Shown here: positions 1 through 64,000 of the stretch, in pieces
How the letters are laid out: each line of letters begins with the position of its first letter
How positions within the stretch are numbered: the stretch's first letter is position 1
Origin: Harriotta raleighana
Lineage: Eukaryota
Reading direction: 5' to 3'
DNA length: 64,000 bases
Assembly (NCBI GenBank): GCA_050575255.1
Contig: JBNZDD010013520.1
Span: 787,751 to 851,750, forward strand
Made by a program: the position numbers and the translations under genes
The notes under the pieces: model-generated
Told to the model about the DNA's origin: nothing
Databases searched by the model: none
Seen by the model: only the letters and a program-made list of their open reading frames with translations

Positions 1-464
1 TTACATCTATGCTAGCTGATTCAGCCACTGATTCCAGCATTGAATTCTACGTTCTCACTACCCCCTTGTGGAAGTGGTTGCTTCCAAATTCTCTTTTAGT
101 TGCTATCTTATTGTTTCCAATCTAATTTTTAGGATAGCTGGGCTTCCATCTAAAATATTCACTAACTTTGATTTGTTTCTTTTATTACCTCCTTCCACCC
201 CTCATTTTAATTGATTTTATATCAACAATCCTAAGATATTGTCCTCTATCATGTTTGTACTAGGGTTCAAATTTCTCCTGTGTTAGTGAAGCAGGTACTA
301 ATATCATTTGGCCTGACTACATCTATTGGATTGATTTCAATAATTGCTACAAGTTGATATCCCAGTGTATCTCACCTGTTGAGGTGGATAGATTCTCCAT
401 TTTTCAGAAGCTGGAAGTCTGGCTACATTGGGTACAGTTAATCCAGGACCTTGCCTGTGGTACG

Positions 465-915
465 TTAAACTGAGCCCCATTTCAGGACTTTCATAAAGTC
501 AACTCAGCTGATACTCCAAAGCAGTACTTGGGATGTGTGGCTTTGTCAGAGGTGACGTCCTTCAGATAAAACATTAAACCTTGGTCCCAGATTAAAGGTG
601 TGTGTTCAGATTGATGTTAAAGATCCCATGGCAGTATTGAAAACAAGAAGGGAGTTTCTCACAGTGTTTTCCACCAAAGGTTCCCCAGATGAAATGGATC
701 ATACACTTTATGGCTATTTGTGGGACATTGATGTGCACCATGGGATGTCCTCGCGACGTGAAAGGTGCTCTATAAATGTCATTTTATTGTTATGTGTAAA
801 ATTAGTTGCTGCATTTGTCTACAAAATACACAGTCATTGCAATCTACAGTATTTCCAGTGAAGTGTTTCCAAATATCCTCCTGATATAAAAAGCGACATA
901 TCAAATGCCAGGATT
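465..915 (+). mobile_element. Old Deu-domain (AmnSINE1/SacSINE-like) SINE, diverged and rearranged
   Basis: Contains the GATGTTAAAGATCCCATGGCA..GGAGTTTCTC and TTTGTGGGACATTG blocks seen in many other copies, plus an L2-type tail. Confidence 0.65.
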
Positions 916-1774
916 AGAAATTTGAATAATTGGAGTTGAATGCTTAAAGGCATTGCTGGGACTGGCAATCAAACAGTCGAGAGACTGTCAGTAACTGAAT
1001 TGCCCGGAGAGCCTGTCAGTCGGCAGGCTCATTAATGAACTGCCTGTGCCCTAGTTTGATAATAATTTTGAATGCCATGTAATGTACTGAACAGAATGGA
1101 GACATTTTGGATCTTTCCTACACAATGGGCTGATTCCAGTGCCCCCCACCCCCAATCCTCACCTCAAAATGTGCTGAGTGTCTGCTTCATTGCAGCAAGG
1201 AAACTGAACAAAACACTTTGTCAACATGAACAACTATATGGTATACTGAGAGAGCTGATCAAATGTGTTTAACCTCACAACAGCCTCTGCCACGAGGTAA
1301 ATAGTAATAACAATCTTTGCCTTTTGAAACAGTGCCTTATCACGTTGTCGAGACATCTCTTTACAGAGGCTGTACTTATACCGTAAGTTACTGTATATTT
1401 TGTGGGTGAAACATGGCAACCAATTGCTCATACAACAGAGGTAGATCGTGTTTTTATGTCTTCCGGGCGCTTGCTCAGCAGCTTTGTTTTTTTTAATCAT
1501 TTTCAGACCCGTGTTCCTACCCTGTGTCTTGCTAGGTTGGGGGAAGTAGCCGTCTCTGTTAGAATTAATGAACCAACTTGCAGTGTTGGCCTTCTGCAGT
1601 CGTCTTTTGGGATTTGATAACATCTGCTCCATAAACTGTTGAGATTCATCAGCATATTTAAGCAATAACCAGGTCAAAATATGTGGCAGGATTATTTGGG
1701 GAATCTTATTATTATGTGGAGCGAGCCTTAATAATCTTCTCACTCTCACCCCTCTCTCAGATTAATTCTCTCAT

Positions 1775-2085
1775 GTCTTCATTTCTCTTTGTCTCTCTCG
1801 GGCCCGTGTGTTTGGGTAGATGTGTATCTCTATCTCTGCTCTGTCATGTCTCTCTCTCACGTCTTTGATTATCTGTCATGTCTCTCTGTCTGCTAAGTCT
1901 CTGTCTCATGTACCTCTCTGTTTCTTGTGTGTGGGGTTCAATCCCTTTTCTCTCATGTCCCCCTGCCACCCCCCCCCCTCTCTCTCTTATTACTCTGGCT
2001 CTTTCATTTCTCTGTCTCTGTCATGTCTCTTTCTCTTTCTATCAAGTGTCCATCTCTCTCTTGCTCATTTGCTCTCCCTGTCACA
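1775..2085 (+). repeat. CT/TCTG-rich low-complexity tract
   Basis: Repeated TCTCTC, TGTCATGTCTC and TCTGTC units. Confidence 0.8.
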
Positions 2086-2223
2086 CCATTTCATATTTTA
2101 CAGCTGCTATACTGTCAGTGAAAGACCAATTTAACATAGCAGCTCTGTGGCACCTACTGGACTAGACTGAGGTTCCATTATTGATCACTTGTTTGCAGAG
2201 TGAGGGCAGATGTTACTCTCCAG

Positions 2224-2474
2224 AAATTGATCCATTCTCAACCGAAGCCTGATCCTCTGGTTCCTTTACATTCTCACAGCCTCACTCACTGCTCCATGGG
2301 GAAGATAAAAATAATAATAATCCTTATCATTTATAATTATTAATTTGTNAAATTGATCCATTCTCAACCGAAGCCTGATCCTCTGGTTCCTTTACATTCT
2401 CACAGCCTCACTCACTGCTCCATAGGGAAGATAAAAATAATAATAATCCTTATCATTTATAATTATTAATTTGT
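2224..2474. other. Assembly haplotype duplication across a single N (2349)
   Basis: 125-bp copies at 2224-2348 and 2350-2474 differ by one G/A (2298 vs 2424); the same pattern occurs at N13806, N30469, N49225 and N54674. Confidence 0.85.
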
Positions 2475-2962
2475 TTGATATTTATAACCTTTAGCGCTCC
2501 GAGACCCTATCTGTGTGAAGGCTATTATATAAAAACATCTTATTGTTGTTATGATAATAATCCTTACATTTGGTAAAGCACTCTCCACATTGGGAGGCTG
2601 TCTCAAAGTATTTCACTGGTTATACTATGAAGTGTGGTGACTATATTTTTTGTGAGCGAACACAGCAGCCAAGTTGCGGATACCAACATCCCACAAACGG
2701 ACATGAAATGAACCACCAATTTTACTGACGGATTGTTTCCCCTCATGTACAGGTTGCAAGAGGTACCTTGAGATTGTCATTGAATCTGCCATTGTGCTGT
2801 CCTATGTATTGCCAGGATTAACCACAACAGAGCTTTCCTTATCCTCCAAACTATGTGCTACATTTGATCAATTTAAAGAGAACCGTTTCATAGGGGAGAG
2901 CTGAAAAATGGTCTATAGTTTACTTTATTTCCTTCCATGTCTCTACTCCCTCTCACCCACTT

Positions 2963-3272
2963 TGTGGAGTCCAGTAGCTCTGTAATTAGAGCGCTCGCCT
3001 TGCAAACTGGAGACCTGGGTTCAAATCCAGGCAGGGCGAAACCTTGGGCAGATTTCCTTATTCCACATGCCTGATAATAATCCCTCCAAAAAAACACTAA
3101 TAAATTGGTCATTTCAATCCACAACTATTTGTGGGACATTGGTGTGTACAATTGGCTGCCGCATTTCACCCACAAATATACAGTCAATTCACTTTGTAGT
3201 ACATTCTGGGAAGCGCTTTAAGATATCTAGAAGACATGAAAAGCACTACATTAAATGCAAGGATCATTATTA
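2963..3272 (+). mobile_element. tRNA(Ala)-derived SINE, near full length, with L2-type tail
   Basis: Head GGAGTCCAGTAGCTC..AGAGCGCTCGCCTTGCAA..GGTTCAAATCC (Pol III A/B boxes), shared body, tail AAATGCAAGGATCATTAT. Confidence 0.85.
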
Positions 3273-3682
3273 CAATAAAACCTTGTTTATCCGTGACTCG
3301 ATGAACCAGAAAACCTGTTCAACTGCCATCTCAAAAAAAAGTCCCGATTCAATGAACTGATGACGCGTTTAATGAATTGACTGTTGCACGTGAGTACTGG
3401 TGCAGGTATTCGTGGCTGGCCACTAGTCAGGTCTAAACTCGCTCCTGCTCCTTTTAAAAGTCGCGTTTTTGTTACCTCCATCGTTGTGAAGTTAAGTATA
3501 AATAATAAAGTACTAATACAATATTCTGCTATTATTTAGTCTATTATTAATATGGTATTTGTTAAAATATTTTTTTTTAAATATATATATTTTTTTTTTA
3601 AATTAAAAATCCGTTCAACCGGAAAACTGTTTAACCACCACTGGCCAGATACTGTGGGTGCCGGATAAACAAGGTTTTACTG
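3273..3682. mobile_element. Non-autonomous Tc1/mariner (Tigger/pogo-like) MITE
   Basis: 21-bp TIRs CAATAAAACCTTGTTTATCCG and CGGATAAACAAGGTTTTACTG (20/21 match), TA on the left and CA on the right, no ORF. Confidence 0.85.
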
Positions 3683-4639
3683 CATTTTATTATTATTTTG
3701 CACACTTGCATATCGGATTATTTCATATAAAATCAGTGCTGCAAAATGAAGTTGATTGGAAATATGTGAATGTTTGAGCTCGCAATCTAACTAACTCAGA
3801 CTGACTAATTACGTTAGTCGACAGAGTAGTTATGAATCTGAACCAGTCAAACTGGTATCTGTAGCAAACTGTACCTGATATAAGTGGCTTTTAGGGGTTA
3901 ATCTATCGACAGCGGTGGGACAAATAAACCGACTAAGTAAAGGCCTATCAAAGTTGCTGGTAAACTTATAACCATTTAGAACTATTGTCTTTATAGCTTG
4001 TTTAAAAAAATCAAAAGAATGAAAGCTGCATTACATTTGTTCCTTTGTGGGCTTTGATCATTGACTGATATGAAACCAACACTTAAGCTTCCATTGCAAT
4101 ATGTCTGAGGTTAGAGCCATGCTCTACATCCCAGAACATTTTATTGATCAAAGGATTCACTGGCCAAACATAAGACTGTGTGATGAATCTCTTACTTCAG
4201 GCAGGGCTTGAGAAGAAATCCCTCTGCGGTCTAGATTCACTCTATTTAATGTAGCATTTTAGAAGGTCTGGAATTTGGCAAATTGTTGAATTCAATCTTA
4301 ATAATAATATAATATCAATAGTAATCCTTGCCTTTGATGTAGCACATTTTTACCTCATTGAGATATCTCAAAGCATTACACAGGATATACTGTAAATTGC
4401 AGTTAATATGTTTGTTCGTGGGCGAATCACAGCAGCCAAGTTGCACATAACAATGTCCCACAAACAAACCATGGAGTGAGTGACTGTTTTCGTTTGTGGG
4501 ATTGTCAGCCAGGATACCGGGAGAAACCCACTTTACCTTGAATTCAAGTTGGTTTCCTGTTACTCCTTTAAAAAATGTAAAAATAACAGTCTCTTTGATT
4601 TCAAAGCATTTGGTGACTTAATAAGGTGGTAGTTCCGGA

Positions 4640-4970
4640 GTGGAATCCCTTTGCATTGTGGATAGCGCGCTCGCCTCACAAGTCAGGGATTTAATCCTGG
4701 TCGGGGCAAATCCTTAGACAAGTTTCCTTTCTCCATATGCCTGTTTACCAAGCAGTAAGTAGGAACCTGGTTGTTATTTGCTTGCAGATCGCTTTCCAGG
4801 TGTAATAATCCCTCTAAAAACACGACTGTTTGTGGGACACTGCTGTGTGCAATTGGCTGCCGTGTTTTGCCTGCAAAATATACAGTCAATTCACTTTACA
4901 TATATTCTGTGAAGTGCTTTGAGACGTCTCAATGACTTGATTAGACACATCAAATGCAAGGATTTTATAT
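4640..4970 (+). mobile_element. tRNA-derived SINE (subfamily with CCAAGCAGTAAGTAGGAACC insert)
   Basis: Head, body and tail align with copies at 2963, 43284 and 49390. Confidence 0.8.
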
Positions 4971-7900
4971 TTTTATGATATATTTTCATGATATCTATGA
5001 GCAGAGGGTCTTCACTGCCTGACGTCACAGGGTCTTCATTACAGCAGGAATTCTACATTGCACAGAATTCATAGTGGGTGAAATTTGTCATTGCTGGTCC
5101 CTTGGTGGATTGCTGTGCCTTCATCTTCAACCGTTTGTAACTGACGTCTCAGTCTTATAAACAACTGGTGCACTTGAGCTGTACAGCACAGCCATGATTG
5201 AAAGAACACACAACAAATCCTACCAGCACGAACAAGCGTGTCAAATCAATTCAGCTGTTGTGCTGTTATCTCCTGACAGTACATGGTTTCAGCTAACAAT
5301 ACATCTACATTTTCCTCTGTTGATTTTTCCCTTTGCCAGAGTCTCAATTTCCCTTTAAAGGGGCACAGTCTTCATTTCTCAGCTAATTTGGTTCATAAAT
5401 ATCCAGCGTCGGGTAGCACATGCTCAAGACAGAGGCTTAAATTTTTTTTAATATATGAAATTTGTGTTACTTTGGCCTGCAAAGAAGCAAAAGAAAGAGA
5501 ACTTTCCACTTAAATCTACACCTCATAATGAAACCCTTTACTGTTCAACGCCAGGACTCCTTTCGATGTGACAGGCGCTATACAAATGCAATTTGTTGTT
5601 ATTGAACAGATTTGACTATTAGCACCTTTCACACCAGTGATACGTCCCATGGCACATCACAGATTATATTACAATGTGAAGTGACTGTATGTTTTTCACC
5701 TTATTCCTGATCCTTACTCCCTCAATCCCTTCCTTACTCAGTGATTCAACAATGCCTGCTTTTGATTGCACCCGGTAGCCAACTTGTTCTGTGCTAATGC
5801 CTGCATATGAATTATCTAGCCCATAAAGACCCGTCACCCCTTCCTTTCATCTTTCTTTGGAATGGTGACGTGCAAATCGCAGTTCACAAGACCAACGTGA
5901 ATAGAAAACTAATGAAAGGGTCCCCGTTCTCATCAACCAGCTCATCTTCTGGAAGCTCCAGGGTATAAAGCGACAGATTAAATGCACTTAATCCCATTTG
6001 CTCGCTCAGGATCCATTTCACTCTCTCACCAAAAGCAATTGCTTAGAAATCATGCCTGTCAATGCATAATATCTGCGCTCAAAATAATCAAAAACTAAAA
6101 TGTGTAATTGTAATAAAAAAAGGAAAGCTAAGGATATGTTAAACCATCACTTTTCCCCAAGCTTTGAATAACAAATCTTCAATAATGCTTAAAATACCTA
6201 AGGCCTGAATCGCCTATTTGAATTTTTTGTTTTTGAAAAAAAATGCTCTTTTCAGTGAAATAATTGCTTCTTGAAAGCCTCAACTATTACAATGTTTACT
6301 TCAATAATTTTTAATTTCCAGATCAGGGCCGCAATGAAAATATTTAAATAAAACTGGTCATTCACTTCATGGCTGTTTGTGGGACACTGCAATTATACAC
6401 AACAACAACAACTAAATTACATTTATTGAGTACCTTTCACATCAGGAGGATGTATACTGCAAAGTGAGAGAACACATTTGTCCACAAACACAGTCCCTCC
6501 ATTTCACAGTATGAAACAACAACTTGGATTTATAAAGAGCCCTTTCTGTTTAAAGACACCTTTAAATTCTTGCTCCTTTCCTACCTGCTCAGGGAAACCC
6601 ACTGTCCTTGCGAAGCATTTGAGCCATTCGTCCTACATGACAGTGAAAGCAGTTGTTCAGCTTGTGAGTTAACAGGCAGTCTTGTCTCGTGAGACTAACC
6701 TTGACATACAGCTTCAAAATCCTAAAGAGATTGCCTGAATGATGAGTTAAGTAAGGAAGCGAGTTTGATGTTGACATCCCTAAGGTTAGAGCAGAATATG
6801 GCAGGTGGCCAAAGCAGTTAAAACGTTATCTTTTGCCCATGGGCTAAACCAAATAATTTTAACACGAAGCTCTAAGAATTGAGTGAAGTAAAGTTTTTTT
6901 TAACAGAAGAATCACATGGAGGAGACAGAGATGTTGAGTGTATTGATATTCAGTGTAATGATGAGACATCTTATGTACTGAACAAACCTACTGTAATAAT
7001 CCTGGCATTTGATGCACCACCTTATCACCGCGTTGAAATGCCTCAAATGACTCTTAGAGTGCAGCGATTGTGTATTTTGTAGTTGAAAGTTGCAGCCAAT
7101 TTGTGTAGTGCAACATCCCATGGACAATCATGAAATGAGGGACCAATTTTATCTGTGGGTTTGTTGGCCAGGATACCAGGAAAAACTCCAATACATACCC
7201 GACCCATCATTGAGGTTTCAGAGACCAACAGAAAGCTGGACTTTTCAGCTTCCTTAAATTCCTATAATATTTCTGTTCATGAATCTGTTAGCAAGCCAAT
7301 GTGAAGATACAAGTGGCTGCATTCTATTTATTTATTTTGGCTTTATTTATATTAATAATAAAGTATTAATCCTGCCATTTCATATATTGCCTTTCATGTT
7401 GGAAGGAAGTCTCAAAGTGCTTCACAGGATTCATTGCAAAGTGTTGTCACTGCATATTTTTTGGGTGAATGCGGCAACTAATTTGAGCACAGCAATGTCC
7501 TACAAACAGCCAAGAAGTGAATGAACAATTTTTCATCTGGTGGACTGCTGGCCAGGACACCGGAGAAACTCATGTCTCTTTTCCAATAGCACCATGGGAT
7601 CTTTTAACGTCCACCTGAACAGACGGATGGGACCTCCATTTAAGACCTTGCCCCTGGAGTTGGCAAGATTCAGTAACAATTCTGCTGTTCACTGAGGATG
7701 TCTTGGATGGGAGAAAACCTCCCCTTTAAATGTGCTCACTTTTGAAGAGGCAGTTGGAATGGGAGAAAACGAAACATGTTAAAAATGTTAACATGGATCA
7801 CTTAACTAATCGGCAAAGAATGTTATTGTGATGATATTGCAATAGATTGAATAGCTTCCAATTGGTGGCTAGATGTGAATGGTGTCTATGTGTACATTAG

Positions 7901-8131
7901 GTCTTAGGCCTATGAAGAGAGATGGAGGAGGGACAAAAAAAAGGACAACAATCTTTTTGTGAAGTATGGTAGTTTTGGTGGTAAATCCAGCACTGGGAAC
8001 CATGGCTAAGTGAAGCTATGAGAAAAAGGCAGAGAAAAGAGAGGAGAGGGAATAGAGAGGAGAGAATAACAGAAGTATGGTTGAAGGATGCAATTCTCAA
8101 AGAAGGCCTGGAGCAGGAACCATTGTCAACA

Positions 8132-8440
8132 GCGCAATTTGGCTGCCGCGTTTCTCCCCAGATATACACCTGGTTTTCCTTCTCTCTTCCTCCTACCCCA
8201 ACCCCTCCCCTTGCCCTCTTTCCCCCTTTCATCCCTGGCCCTCTCGCTTCCATGACTGTTTGTGGGACACTGCTGTGCGCAATTTGGCTGCCGCGTTTCG
8301 CCCACAAATATACAGTCAGTATTTTCCTGCTTTTCTTCCCCCGACCCCTCCCCCCACTTGACTGTACAGCGCCTTGGGACGTCCTCCTGACGTGAAAGGC
8401 GCTATATAAATACAATAAATAAATAAAAATAAATAAAAAA
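8132..8440 (+). mobile_element. Young chimeric SINE-body/L2-3'UTR element with (TAAA)n tail, internally duplicated
   Basis: Two GCGCAATTTGGCTGCCGCGTTT units, each followed by a pyrimidine tract, then the AGCGCCTTGGGACGTCCTCCTGACGTGAAAGGCGCT tail; the 3' part is nearly identical to 54779-54907. Confidence 0.8.
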
Positions 8441-10591
8441 CAGAGCTTTCAGTGAGAGCAATGGGCACTTGAATAAAACAGTATTGGCTGCAGGATGTTG
8501 CATTTGTGGCCTTAGTGGAGATTGTGTACCTTTGTGCATTGGATTAGGTTTAGCTATGGGACATGTCAGGTCTTGATGGAAGTGAGGTGAAGTGAATCAA
8601 ATGCGTTGATTGGCCAGTTACTGGATGAGGTTTGATGTGAAGGTCAGTGTGTGTTAGATCACACCAAGCCACTGAACCAGAGTGGGTTCACTCACTCCTA
8701 TTTTACTCCATCAAACAGGCAGAAAGGATGTCGGACTGTTTAGTTGGCCGTGAAAGTGAACGTGCATTTTTGACCAGTTCTGACCGTAGAATGATTCAAC
8801 AGGATGCAAGAACATCACCTGCCATTGGCAGCTATTCTTTCAACTCCTAGGAGATAAACTCTGACCTTGCACAGTAACTTAATCCAGTCTAGCAGCAGAC
8901 AAATCTCATCCTGTCAAAAGATCAATACCTCTCTTTTTTCTCTCTCGCTCTCTCTTCTCGTTCTCTCGCTCTATTGTTCCTGCTGCCGCTGTATCTGCTG
9001 TGAATATTCCCCTTTGCTGTCGGCTTTCGCCTCTGTGTTTTGATGACAAGAGAAATATTAATCCTTGATGACCTACCCAACCATTGCCTTGGAGGGAGTG
9101 GCGAGGGTTTAACAGAAGCTACAACAAAGAGTGGGGGAGATTAAGGGAGCCATGTGCAGAGGGTTATCACTGTCAGTACAGTGCAGTCTAATGCAAATAA
9201 ATGTAACATAGTTTGTCTATGCAATATCAAGCAGACCTATTGGATTAGTCCTCCTGTACATTAGCACCAGTTAATGACCTGCATCTAATTGCCAGGCCCT
9301 ACTGTAAATGGCCTCATCCTCCCCACCCACCTCCACACACACACACACACTCATCCCTCTCAATGTTTCCTCTCAATGATCATTTTTGTCTGAGGGATTA
9401 TTGGCCAGGGCACAAGGAGAAACAACATTATTGTATTGAGTAGTCCATGTGAACAAGCAGATAGGGCCTCAGCTCAACGTCTCATCCAAAGAACAGCAAT
9501 TCCAACAATGTATCCATTGTTCCACCAGCCCTGCCCTGGAATTTCAGCCTGGACTATAAACTCAAAGTCCTGATGTATGGCTTGAATCCACAAACTTTTG
9601 ATTCAGAGGCGAGAGTCAGTGCTTCTGACTAAGCCAGGCTGTTTACACAAATTATCTTTTTGCTATTTAGTCAGAATAGAATTTTTAGGGATGTCCATTA
9701 TTAGTACAGATGGACAACCTTTACTCATGCACTGATGCGTCATTAAATGGTTAAATTTGCAAAGCATCTGTGCTTTTAGTATTGAGCTGACACAGTATGT
9801 GCCACGAGTAGTATTGGTTCTCGTCTTAATTTGATCAACAGAAATAACGTAACAAAAGCATTAAAATACTCAGCTTTAATATACTGTGTGAGTCTCAAGA
9901 CTGTCTCAACACATTCCTCTTTGGCAGTGCCTTCGGTCATCTTCCCCTCCTCTGTGGCATATTAACTTTAACAACTTATGTGGTAATTAAGTATGGGATA
10001 GGTATATTTATATTTTATTTATTTATTTATATAAATAAAGGTATATAAGGATTCTGGGGAATAATGGCTTGAGAGAGAGTTTGACAGGGAGAGAGAGAGA
10101 GTGAAAGAGGGTATAGGAAAGAAACTGGATTGGAAAGTTGCAATAAAGATTGGATTGAATCAAAATTGTGTATTGTTATTGTTCAGTGCCTGAAATGTCC
10201 TCCTGATATAAAATTGCTATATAAATGCAATTTGTTGTTATTGTTGTTGTAATATATAAGTAAATGTCCATTCTAAGCTTTTAATGAACGCTTATGCATA
10301 AATCTCTTGCGTCTGCCTGTGCATCCAATTTAGCAGCATAATCCTAAATTCAAAGTCCCAATGTGGAGGCATACGCTATGCAGTTTTCTGACTCCCAACT
10401 GTGAAGGAGGAAGTCCCAGTTTGTCCCCACCTGTGCTGACAGGGCAGCTGTTGCCTAGATCAGGTTTGCTGTACTGGGAATTGGATGGGCAATGATTAGC
10501 GCACGCTGCTGTTCACAGCCACATGGTTTGACAAGTCACATGCTCTGGACGCCCAGTGGTGAGTCATTCTTACCTTTCTCTATGTTCACAG

Positions 10592-10680
10592 AGAGGGCGC
10601 GTGATTATCTGCACAAGACTGGACGGTACATTGTGATTGGCGGAATAATCTCACCGGTCCACGATTCCTATGGGAAGCAG
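10592..10680 (+). CDS. NMNAT2: NMNAT2 exon 2 ([30 protein letters not shown])
   Basis: cacag| acceptor, CAG|gtaagg donor, 89 nt, phase 1 to 0. Confidence 0.95.
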
Positions 10681-13600
10681 GTAAGGAAGGACAAAGGTGA
10701 ATTCAGTGTGATGTTCGTGTGCGCGTACCCCCTTCGAGCATTGATCAGTTGTTCTGGATGCGGGTGGGAGCCTCATCTTTAACAAGCCTTTCTGCTTCTG
10801 CAGTGAGGTCTGACGGAACTCTGATGGTTCGATGCTGTTTTCTCCTAAGGTTTCAGTTTAACACATACAGAGGACGGAACCTCTAACAATACAAGGCAGA
10901 ACTCCCCAAGCACTGGAGTGTCAGCCTAGACTGTGGAGGTCAAAGTCTTGACGTGGAATTTGAACCTACAACCTTCTGACTCAGTAGCAAGGGTACTATC
11001 AACTGAGCCAAGCTGCCAGCTGGTATTGAATACACTAACAGTTTGCCTATGAGATGAATTCCTGATGCACAGAGAGAGGCCATTGGCAAACCACTCAGAT
11101 TACATTCCCTGCACACTTTGAATAATGTAGTGGTAGCGAACATTAGCTGGGAAGAGAGTGAGAGATGACATTCTGGTAATATTATCGATTCCGTCATTTT
11201 AGAGTAACGACAAACTATATTTCGGGTTCTTTTTTCATTCTTTTACAGGTTCTTTTCTTTGATGAAAAGCTCTGATCGGTTACAGGATTTAGCTCCAAGT
11301 TTAAAAATCAATTGTGGTTTTACAGGACACCTTGGCACAGATTGACTGCCGTGTCTTGCCTGTATAATGACATTCAGTTCATTTATAATCATACTTACAT
11401 TTGATATAGCTTCTTTCAAGTAGGGAGGCCAGTCAGCGTTTCCAGGAGACCATGTTGACAATGATTTTACAGGCCTTCTGTACAGGAAACTGGCCAGTCA
11501 TAGCCTTCCCACAACAACAACAACAAAATTACACTTGTATATTCCCAGGAATCCTGCCAAAGCTACCCCACAGGTGGGACACTATATAAATGTGAGCTGT
11601 TGTTGTTTTGCTCTAGTACATTGTAAGCATGCCCACATTTGCCTACTATCTACACATTCACTGCACTTTACAGTGAATCCTATCAAAACGCTATGACAAT
11701 CCACCTGTGTGAAGTGCACTATACCAAATGCAAGCACTCTTATTCATTATTTCACTATCGGAGATTCGAAGGGGCAGTGGGTTTGAATGAACACCGTGCT
11801 TTTGACAGCCAGAGCAGACTCGATGGCGTCGGTCTGTAAATTACTATGATTATATTATCTTGTAGAAACCCCAAAGCCTCTACGATTTGACACCCAAGAA
11901 AGAAGCCTGAGAAAGGCAACTCTGATTCCTGTGTTTATTTTACAGAAAACAAAGCAGGAAAGCTGTGAATGGTGGCACAGCTTGTTCATTTTTCTGGTAG
12001 CTGCATTGTGAGAATGTGGCTGACTCCATGCCAGAGAGAGGGAGGAGGGCAAGCACTTAAAACTGTTTTGAAGCTTGTGGTAACAGCTTGTTTCAGTGCC
12101 AGCATTGGTGCACTAAGGAACATCAAGTTGTAGCAGCAGTAAGCACCCTGCCGTAGGCATGACCTACAACAACAACAACTTGCATAGAATAATAATAGTA
12201 ATACGAGTAATAATAATAATATTGCTTGCATTTGATATAGCCCTTTTCGCGTCTTCCAGATGACTCAAAGCGCTTCACCGAATGTAACCGTGAATTGACT
12301 GCATATTTGTGGGTGGAGCGCACAAACAGCAGTCGATTGAAATGACCAATTTATTATTATTTTTTCAAGGGATTATTGTTAGACATGTGGGGTAAGGAAA
12401 CTTGCCCAAGTTTTTTCCCTACGTGGAATTGAACCCAGGTCTTGCTTGCGAGATGAATGCTTTAACCACTGAGCTGCAGGACTCCACATATATATATATA
12501 CAGCACCTATCATGGATGGTAGCATCTGGGAGCTCTTAACAGTGTTGGAGCCTGACGCTTAGCCAGGGGGAAGAGAGAAGAAGATCGCTGGCACTGTTGA
12601 TGAGGAAGGTTTTGAGGCGTGTTCTGAATATGATATGGAGGAGACAGGGTGGAGAATTTGAGGGAGAGAATTCCATAGTTTTAGGGCATAGTGGCTGAAA
12701 GCTCGGTTGCTGATGGTGAAGCGGAGGGAGGGGATGAGAGACGTAGAGGAGGCCGCAGCCAGCTGAACGGAAGCGGCCTATTCTGTAGCCAGAGCTGGGC
12801 TGTGTAACTATCTCTGGGTGTGTAACCTGTACTGGAGGGAATGCTGTGCTCATCACTCTACGTCGCTGAGAATCTGGAATTGAGCCACGTCTCGCTCTGC
12901 GGTTGTGTTTTTATTTTTTTATAAATTGATTTAAGATATAATGAATACAAGTACAATGGAATATTTTTCTAGATAAAATAAACCCTTTCGTGCATGGCGT
13001 TTGGATGACTGCACCATGAAGGCGGGACTGTGCTAATTCCTTTCACGGGCACCATCTGGAATTCTGTGACTTACAAATGTAAGCTCCACATGATGTATCT
13101 TCCTTAGTATTGCATAAGCTCTGTGTGCTTACTTTGTCCTCTTGCCTTCCCATTAACTGCAGGGCCTTGTCTCCAGCCGGCATCGTCTCACCATGTGTCA
13201 GTTGGCAGTGCAGTCCTCTGACTGGATCAGGTAAACAAACCCTTTGCTGCTTTCAGGGCAGCACTTGAATTTAACAGTTATGATCATAATAATAATATGA
13301 TAATACAGCATCTCTTGTGTTGAGAGGGCGTCTCAAAGCCTTTCTCAAGATTTTACTGTGAGAATTGATCATTCACATCATTGCTAATAGTGGGACGTTG
13401 CCGTGTGCAAATTAACTGCTGCATTCGCCTACATATTCGCTTACATATACTGACTCCCCCCCACCCCACCCCCGTCCTTCTCATCAGTGACGTCTGTGTT
13501 TATTTTTAATAACTTTTAAGAAGGAGGGAGGTTGGGGAGGAATGGCTGGGTATCGCAAGCCAGTTGAAAGCCAGTTAAATGTAAATGAGGATTCCAGTCA

Positions 13601-16600
13601 GAGCAGGGAAGGAGATCGGATTTACTTCCTCAATTGACCTGTTCTATTCCAGGGCCTCTAAATAGGAGCTCTGCACTTACTCCAGCTAGTTAGCATAGTA
13701 TGTGTATGTATGTGTGTGTTGTGTGTGTGTGTTACTTTCAGAATCTATATTGTCCTTCAAAAAAGACCTGGATAAATAAGAATAATCATGTACCCTGCAG
13801 CACCTNCATGTGTGTGTGTGTGTGTTACTTTCAGAATCTATATTGTCCTTCAAAAAAGACCTGGATAAATAAGAATAATCATGTACCCTGCAGCACCTTA
13901 TCGCTTCATGGAGGCATCTCAAAGCGCTGCACAGAATCTACTGGAGAGAATATAAGTGGAGTGACTGTGCAAAAAGGGTCAGTTACAGGGGTATAGGAGT
14001 GAAAACCAGATAAATTGGATTGAAAGGATTACTCCAGTGCCATCCTCCTAATGTGAAAGGCGCAATATAAGCATAATTTTGTTGTTGTTGTTGTCATCAA
14101 TACACTTACTCTTTGAGACGTGCTCCTGACATGAAAGGTGCTGTATTAGGTGCAAGGATTATAGTAAGTATCGTGACTGTGTATTTGACACACGGGTATT
14201 GTAATGGTCTGCTTCTATGCAGAGGAATTCTGTGGCTCTGCTAACCTTCACACAGAGGGCTTTCACCTCAGTCTTTGAAATCTGCTGATTCCAGAGCTTT
14301 TGCCACAGAGCTCAAAGGTCCAGTTGTCTTCCCCTCTCACTCTCTCCAACATACAGTCAATTCACTTTACAGTATACTCTGAGAAGTGCTTTGAGACATT
14401 CTAGAAGACGTGAAAAGCACTATATCAAATGCAAGGATTATTATTATTCCTCTGTGCCAAGACAGGTCGAGAACAACCCTTTGCAATTGTTAATGCAATT
14501 GTCTCTCTTCCCCCCCCACCCACCCCCCGTGCCCGCCCAAGGCCAATGCTATCAAAATCAGAGCTGCTGCGACAGGAAGGTGACTCCTTTTTTAATAAAG
14601 ATTTAATTGTGAAATGATCTGATAGAAATACTTGCCGCATGGTAAGAGGCTGCTTGACCTATTGAGGCTGGCAGCAGTCATTGTCTGTCTGTCTTGAGAC
14701 AGTTGAAGCTCATTTTGTCGATTGTGTTAATAGCAGGTTGCGGAGCACAGTGAAGAACAGTCAGACTCAGTGCAAGCTGCGTTCTTTTCCATCGGAGGAG
14801 GCAAATGTACTGTGAAGTCTTTAATGAGTCTTAGCAGTGGATTACATTGAGTCATCTAGAATTCACAAGTCTGACGCTCTTCTGTACAAGTTATCTCTGA
14901 ATGCTTTAATAACAATAATAATAGTCCTTTTCTTGTAGCATCTTATCAAGTTGGGAGGGTGACTCAAAAGCGCTTCACAGGGCTGACTGTGAAATTAAGT
15001 GTCTGTATATTTGTAGGAAAAGTGACAGCATAATTGTGCACAGTAATGTCCCACAACAGCCACAAAACAGTGACCAATTTTATTTGGGGATTGTTGGCCA
15101 GGACATTGGAAGAGAAACTCCGTTCTCCTTTAAACCAGTGCCATGGGATCTTCTCTTCGACCGTGCCTTCAGCTCCCCTCTCGACTCTCTACCTCCTCCT
15201 TGCTCCCACCCTCCCCCTCCCCCCTCGCCCCGAACATTTCCCCCTGCTCGGGTCTTAAATCATCTGTCCAGCGCCTTGGGACGTCCTCCTGACGTGAAAC
15301 GCGCTCTATAAATGTAATTTTGTTGTTGTTGTTGTTGTTTAATGTACATCTGAACAGGCAGATGGAATCATGCTTGACATCCCATCCAAATATACAGTCA
15401 TTGTACTGACAGTAAAATCTTAGGAGGCACCTTGAGAAATGTGCCTGATGTGGAAGGCTGAATTTTAAGGATTATTATTATCAACATGAACAACAACAAC
15501 TTTGTCGGACAGCGTCTCAGAGCGCTTCACAATAGGGAATCCTGGGACCGAAATAGGGGCAGGGGCAGAAAGGTGACCAAAAGTGGGGTCGAAGAGAAAG
15601 GTCTTCAGCTGTGACCTGAGACTGGGAAGAGAGGGGGCGAGGCGAAGGGAGTGAGGAAGGGAGTTCCAGAGCCTCGGGGCGTAGTGGATAATTATTATTA
15701 TCATCACATCCAGTGGTAACACACAATTCAGTTTACATTTATAGAGCACCTCTCACATCAAGAGGCCGCCATAAAGTCCAAATGGTTTGGGTGGTGGATT
15801 TCAGAAGTGTTCTGTTCACCAGCAGAGTGGGGGGTACACAGACTGCAGAATCCAGCTGGGAGAGCTGACTGAGTCTAAGGAACTATATGCTGCATTGCCA
15901 CACTGCGGTTGTCATATCAATGCCCTTAAGGATTGAGGAACAGCAGGAACACACTCACTAGCTCCATGAATAAATTTGTTATACAATTGCACTGCAACTG
16001 TGTCCTGTCAACTCCTGAGGGTCTCCGCAATCTCCATGTGTTATACCACGTTAATTACCTTATTCAGAAGTGTGCTCCTTACTGAAGTGTATGAATGGAG
16101 CTTTTAGTAAGAATTTTAACACTGGAGATTTTGCATGTAAAATACTCATGTATTGCCCAACTCTGTGACATAATCCTTTACAACCTTTTTGAAGAGGATT
16201 TTGAACTGAATGGCACTTAAGCACATTGGGTTTGAGAGGAAATGGTTCAGGCAAGTGACTGTCAGTTATAACAAGTGACAGCTTGGCTCAGTTGGCAGCA
16301 CTCTCTCCTCAGGGTCAGAAGGTTGTTGTGCGTTTAAGCCTCACTTTTATGACTTTGAGCACTTGCTAGGAGAGCGCTGCACTGTCGGAGGTGCCATCCT
16401 TCGGATGAGACATCAGTCAGAGATTTCATCTGCCTATTCAATTGGATATTAAAAATCCTGTCATGCTCTTCGCAAAGAGAAAGGCCAACAAATGATCACT
16501 TACTCCATGGCTGTTGGTGGGACACTACTGTGTGCAAACTGCCTGTTGCATTCGTTATTAAGATACAGTCACTGTACTTTAAAGTATATCCTTTGAAGTG

Positions 16601-19600
16601 CTTTGAGACGTCCTCTTAACATGAAGAGCGCTATCCTAAATGTAGTGAGCTTGACTTGTACCTTGGAGCCAGCTCTGTGATTTCACTGGAAACAGTTCAA
16701 CCTCAGTGCATCTGTCCTGTCGCATTAAACTAAACAAATGTTAAAATAGCCATTACCTTTCACAACCACGACATTGGTTTTTATCTTGGCCAATAACCAT
16801 GGCAACGTGATCAGCAGTGCGATACGAAGGACTTTTGCTGTTCAGCCGAAGCCATTCTGCTCGCCCAGCACATGGCAGCACTTCCTCACTTCCATTATTG
16901 TGAAGAGAAAAAAGACGCAACAGAGCGGAGCAGGTGCTCAGAGTTTGAGATTTAGCATTGCTGTGTGTGGTTCAGAAGCAGAATGTGCCTCAGGAATATA
17001 AGGCATTCCCAACCTGATTTTTCAGGCCCTGATATTTTACTGTGAATTGTACTTGTTATCTACACGCACACACACATACACTCAGACAGACACATACTCA
17101 CTCCTAGGGACTGGATTTCTAAATCACCCAGAGCCGTGTGGTTTGTTATTTGGAATTACTCCCATCAATCTTTGAAATATCCCTTCGCCTCAGCGCAAGT
17201 CACTGAATCTGTCCAGTAAAAACTGTCAATTTCTAATTTATTTACTGTGTTTCTCTATTTTTCACTTGAAAGCATTTTTCTCCTTTTCCCCTCCCCCCCC
17301 CCCATTCCCCCACTCCATCCTCCCATCCGCCCCATCTTTCCTCTTGTCAACTAGAGTCCAGTGCATCACCGAAGAGGCCAACAAGAACAATAATTTACAT
17401 TTGTACAGAATCCTTCAAACAGGATAACGTCTCAGAGCTCTTGATATTTGGTTCCCAATGTTCATACAGGAGATATGATCCAATCCAAATCCACACACAC
17501 AGACACAAAACACACACCTTCCAACAGGACTCTCTGATTGAATCTCTTCCCAACTTTCCATTTCCCAATTCAGGAGCTCTGAACCCATTTTGCGATGATA
17601 ATAAATATCATTTGGACTTGATATCAAAATGACTCAAAGTAGTTCACAGGAGTTTACTGTACCTAAGTGTAGAGACTGTGTATTTTGGAGGCAAATACAG
17701 CAGCTAATTTGTGCACATGAGCAGTTGTGAAGAGAGGAACAAACCAAGTTCAAGCTATAGCTCCCCAGCCTCAGCTCAGCATGATTTCATTCAAAGCCCA
17801 TGTCGCAATAACGCTCTCTACCACTGTGTGGTGACAGTGTGTTATGCTTATGGTGCAGCCAGATTCCATGGTACAATTTGAAAAGAGAAGGGATATTCTG
17901 CTGCATTTGCTTTCCAAATAAAGTCACTACACTTTACAGTGAATTCTGTCAAATGCTATGCATCCTCTCAACATGAAAGCTGCCGCATCAAGAGTGAAGA
18001 ATTATTACTGATTAGGAGAAAGGCGCCTGCAATAAAATCCCAGCAAAAGTGTGGTACATTGCAGGTAGCATGTTGTTGAGCTCGCCCATGGTAAGTTTCA
18101 GTTCCTGTTGTCGACGTTGATCATTAAGCAATGATTGATGTAACCAATGAGGACCACTGTATTCTATCTACAGGGTGGATCCATGGGAATGCTATCAGGA
18201 CACCTGGCAAACTACTTGCAGTGTGCTGGAACATCATAGGGACCTAATGAAGGTAAGAAGGAAAGACTGGAGAAGCCAGAATTGTGCTCCTTAGAGCACA
18301 GAAAGTTGTGCTTTGAGGAGGTGTACAAAGTTATGAGTAGTTTTGACAAGAACAGAAAGCGGAAACTGTTTCTGAGCCAAGTAACCACTGATTTCCTCCA
18401 CCCCCACAAATACACACCCAACTGTCCTCCCATCACAGCATCAAGCTCTTTGTGATAAGGTGGGTTTGTGCGTCTATGTATGCAGTACCTGTTTTGCAAG
18501 CTGCTAAATAAGGACATATCCCATGAGTGAGGGAAGTGAGTGAGTAGCATATGATTTATACAGTGTCCTACCCATGAATGCTATTAAAGAGGTGTTTAGT
18601 GGTGTCCCATCGAGTGCTCACAGTGTGATGCAAAGTGAGTTGAAGGCGAAGACAGTTTCTTTCACCAATGTTAGTTTAACTTGGGCCATTGTAAATTCAC
18701 TAGGAGCTTTGATCCTGCCTATAGTTTTATTGGAAGCAGCTGTCACTTCTCTCTGGCAGAGACCTTTTCATGCTACTTCGGAACGCCTTCAGGAGTGATT
18801 TGCTGTGGGAGACTTTGAGCACAGTACAACCACAGTAGCTTGTCAAGAAACTTCTTTACATTAAACTTTCGGACTCTTTTACACATCGGATCTTAACTTA
18901 ATGCTCCAGCCTTGTACATCAATATCTTCAGTTCTGACATTATTTTGGGATATTACTGTACTTATTTACAGTGCAGGCAGTAATAATAATAATCCTTACA
19001 TTTCATATAGCGCATTTCACATCGGGAGGAAGTCTCAAAGCTCCTCACGAATGTGTTTTGGAGGGAAATGCGGCTGCCAATTTCCACACAGCAATACTCT
19101 GAAAACAGCCATGAAATGAAAGGCCATTTTATCTGGGGGATTGTTGGCCAAGAACATCGAGAGAAATTCCCTTCTCTTTTCAAATAGTGCTATGGGAGCT
19201 TTAACATCCACCTGAACAGACAGACACACAATGCACACATGATTTTGAAGATCAAAAGGCGAACGGTAATTTTGTTCAGCTTTGAATTTGTGGAGTTCTG
19301 TATCAGGTAATAAACTCCCAACTAAATTTCAGCTAATTGTGGCACCGCAGCTTTTCTCCTCCAGTCCCTGAATAAACCTACCCACTCATTTAAATAGTCA
19401 GTTGTACTGGCTTCTTGAGGGAGGTTCTACTGCGGTGCCAGGTAAGATGCTGTGATATAACTTCTGACTGTGATTAACAGCTTTACTAAAATATGCTGCG
19501 AGGGTGTTCAGCGCCTTGCTTTTTCTTTCTTGCTATAGAGAGTGACGGGCTGCATTCTGTCCAATGTAAACTCTCCAGCCACTCCAGTGATTGGACAGCC

Positions 19601-22600
19601 GCAGAATGGGAGACGTTCCATCTACCAGAACACTTCAATCACAAACAACAAACCCACCGCAGGTAAGTCTCGTGTGGCAAGGTGGGTGATGGGCGGTTGG
19701 CTGTGGTGATATGGGGAAACAAATACTTGGCTCTGCAGCGCCTTGAGATATTCTCCCGTGAAAGATGCAATACAAATGCAATTGTTGCTGTCTCGTTGCT
19801 AGTTGCTGACACAGATTCGCTGCAGTGTTTGAAATGACAGATCACAGCATTGCAAATGTTTGAACCACTTTGCACAGTAGTTTTGACTTGATCACGCACA
19901 TAAATATTTACTATTCTTTGCGAATCCAGGGTGTTAATAGTGTAAGCAAGTTAATGCAAGTTACGAACAAATTCTGTGTGTGTTGAGGGGATGTTGGTGA
20001 GACACAGCTAGGTACCTCATTTATTTATCCTAATAGAGTACTCACTTAACACTAAACAGTAAACAAATCAAATAGGAAGACTTCATTAAATGCAAAACTC
20101 AACACGCTTATACATATTTAATTACAATTTAAAGTAACAACTGTTTAGTAAGCATTAAGTATTAATGTTTTATTGAATCTTTATTATAAAAAATCCTGTT
20201 TATATCTCACTGAGATTATTACTTCTTTAAAATGGAAATCTATCAAGTGAAGAGCCAAACTCTTGAACAGAGCTCAGTATGTGTGTCAGTCTGGCTCAGT
20301 CACGAGCTCTCTCACTTTTGAAAGAGAAAATTGTGGGTTCAAGCCCCACATTGAGACTTGAACTACCATCGTCTAAGGCAGTTTATGTCCTGAATCAAAA
20401 AACATGTATCACCCCTCCTTACATCTGGAGCTAAAACAGAACACCCTAACTCTACCCATCATGTTAGTCCTTTCTCTCCACTCAGCCATTGCCTCAATGA
20501 ACAATTTGAATAATTCTAATGGTTCTTCTTGCAGTTCGGTTCCTGGGGAAGGTGAGTGAGAGCCTAGGGAAGATCTGCTGTGTCCGACCCCACATTGAAC
20601 GCTTCACGTTTGTTGGTGAGAAGATTTCCTGTTCTCTCTTATCGAGTCTCGATCTCATTTACTGTGTGCTTCACATGTACTAGACTGTCATGTCCTGCCG
20701 TTTGCCGTTGAGTTTGACTCAGTTGGTTGCCCACATACGTGCCTCTGAGCCAGAGGATTAGGGGTTCGAGACCAGAGTTAAAGAGTGACGATGAATGGTG
20801 GATAAAGTCTAAGTTTTTTTATGATCAACATTCAACATTATACAGAACTTTCCCTCCGGAGTTTCAAGGGGTTCAGTTGAAGCAGACTGTAAAGTGGGTT
20901 GTGATGAGTGTTTGGAAAGAAAAGGTTTTGAGGAGCATAATGGCATTCTCCCATTCCAAGCTTTCTCATATTGCACTGACTTGAACTCTGTCTGTTTCAG
21001 ATGAGAACGCAAATCTGGGCACTGCCGTAAGGTACGAGGAGATTGGTGAGTGTCACAGCATCAACTCCCCCCAATATATTGTTGCTGTTATCCCTAGAAA
21101 AGTTGATATTGTTTTCCAGTTATCTTAGCTTTTATTTTCCCTCTTCAACCTTCTACTTGATGGTACTGTGTACATACATGCAAAGGTCCGGGGTCCATTT
21201 GTGTAATGGTGTCTTGTGCATGCATGTGCAGTGTGTGTGTGTGAGGTGGTGCAGCGTGTTTGTGTGTATGTGTGTGTATGTATAAATGTGCAGTGTGTGT
21301 ATGTATAATGATCCTCTCCAGTGTCAAACCTTATGTCTATGCCCCCATCCCTTCAGAGCTACGTATCTTGTTGCTGTGTGGCAGTGACCTCCTTGAATCG
21401 TTTTGCATCCCAGGCCTGTGGAACGAGGAAGATGTGAGTATTTTATGCCTCTCTATTTGTTTTCCGGGCTGAGTTAAGATTTCATAGACCACTCTCATTG
21501 ATAGGATTTTACTTGCTAAGTTGAAAGTTCAGAACCAACCATTTCAATAGTTTGGAATATTTTTCACTGGTAATGGTTGGATATTGCTTCCATAACATTG
21601 TATTTCCATTCCATTCTAGTTATGTGTCAAGCTGGCTCAGTTGGTTACCTCTATCGCTTCTGAGGTTGTAGGGATTTTGAGCTCATTGTAGTCTAGGCTG
21701 AAACTCCAGATCTACATTGCCCAGAGGTGCCATCCTTCAGATAGGGTGTTAAACCAAGGCCTTGTCTGCTTGTTCAGATGCATATTAATAATCCAGTGGA
21801 ACTATTTGAAAAGTCATAAGCAGTCCCAAAATCATAAAAATATACAAATTGCTGGATGAAACAAAACCAAGGTCTGTCCATTTGGCTTTCCACCATCCTA
21901 GCAGTTGCTTGTACATGTCATATCGCAAACTATGTGCTGTAGGTATGTAAGTCGTGGGACTGTAGACTTTACCCAGTGACTGGATTCACATCATGCAGAA
22001 AACTCTGCTTTGACTGATTCCATTCCAAAGTGGATGGACAGGGGAAGGAATCCAATTGCGGAACACCGTAACTTAGGTCCAGGTTGTTCTCACCCAGCGC
22101 AAAGTATGTGTGAAGCCACAGGGAGGATCATTGTCACTGTACTTTGACATACTCTCTCCCAGATGGAGGTGATTGTGGGCGACTTCGGCATCGTGGTGGT
22201 CCCACGTGAAAGAGTGGACACAGACCGCATTATGAACCACTCCTCGGTCCTCCGCAAGTACAAGGTCAGTGTGCAGCTCCTGGGTCCAGGGAATTTGGCT
22301 CAGAGTAACTTTGTCATACTATTCCGCGCAATATACAGTCAATTCACTTTACAGTATATTCTGTGAAGTGCTTTGGGACATCGATAAGATGTGAAAAGCG
22401 CGATATCAAATGCAAGGATTATTATTATTATTATTCTAGTCGCCACATGATAGGAAGGATATTATAACATTAGAGAGAGTACAGCGAAGGTTTACAACAA
22501 CAACAAAATTACTCTTGTAAAGTGCCTTTCATGTCAGGAGGAACATCCCAAGGCGCTGGGACGTTATAAGGATGTTACCTGGCATAAGTGGATACAGGCA

Positions 22601-23712
22601 TTAGGAAAAGTTAGGGCTGTTTCCCCTCAATGTTCAATCCACAACTAATGAGCATTAATATAAGGTAGGCATAGGTAGATCTAACATGGAGTTTAGGATG
22701 GATTTGTTCACACAGAGGGTTGTGAGAATGTGGAGCTCATTGCTGGTTATGGTTGAATAGCATCAAGGTATTTAATAGAAAAGTTGCAAACACGATGGAA
22801 AGGAATAGAGGGGGATAGGTGAGGGGGATAGGTGAGGGGAATAGGAGGGATGGAGGTATTATGTGGAATATAAACACTGGCACAAATTAGTTGGGCAGAA
22901 TGACCTGCTTCCATGCCTATCACTCTGTGTAACTCTACGTGTAAAACAGAAAGCTCTTTGCTGTGCAACATCAGAATATATCTTGTCGGCTGACGACACG
23001 TTTTAAACAATTTGGAACTTGCTCACTTGCGTACATGGGTTTGGTGGAACACAGCTCGGTATTCCAGCATAAAATACTTCAAAGACTTTCTTTTTCTCTG
23101 AAACAGGACAACACCATTGTGATAAAGGATGATACCAACCACCCTATGTCTGTTGTGAGTTCTACTAAGAGCAGGTGAATACCCAAAGTCTAATCATATG
23201 TTTAGTATGGCTTATGCAGAGTTGAGTTATCTCAACAATGAATGGAATACAAACTCTTGAACTGGAGATGGACAGGTGTATGACTTATTGTATGGTTTAT
23301 ACAGATCAGCTTTAAACAAGTTTATTGTAGATTGTTCCTCTGATCAAAATAATGAGCAAAGATAATGTATCATTTATACAGTAACAAAATGGAATGCACT
23401 CGATGAGTTTATTAGAACCTTAGAGAAAGTACAGTGAGGATTTTGACTGATTCCAGTCATTGAATGAATATAGGATGAATGAATATAGCCATCTTGAAAG
23501 ATTGGATGAATTGCAACTTTTCTCTCTGGAGTTGAGATAATTGAGAAGGAGACTTGGGACATCCTCTGGACAAAAGCAAGGATTATTTCTTCATTATTTA
23601 TTCCCACAGACTGGCTCTGCAGCATGGAGATGGACACGTGGTGGATTATTTGAACCAGCCAGTTATTGACTACATCCTGCAGAATCAGCTTTACATCAAG
23701 ACTTCTGGATAA
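10592..23712 (+). CDS. NMNAT2: NMNAT2, nicotinamide/nicotinate mononucleotide adenylyltransferase 2: span of coding exons 2-11 (5'-partial, exon 1 not in window)
   Basis: Ten GT-AG exons (836 nt) splice into one open frame from [18 protein letters not shown] to QLYIKTSG*, closely matching vertebrate NMNAT2, including the CC palmitoylation motif and [12 protein letters not shown]; tail-to-tail with LAMC2 as in mammals. Confidence 0.97.
12188..12489 (-). mobile_element. tRNA-derived SINE, near full length
   Basis: Reverse complement of the same head, body and (TTA)n tail. Confidence 0.82.
12540..12785 (-). mobile_element. L2 LINE 3' fragment
   Basis: Degenerate L2 ORF2 C-terminus (FRTRLKTFL-like) on the minus strand. 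Confidence 0.65.
13163..13230 (+). CDS. NMNAT2: NMNAT2 exon 3 ([23 protein letters not shown])
   Basis: ctgcag| acceptor, AG|gtaaac donor, 68 nt; not in the ORF track, translated manually. Confidence 0.95.
15490..15688 (-). mobile_element. 5'-truncated L2 LINE
   Basis: Encodes [31 protein letters not shown] (L2 ORF2 end), (TTG)n tail, flanked by repeated ATTATTATTATCA. Confidence 0.82.
16275..16645 (+). mobile_element. Deu-domain SINE, near full length
   Basis: tRNA-like head TTGGCTCAGTTGGCAGCACTCTC, CACTGTCGGAGGTGCCATCCTTCGGATGAGAC block, L2-type tail. Confidence 0.75.
18174..18252 (+). CDS. NMNAT2: NMNAT2 exon 4 ([26 protein letters not shown])
   Basis: ctacag| acceptor, AAG|gtaaga donor, 79 nt. 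Confidence 0.95.
18982..19222 (-). mobile_element. Deu-domain SINE 3' part
   Basis: Reverse complement of the shared body and tail. Confidence 0.7.
19539..19662 (+). CDS. NMNAT2: NMNAT2 exon 5 ([41 protein letters not shown])
   Basis: Polypyrimidine tract plus tatag| acceptor, CAG|gtaagt donor, 124 nt. Confidence 0.94.
20535..20615 (+). CDS. NMNAT2: NMNAT2 exon 6 ([27 protein letters not shown]), Golgi-targeting/palmitoylation region
   Basis: ttgcag| acceptor, TTG|gtgaga donor, 81 nt, contains ICCVRP. Confidence 0.94.
21001..21045 (+). CDS. NMNAT2: NMNAT2 exon 7 ([15 protein letters not shown])
   Basis: tttcag| acceptor, TTG|gtgagt donor, 45 nt. Confidence 0.94.
21215..21305 (+). repeat. 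Imperfect (TG)n microsatellite upstream of NMNAT2 exon 8
   Basis: Direct observation. Confidence 0.85.
21357..21433 (+). CDS. NMNAT2: NMNAT2 exon 8 ([26 protein letters not shown])
   Basis: cttcag| acceptor, GAT|gtgagt donor, 77 nt. Confidence 0.96.
22163..22264 (+). CDS. NMNAT2: NMNAT2 exon 9 ([34 protein letters not shown])
   Basis: tcccag| acceptor, AAG|gtcagt donor, 102 nt. Confidence 0.96.
22437..22935 (+). mobile_element. CR1 LINE 3' fragment, interrupted by a short L2 tail
   Basis: GAGAGAGTACAGCGAAGGTTTAC and TTCACACAGAGGGTTGTGAGAATGTGG blocks typical of the CR1 ORF2 end and 3' UTR. Confidence 0.7.
23107..23174 (+). CDS. NMNAT2: NMNAT2 exon 10 ([23 protein letters not shown])
   Basis: aaacag| acceptor, AG|gtgaat donor, 68 nt. 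Confidence 0.95.
23610..23712 (+). CDS. NMNAT2: NMNAT2 exon 11, last coding part ([33 protein letters not shown])
   Basis: ccacag| acceptor, TAA at 23710-23712. Confidence 0.95.
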
Positions 23713-26700
23713 GACCTTCATCTCCCCTCACCATCCCCTGTCCTGCCCTGCCCTTCCCCTTATACACATAAACCCACACAAGCCAGACCATCAAGATGAG
23801 CTCCAGATTCCTACTCATTAAAACTCTGCCACTGCTTTACTGCTTACGTGCTACAGGAGCTTCTATTGTGTCTGCCCTTCCCTCTGTACAACAAGAGCAG
23901 AGACTGTACTGACAGAACGCAGTCTGAACTGCATCGATCACCTACTTACCACTCGTGTCACTTCCTCTGTGGTGCCCTGATCCTGTGTCGACCATTCATA
24001 TTGCCATTCAATACTCATCGTTGGGGTAACTCTTCTCTTTTGTTGTTTCCTTTAAAAGTAGAATTGCTTTCTGGTAGGGAACTCCTCCCCATTCCTCCCA
24101 CCCTACCCTTATCCTTCCCATCCCACCCCTCTTCTGAAAGCCACTTGCAACTTTAACGACCCATCCAGCCTCGCCTGCCCTCTCTGAGCTCTAGGAAGCA
24201 TGCCTATAGATCAAAGAACAGCTTCAAATACCACTGTGTTTAATCTGCTTTCTGTGCTATTCTACTTCATACATCGATTGTTCCCCAACAGGAGAGGAAC
24301 AAATAACCATTCAGCTGTAATGCAGGTATTCTTGACATGATAGAGAATGGGAAACGTAGAAAATATTCACAAAGATTTTTCTCCCTAACTCCATCCCCCC
24401 AAAAAGGCACTTTGCAGCAACATTGGGAATCTTGTTAGAGAGCTGAACGCCAGTCTCCTTCCCTGGAGCCCAGCTGTTGTACTCCTTGATTTTTGAGTAA
24501 GGCACTGATTTCTGTCTGGATTCCCGTAGTAGTTTGGTACAGAGTTTCAGCCTATGGAGACAAGGGCACTTATGGTGACCACTTTGCTTTGCTTCGTTGC
24601 GACACAATGTGCCGTAACAGTACAGATACCCACAGACAGACCTGTACGAGTGGATCCGACCGACCATCCTGACTTCTGCGATGCCATACAAGGGAATGAG
24701 AAGCCGAAAAGTGCTTTTTTTTAAAATAAAGGATTGCGGCTATTTACATGCACAAAATTGAAGCGGATAGAACAGTTGCCTTTACATCTAGGGGGCATTT
24801 TATCCCCGTCAACATTCACTCAAACCTCGGCTAAATGACATTTAATCGTAGAAGCTACCTTCATTGGAGCGTTCACTGTAACTTAAGGTCACTGGGCTTC
24901 AGTTTTCAACTTTGTTCACGTTACTATTTCTGGGCCACCCGGAACTGAAATCTCTTGAAAATCAGGTGGAAATGAGAATCAAAATGTGTTTAATCCCAAA
25001 ATTGAATCCCAATTTATTGTACAGCCACCCTCATGCTTCTGTGAACCATCAAAACATTTCAATTTTTCACCAAGGATGACATGAACAGCAACAAATTACA
25101 TTTGGAAAGCGCCTTTCATGTCGGGAGGATGTCTCGGTTTGAACCTGAACCGAAAGTTAGGATCAGGAGGGTTGGAGGTCAGAAAGGGTAGAGATAGGAG
25201 GGTATCTGATGGTGCGGTTGAAGAGGACGGTATTGAGACTAGTCCAAAGGAAGCAAGGGAGAGAGTGAGGCAAAGGGACTGGGACACAGTTTCAAAGAGT
25301 GGTGTGAGCATTACCACTGTTTGGTGTACATACACTGAAAGATATTGTTTTGGAGGGTAGGGTCGCTAGGTGTGAGGTGGGGGAAGAGATTGTAACAGAA
25401 TTGTGTTAGATTCCAACCAAGCAAGGAGGAGCACAATTCGAGCCAATATGATTTTGCTCCTTGGATGGCAGTTAAGACAATCCACTGGTGGGGTTAGTGT
25501 GGCTTGTTGCTAGCAGTTAGGCGAGCTTCAAAGAGAGAGGTGCACCATTTGAGAGGTTGTTCAGAATGTTTACGCACTATTGGAATATAGCTCCAAGTTC
25601 CCCCATAGAAGAATGACAAAACTCTTTCCTTCACTGTTATTGGGAAATTGAGAGAAGATGAAGTAAAAATTACAAATTATATAGAAGGCAAGAAAACGAG
25701 AAGCATGAAGCACTTTAAGGTAGTTGGAGCCAAACATACATAAGCAGACAGAAATGAATTCAGATCTCCATTGTAGCAGTCAGTGGCTATTTTTTCTGCA
25801 TTGGATTTGACCCCTTCCCTTGCCTATGGAGAGATCAAACATAGTTGGAGCAGTATGTCTATTGGCTACAATAGCCAATTGTGCATAGCATCAAACTTAA
25901 AATGACTGCAAGCCATGAAATAGCCAAATTTCCTTATACCACACCTAGCAGTACGTTTACCTGGCAATTTTACCTGGTAAGTAGGAGCCTGGTTTCTAGT
26001 TAATTGATGGATCACTTTTGAGGGGTAATAATCCCTTTAAAAAAAAAAGCAGTGTGGTCACTCAATCTGCAACTGTTTGTGGGACACTCCTATGTGCTGC
26101 CGCATTTTGCCCACACACTACAGGGTCAATTTACTTTACAATATATTGTGTGAAGGGCTATGGGATGTCTCAATTACATGATAAGGTACTAAATCAAATG
26201 CAAGGATTATTATAATATTAAAAAGAATGGTACTAGAGGATTTGGGGAAAGTGGATTGAATGGCTTCTCACTGTGTTGTACCTTTCTATTGTTCCATCAG
26301 TGTTTTTTGAGACTTGAAGTGTCACCCAATCTTGACAGTGTTCAGTTACCACCAACCCCCCCTGTCAGACCCAGGTGTTACATAAATCAATCCTCACTCA
26401 TAGTCCCAACATAGTCGCTTCTCTTCAGTCCCTTCTCTTCAGTCTCTTCTAAAGAGCGCATGAACTAATGAATCCAGTATACAGTATTAGGGAAAAGGCA
26501 CATTATAAAAATGAGAGAAATCCCACTTGCATGAGATCAGGAAATGGTTCTTCACCCAAAATAATTAGTTTTCCTTCACGCAAAAGGTTGTGATATTTTC
26601 GAAAGCACAGTCCCAGAAAGCAGTAGATGCAGAATCGATTGGGATGTCTAAAAAGATAGATAATTGTAACGTGAGGTTGTTATGGGATGGGGAAGAACAG

Positions 26701-29700
26701 AGCAGTGAAATGGGATTCAAAAGATCTACTGTGATCTAATAAAATGATAGAACAGGTTTGACTAGGTGAATAGCCAACACTATTTTTCTAGGGCATATGC
26801 ATTCTTGTCAAAAATACCTGCTATTTCTATTAATAAACTACACAAGCTGTTGGGCCTATCTTAAGTGTACCGTCCGTGACTGCTCTCCGTTCATTGTTGT
26901 CTATTGTCCAATGGCACCAGTAGTTTAACCTTCAATGTTGCACGATTGCCTCTCCTGCACAGATTGGCGGATATCATGAATGGTCTCTGTAGCACCTTGA
27001 ATTTTGTTTTGCTGTTGTTCAAGAATAATAAAAGATTAGAAGTGAGATGTGTAGTGAATTTAACAGCTGTAAATTATATCAGATGCATGTTTCCTGGGTT
27101 CTCCGGTTAGTTGTCAGTTTACCAAATGTAAATGTCTGTAACAAGTGACTGCCATTGGCTGATATGGGCTGACATTGACTGGCAGAGGCTAACACTCCAT
27201 AGTCTGGATTTTAATTTTGAGCAATAAATTCATTTTAGTATCTATACGAAGCCTCAATATGAAACAGTAACCTATTCAACCCATTATTTATTGCACAAGA
27301 ACCATTGTTACTGTCAATAATTTATCCAAACAGTAAATTTCTGACCTTTCTAGCACAACTTTTCTCAAAAGAAGAAATTAATTTCCAATTTAATTCAATA
27401 CATTAGAAGAGCAAGCTTTTACAGTTATGTTTGTTGTCCTGGAATCTTAAGTGAGAAAATGAAGTAACATTGGTTATTAATAATCTATTGAAGCCCTTAT
27501 TGATATCAGATAATGTCATGAAGGCTGACAGGAATGAAGTTTGATTGTCGAATATGTTATGGCCAGGGGAGGAGGAGAAGTCGCAGTGTTATCGGTCAGA
27601 TAGACCATTGCTTTAACTCAAGGCAGATATTTCCCACCAATATCTTCTTCTGCACTGTTCAGTCAGTCAAGCAGCAAAAAATCAGCCAATGTTTCTACTT
27701 GATATGCAGTCAAATATTGGTTCATATAAAACCTAAGAGCAACATCTGAGAGAATCCTTCCCCCAATTCTGGTGGGCAGTCAGTGGTTAGTATTTACATT
27801 TGTCTCTGCTTTTGTTTTCTGAATATATGTAATAGAACTTAGTTCTCTGAATCACTCTATATCTTGTGAGCTGAGCTTTCCAGTTGAAAAGCTTTTCAAT
27901 GTCTGTTCTGTCTGCCAATTTTCTTTTTTCTCTCTGCCTCCCCGTGGTTTATTCCGATAAATACTTGACCTCGAAGTACATTTTGATGTGTGTAAGTGAG
28001 GATCCAGTAACTTGTTCTGTACCTGATCTGGCTCTTGGGGAAAGCACAGTAAAGGTGAGTTTGTTGATCTGTGACATTCGGGAATCTGTGAAGTGTAGGC
28101 TTTTGCCCCAGCGCATAGTGCTTGGTAATGTGTGCGCTCCCTCAATACACTGGTGGAGCAGTGAACTGGAGAAGTTGCGGGGGACAGAATTTGCGAACAC
28201 AGTGTGTTAAAGTAACGGGGGTGAAATTTATTTGTCAGTATTTTGGGCAAGTAACAGCCAGATATCTCTGTGTGATGCTACCAATGCAGCGAAAAGTTGT
28301 AGGATTGTAGCATGTACTGTAGCATTGTAGCACTGTAGCATTGTCATATTGTGTGCTCTGAGTCCTCTTAGAGGTTTGAGCACAACAGGACTAAAATTGC
28401 TTAACATGTGCGAGATCTCTGATTGCAGCAACATTCTTCATTGCAAGGTAACAGAAGGGCAACAGAAGCCTGAGATTCCACCTGATTTTAGCCTCTAAGA
28501 CCTTAAGTCTTTAAGTTGCAAGAATTTTTTGGGAGAACAGTTTGGAAGCTTTAAAGTTCTATGAAGGGAGCAGCTTCAAAATGAGAAGGTGAATGAATGA
28601 AGAGGTTTTCTACAATTCTACGCAGGCGTGTTTTAAAAACAAAGTAAGCTTCCAGACTAAGACTAGGTCGAACTTCAGGCTTTGTGAATGTGAACAGAAT
28701 GAGTTCACTAACCTCAGCACTTTGTTATGTAATCGCTTCCTTTCAATAAAGACTCTCCATCATAGCACTAACCTGGTTATGAGGCTGTGCCATTAGATCT
28801 CAATTTCCTTGTTTCACGTTGGATATTATGTTGCATTCACACACACAGTAAATTTTATTTGTGTAGCACCTTTCGAGTCGGGAGGACATCCAGATATGCA
28901 TCCTACTTGGCTTCAACAGAACAGTTAAGAAGAATCTCATACATTCAACAACAACTAATTTTGTTTGTATTGGGCCTTTCTGCCCTTTCACATCAGGCGG
29001 ATGCCCAAGGCCCTGGACAGTCAAGGATTTGCACCCGAGCTGGGGGTTGAGATGAGGGGAGGTGGTGAGCAGGGAGGGTGAGAGCGGTTTCACTTGCTCT
29101 ATCCAGTGCAGACCAGTGGTCAAGTGGGAATGGGGCATATGTTTAAGCAGAGAAAAACAGGGATTCCAAAAAATTCTCACGTTGAGCAATAAAAATAAAT
29201 GAAATCAAACCAAGTGAAATCCCCCTCTTTAATAACTTGGTAGATTATTTTCCGGGTGTACTACTACTAATGATAATAATCCTTGCATTTGATATAATGC
29301 TTTTCACGTCTTCTAGATGTCACAAAGTGCTTCACAGAATATACTGTACAGTAAATTGACTGCATGTATTGTTTATATATTCTCTTCAAATAAAATTGGC
29401 TGCAATTGGGCCCAGCAACATCCCATAAACAGCCATGGATTGAGTGCCCAATTCACTACCAAAATATACATTCAATTTACAGTATATTCTGGGTAGGCGC
29501 TTTGAGCCATCTTAGTGATGTGATCGGGGGCTATATCAAATACAAGTATTTTTTTCAAAGAAAAGACTTTAGCCCAAAAACAAAGCACAAAGGAAAAAGT
29601 TGAGTAGACTTGTGCCACTTATGTCTGAGTGTCTGTATTATGGAACTGGGGACAGTGAGCTGACTGAAGGAACATGTCACCGCTTTGTGTTTCTTTTTGT

Positions 29701-30096
29701 TTTACTTTCCTTTATTTCAGGCTAGAGCCCCAGCTAATCACACAAATAACCCCTTTGCCTCCTCAGGATACTGATGAGCTTTACAGTGTATACCATTGCT
29801 TTTGATCCAGTCACACAACATGTCAGCAGCAAAGTATCATCTAGATCATTTGGTAAGAGGATAATGCATTAACCACCGAGTGTTCCCTATATCTGTTAAC
29901 TTCATGTGTGTCCTAGTTCATTTAGAGCATTTTCTCGTTCAGTGTAAAACTATGTTCTGTAGTTGGTTATCATATGGCATTACTCACTGGCTTTAGCAAC
30001 TTTAAAACTGTGTTGATATTTAAAATCGTGTGATGAATTTATTAGTCAGAAATCAAATTTTCTGTTTTGTGTATCATAAACTTTCAAATTATTTCT

Positions 30097-30114
30097 AATA
30101 AAGTTGCTAATAAA
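30097..30114 (+). terminator. Tandem AATAAA poly(A) signals, probable NMNAT2 distal 3' end
   Basis: AATAAA at 30097 and 30109, U-rich upstream and GU-rich downstream sequence; implies a ~6.4 kb 3' UTR (inferred). Confidence 0.55.
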
Positions 30115-30231
30115 ATTCCTTGCTAAAAAAAAGCACTGAGTATGTTGAGTCGTTTTACAAAATGCAGGATTAGTGAGAGGCTCTGTTTTCTGACCTGACA
30201 CTTGAATGGATATAAAGTAATCCCTCCTCCT

Positions 30232-30751
30232 GAAAATTGGTCACTCAATCCACGATTGTTTGTGGTGTACTGCTCTGCACAATTGGCTGCCGCCTTTCTG
30301 CCACAAAATATACAACTAATTTACAATATATTCTGTGAAGCGCTTTAAGATGTCTCAGAGATGTGATAAGGCGCTATATCAAATGCAAGGGTTTTAGAGT
30401 CCTGTAGCTCAGTGGTTAGCACCTTGCAAGCGAGAGACCTGGTTTGATTCTAGGCAAGGCGAAACCTTNGTTTTAGAGTCTTGTAGCTCAGTGGTTAGCA
30501 CCTTGCAAGCGAGAGACCTGGTTTGATTCTAGGCAAGGCGAAACCTTGGACAAGTTTCCTTACTCTACAAGCCTGATAATAATCCCTCAAGAAAAAAACA
30601 ATAATAATTTTGTCATATCAATCCACAATTCATTGCTACGATTCGCCCCCAAATATACAGTCAATTCATTTTACAGTATATTCTGTGAAGATCTTAAGAA
30701 GCCTAGAAGACATGAAAAGTGTTATATCAAATGCAAGGATTATTATTATTA
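30232..30751 (+). mobile_element. Two tandem tRNA-derived SINEs (truncated copy followed by full copy whose head is duplicated across an N)
   Basis: Two successive ATCAAATGCAAGG tails; head GAGTCCTGTAGCTCAGTGGTTAG. Confidence 0.82.
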
Positions 30752-32027
30752 GTATGAAGTGTTTCTTTACCCTGAGAGTAATTAGCACTAGGGAATCTGG
30801 TTTACCAGGAAGGGTGGCTAAAATAGATCATTCAATCCATCGTGTCAGTGCTAACTCTCTGAAGGGGCTATCCAATTAATCCCACTCCACCGGCATTTCC
30901 CCATAACATTGCAATATTTTTCTTTACAAGTAAATATCCAATTCCCTTTAGAAAGTTCGTATTGTATCTGCTGTTATTTATAGAGATCTGACTTTTAAAA
31001 TATTAAGCTAACAAAACCAGTAAAAACAATATCTCTCATAACATACCAGTCTGATTTCAACCACATGGGCTGGTTTTCACCAACTCTTTAATACCATTCT
31101 GCTCCGTGTGCTGGGTTAGTATAACCACTCCATTGGTGTGGCAAGCAGTTCATCATTTCACATCTTTGTAAATCCGAACATAATAATGATTAATAATGGG
31201 GGGAGTGGAGAGGGGTTGCTTCCTAGGTGTCTAGGAACAGAAGTAGGCCATTCCACCATTTTATTAGATCATAAATGCCAGCATAACAAAACAGCAACAA
31301 CAAATTATATTTATTTAGTGCCTTTCACGTCAGGAGGAAGTGTGGATTGAGTGTTTATTTTTGTTGCTTTTGTCAAAGTCTTTAAAAACTTGCTCTTGCC
31401 TACAGTGCTCAGCACTGAGCTGTTGCGAAAAGACAATAGGAATGCAGTGAGAGGCATGTTTGCTTAATATGTGCTCTGCAAGTTAAATTAACACTATTAC
31501 ACCATTGAGATACCATGGCAATTGCATGTCACTAGTGGCAAATGAAAGTAAATGCCCCCCACACTATGGAACTCCATCCTGCAGTCCCTCGGAGGGCCTT
31601 CCTTCCTCCCTTCCCTCTTTCAAGGCCGGTCTCAAGACCTTCCTCTTTGACCGCACTTTTGACTCCTCCTTAACTATTCCCCCTCTCCCACTTTCCTTCC
31701 CGTTCCCCCTACTCCCCCCCGCCCCCCTCCCCCCCCCTCTGCTCAGGTCCCAACCTGACTGTTTAGCGCTTTGGGAGTCCTCACAACTAACCACACAGTT
31801 CATTTCACTTTAAGCAGCTCTAAATCAATTGATCATCAGAGGAGTTAGAGTGACCTGCATGTACTATACAGAAGCTTCCTTTTATGCTTGTTAAGATAGA
31901 CATGCTTCAAAGATGAGTTTTGTTTTCTGTGTACATTCAGGGTGTAATACAGAGGGAGTTTTTCCCCACAGGTTAGTGAAAATGTAGAGAATTCTTCTAA
32001 AAAGGTTTCCTTTTTTTAAAAAAAATC

Positions 32028-32033
32028 TTTATT
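32028..32033 (-). terminator. AATAAA poly(A) signal, probable LAMC2 3' end
   Basis: TTTATT on +, ~2.35 kb past the LAMC2 stop, with U-rich flanks on the minus strand. Confidence 0.55.
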
Positions 32034-34376
32034 GAAATAGTACATCTGAATTATTTTTTAATAAACAGAACAACAGACGCAGATGAATAAAATTCAAGTA
32101 TTTCATGGTGAAGTCTTTGGAAAGCATGGGAATTAATACTGAAATGTCTAAATAAAGTACACCAGTTCTCGTTGCAGAAACACATTGTAATTAGGATCAG
32201 CAGTGCAAAATACACCCGTTTGATGCTTCATTAGTTTCGGCGTGTTACTAACTAAGTTATATATACACCCAATAATTAGTTAAGTTACAGTCAATGCTTT
32301 TAACACAGTGGCGAGGCATTATTTTAAGGGGAACCCTCTTTAACACTGGGCAATAAGCATTAGCGCACAGATGCATCATGCTTAGATGCCTCTGTACAGA
32401 TGTTAGTATGATCACCGGATATGATGGTGCTGTTTGGCTCTTGAGAGATTTAGATATTTTTTGTTTGGCAAAATACAACTGCTAACTACCATGGGTGTAA
32501 AGACAGCCCCCTTAAAAACCTTCGGAGTGTCCAGCTCCCAGACCTGCCATATCCAAACTCTTTCTCTTACCTACAAATAAAACAAGTTTAGTAATTGTGT
32601 AAAATACTTAACTGTGCATTTCAAAATAAATAAGCTAAGATATCAAAACTGCCAGGAACTGATTACAGTATCTCATGTTGAACTGTGACCAAAAAGTGTT
32701 CAAATGACTTGATTTTAATAGAAATAGAACTTCAATGGGGAATAAATGACTGCAGTCTTTCCAGACAAAGTACAGGTATGTAATGGGTAAAAATTCTCAC
32801 AGACACACTAAGCTCACATACACACTTGCATACAATGGTCTCCGGTATGAAACTATGGGGGAATGAGCCATACGCGCACCCATGTAGGAAAATTTCTTCT
32901 GGTGTCCTGGCCAATGATGTCCCCCGTGTAAAAATCATTGACTTTTGTTTTTTCCGAGGGCTTATAATCAGGCAGGTGGAGTAAGAAAACTTGTCCAAGG
33001 TTTTGTCCTCCTGGAATCTAATCCAGGTCTCTTGCTTGCCAGGCAAGTGTTCTAACCACTGAGCCAAAGGACTTCACAAAATCTGTTTGGAAATCAAATG
33101 AGATTAACTATCGAGTGGCCCAGTTTTCTATTTGCCCCTAGTATGAGGCTGAATGTAAGATTGCCAAAGGCATAATGGCTCAATGAAGTGACCACACACA
33201 GAGCATAGCAAGCATTAATCTCAAGTACCCACCCTTCCTCCCTGCTACCCCTCCATTTCATCCTCTCTCTCTCACTTTAAATTCCAACTAAAAAAAACTC
33301 TTTGACATCCCACCCACCCATCCCCCCCACACACACATACACCAACACCATCCCTTGTGCTCCAAGACATACTGTGTATAAAATTGTTGTAATCTCATGT
33401 AACATTTTTCGTGAAGTTATTCTAACAATGGTGATTTTAGTCTATCATTAACTAGTGTACTGATTGCATTTCCAATTCAATGTGGAATGGGGTTCTGTTT
33501 TACAGGGCATCGATATCCAATATTAAACAGGATACTACAGCCTGCACCCATCTAAAGGCCTTAAGACTTTCAACGTCTTGCACAAAACTGAAATGTGAGG
33601 TAAAAAAGTGAAACCAATGAAACTGATCGATTTAAATTGATTGATCTATATTTAGCAACGCTTGAAATAAGACCTGTTTGATGGCTGAGACTTGTGTCAC
33701 TGAAATCATGATCTTATTGCTAGACAGACGAGGTAACAACAATTAGAAATTATCCCAATTTAGGATCAATTTCATCTCACAAAGGTATCACCAACATGTA
33801 CTACATTGGGATGTCAAAGGCGCATAGGAATTTCTTAAAGGGGAAGCGCCCTTTTGAAATCCTCAAACCCTCTTTGGGGCAAACTTTAACTTGTGTTGGC
33901 ATAGAGTGATCTGAGAAGCAAGGATAATGTAAGTTCTTTTATCTCTTGCTCCCCAGTTCGGGTGGTGAATGCTGCTAAATGTTGGCTTCAGCTAAGGTAC
34001 AATGTGAGACTTCACAATACTATGAAGAATAAATAACACGTGATATTAAGTAGCGAATTAATTAATTGGGGGGTTAGCTTGGTATCTGACAATTGTAGAA
34101 ACCCATCACCATGCTTTAAAGTCTCTAAACCAAACTGAGACTTCCACATATGTGAACCAACTGACACAACAGTTTTCTGCTCCCAAATTCATATGTTAAA
34201 CAAACGTTTGGTGAGGCTGAAAGTTTCCGTCTCCTTTTTCCTACGCCCCTGGTGCCTGAGTTGTTGAAATCAAAAACCCAGCGAGGTGACAATAACATAA
34301 TATAATGGATTAAATAAAGGAATCTTTTCATATTAGAATGCACAAAAGGCAGCTTAGGTCAGAGTCCAACAAAAAA

Positions 34377-34630
34377 TTATTGCTTTTCAATGGCTGCAGC
34401 GTTGAAACATCCTTCGGGTAAAGTATTTATGATATCTTCTAGGTTTTTAATATCTCCAAGGATGTCCTTGATGTCTCTGTCAAAGGCTGCGATTGTGTCT
34501 GACTGGGCCGTGGCTGCTTGCTCCAGTTCCTTCACTTTCAGCTTTAGCCCGTTGTTCAATTGCTTCTTAGCACGCTCCAGTGTTTCCTCAACAGCTATCA
34601 GTCTGTCCTCGTTAATCGGAATGGGGTTGT
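34377..34630 (-). CDS. LAMC2: LAMC2 exon 23, last coding part (...[25 protein letters not shown])
   Basis: ttacag| acceptor, TAA stop; canonical gamma-chain C-terminus with Glu third from the end. Confidence 0.94.
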
Positions 34631-37600
34631 CTGTAAACAAAATGTGTTTCAAAGGGTTTTTAAAGGGTAGGAGGGAGGGTGGTTATTGTTTAATTCACAT
34701 GGGAGGTTCCAGAAGAAGGTTTTCCTGTCTACGTGTCTTGTCGCTCCACAAAGCTTACCTGACCATCCTCCCATTGCAGCATTGAGTTTTTTTTAAATGA
34801 ATCCAACATCCTGGCCTCAACCACCCTTCCAACTCTTAATTTGTCCACAAACTACACAGTCAATCCACTTTACGGTATATCTTCAAGATATGATAAGGCG
34901 CTATATCAAACGCAAGAATTATTATTATCATGTTTGCTTATCCGCTATGTAAATGTCTGTCTTGAAATTGCTACTGATAATCTCTTGTATTATCATATCC
35001 AAGAGAATTATAGCTTTACTTTCTCATTTTATGTAACATTTATAAAGTCCTCTCCAAGATGTCTCTATTCAGTGCTGAAAAGCCTTGGCTTATCTAGTTG
35101 TATCTCATAATGTTTACTGGCCAGGTCGCTGTCAGTGGTGCCCAGGCTGTAATATAATGTAATGTAACGGCTGTAATGTAATGGCTGTAATGTAACGGCT
35201 GTAATGACCTTTTACTGGTGCACCTTTCATTCATGTGATAATCTACAAGCAGTTGATATGCACAAGACAATCTTTAGTCTTTACATTTTCAGACTTGCTA
35301 AGATCTAAGCCCTACTTACCCAGAGATAGCAGCATTTGGTTTATCACGTCTGTTGCATTGCTCACAGCGTCCTGAGCGTTGGCTGTGTTACCGAATGCTT
35401 TGTCTATGGCTTCTGTGATCTACAATCGAAACAAAACCCATGAGTAAACGCAAGGCAAAGTGATAAGACAGGGAATGTTCCAAGTCTCTTGCAAAACCAT
35501 CTTCCTCCCCTCTCTCCCTTCTCCTGGGTGTATTAGAATTGCAATGAGCAGATAATTTCCCATTCATTTTGCCTAATTTTCATTTTTCTAACCGCCCCCC
35601 ACCTCCTCAAACCCCTATCGTCTTTCAAAGTCCACCTCAAGTCTTATACCTCTTTCACCACCTGTTTGGTCATCTTTCCCATTTCCCTTCCCAACATTTT
35701 CTTGTTTTTTTTGTTGCCACTAAACCTGAGACTCTGGACCTCACTGCCTCAATCCCTCTGCCTTGTCCATCTTCAGATCACACCTGAACACCAGCTTCTT
35801 TGACTGTATCTTTAGTTACCTCCTTTGTCTCCCTGGCTCAGCATCAAGCTGACACAGTTAAGTGCTCTGAGATTTAATATCTGTTACAGCTTCCAGTGCG
35901 ACTTATCATGGCCCCAGTCCAGCTACAATTACTAGAACCAGAACTGGTCACAGAAGCGAGTCATTTGTCCATTTAAGTCTTAGACAGAATAATAAGTCAA
36001 TATTCGTTCCTTCAAGAGATGTCATTGATATTTGGTATTTACCACTCTTTACCCTCACATAAAATTTTCCTTCACAGGTGTTCAATGTTGCAACACACAA
36101 ATAAATGAATGTCAATATCCACCAGTTTCGCCATCATCTCTCTATCTCTCGCTCTGTCTCTCTTCTTTACTCTGAGACCAGTTCCTCAATGGCTTAGAGC
36201 TCCATAATTTGAGGGGTGGGAGGATAAGGAAATGTCCTCTCCATCCCAAACATTTCTGTAATTCATGCAGGTAGCATCAATATAAAAAATCTCACCTGGT
36301 GAGCATTCTTTGTATCACGATCCACTAATTTCCGCTTATTCTCCACACCGGTCTCTAGGCCCTTTAACTGATATTCCATGTTAATCATGTCACTTGTCAG
36401 TGAGTTGGCATCATTCAGAGCAATTGTTGCATCATCTAAAGCTTTGACAGCATTCTGGTGAGAGGGAGTGAAAGAGGAACATCAGGTCATGTTTTAAGAT
36501 CACATCAATTTCTCCTCAGAGTGAGGAGCTAAAACATGCTGTGGCATATCCATTGGTCTTTTGTGTCTGTACCTGAGAGTGCAGAAGAGCAGCAAGCTAA
36601 TTCTTTGACCTGATGGGTACCTGTTTGGCCTCTACCCGTGCCACGCACTAACCAACCCACCATAGACAGTTGGATTCCAGCTGCTTTCCCTCACCTCTTT
36701 CAAGGTCAGTCTCACGACCTTCCTTTTTGACTAAGTCTTCAGTTATTACTCAGCTCCCCATCCTACTTTGGCTCCCACCCCTAGTTTGGTTGCCCAGCCC
36801 ATCCTGCCAACATGAATGGCACAATATAATTTGCATTATGCAGTCACACTCCTGATGTTAATTGATTTCAAAACAACCGGGCAAGGAATGGGCAGAGGAG
36901 CCTTCATCATGTGAACCAATCTAGTGAACATCTGATTGTATCTAATGGAATTGCAAATCAATAACAAATAATGTGATCATACCTTCAAAACCTTATCTGC
37001 CATGGAATCTGCCAATTTGGCATTTTCCTTAGCAGTATTGGCAGTGTTCACTGCATTGCCCAGAGTGTCCTTTGCCTGTTTGGTCTTCGAGTTGGCCAGG
37101 TCGATGGTTCTGCTGATCCCAGGGATTTTTTTCAAGGCATCTTCAGCAGCTGTCTTATTACCTAGCATCCGCCCGTTAAAACCTGCAACTGCAATGCAAC
37201 CATACAGACAGTTAAATCAAGGCTGGTCTTTCTACATAAAATAATTCAGTGGCTTAACTAATGAGTTTTAATAAAGTTAATCAGCATAATGGCACGATTA
37301 AATAGTGAAGAATTTCTTTATTCAGCTACAGGGAGCGGTTAGTCAGTGATTTGGTCTGTGAGTCAATTACAGGGGTCAATCTGTCTGTCAATCAATATAG
37401 GAGTAAACAGTGGCTCCAGCCAAAATGACCCCCATAGGTAGATTGAGGGAATTCTGGTGCGTCAGGGTAACACATCACAAGTTGCCATAAGGAACAGTGT
37501 TAAACATTATTGACATTACACTCCAGCTCAAAGCAGTTTCTTGCTGTAATCTCAATTCAGCCTTCATAAATTTAACAAAAGGAAGCTCTGAGCTCAAAAA

Positions 37601-40600
37601 ATTCAGTCCGCGGAACCTGCCCCTTGCATAGACAGTGTACAACTCAGTCTGTTATCAATTGCAGTGCCACTTATTGAATACAGTAACCACCCACTTAAGT
37701 TCCACCACCAGCCAGCTATCTAAGGTAAGCAACAGCACGGCCTTCAATCGTGTTATTGGGAAAACACAAAGAACAACATGAACAACAGCAACAATATTAA
37801 CAACAAACCGTTTAAGTTGTTCAGAAGTCGTTCAATTTCCTCCAGGGTAGCTGCCCCATTTGTGACCGCAGCATCAGCCAGATCCTGGGCAGCCTTAGCA
37901 CGAGCTAGCAACATATCAGCAGTCTGCAAAGCATAGAGGAGGTCAGATGCTTGTAATAATAATCCTTGCATTTCATATAATGCCTTATCACATCATTGAG
38001 ATAATAATAATCCTTGCATTTGATATAGCGCCTTTCATGTCTTTTAGATGTCTCAAAGCACTTCGCAGCATATAGAGTAAAGTGAATTCCCTGTATACGT
38101 GGGCAAAATACGGCAGGCAATTGCACACAGCAGTGTCCCACAAACAGTCGTGGATTGAAATGACCAATTTATTATTGGTTTTTTTTGAGGGCTTATTATT
38201 AGGCTTGTGGAGTAAAGAAAGATGTTTTAAAGCGCTTCACAGAATATATTGTAAAGTGAATTGACTGCATATTTTCTGGACAAAATTGTACCAAACCTGA
38301 AAGACGCACAGGGTAAATAAAAAGGAGACATTTGAGCCACAAACTTGATTAGATTTCATCAAATCATTTAATCTCTCCTCCCTTTATCCATACCCCTTAA
38401 TATCTCTACTATCCAAGTATCTGTCTATCTTTCATTTAACCATCCAAACACCATAAATATAACATGCTTTCAATACCGGAGCCCAGGCAAAAGGAGCAAA
38501 GACATGGTAATATTAATGGGCCGCAGTGGATAAAGACACTGCTATTGCAGGTTTAAATCTGAAGTGCAAAGTATGAAACCCTGACCTGTGTCAAATTGGC
38601 ATATCAGACAGGGCAGCAATTTGGGGGCATAGGAATTAGTCTCAGTTCCCTCAATCATGGGCTAGAGGCCATTCGTGGAAGGTAGACAAGGAATAGATGA
38701 AATGTGGCTACTTGGACATTTCAGGTAAACTCATCCCCATCAACCTTTTTGGATGTCACAAACCAAAGATTCCAAAATATGGAAATAGGCCACTTGGCCC
38801 AACCAGTCTGTGACATTGTTTATAAACTCTACATGAGTATTCAGTCATTTCTTACTCCCTCCCATACCCCTCAACTCCCCTTCAGCATGTGAAGTTCTGG
38901 CTCCTTCTTGAATGCATCTACCCTAACTGAAGAAAAATCTCACCATCTGATCAATTTTTCCTTTTTCTAAAAGTTTTCTGATGATATCTTGATATTCATA
39001 AAATTTATTCTGTTGCCTCTCATAGTCTTGAAACTTTCCGTTTAGATCAAGCGTGATGCCAGTTTGTTTGATCTCAAGACTATTTGCCTTTTCCTGAAAA
39101 AGAGAGTAGGGTGTGGGGCAGAATGGGGGGAGAGAAAAAGAAGAAATTTTTCATTTGTTTTATCCTCTCACATATTTCTTTCTAAATACTGCAATATATT
39201 TTTTAAAACATTTGATTTATCTAAACATTCTCAGAAAGTAAAACAATTAAATACCCATTTCCATCTTAGATGTAGGATACTTTGGGTTGGGGTCAGTAAA
39301 TATTAAAATAGTGATCGTATTTGATACAGCACTTCTAATGTCGTCAAAGCACATTGCAAGATTTTGTAATAATAATAATCCTTGAATGTGATATAGCGCT
39401 TTATCACAACGTTGAGATACCTCAAAATGAATCGCAGGACAAACTAAAGAGAAGTCAATGTATGTATTTTGTGTGAGAATATGGCAGACAGCCAATTTGC
39501 ATACAACAAAGTCCCACAAACAGCTTTTGAGCGAGTGACCAGTTTTATTTAGTAGAATTGTTGGTTAGGACACTGTGAAAAACTTTCCTTTTCGAATAAC
39601 GCCATGGGATCTTTATTGTTACCCAGATAGGCTGATATGACCTTGGTTATTGTTGTGACTGAAGAACAGCATCTCTGACAATGCAGCTCATTTGAACACT
39701 GCACTGGAGTAAGATGTGTAGTGAATGTGAGGGCATTTGTGCAGAAATTCCCTAAAGGAGATAGTGTAAATCAAAGTATTCTTAGGAAAAGGTGAGTGAC
39801 TCCATCTGTTCCCTAAGTTCCATGACCTATTGAGGCTCATTGAATGTTTGCAGTAACACCCCCACCCACCTGAACACACAGACCTGCCATGCAATGCAAT
39901 ACACTACTTACAGTCAGAGAAGTTATATCAATCAAAGACAAGTTGTTCAGTTCACTGAGGATCTGCGAGGCCCTGTCACTAGACTTCTTTGATTTGGAGT
40001 TTAATGTGTCATCTTGTTCTTCGAGATCTTTTAACATGTCATCGTTTTCATCAAACCTGGCAAAGCAATGATGGTTAGAGAAACAGATACACAAAAATAC
40101 AGTTTTCTTTGTAAGGGCATCAGGTGAAATGTCAACTTTCGTTGATTGCAACTTGTCAAATCCTTCACTCTGAAACAGCTGGTGTTCAGTATGTACCCAC
40201 TTTGTCTTTTGTATCGACTGAATTCAAACCCAGGTCCCAGGTTGTTTGAAGCTACAGTCGCAACCCAATCCCCATTAAGCTATAATTATTCCCCACTCCC
40301 ACAGATATAATCATTAATAAACCTTGCATTTGATGTAGCGCCTTATCACATCATTGAGATGACTCAAAGCGCATCACAAAATTTATTGTAAAGTGGATTG
40401 ACTGTATATTTTGTGGCTGAAATGCAGTAGCCAATTGCGCTCTTTGTTTAAGAAAAATATAATTGATCTTTAGATGAAAACTTGACAACGTTTTGGAAAG
40501 CACTTCACAGCAATTAAAGGACTTTGAGACTTTCTCTAAGGTAAAATAAATAAGTGCAAGTTGCTGTCTCTCCAAGCATGGAGAGAATGGTCATGATGTG

Positions 40601-43600
40601 GTGAGTGGACCATCTAATAGCTGCAAACGTTCTATACATGGCATTGAGAAGTTTCTCTGCGCAGAGAAAGTGCAGGCAATAGGGTAACCATTGCTGGGTT
40701 TAATAGTCTCTCCCTGTTCCTAAGAATAATGTCCTTGTCATTGCCTGATTCCTGTTCTGCCAGGTGCAACATTTGACATTTGAACGAGCGCAGGAACAAA
40801 TGCCGAGACTCATCTCTCAACATCACTTACTGCTGCTCCAGTCGGTTAATGGATTGTGTTACTTTCCTATCGTTGGCCAGCACTTCGCGAATCAACTGTA
40901 AGGCACTGGAAGACAGGTTGTTGGCGCTCCTCGAGAGACTTTCAATCTTATCTGCGTCTCTCTTGTGCCTGAGTAAACAAAAAGGGAAAGAAAAATAGAG
41001 AGTCCATGAATATCCAATTTGGAAATAAGCAAGAGTAGCCTGGTCATGTGGGGAGGATAGGTATAAGATTATAAAAGACCCAATTGTAGATACAAAGACT
41101 GCACTTACATGTCCGCTAGTCTACGAGCCTCATCTGCCAGGCTCACCAGGTTGCTGTCTCCTCCTGAAATATCAGGCAATGCCGGCTGTAGGAAAGAACA
41201 GGCGCATTTCATTGTAGTTAGCAATACACACATACACACAGAAATACACTTGATATTCATTTTATGAAAAGTACTGGTTTTAATTCGAATTTACATAATT
41301 CTACACAATCTTGATTTTAAAGGCAAGTTTGTCTCCCGTAGATTGTCGAGGTTCAAACTTTTAATAATAATAATAATTCTTGCATTAGAGATAGAGCTTT
41401 TCATGTTGCAAAGATATTGCAAAGGACTTTACAGGATTTACTGTAAAGAATAGTGTATTTGTAGGCAACCAATTTGCCTACAGCAATGTATCATACACAG
41501 CTATGAAGTGAATGACCACTTTTTTAAAATAAATTGGACACATGGAGAAACTCCTTTCTCTTTTCCATCAGAACATACAGACGGGATCTCGGTTTAATGT
41601 CTCATTAGAAGGACTTCACCTTCAACAATGCAGCACATCCCAGAATTGCATTGGAACGCCAACAGACTGTGATTCCAATATTGAACCCACGGGCTTCTAA
41701 CTCAGAAGTGGGAATGCTACGACTGAGCCAGGCTCACAGGCTGTTTAAGGTAAGTAAATATAAAAGGCACCGACTGGATACCTGTCCATAAAGTAATACT
41801 TCGATCAGTGAAGATGAACCTCGACAGGTTTGTGCTGACTTACTATGCGTGTCATTTCTGTCCTAGCTTTCAGGATCTCATTCCTGACTTGGGTAAGCAG
41901 CCGGTCTGTCCTGCGCACTTGGTCATCATACGTTATTGACGACCTTCTGGTCTCGTCGACAGTTCTCTTGACACCATCCAGACGCGCGCTGTTGCTGCTC
42001 AGCTGTCGGTTGATTGTGTTCAGGGATCTGACGTTTTTCTCATCATTCTCTGCAAAAAGGAACCACAGAACCCGTGATGTGACAGGACATGAAAGGTAGG
42101 TTAGGGATGGAAATGGAAGGGGATTGTTTTTAATGGGACAGTAGCTTTGGCTCAGAAAATAGTACACTGGGTGCAAGGTCCATCTCCTTCGGGCAACCCC
42201 ACATATGTCACACTTAACATTTTTCCCCATGAGAGGTGCCATTTTCAAGTACAATCTCCCCCCACACCATCCCCTGCCCACCATGCGTTCAAATTATGCG
42301 GCTTGAAGTGCACTTAGCTCCTGTTTCACCTTCAGAACCCACGGAGATATCAAGAAGCAAATACAGTACTTGCACAAGTCTAGGTAAATCCATGTGCGAT
42401 TGGTTGAAAAGTGTTTTCAGTCTTTTCTTAATGGAACATTTCTTCACTTAGAGCATAAATCAAGAAATATTCAATCAAGAAAATCTATTCAATTGTCCGA
42501 CCATGAAGATTGCCCACTGCTACTCCGTAGGTTTTGCGGGTTTCAAAAAGTTATTCTAAAACAGTTTGTTTCACTTCATGTGGGAATCTCACCTTTGACG
42601 TCTCCGGCTGCTAACACCATTTCAGACACGCCTTGCGATGCCTTCCTCATCCTCTCCTCAAAGTCCTTGTCAGAGACAGAGTCTGGATCTCCATTGACCT
42701 TTGAGATGAGGATTTCCAGCTCCCTCACTGTGATCTGGTGTTTTGCCACCTAAATAATAAAGGTTATTTATTGTTACAGCAATGTATACCTGTCAGCCTG
42801 CTACAGATATTAACACGCCCACGTCACAGTCGGATGGTTGTGGGTTGAATTGCCACATAATAATAATAATAATAATAATCATCCTTGTGTTTGATATAGC
42901 TCCTCATCACATCCATTGAGGCATCTCAAAGCGCTTCACCGGATATAGAGCAAAGTGAATTGACTATATTTTGTGGGCGAACCATGGCAGCTACAAAACA
43001 CACAAACCATTGTGGAGCATTATTAATAGTATTAACAATAATAATACCTTATTCAAGACTGCCTGGTAACAGCTGGGACATTCCTGGCAGCCCGTGGTGC
43101 TGTTGTAGTACCTGTCTCCCGCACACTGGTCACACTGAGGCCCAAACATCCCCGGCCGACAATCACATGTGCCGTCACCCCTGCATTGTGTGGACCAGGA
43201 ACCTCTTGGATCACAGCTGCATGCTGCAAAATGAAACACACACACACAGATTTTTATTGAACATCTGTTCCTTCTATCCATTTGTGGAGTCCTGTCGTAA
43301 ATTCATTAGAGCACTCGCCTCGCAAGCGAGAGGACCCGGGTTCCATTCTTGGGCAGGATGAAACCTTACTCTACAAGTTTCCTTACTCTACATGCCTCTG
43401 TTTACCAACCAGTAAGTAGGAACCCGGACATTAGACGATTGGAGGATCGCTTTCTGAGGATAACAATTGGCTGCTCCGTTTTGCAGACAAAAAGTCACTC
43501 CACAGTATATTTCTCAATGACATGATCATAGAATTTTACAGCACGAAAGGAGGCAATTCAGCACATTGTGTCTCTACCAGATCTATGAAAAGAGCTATTT

Positions 43601-46600
43601 AAAGTCAATCCTACTCCCCGGTTATCCCCAATTAACCCTGCAAACTTGTCCTCCCCAAATAACCATCTACCTCTCTTTAGGCCTCCACCACCCTTTCAAG
43701 CAATTCATTCCAGATTCAAACAACTCGCTGAGTGAAAAAAATTCTTCTCATCTCCCCTCTGCTTCTTTTAGAAATAATTTTAAATCTATGACAGACCCAC
43801 CAGTGGAAACAGTTTTTTCCTGTTTACCATATCGCATCTCCTCATGATTTTGAAAACCTCTCTTGGGTCTCCTCATAACCTTCTTTGCTCCAATGAGAAT
43901 AATCCTAGCCTCTCCAGCCATTCCTCATAACTGAAGTCCCTCATTCCTGGTACCATCCTGGTAAATCTCTTCTGCACCCTTTCCAATGCCTTAACAACCT
44001 TCCTGAAGTGTGGTGCCCAGAACTGAACACAGTACTCTAGCTGAGACCTAATCAGCATTTTATACAGGTAAATCATAACTTCTTGACTTTTGTACTCTAT
44101 GCCCCTATTTATAGAGTCTTAGTATCCGGTATGCTTTTTTAACAGCTGATGAGGCGCTGTATTAAATTAATCAAGAATTATTATTATTATTTTTTATTCT
44201 TACATTTGCACTTTTCAGACGGCTGCGAGTTGAGCGCGTTTCCGAGGAATCCATCTTTACATCTCTCGCAGTGGGGCCCGGTGGTGCCGTACAGGCATTT
44301 CAGGCACTCGCCGGTGTCCTGGTCACAGTTGCCTACGGAATTGGGGTCGGTGTTGCCATTGCACATGCAGGGCTGGCAGCGTCTCCCCGCCAGCGGTTTG
44401 CCAAAGTATCCCTCCTCGCACATCTCACACCGCAAGCCTGGGGTGGGGGGGGAGGGGGGGGAGAAATCATGCATGTTCAAGTACATTTGAAAAGGGAATA
44501 TTAGTCAAAACAACACAGGGCGATTTGTAGAGGCAAGTACAATTTTAAATAGGATTTGGAAAGTAATCCCAGAACAATGTGTTCAGATGCTGCCAGACAA
44601 TAGAACAAAAATACATAAGTTTAGAGTCGCAAAGGAACAATTTCAGGACAGATACCAGGAGGTATTTCTTAACCAGAGGATAATTGATGAATTGTCAGGA
44701 AGTGGGGGGTTGAGGCTAAGATACTGGACTTGTTTAAAACAAAGCTTGGCGTTCGGATGCAAAGACAGGAGGTTCTAGAAGGGAGAGATCAAGTTAGGCA
44801 AAGGGCCTTCCTCATCCACGCAGGCCTTGTGATCGAGTGATCCTGTGACCTGATTTGCAATGTCCTCACTGAGCCATCACAAGATCATAAGACACATCTG
44901 GGTTTAGATCTTATCCTTTCACATTCCCATACTATGTGCAGCTTTGGCAAAGCTCTCTGGGATACTGTCCTGTGGGAAGAGCGCTATATAAGGTCTCGGG
45001 AAATATCATCTCGGGATACAATACATAGTTTGGGACATGACATGTCAAACAACTGCCAGACTGGTGGAAGGAGAACGATATGGACTTTGGTGTTCTTTTG
45101 CCTAGCAAATTCTTAAATTGTTATAAATGCAAGTTGTTGTTGTTGGCAAGCCCGTCATTGAACACTGTAGGTTTAGAAAGAACTGTATGTTTAAAGAGAA
45201 TTGCAGACTGCACCAAAGTAGCAATTAACTAACCAGCCTTTCATTAGAGTGAGCCTTTCATGAGTAGAAATATCCTGCTGCTATTAGAAACATAGCTGTT
45301 GCTATGTCTGTTACTCCATCTCGCAGTCCCTCCGCCTTGCTTCCTCCTTTTCCTCCTTCGAGGCCGGTCTCAAGACCTTCCTCTTCGACCGCGCCTTTGG
45401 CTCCCCCCCCCTGACTCTTCCTCCTCTCCCACTTTCCTTCCCCCTCCCCCTATCCCCGTCCCTCCCTCCCGCTCAGGTCCCGACCTGACTGTTCAGCGCT
45501 TTGGGATGTCCTCCTGACGTGAAAGGCGCTATACAAGTGTAATTTTGTTGTTGTTGTTACTTTCAACCCTAATTGCAAGCCATTGCTCACCCCGAGAATG
45601 TGGACTCACCCATGGTTTTCTCGGGGCAGCTCGTACACACCACATCTCTGGTGCCCGGGGACACGGTGCAAGTCGCTCTGTTGGGGCAGGGGCACTTAAC
45701 ACAGCTACTGAGGTTGTCAGGATCAGTGTAGTAACCATTTGGACAGGTGACTGGGGCATCATCGCTGGAATAGCAGGAACCTAGGAGATGAACATGGACC
45801 AACATCTCATTAATTAAAGGCAAAGAAACTATCCTCACAGGAACTCAGGGCCTGGAGAGAGCTTGAACAGCATAAATTGTCCAGAGAACAACCTTGATGC
45901 AAATCTCATCACTTCCTGACACCGCCCCACCTCAGCTAACAGTTCTGTCATACTCTCTGATCACCTCCGCACCACCATCAGTGGCCATACCTTCAGCCAC
46001 CGCATCGCTGATTGCTGGAACTCTATGCTTCAATCCCTCCACGACTCCCCCTCTTTATCTATCTCTAAATTCCACTTTACGATTAAGACCTATCTCTTCA
46101 ACTGCACTTATGGTCTCCCCCCAACTCCCTCTTCTATCTTTCAGAGCCTCTAACCCCCTAACCTGTGCATCGCTCTGATACCTTGTGCTTTATAAATGCA
46201 ACTCATTGAGCACCACAAGAGTTTGCAATGTTTCCTAGAGCAGTTAGACCATAAATTCTCCCTCCTCAGTTCCTTAGCTACTTTCAAACCCTTTAAGTAT
46301 ATGTTACAATGGTGTGAAGCAGTAGATGGACTTAAATCCTCTTTCCTTCCTCTATGCTTTCTCCCCCCTACCTACTTCTTCCCCCACATGTACCCAACAC
46401 AAACCCATACCTGTAGGATTATGCTTCCCCTTTGATTAGGTAACTCACCTGTTTCTGGATCACAGGCGCTACTGTGGCCATTGCAGTTGCATCGGACGCA
46501 CTCGCTGTATGGTCCCAGCTCGGGCCGGTGCCTGGTGTAGCCAGTCGCACATTGCTCGCAGAATCTCCCCTCATAGCCAACTGGGCAAGTGCACCTCTCC

Positions 46601-49600
46601 ACCCACTCAGCAGGACGCTGTCCAGCACCAGCCTGGGCTGTGTGAAGGACAACATCATCCAGGTGTCCGCGGGCTGTCAGTGAAAGACATCGGGGTTACT
46701 TGTGGTACTGAACAAGTATTACTGTGGACCAATGGTTGAAAGAAATAGGTTCAAGGCCTGCAGATGTGATCTTTCCTGTATCCCATTCTGATCATGGGAA
46801 TTTCCATTACAGACAAAAGAATTTCCACATGAAGTCGCCTAAAAATAATAATAATGCTTGCATTTGATATAGCGCCTTTCACACCTTCTAGACATTTCAG
46901 TGTCTTGGGACGTCCTCCTGATGTGAAAGGTGCTCTAGAAATATAATTTTGTTTTGTTGTTGTTTCAAAGTGCTTCACAGAACATACTGTAAAGTGAATT
47001 GACCATATATTTTTAGGGCAAAAACACAGCAGCATTTCATATAACAGTGTCTTGGAAACAGTCGTGGATTGAGTGACAAAAGTTTTTAAAAATTTGTGGG
47101 ATTATTATTGGGTGTGTAGAGTAAGAAACTTGCCCAAAGTTTCACCCTGCTGGGGCTTGAAGCCAGGTCACTCGTTTGCAAGGTGACTGCTCTAACTACT
47201 GAGTTACAGGAAAATCCAGAGGAGAAACAAGACAAAATGGAACATCCAGTGGAAAAAAACCCCAAGAAATTAGAAATCCAGTGGGAAAAGAAGAGGAAAT
47301 GGGAAATCCAGAGGAGAAAAACAAGAAGAAATCAGAAATCTTGTGGATTGCATGGAACTCTCACTTTCAAGCATGTTGATGGGTCTCCGTGTAATAATAA
47401 TAATAACAATAATCCTTGCATTTGATGTAGTGCTTTTCACATCTTATCGACTTCTCAAAGCTCTTCACAGAATGTACTGTAAAGTGAATTAATTATTTGT
47501 GTATCGGGTAAGATATTCCATCTTAAATCTAAAGACCATAAACGATAGCTACTGCCTTGGAGTACTGGGTTTCTGGAGACAGTTTAAGCACGAGCAGAGA
47601 GTTCAATTCTCTAGGGGAGATCGGCATTCCAGCCAAGGGGACAGATCAGACTGAACTTTGACCCACACTTACTATGTGGCTTATATGAGCCTCGTATTTT
47701 GATGGCCTTGAGACCAGCAAGGACCCTCTGGAAATCTTTGGATGTGAGAAAAGGCTTCCATCCATACATCAATGCCTCGTGGAGCCTGGAAAACAGGATA
47801 ATTATCAATATTTTCACCCACTGAAATTTTCACTCAAGTGGAGTAACCAAAACAGAACACAATACTCTAACTTGATACTCTAAATAGGCTCTTTTCAGAT
47901 ATCCCTACCAACACAATACTGCCCTGTGTTGTACCACATTAATTCATCCTGTTGTGCTAGAAGCAGGATGCATAAACGTGAGCACTGAATTAAACTGTTT
48001 AATCCCTTCAACAGCCCACTCAACACCCTCCTTTCCTGCCTCTCCTGTTCCTCAGCCTTCAAAACTGGAGAATGGTGATGAGAATCTTTGTTCTCGTTAC
48101 CTGAATTTGTAGACCTGTTTCTTGGTGTTGGGGAGAGGGTTATTTTGTACTGTGATGGGGGCACTCAGTGTCTGGGTTTCTCCTTCCAGGATCAAATCCT
48201 CCACCGATGGGTAAGGTTCATTTCTTTCCACATAGAATGTGAAGGAGAGGTTCTGACCGTAGCTCAACACACGATTCCCTGTAAATTTGGCTGAAAAATA
48301 CAGTAAAAAGCAACATGTGGTGAGGAACATTGCTTGGGTTCCCATTTTATCCATCATTTAAAACCGATATTTAGAGTGAATATTCAGATTTGATAGGATC
48401 CTATAACAATGCAAGCTCTTTATCACTTACCTGGGGCGACGAAGTACACTGGGAATTGATCCTTGGCCTCAATGATAATGTCTTGAGAGGATGAGGATCT
48501 CCTGAGGGGGAGATCATACCCATTGCGATGCTGTGCCTTCCACCCTTCAATACCTGTCACAAAAATAAGACAATCAGGCACAATACTCTTTGGAATAATG
48601 GAGATTGACAAGCAGTTGCCTCATTGAGTCTCCACCAGTTCTCAGAGCAAGCTACACTTTCAATCCTACTTGCCCTGCCTCTTCCCCATACCACCCCAAG
48701 CCTCTGACTTATTTGCAATAATCCATCTAGCCGATAATGTACCAATATCCCAGAATTTAATCTTGAACCGAGGGATCAAACCATCGAATTGGGAAATGTT
48801 TACCCCTGACTGTTTAAGATAATCTCAAGTCCATCGCCATTTGAGGCCCTGCTGACATACCTGAGCCAAATGCGGACGTGATGCAGTCTCTGCTGTATCC
48901 GGAGTCTGCCTTGCAGATTGATGAATGTCCATAGCAGAAGCACGCTGAGCAGCCCATGGGGTTTTCTGCATCGAGGTTGAAGTGGCCTGACTTGCAACTG
49001 CGGAAGAGAACCAGACAACAGGCGTAAGAAACAAACAAAAAAAAATCCCTTTTATTCTCTCCTCTCCTGAACTCACTCTCCGAGACTTGGGTGAGTTACA
49101 AGCTTTTGCCTCTGCTTGAATGGTAATTGTTCCTGTGAGATCGACCCTAGCAGGACAATGGGTGTCATTGTGCTGAGTGACCACAGGGGGGCACCAGAGT
49201 GGAACACAAACCTTCCAGCTGGAGNAATTGTTCCTGTGAGATCGACCCTAGAGTGACCACAGGGGGGCACCAGAGTGGAACACAAACCTTCCAGCTGGAG
49301 GCGTTCAGTGGCTGAGTTTAGCACTTTGAGAACTACAGAAAACTGACTTCTAAATTAAGACTAAATTAAAGTCAAGAATTTTAAAAGTTACACTCGCCTC
49401 ACAAGCGCGAGGACTTAAGTTCGATTCTGGGCAGGGTGAAACCTTTGTCACGCCTCTGTTTATTTAGCAGTAAATAGGACCCGATTGTTAGTCGATTGGT
49501 GGATCGTTGTCCAAGGGTAATAATCTCACAACCAATTAAATTGGTCACTCAAACCATGGCCCTTTGTGGGACATTGCCGTGCTCAACTGACTGCCGAGTT

Positions 49601-51625
49601 TCACCCACAAAATACATAGTCAATTCACTGAAGCACTTTAAGATGTCTCAATGGTGTGATAAGGTGCTAAACCAAATGTAAGGATGCATTCTCGATAAGC
49701 TTATGGAGCAGGAACGGTGGGGATTTTTTTTTAACTGTATCTATCGCGGAGGCACTAATAGAAATTGTTGCACTTCACCCTTCCAAAGCTAATAGTTGTA
49801 AGGTGGAACTCAGCGACTGTGAGAATGTGTAATGGGGAGGGCCTGGGTATTTCACTCAATCCTGTTACGTCCAGGAGCACTTACTAGATACAGTTGGTTC
49901 CTTCCACATTGTACTTGCAGCTGCACTTTCCGGTTTCAGTGTGGCACACGTCTCTAGTTCCAGCCATATTACACATACAACGCCTGGTAACACAGAAACT
50001 CAATTTAATATTACAAGGGCAAGTAGCAGCAGTAATGTTGACAAGGTACAAACCTACCTACAAGGTACAAACACTGTACAGTAAATCCTGCGAAGAGGGT
50101 GAGAATTTTGATGACGTTTTGATAACATGATAAGACGCTGTATCTATTGTATGCAGCACGTCCCTCATTCCACCTCTATTCAGTAACCACCTCAAGTTAA
50201 CAAGCACAGTGGAACATCCTTGAGAGTCTGGGTCGGATCCCAATGAACTATTAGTCTTAATCTTATTAAAGGCTACTTTAGCCCAGTCTCCTGAGAAGTT
50301 GTTTGAGTTGAAGTTGTTCAATTCTGGTCTGAGTGTAAATGCAAGTTGTCGTGGTAGTGTCAGATTTGGTAATACAAAAAGCATCAGTTTTAATCAAACC
50401 ACACTAGAAAGTGAGGGTGGAGTGGACAATAGTGGAGTTTTGATGGCCTGATGTGCTCTGCTACAGAATGCTTAGTGAGTGAATCCAATGCATGTCCAGG
50501 TGACAAAGAGAGGAAAGCACCACTAAGCAGGCTGGCTAACGAATAGCGTAGGATTCAGGGCACATTGTAGTGCTGTACATTTTGTCCAAATTACTTACTT
50601 GCAACCACTGCTTGAAAGTGCATAAAATCCAGGCTGGCATTGGTCACACTTGTCGCCGATCACTCCCTCTGCTTTACATCTACAGCGACCTTGATCATCA
50701 CAGCTATTGCCCGAGGATCCTGTGAGAAATGGAAAGAACAAAAACATTTAATTACAGTAAACACAGGCACTTGGGACTTAGTAGAAAATATTCAACTTAT
50801 TGACTATTATTATTAATTTCGGTGGAATATAAATTTACTGCAAGAAATCACAGATGTCTTGTAAGTTTCAGACCTTATTGTAGCTCTCGGGTCATTCTCG
50901 TTCAGTCTAAATGCTGTCCTAAACTATTTTAGATTTGGTTTCCCTCGCCACACAGTTGGACCTAAAGAAATCACTCTTCCCTCGCTATTTCAAAGAAATG
51001 TGGACTTTCTCACAGTTATCCTGTTTCCCATTCCCCCTCCTTATTCCCACATTTACTCCCAAATTCAAGAGAATCACCTTCCCATTTCACTGATGCTTAT
51101 GGGGTGATTTGCCGCTGCATTCGCCTACATAAAGGCAATCGCTTTCATTTCCAATCGATTTTATTTTGTAAAAATGCTCGGAGACGTTTACCTGTCGACA
51201 AGGACCGTTATGCGATATGTTTCCAGATTATTACCGTTTATTGTTGTATTCTCTCCTCTGGTCACGTGTCGCTTGTCTAAACATTTTGTGGGTCACCTTG
51301 TTCACAAGGAGTGCTCACATATTCATTATTGCAATGCAGTCTAAATCCTACAGGACAAAAGCCCTAATGGGATACACACAGAATGAAACAAAACAATGAT
51401 CTTCAGTGAACATTGCCCAGCTCCAGGAAAACTTACCCATGGTGTTGCAGCCGCAAGGCAGGCATCGGCCGCCCAGGGTCTGACGGTAGTGATTGGCCAT
51501 GCATTTCTCACAGTGTAGTCCCTCTGTGTTATCAATGCAGTACAAGCAGCGAGTGCCGCTTCCTGTGTTCCTGTACAGTATGGGGTCCCACTCACACCTC
51601 GAAGCCTTTCGATTGCACTTACAGG
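34377..51625 (-). CDS. LAMC2: Laminin subunit gamma-2: span of coding exons 2-23 (signal-peptide exon 1 not identified)
   Basis: 22 GT-AG exons (3479 nt) splice into one open frame: LE repeats, L4 domain, LE repeats, coiled coil, ending [11 protein letters not shown]. No LN-domain exons were found upstream, the gamma-2-type CYSSDDAP linker is present, the short arm is short and the gene sits next to NMNAT2, all favouring gamma-2 over gamma-1 or gamma-3. Confidence 0.92.
35145..35206 (+). repeat. Short tandem repeat, ~14-bp unit GGCTGTAATGTAAY
   Basis: About four copies, directly visible. Confidence 0.85.
35320..35419 (-). CDS. LAMC2: LAMC2 exon 22 ([33 protein letters not shown])
   Basis: ttgtag| acceptor, TGG|gtaagt donor, 100 nt. 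Confidence 0.89.
36296..36454 (-). CDS. LAMC2: LAMC2 exon 21 ([16 protein letters not shown]...DTKNAHQ)
   Basis: caccag| acceptor, CAG|gtgaga donor, 159 nt; translated manually. Confidence 0.89.
36983..37182 (-). CDS. LAMC2: LAMC2 exon 20 ([20 protein letters not shown]...DKVLK)
   Basis: ttgcag| acceptor, AAG|gtatga donor, 200 nt. Confidence 0.92.
37809..37923 (-). CDS. LAMC2: LAMC2 exon 19 ([16 protein letters not shown]...LNNLN)
   Basis: ttgcag| acceptor, ACG|gtttgt donor, 115 nt. Confidence 0.9.
37953..38280 (-). mobile_element. Stacked SINE 3' fragments directly upstream of the LAMC2 exon 19 acceptor
   Basis: Two AATAATAATCCTTGCATTT tails in series plus a repeated body segment. Confidence 0.78.
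38944..39093 (-). CDS. LAMC2: LAMC2 exon 18 ([12 protein letters not shown]...[13 protein letters not shown])
   Basis: tttcag| acceptor, ATG|gtgaga donor, 150 nt; found manually, LLEKGK resembles laminin gamma chains. Confidence 0.88.
39912..40056 (-). CDS. LAMC2: LAMC2 exon 17 ([14 protein letters not shown]...IDITSLT)
   Basis: tgccag| acceptor, ACT|gtaagt donor, 145 nt. Confidence 0.9.
40831..40968 (-). CDS. LAMC2: LAMC2 exon 16 ([20 protein letters not shown]...RLEQQ)
   Basis: actcag| acceptor, CA|gtaagt donor, 138 nt. Confidence 0.9.
41109..41185 (-). CDS. LAMC2: LAMC2 exon 15 ([26 protein letters not shown])
   Basis: ctacag| acceptor, AT|gtaagt donor, 77 nt; translated manually. Confidence 0.9.
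41362..41735 (-). mobile_element. Deu-domain SINE, near full length
   Basis: Head, Deu block and tail in reverse orientation. Confidence 0.7.
41844..42049 (-). CDS. LAMC2: LAMC2 exon 14 ([16 protein letters not shown]...EMTRI)
   Basis: ttgcag| acceptor, ATA|gtaagt donor, 206 nt. Confidence 0.91.
42593..42749 (-). CDS. LAMC2: LAMC2 exon 13 ([17 protein letters not shown]...[11 protein letters not shown]...GDVK)
   Basis: atttag| acceptor, AAG|gtgaga donor, 157 nt; start of coiled coil. Confidence 0.91.
43048..43223 (-). CDS. LAMC2: LAMC2 exon 12 (CSCDPRGS...CRGDG...[15 protein letters not shown])
   Basis: ttgcag| acceptor, AAG|gtatta donor, 176 nt. Confidence 0.92.
43284..43525 (+). mobile_element. 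tRNA(Ala)-derived SINE
   Basis: GGAGTCCTGT..AGAGCACTCGCCTCGCAAGCGAGAGGACCCGGGTTCC head. Confidence 0.8.
43526..44145 (-). mobile_element. CR1 LINE 3' fragment (end of RT ORF2 plus 3' UTR)
   Basis: [41 protein letters not shown]...[11 protein letters not shown] is the typical CR1 ORF2 C-terminal region. Confidence 0.9.
44204..44437 (-). CDS. LAMC2: LAMC2 exon 11 ([12 protein letters not shown]...[10 protein letters not shown]...SEKCK)
   Basis: ccccag| acceptor after a poly-C tract, AAT|gtaaga donor, 234 nt. Confidence 0.94.
45315..45558 (+). mobile_element. 5'-truncated L2 LINE with (TTG)n tail
   Basis: GGCCGGTCTCAAGACCTTCCTCTT, pyrimidine tract and stem-loop tail; close match to 31580-31790. 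Confidence 0.82.
45610..45780 (-). CDS. LAMC2: LAMC2 exon 10 ([17 protein letters not shown]...CPEKTMG)
   Basis: tcctag| acceptor, TGG|gtgagt donor, 171 nt. Confidence 0.93.
46449..46673 (-). CDS. LAMC2: LAMC2 exon 9 (RGHLDDVVL...[13 protein letters not shown]...CDPETG)
   Basis: tgacag| acceptor, CAG|gtgagt donor, 225 nt. Confidence 0.92.
46843..47212 (-). mobile_element. tRNA-derived SINE carrying a nested antisense L2 tail (~46900-46962)
   Basis: SINE tail is split by a plus-strand CTTGGGACGTCCTCCTGATGTGAAAGG..(TTG)n flanked by TTTCA. Confidence 0.78.
47210..47348 (+). repeat. Degenerate ~30-bp minisatellite (GAAATCCAGWGG..AAGAAAT), about five units
   Basis: Direct observation. Confidence 0.72.
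47673..47785 (-). CDS. LAMC2: LAMC2 exon 8 ([13 protein letters not shown]...[11 protein letters not shown])
   Basis: ttccag| acceptor, ATA|gtaagt donor, 113 nt. Confidence 0.93.
48101..48290 (-). CDS. LAMC2: LAMC2 exon 7 ([16 protein letters not shown]...YKFR), L4 domain
   Basis: tttcag| acceptor, CAG|gtaacg donor, 190 nt. Confidence 0.93.
48431..48553 (-). CDS. LAMC2: LAMC2 exon 6 ([11 protein letters not shown]...PVYFVAP), L4 domain
   Basis: tgacag| acceptor, CAG|gtaagt donor, 123 nt. Confidence 0.93.
48861..48997 (-). CDS. LAMC2: LAMC2 exon 5 ([28 protein letters not shown]...AFGS)
   Basis: ccgcag| acceptor, CAG|gtatgt donor, 137 nt. Confidence 0.93.
49390..49685 (+). mobile_element. 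tRNA-derived SINE
   Basis: CACTCGCCTCACAAGCGCGAG..GTTCGATTC head and shared tail. Confidence 0.78.
49885..49983 (-). CDS. LAMC2: LAMC2 exon 4 ([33 protein letters not shown])
   Basis: taccag| acceptor, TA|gtaagt donor, 99 nt; LE cysteine spacing. Confidence 0.9.
50599..50719 (-). CDS. LAMC2: LAMC2 exon 3 ([40 protein letters not shown])
   Basis: tcacag| acceptor, AA|gtaagt donor, 121 nt; translated manually. Confidence 0.92.
51437..51625 (-). CDS. LAMC2: LAMC2 exon 2 ([23 protein letters not shown]...[10 protein letters not shown]), LE
   Basis: ccgcag| acceptor, ATGG|gtaagt donor, 189 nt. Confidence 0.93.
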
Positions 51626-52655
51626 CTGCGGGGAGAACAAAGAGCTTCAGGTGAGCGAAGACGATGAACAAGGCTAACACCACCAGTACCTCACAGTGGG
51701 TTTTTAAACAATGTATTTTACAATACACTAGTCATTCGAGAGACACGTGTCCCAACAATGTCCCACTGCTGTACTGTAGTCAAAGCACAATGATAACAGT
51801 TTATACTAACCCAGCAAGCTAAAGCCCAAAGCAAGACATTGCAATGGATGACTGATGGCCTGCATTGATTCTGATGAATATGTAGATACTGCAGTAATAT
51901 TTGATTTAACGTCTTATCATTTCATCAGAATATCTCAAAGTTCTCATCAGGATTCTACTGTAAAGTTTAGTGTCTGTATATTTGCGAATCAACACTGTAC
52001 CACACAATGTTGTCATCAGATATCCTGTATCAGTTTACATTCGCAGAGTGCCGTTCACATTGGGCCACCTCCCTGAGTGCATGGCAAAGATTGAGTGGAA
52101 GTTGAGATAGGAGGGAACTCGTGGGGAGAAGGAGGGGAAGGAGAGGGCAGGGAGGTTACATGACCCTAATATGTGATCTGATATCATTACAAAGCCTGCA
52201 GCTACCAAAAAATAATCTTAATTATAATGCCTTCTTTCATCTTAACTGCACAGACATTGATATGACTCTCCGATGTATACAACTGCACCATTATAACTGT
52301 ATATTCTTGACATGAATGCGGTCCACTAGACATTCCTATACATCCACACAACACACACTAACACGGAAATATTACTCAGATCCCGGGCCCCTTTTAACGT
52401 ACCACTCACTCACCCAGTGTAAGTTATGCGAACAGTGTTAACATTTCACCAGCTGCCGACTGAACTCCATCCTCTTGTTATTCCGCTATGGATTTGGATT
52501 TGGTTTCTCAACTGGCTTGTAACTAATCTCCTTTGTAGTTCATGTTCCAGTTTAAATATAAGCCTTATATTGAAATGCAACCATGCAGTGTTAACTGATC
52601 ATTTCAATCAGTCAACACTGTCTGGGTCAATCAATGAACTAAGTACACTCTCTTT

Positions 52656-52688
<33 letters not shown>

Positions 52689-52844
52689 TATAACAGTTCT
52701 AAACAATAATGATCCTAACTCTCCACATTCTGATTTCAGCACAAACAGAATACTCTGAGCGAAGAGAAGTGATTGTTACACTGACTTATTCCTCAAATAA
52801 TAAAGGAGAAAATATTCCATCACCAACATTCCCTAATCCTGTGC

Positions 52845-53190
52845 AACAACAACAATAAAAACAACAAAATTACATTTATATAGGGCCTTTCACATTGGGA
52901 GGACGTCCCAAGATGCTGGATAGTTAGTGTTTTGGACCTGAGCTTGGGTTAGGATCTGGGAGGATGGAGGGAAGGGAAGGAGGATGATTGATGGTATGGT
53001 TAAAGAGGAGGGTCTTGAGGAGGAACTTGAAGGCGGCTAGGGAGGGGGAGAAAGGGAGAGGTGGAGGGATTGTGGGATGGAATTCCAATGGTTGAGGGCA
53101 GAGTGGCTGAAGGCTTGCCCGCCAATGTTGGACAGGTGGGTCGGGGGATATGGAACAGGCTGGAGCTTGTTGAGTGGAGGAAGTGGACAA
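52845..53190 (-). mobile_element. 5'-truncated L2 LINE
   Basis: SLAAFKFLLKTLLF-type ORF2 end and (TTG)n tail on the minus strand. Confidence 0.78.
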
Positions 53191-54778
53191 AATGCCATCT
53201 TGCTCCTTTAAAACGGTTTGGAGGTGGTGGCCTCCATGCCATATCTTCCTCAATCCCCACCTCATATTAATTCTCCAAAGGTCCCAATAAATAAAGCATC
53301 AGTCATTTACTACAACTTATAGTGGGAGGAGAGCAGTGTAGGTCAACACTGCATTAAACAAAGGGGTTTTGATTCCGATTATGAATGGAATCATCACTAT
53401 TGCACTACTCAGCAAATGAATGGATGCTCTCATGTACGCCTGCTCCGCACAGCCAGGGTCATGTCCTACTATTGCAATTCACATTCAGAGGGATTCCAAG
53501 TCGCATGTGACTTTATCCCAGTGGGCAACGCTGTTAATTTGTCAACCTCATAATCAGGCTCTCTTACTAAGTCTCAAAGTTAAAAAAAGCTATTTTTTAA
53601 AATACTAATAGCACTTAATAAGCCAAAATAAAAGTCACACTGTTTCGAAGTCAGGGCACCCTTGATCCTCAACACACTTGACAATTAACATCACAGTGCT
53701 TTGGATTCAGCCCCAATTTCTTAATCACAGATTCCACAATCTAAAAGTATGTTATGGTTGCTGAGGTGCATTTTTGTGGATTTCTCGTCCACTTCATTTA
53801 TTTTCTTGCTCAAAAAATAAGAATCATTCGGTTCCGTTTTCATGTCCTGTGATTGCAAGTGTATTATTGCCACCCTCCTGCACTGAAATCTGTCTATGGG
53901 CCCATTTCCTCCTCCATCCACATCCATCCAGCTCTGCCTTCGACATGAATTGAGGAAGCTTCGAATCGGCTTTGTTTACAACAATTTGAACTTGAACCCA
54001 CCCTTTTGGGAAGTGAGCTCAGCGTTTGCGTGGAGATCGTTCGGCCCATTGCATCTCATCACTCCAAAATATCCACTCTACCACACAGCATCCAACTGTT
54101 CCCTAAATGAATATGTTCGCATTTGATATAGCGCTTTATCATGTTCTCTACTGTAATCCACAACCAGAAGTACAAATGAACTTTCCAAACGCGACACAGC
54201 GGCACCTGGTAAAGAAAGAAACCCGATGACTAATTTTGACTCCCATTGAAATAAACTCTCAAAACTGATTTAAACTGAACCACCAAGGCAATTGTCCTCC
54301 TGTTTTGTCTGGATGTAGATCTTTGCAGTCATGCGTATGAGTTTCATTGAGTAAACATTTTCTTTGTCCACTAATCCACAAACCTCGCTTCAAGTCATGT
54401 CTCCTCCTGTATGACAACACTGCGCACTGAAACCACAGTGTCAGCAGCTACTCACTCACTGCCTGAGGTTCTTTTGGCATTTGGTTCATCAGGATTGGGG
54501 AGATGGGCAGGAATGCTGCGCTGAGACTGGTCACAAACCACTTTCCCATAGAATCAGGAATGGCCTGGCACTGAGACAGCAGCAGGTGCCAGATTGTGCA
54601 GCAATCTTCTCTCTGTGTTGCTCTAGGCAAATCTATATTTCTCCCATGCATCAGTTGGTAGCAATCTCACCTCNGGTCACAAACCACTTTCCCATAGAAT
54701 CAGGAATGGTCTGGCACTGAGACAGCAGCAGGTGCCAGATTGTGCAGCAATCTTCTCTCTGTGTTGCTCTAGGCAAAT

Positions 54779-54907
54779 ATACAGTCAGTTTTTTTCCTGC
54801 TTTTCTTCCCCCGACCCCTCCCCCCACTTGACTGTACAGCGCCTTGGGACGTCCTCCTGATGTGAAAGGCGCTATATAAATATAATATATAAATAAATAA
54901 AAATAAA
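54779..54907 (+). mobile_element. 5'-truncated young SINE/L2-tail insertion with 9-bp TSD TAGGCAAAT
   Basis: Absent from the duplicate copy of the same locus at 54529-54673; TSD at 54770-54778 and 54908-54916. Confidence 0.9.
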
Positions 54908-56729
54908 TAGGCAAATCTATATTTCTCCCATGCATCAGTTGGTAGCAATCTCACCTCTGAGCCTGAAGATTGTGGGTTCAAACCCCATGTCCGTGGACCT
55001 GGAACTCCTAGTGTAAGATGGCACTCCTACATGGTACTGTGCTTAAGGTAGGGGCAGTGCTGCATTGTCAAAGGTGTCATACTTCAGATGGGCCTTGATA
55101 AACCGAGGCCTCATTTACCTGTTCAAGTGAAGTTAAGCTGCTGTGAGTCACAACAGTACCCGCTGCCTCCACTCTACTTTGTCGAGCCTCCTCCTTGTTC
55201 CCCGAATCCTCTATCCCACCAACAGTGGCCTTGCTTTCAGCCATGATGCCCCAAAACTTTGGAACTCCCTCCCTCAACCCATTTGCTTACCCAGCACTTT
55301 CCCATATTCAGGTTACGTCTTAAGGCCTTGCTATTCAACCGCACTTACGGTCACATTCCCCTCCCCCTGACTCGGTCTCGGACTCCGCCAATGTGAATCG
55401 CCCTAAGATGCCACCCGGCGTGGAGGGTGCTATATGAATGCAAGTTGTTGTTGTTTTGAAAGATCCCACGGCACAATTTGCTGCAGCGTTCACCCGCAAA
55501 GGAGCACACTTTACAGTATATCCTGCGACGCACTTTGAGACATTTCCCTGGCACGAAAGGCATTATCTCAAATGTCAGATTAATGTTAACAAAGATGCTT
55601 GGATTTTCCCAGGTTTGTCATTTTTGTACTTGTTCAAACTGGAATTGAAGGGAGGGAGGGTATAAAGTGGACAGATTACAGGAGAGAGTTCCAGAGAGTG
55701 GAGGCAAAGTGGCAATTTCATAGGCAATTGTTATCAAGGTCCCGTTTGCAATTCCCATTTGCAGGCCAGCCCAGTGAGGATCTATTCTTTATAGAAAAGT
55801 ACACTAAAAGCATGATGACTTCAGGAACAGCCGCTGGACCGTGGGACTGGCCAGAGAAGAAGCAACATATTTTCTACAGTATTTCTGATCAGCAGCAGAC
55901 AAGCCGACAGTGTCTCCGCTTCCTGGCAGCTGGTGACTTACAAGATACCCCCGCACCCCCCCCCCCAACACCACCACCCCACACCCGAATAAAGGAATGA
56001 ATCAGATTGAATGTTCACAGTCAGTCCTTTAAAAGACAAGTCATTGGCAGGCCGCTTGCATGGGCTTCTGCTTGTCTTGATTTGCGAAGGCTGCAGGCCC
56101 GTATGCACACGCTGGGCTGTTTACACAGGGTTTGCTGATTCAGTACCTACACAGTCTGAGAGGTTACTCACTTAAGAGAAACCAGCCAACACAGACACAA
56201 GACAGATAATCATCAGAACACGCAATGAGGCCCAGAGGGTATGGCAGGTGGGACCGGTTGGGGGGGGGGCCAAGGTATTGTGCCAGTGTACTGTTAGCAA
56301 TACTGAGTTGCAAGCATTAATATAAATACAGTTCCTGGGATGTTTACACTTTGGGAGCTGGTTAAAGTGCGGTTGCAATGAGCAAGGCAGAAATATTAAA
56401 GGGATGAAGTGTTTGGCCATCTTTTTGCAGGAGGGGAGAGAGGGTCACTTGTGTCACAGCGATCCCACGACCCATGCATGAAGCGGTGAGAAGACTGAAT
56501 ATGGGGTCTGAAAACAAACAAGAGAAATTTGCTGAACACTTGCACAAAAGCTGTGCTCCTTTAGAAAAGATCTGGGCAAAAGGCAACGTCAACTAAAAGG
56601 CTAACTTCTCGGCAATGCACACACTCACTGGCAATGCCAGACATTAGAGCATTCAACAAGCATCCCAATGCCGGAGAGCAGCAAACATGGGTTCACACTA
56701 TATAAGGCACTGATGTTCCTCTGTGTCTC

Positions 56730-57185
56730 ATTGACCTGAGGTATGAACTATGAGTAATGATCAGACAAGCTGGGGCTCTACAGTCTGAAAAGAGACATCT
56801 CAATGGAGACCATTTAGACGGACAATGTAACACAATCTAATTTGTATTTCTATAACCCCTTTCACATCAGGAGGACATGTCAAGAAGATTTTCAAATCAG
56901 ATTGAGAAAGTAGACCCAGAACAATGCTTTCAGATGAATTGAGGCAAAGGAACAAGAGTAAAGTTACAAGTTTAAAGTTGCAAAAGGGGAAATTTCGGGA
57001 TAGATACCAGGAAGTATTTCTTTACTGAGGACTGGAACAAGTTAGCAGTAAGTGTGATTGAGGCCAAGACCCTGGAGTAAGCTTGACGCCATGATGAGAG
57101 GTTGAGTATTTTGGGAGGTTGAGATCAAATGGGACAAAGGGTCTTTCTTCTTCACCCAAACCAGTCTTGTGAGCCTGACATTCCA
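56730..57185 (+). mobile_element. Old CR1 3' fragment
   Basis: Degenerate LGLYSLK motif and GATACCAGGAAGTATTTCTT block shared with 44590-44840. Confidence 0.6.
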
Positions 57186-60100
57186 CGGCTGCTCTGCTGG
57201 TGATTGCACCCCATTCTCCAATTTCACAAGAGACGTTTAGGTGAAAAATAATAGCACAAAATTTGGTTTTAATTTGCCCTATTGGGGAAAGTCCCATTCA
57301 AAAGACTCAATCTCTGAAAAGTTAGCAGTAAAAGTGAGACAGAACCAAATGCATGGGGGAGTGGGTGGAAGCTGGGGGAAACGGTCTTATAAAACTAATC
57401 AAAGAAAATCTAGGTGATAGCAGACACCGAGCTGTGCGGCGATTAACCACAAGACATGCACTGTACCTTCTCTTTAAGCAGTGACCGGTACATGCTGGTA
57501 TGAACACATGCTGCACAGTGAGTCACTAAGGTGCGGAAGTTAGGAGCTGAATTCAACATTAAGGTGCCAAATAGAGCAGAACTAGTCATGTATTTGTGGA
57601 TTGTGTGAGACATGAAAGCACAGGTGGATGGATGGATGGAGAGAGAGAGAGAATTTGGCTCGATGCCATCCAAACCATTAATAGGGCTGAAGATATACAC
57701 ACATTGCCTCACCGGTGTCTCACTGATGGAGAAAAAGCGTCTCGCAAAAGAAACTGTATTGAAACCCTTGCACTGGATAGAGAACCTTACATGCCTGGAG
57801 GCCATCTCAAAGTGTTTCACAAGATACACTGTGAAGTGTAGTGACTGTGTTTTAGGAGGTGTGCGTGGGTTTACTGCAAAAAAAGCAATTTATGCCATTG
57901 AGATGAGGTACAAGTTATGGTACCACTTTCAAAAAGAATGCTGTTTGAATCTCAGTCTCGATCTTATGCTTCAGTGACCCACTGACAATATGATGACCTC
58001 CTTTATCTTCTTGACTTGACTTTACTAGCAAGGTCACTCCACTTCACAAGCACTGATTCTACATGACAAAAGAAGCGATGGCACGGGGACATTTGTGGTT
58101 GTTTTTCTCAGTGCGTCAACGCTGATCAGGGGGATGTTTACACGGCGCAGGAACAAAGTGCAGACATCCATCTTTGACTAGCAAAAACACAGAGCTCGCT
58201 TGACCTTGCCCTGCAAACCTTTTAGCTCACAGACGCCAGCACCTTCTCTCCTTATAGGAAAATAAGGTCCATCTCAAGATCTATGTACAGTACTTGACTG
58301 CAATTTTGGTCATCTTTCCCCTCAACCCTTTAGGTGCCCAGCCAGCACTGTTAAGCACCTTAGGATGTCCTCCTGACATGAAAGGTATTACTGTATATTA
58401 ATCTAAATTTGTATTTGTAATAACCTTACCAAATGATACGTTAACACACACACACACACCGGGTGAATGACACAGATTAACACACACAGGTAGGATTAAT
58501 ATACAAATTTTCAGTAAATAACAGAGGGAGGAGAAAGTTATTATTGCTGTTAAAGGTAATGACTTTGATGAGATACGCATATGAAAAGAGAAGTACTGTA
58601 CCATAATGGAACAAAATTGTTAAAATCGCTGCACAGAATCCAGGATTAAACAATACAGAGATACTGTATCAGGAAGCAGGGTATAAGCAGCACATACAGA
58701 AACTAGTTGGGCTTCAGATGGTACCCATGTACACTGCAACAATGTCCCATTCCCAAAGAACAGTGAAACTGCCCTCTCAATTACTCAGTCCCCTCTCACT
58801 GTGAAAGTTGTTCTATCCTTGCATGGCTTTTTGTGGCCTTTGCTATGTGCAAATTGACTGCCACGTTTATGCCTTCAACATAAACAGTCACTGCACTATC
58901 CAGTAAATGCCTATGACTTTGAGACATCCTCCTGATGTGGTAATGAACGAGAAGCTTACTTTTGCACATGATAATGATCAGACGATACACAATGTAGAAT
59001 ATAGCACCTATAAATTCTTTGCATCAACTGGTGGATTATGTAGTTTGCAGCCATTCTGGAAGGTGTGGTTTACACTGGTCAGACTTCAGCAGTTACTCCT
59101 AAAACACTCTCTGGAGTCTCTAAGTTTTAGCTCTTGCTAACCTGCCCATAAAGCTTTCCAGGAATAGGCAAGAGAGTGCACATTCCATTCCAATAATCTG
59201 TCTCTGGAATTTCCATGTGTAGGTGGGATGCGTGCAATTCTTAGTTTGGTTTGAGACTCTTAAGGATGAAAATTGGTTTCTGCATGTGTCAGACACCCCC
59301 CCCCCCCCCCAAAAAATGGAAGGTGTGTTTACTCTCAGTAATTTGCTGTGTTGGCTGTGTAACACACAAAGTATGCATCACAGCCCACATCCTGGGCTGC
59401 ACCCGGGCAGTCTGTGGTGAAGCTGACAGTGTGTCAGCATTCAGCATGAGCCCACGTGGAATCTGCTCCACACTTTGTGGCCAGTTGAAGGGTGGGTGAG
59501 GAGCAGCGATGTTTACTCAACGCTCCAGCACCCCACGTCTGCCGTTGCCTCCCTGGCGCGACTGCTTCTCACATTTATCTTCAACACGACCACAGCACAG
59601 AGCAGGAGTGCGAACAAAAGGAAAGGCGGAGAAAACTACTGGCACAAAGCCCAGGGCTTATGGCAGAGAACACTGCTTTGAAGCCTTCTGTGTAACTGAA
59701 GGCAGTGTCTCAGTTACCAAAATGAAATGCCCCTTTAAACTGTGTCAAGTCTGAAATCCACCCAGTCTCAGACTCCAAGGCAATTCTGTCTTTACATTTA
59801 AGATCCAGCAGAGGTAGGTATGAAAAATTCTTCAATCTAATCTTAATCATAAATCTTTACATTTGGAAAGAGCCTTTCGCATCAGAAGTGTCAAAATGCT
59901 TCACGTGATACAATGTAAAGTGCAGTGACTTTGATTCTGTGGACAAACATGGCAGCCAATTTGCAAACATCAATGTCTCACTTACAACTGTGAAATGAAT
60001 GGCCAATTCCATAGTGTCCTAAAGAAACCACCCATCAAATTGAAATTGAATTGAAGACATTTCCACAATTCTACAAGATCTTAAATTTGATGATAAATTG

Positions 60101-61714
60101 GGTTTTATAGGCTAAGTAGGCTGAACTCTAGACCTCTGGTGTTTGCTTTGCCTGGTGACGAAGTGGGAAGAGGTATTACAGACACACATTCAAATCATAC
60201 AAACCAGTTACAACTCCCTGATCTGACTTGAGTCAGTCAATCTCTGGAAGGATGTCAACAAGTGATCTCAGTGATTCTTTGGTTAATGGAGGGAAAAGGG
60301 GTTCCTGATCACCATTTAGTGGCCACTACTGGATTGAACTATGATAATTAGCTATTATTATTGTTATTATTAATGCCCTTCTACAACCCATAAAGGAAGC
60401 TATCAACCATTAGACATCGATGATTTTATACTCTGTTTTCCCCATCTCATTATTATCATTGAAACCCATTCCCAGGGGAGATGACAATCAGCACTGTAGA
60501 TTTGGGCAGAATTCCTCCTAACCATGCATTTTGCATTTGTTACGATACCTCTAAGCAGTAAAACGTCTCAAAGGACTTCAGAGGCAATTGACATCAAGTC
60601 CAGCAGACAGACATTGCAGCGAATTTGCCCAAAGCTGTATATCATCGAGAGGTGAAGCAACCAATTTTATCTGGTGGATTATTGTCCAGGAAATCGGTAG
60701 AAATTCCCTCTTCTTTACAGATAGCACCATGGGATGCCATCTGAACTGGCAAACTTTAATCTTGGTTTAAAGTTCAATCCAAAGACAGGCACTCCAACAG
60801 TGCAGTACTCCCCCTGCACTGCATTGGAATATCAGACCAGCTGCAAACGGTAGAACCACTTGTATGCAGTATTGTGTAGGAACTTGCTAAAGATTATTGG
60901 ATCTCTTTTCATCTATATGGACGCTGTAGGTAAATAAATCACTGAGTACTAATAACGAAGTGGGTGTTTCTTTGGCTCAGAAACTCAAGAGACTAACTTG
61001 TATAATAAAATGGCATTCAGGTAAGTCATTATTTCTGCGTGGAAATAATTTATTTCTCTACATATTTGTGCAATTGGATCCATAAGATGCCTTTGATATC
61101 TTATTTCACACTTCAGCTCTGTCACCTACTAAATCTTTGTCAAAGAAAGTGAGCCCTTGATACTCTTTAATTTAATTTGGGGATTTACTGTATTTATTTA
61201 GGAATGTCTACCTTTGATACCAGGAATTTCTGGGTGTAAACAGATCAGAGGTTCTGAGATGTTTCCTTGTCTCAGCCTGTTAAGACAATGTTGCCTCACA
61301 ACAAAAGGTCTTGCCTAATTGGATAAAACTCTCAAACAGCAGTCTTAATTTCAGGTTTAAGTTCACCTACAGTCACTACACTTTACATTTGCAGTGTCCT
61401 GTAGAGTATTGGTTAGAGCACTCGTCTCACGAGCGAGAAGATCTGGGATAGATTCCTGGGCAGGGCGAAACCTTAGGCAAGTTTTCTTAGTCCATGCCAT
61501 GTATATCTAGCAGTAACTAGGAACCTGATTGTTAGATGACTTTTCTGGGGCTAATAATCCTGAGTGAACGCTTAACCTTAATTCCAGGGGTCAAATTCCT
61601 CAAGACACTTTCATTCTGTCACAACTCATCTATGATACCCTACCTAAATATACTGAGAGTGGAAAATCTGCCGTGCATGCTTATCAGAAACTTTGATTGT
61701 ATTACTGTATTAAT

Positions 61715-62100
61715 AATAATAATATTTGATACCTTATCATGTGATCTAAACATGTCAGAATGCTTCACTAAAGGTAATGCAAAGCGAAGTGACTGCCTAT
61801 TTTGTCAACAAATCCAACAGCCATGGTGCCACAGAAAAGTCTCAAAAACAACCATGAAGTGAACTATTTTATCTGGATGGTCAGGACACTAGGAGAAACT
61901 CCCTTCTCCTTTTGAGAAGTGCCAAGGGAACCTTTAACAGCCACCTAGACAAGCAGACCAAAGCTTAATTTAAATGTCTCATCCACAGCACAACGCATTG
62001 CATTGGAGTACGTGTCAGCCTAGACTATGTGCTCAAAGTCCTGACTTGAAACTTGAACCCACAATCCTCTGACTCAGAGCCGAGAGTGTGATTGACTGAA
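61715..62100 (-). mobile_element. Deu-domain SINE, near full length
   Basis: TTGAACCCACAATCCTCTGACTCAGAG head (reverse) and Deu block. Confidence 0.7.
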
Positions 62101-63234
62101 TGTAAGACACAATAAAAATAATGTCATTGGTCACCAGAGAAATTTACTTTGATCCGAGGCCCTGTTATGGTCTGGAGTTACATGTTCTCACACATCACAA
62201 TCACCTGTCACTATCTAGATGCTGAGTAAAATAAACTAGGTATCAAGCAAACAGATCAAAGTCTGCTACACAGTCGCATGCTGTCAATTGCAGAAATTAA
62301 TACAGCATCAATTCTCTTAAGTACTGTAATTATCCTTTCTTTGATTTTACCATTTACCCCTCTCCCACATTAGATTTCAAGTTAAAAAAATCATAAATTA
62401 TAGGGCCAGTGCAGTTTCCCTCATCCATTCTTTGACGTTAAACTGAGATCCTGTCTGTGCCTGTTTAGGGGGATGTTAAAGACCCCAAGGAACTATTTGA
62501 AAACAGAAGGAAGTTTCTCCTGGCCAACAATCCCCTCCCTCACCCCCAAAATAAAATTAGTCATTCATATGCTGGCTGTTTGTATGACAATGCTGTGCAC
62601 AAATCAGCTGCCGCATTCATCTAGACAAGTCACCACACTTTATTAGAAAAAGTGAAGGGCTTTGGGAAGTTTTGATACAATAAGAGCCATATATTAAATG
62701 CAAGGTTTATTATTCTTATTCTGTAAGTTACTGGCACACCATTGGGGCTTCAGAGCTGCAATGGCACAAAGACTGCATCATTCTTCTTAAGGAAAAAAGC
62801 AACACATGCCTCACCTACATCTAAGTGGGATGTGCAGTAGTATTCAACGTACACCTCTCAAGGGTCTCAAATTCACTGAGTTTTAGTCTCTTACTTTCAA
62901 GATAAAAATTACTCAAAATGGTGGAGAATTCTTTAATCCAATCTCAGTTTGGAAGCTTTTTTTTAATTTTGAAAAAAATTGCAGGAAACCATTTTTCAAA
63001 CTAAGACTGAATTTCAGAGTTTCCCTCCTGCCACCACCCACACCCCCCCATCTACCCCCACCACTCCAATTTTGCTCATGTAGAAGTTTAAGACAGAATT
63101 GTCCCATAGGCTAAGACCAGATGGAATTTGCAACTCTGGAGAGGGCAGGGGGGGAGGGTCACGTTGTGGAAAATGAACTTTGATTTAGTGCTTGCAAACC
63201 CAGTAATCATTAAATACATTTATTGTGCCTGTGC

Positions 63235-63470
63235 AAACCAAGCACATATTTAAAGATTAACCAACAAATAACAATGAATCTGGAATGCATTGCCTAAAAG
63301 GGTGGTGGAGGCTGATTCGATAACAACTTTTAAAAGAGAGGTATAAAAGACGGGTTTGCAGGATATGGGGAGTGGGATTGACTTTGAATAGCTCTTTTCT
63401 TAGCTCTTAGCACAGACTCGATGGGCCAAAGGACCTCCTTTTGTGCTGTAAAATTATATGATTCTATGAA
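63235..63470 (+). mobile_element. CR1 3' end
   Basis: TGGAATGCATTGCC..GGTGGTGGAGGC..GATGGGCCAAAGGACCTCCTT..ATTCTATGA 3' terminus. Confidence 0.75.
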
Positions 63471-64000
63471 CAGGGCACCAAAATTACCAAAAGCAATGTC
63501 TCCTGAGCTTAACCCCTTCTGCTCCAAATATCTTACTGATAACTTTCCTGCCACAAGATGTTATTGGTGCTATGTACCCCTCTTTCTCCCACCACCCCTG
63601 TAACAAACAAAATAGCAATCATAGGGAGGTCGGTCGGGTCTTTCTGACAAATGTAAAAGTCACTGCACTTGACAAAAATTCCTCTGAAGCAGTCTGAGAT
63701 GTTCATGTGTACAAGAGGATCTGACAGTCCGGCAGCACTCTATCCACAAAGCCTGTCTCATGTTTTGGAACAAGTGACTTTGTGACATTGACTTCATCCT
63801 GACATCCCATGAATATTCCTTTCCTCTTCACCTCCCCACCAGCTCCCCAATATTCTGTTTGTAACTCAAACCATCAGTAGGGTGTTGAGAATAACCCGAA
63901 CCCCATTCCCATCTCCTTACCAAACTCAATGGAGTGAGCCCATGGCTATACACCCCCGACAAGAAACACAACATTTATAATACAAGAATACAATACAAAT

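Follow-up and report, generated by a model that had tools for sequence, protein, structure and literature searches.

γ1-type nidogen-site residues in the laminin γ2 chain of Harriotta raleighana and their probable erosion in other vertebrate lineages

Does the laminin γ2 chain lack a nidogen-binding site by origin, or was such a site lost in particular lineages? The statement that γ2 lacks the site rests, in the accessible part of PMC2185082, on the human sequence, which has Ser at positions 802 and 804 (PMC2185082; title of Mayer 1995). In γ1, loop a of the LEb3 module enters the nidogen G3 propeller at its centre via D800, N802 and V804 (PMC11260871, PMC4227867, PMC6744579), residues that the available sections of PMC11260871 and PMC4227867 describe as the critical trio, and nidogen binding is also reported, by the title of Gersdorff 2005, for γ3, the paralogue that kept the loop as NVDPNAV (excerpts of PMC2185082). 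The question is raised anew by a stretch of 64,000 nucleotides from Harriotta raleighana (the window), one exon of which encodes a γ2 LEb3 module with a γ1-type loop.

Loop a and Tyr819 in exon 11 of Harriotta LAMC2

Residues are numbered here as in mouse laminin γ1. Translation of 44200-44450 places the LEb3 peptide N798...Y819 at window positions 44354-44289 on the minus strand, with codons for N798 at 44354-44352 (followed by T799), D800 at 44348-44346 (followed by P801), N802 at 44342-44340, S803 at 44339-44337, V804 at 44336-44334 and Y819 at 44291-44289. The module aligns to mouse γ1 LEb3 without gaps and with every cysteine in register, and exon 11 matches the solved γ1 modules 1TLE (E 7e-22) and 1NPE_B (E 4e-30). 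Loop a thereby reads NTDPNSV in Harriotta γ2 and NIDPNAV in γ1, with Tyr at 819 in both: D800, N802 and V804 of loop a and Y819 of loop c, which also contributes to the γ1 nidogen site, are all present, and Ser takes the place of Ala803. The original prediction had placed D, N, V and Y in the γ1 register with Ala803 as the only change between D800 and V804, and both statements hold at the level of codons and alignment; beyond them we found I799T and, in the LEb2 loop that precedes LEb3, a 4-residue deletion relative to γ1. An AlphaFold model of exon 11, built from a 27-sequence alignment, shows an LE fold with protruding loop a and superimposes on 1KLO with a TM of 0.90 and an rmsd of 1.4; this is a likeness in fold that carries no information on affinity, and pLDDT reached 79 in two of five models and 55-58 in the other three. 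The module is thus like γ1 LEb3 (III4; 1KLO/1TLE/1NPE) in cysteine register, site residues and predicted fold, and unlike it in I799T, A803S, the LEb2 deletion and its location on a non-polymerizing chain.

Harriotta LAMC2 was assembled from 23 exons (Table 1) into a single open frame of 3579 nt and 1192 aa with GT-AG boundaries at 22/22 introns, the exon holding LEb3 being the 11th when the signal-peptide exon is counted. Exon 1 joins LE exon 2 directly, so that the LN domain is absent, and all LN matches on this contig derive from LAMC1, which is complete (LN domain, NIDPNAV/Y) and lies ~28 kb upstream on the same strand; LAMC3 is found on a different contig. In RNA-like contigs from a related organism, exon 9 is joined to 10 and exon 10 to 11 where the GT-AG sites were predicted, and the contigs continue into exon 12; they stem from two runs of one study whose RNA status is a guess, no run being on record as RNA. 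The introns flanking exon 11 hold high-copy repeats of very high read depth (43254-43507, 45286-45666 and, on the minus strand, 43876-44118, which resembles the terminal part of a LINE reverse-transcriptase frame). Single N positions occur at 2349, 13806, 30469, 49225 and 54674, none inside a LAMC2 exon, and at least three of the five fall within short duplicated stretches, which suggests assembly joins.

Table 1. Coordinates of LAMC2 and neighbouring features (window positions unless a contig is named)
Feature	Position	Strand	Remarks
NMN adenylyltransferase gene, likely NMNAT2	10459..23709	+	Tail to tail with LAMC2; coordinates are open stretches holding exons
LAMC2 exons 2-23: LEa modules, L4, LEb modules, coiled coil, stop	34377..51625	-	Glu at -3 from C terminus
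LAMC2 exon 12: complete last LE module	43048..43223	-	Alignment with other γ2
LAMC2 exon 11: second half of LEb2 and whole LEb3	44204..44437	-	AG/GT bounded
Tyr codon corresponding to γ1 Y819, loop c	44289..44291	-	Alignment to γ1
Loop a of LEb3, NTDPNSV (γ1 798-804)	44334..44354	-	D800/N802/V804 kept; I799T, A803S
LAMC2 exon 7 (L4 domain)	48101..48290	-	Without extra Cys (human C309)
LAMC2 exon 1, signal peptide	contig G000:C13520:852333-852432		583-682 bases past window edge

In its architecture the gene is like mammalian LAMC2 of laminin-332: a signal peptide followed by LE modules without an LN domain, one L4, a shortened LEb series, a coiled coil with Glu at -3 and a tandem arrangement with LAMC1. 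The full LEb series of γ1 and γ3 is not present in it, and Harriotta has its own γ1 and γ3 genes elsewhere in the genome. LAMC2 sits between LAMC1 and an NMN adenylyltransferase gene, likely NMNAT2, a synteny marker that corresponds to the human order, LAMC1-LAMC2-NMNAT2. In a maximum-likelihood tree (19 proteins x 1141 columns, LG+G4) the Harriotta gene falls inside the γ2 clade (99/98), with γ2 sister to γ1 and γ3 forming a separate clade (100/100), and a 41-row tree gave the same topology; the closest proteins are γ2 models from Callorhinchus milii, with 96% identity across exon 11 and the same loop. Owing to the missing LN domain, the order LAMC1-LAMC2-NMNAT and this placement, the gene is the LAMC2 orthologue: it was originally read as a γ2 chain, and grouping with LAMC1 or LAMC3 did not occur.

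Harriotta γ2 is unlike human γ2 not only in the loop itself (NTDPNSV and Tyr versus NVDPSAS and His, the human residues being as originally given and verified here in the human γ2 protein, P0310) but also in an L4 domain without Cys309 and in a complete last LE module. The extra L4 cysteine C309 is described from human to zebrafish in the portion available of PMC3544776; in our alignment it is absent from 12/12 cartilaginous-fish γ2 chains covering the column and present in 9/9 bony vertebrates, which marks it as a bony-vertebrate novelty and no test of orthology, and the unusual disulphide or free-thiol chemistry of γ2 processing may likewise be a bony-vertebrate novelty. In the alignment, 7 cartilaginous-fish γ2 rows have the last LE module in full and the bony-vertebrate rows have it truncated; the cartilaginous-fish chains resemble an early form of γ2.

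Distribution and ancestry of the γ2 site

Sequences for γ2 scoring include the best 120 of 553 and the best 120 of 1216 matches, after removal of repeat entries from one species, of members P0311-P0323 of a primate cluster and of three Logan records; the sampling is without frog, bichir, sturgeon, lamprey or hagfish γ2 and without named mammalian, crocodilian or amphibian γ1 protein. Among the matches listed, cartilaginous-fish γ2 chains have D800, N802 and Y819 in 19/19, with V (17), I (1) or L (1) at position 804 and S (15), A (3) or L (1) at position 803. Coelacanth γ2 is fully γ1/γ3-type (NVDPNAV/Y), and all four crocodilian chains among the matches listed have N(I/V)DPNAV/Y. Both gar γ2 chains listed keep D, N and V together with His819, and the six listed from teleosts keep the core in two, have it broken in four and show Tyr819 in none. 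Among the matches listed the core is also broken in lungfish (1/1), amphibians (4/4), monotremes (2/2), marsupials (10/10, at position 804), turtles (9/9, at position 802), birds (56/56, through D800E with N802 retained), squamates (7/7) and eutherians (48/48, D800 nonetheless being kept in 48/48). The squamate lesion combines V804S with a shared 13-residue LEb3 deletion that takes out two cysteines and Y819 (P0306, P0338, P0341, P0346, P0352, P0362, P0384).

In vertebrate γ1 and γ3 sequences the core is kept throughout (23/23 and 6/6), and Y819 is replaced in 3/23 γ1 and 4/6 γ3, making it a weak marker. Ser803 occurs in 0/23 of these γ1 and 0/6 of these γ3 chains, and, within a set of 38 presumed invertebrate γ chains, in 4 of the 27 loops that read D-x-N-x-V/I, tunicate, leech and cuttlefish being the named sources of three of these; Thr799 is present in shark and snake γ3. 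The heptapeptides of coelacanth, sevengill and skate γ2 are identical to NVDPNAV of γ3, a chain that has an LN domain, unlike Harriotta γ2. The Harriotta loop is therefore less canonical than those of coelacanth, crocodilian, sevengill shark or skate γ2, and the original view of the loop as a trait of this fish γ2 has to be amended: the residues are real, but they are found across cartilaginous fishes, coelacanth and crocodilians and are not peculiar to one fish.

Parsimony over 55 rows, using the topology of the 41-row tree with extra taxa placed by textbook relationships, gives D-P-N-A-V with Y for the γ2 ancestor and fixation of Ser803 at the chondrichthyan ancestor. Dollo counting yields 8 losses, one of them the V-to-L change in the basking shark, and unordered parsimony yields 4 steps, the site being lost on the stem shared by lungfish and tetrapods and recovered in crocodilians; for position 804 it has V804S arise on the tetrapod stem and revert in turtles plus archosaurs. 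On this reconstruction the γ1-type residues are ancestral for γ2 and the human-type state is derived, with late erosion about 8 times, or fewer if there was archosaur regain, the number of losses being uncertain. Because the γ1-type residues were inherited, loss followed the γ1/γ2 duplication, and the original prediction on this point is borne out by D, N, A, V and Y at the γ2 ancestor; γ2 probably began as a nidogen binder whose site was lost late. The mammalian state of not binding nidogen is thus likely to reflect late, lineage-specific erosion, with parallel but different lesions likely in teleosts, lungfish, amphibians, squamates, turtles and birds. A bolder proposal, which we hold tentatively and just short of an even call, is that laminin-332 was originally nidogen-binding, that the γ2 site would still be functional in cartilaginous fishes, coelacanth and crocodilians, and that it was switched off separately elsewhere. 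The candidate lesions, put forward with the same reserve, would be, in eutherians, the two serines together with His; in birds, D800E; in turtles, N802S; in squamates, the loop-c deletion; and in euteleosts, lungfish and amphibians, scrambled loops.

Retained site, relic or converted exon

Conservation of residues may have causes other than nidogen binding, and the alternative that fares best, although we consider it unlikely, is that the loop is a relic preserved by slow protein evolution and structural constraint, A803S and the LEb2 deletion having already cut affinity below function. Invariance is common in cartilaginous-fish γ2 (39.5% of 521 non-Cys short-arm sites), as a relic would have it, and on this background three invariant sites have a p of about 0.06; within LEb2-3, 27/89 non-Cys positions are invariant in 12 cartilaginous-fish γ2 chains and γ1-identical, with D800, N802 and Y819 all included (chance about 0.03). 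Selection for nidogen binding on cartilaginous-fish γ2 is accordingly suggestive only. The fixation of Ser803 at the chondrichthyan ancestor, a residue absent from the vertebrate γ1/γ3 set, also fits a relic, as do the variants P801S, A803L and V804L in sharks and rays; drift at 801, 803 and 804, with none in γ1, suggests weaker constraint. Position 803 is moreover said to be sensitive, A803V reportedly having been found by Pöschl in 1994 to lower nidogen affinity strongly; our literature search for effects of Ala803 and Tyr819 found no report. Against a relic, the chondrichthyan stem and terminal branches are long (0.48 + 0.35 changes per site), yet among the matches listed N802 is kept in 19/19 and position 804 is aliphatic in 19/19; Ala803 persists in 3/19 of these chains, and Ser803 is carried by invertebrate γ chains. 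The informative residues in this comparison are N802 and V804, because D800 is constant among eutherian γ2 chains too and Y819 is variable even in γ1 and γ3: D800, kept in 48/48 non-binding eutherian chains among the matches listed, is not diagnostic of binding.

It is improbable that gene conversion from the tandem neighbour LAMC1, and not selection on γ2, accounts for the presence of the loop. The proximity of LAMC1, on the same strand ~28 kb away, would make such an exchange feasible; archosaur γ2 LEb3 is 83-91% identical to bird γ1 at non-Cys positions, as against 74-77% for fish γ1 and 21-55% for the archosaur γ2 flanks (P0351, P0366, P0357, P0154), and a tree of exon 11 only does not recover a γ2 clade, although it is mostly unresolved (8/29 branches starred) and γ2 monophyly is not rejected on this exon (p-AU 0.085). 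In the Harriotta genome, however, exon 11 is synonymous-saturated with respect to LAMC1 (four-fold sites 33% identical), third positions are identical to LAMC1 at 28/48 in exon 11 versus 175/357 in 14 other exons (p 0.28), and by itself exon 11 clusters with that of shark and skate γ2 (99/95). Recent LAMC1-to-LAMC2 conversion in this genome is thus unsupported, and since there is neither a synonymous excess nor a grouping away from γ2, the Harriotta loop descends from that of the chondrichthyan γ2 ancestor. Conversion of exon 11 is possible in tetrapods or archosaurs only, where the likeness of archosaur γ2 LEb3 to γ1 could reflect either strong constraint or conversion.

That cartilaginous fishes have here a truncated copy of γ1 and no LAMC2 orthologue can be dismissed as highly improbable: 9/10 full-length elasmobranch proteins among the matches listed carry the NCBI label 'gamma-1-like', but this label is misleading, as forcing cartilaginous-fish γ2 with γ1 is rejected (16.7 log units worse, p-AU 0.017, LG+G4), as is forcing the Harriotta gene with its own LAMC1 (434 log units worse, p-AU 1e-72), while the 23 exons without LN have the same domain set as human γ2, the gene is located between LAMC1 and an NMNAT gene, and the Callorhinchus and Amblyraja relatives carry gamma-2 names.

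Predicted nidogen docking and its meaning for laminin-332

With the inherited γ1-type loop as the preferred reading, we consider it fairly probable that the nidogen G3 β-propeller still accepts Harriotta γ2 LEb3, whose loop descends from that of the γ1/γ2 ancestor, far more readily than it accepts human γ2; binding much better than that of human γ2 is predicted because the module has the D800/N802/V804 trio. Loop a would insert these residues into the propeller centre as in 1NPE, Ser803 would be tolerated at some cost to docking, and nidogen would then tie the non-polymerizing laminin-332 to the collagen IV/perlecan network. The absence of Ser803 from vertebrate γ1 and γ3 (23 + 6 sequences) speaks against this prediction, as does the 4-residue deletion in LEb2, a module that adds contacts in the γ1/nidogen crystal structure (PMC4227867, available in part); tolerance of Ser803 is favoured by its presence in 4/27 intact presumed invertebrate γ loops. 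According to the accessible part of a preprint, divergent worm loops, one with Ile in place of Val among them, recruit nidogen in vivo (bioRxiv 2022.02.11.479800).

The putative partners are encoded in the same genome: two nidogen genes have G2F, EGF and YWTD-propeller (G3) exons, and a LAMB3-like gene at G000:C13688:1995001-2011000 has an LN domain and LE modules, no LF and then a coiled coil. Of the two chains with which γ2 assembles into laminin-332, α3 and β3, only a β3-like one was thus recognized, and no LAMA3 gene was identified. Another candidate for LAMB3, at G000:C13642, was rejected and is presumably usherin-like. The further proposal of the original prediction, a different basement-membrane architecture through γ2-nidogen-collagen IV bridging, would be a weaker claim than docking. 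Mouse γ2 L4-LEb1 binds nidogen-1 via another site (PMC3544776) and mice with the γ1 nidogen site deleted have normal skin basement membranes (PMC3618921), as reported in the portions available of these papers; according to the title of Behrens 2012, epidermal networks are joined by perlecan and not by nidogens.

The gene and the module were already known; what seems to be new here is the ancestral retention and patchy loss of the γ2 nidogen loop. Our literature search, in which subscription journals were thinly covered, found no paper on γ2 site retention in non-mammals, and the accessible part of PMC5785718 does not address the γ2 nidogen site. The reach of the finding is limited in that nidogen is largely dispensable for the mouse skin basement membrane and the pattern can be read from public proteins. 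The γ2 loop of several living vertebrates nevertheless matches, residue for residue, a loop proven to bind nidogen, and a binding series of crocodilian, coelacanth, chimaera, bird, turtle and human modules is feasible. The pattern bears on the evolution of the epithelial anchoring complex and, if true, would provide a set of natural mutants with which to ask why the anchoring filaments of skin came to do without nidogen.
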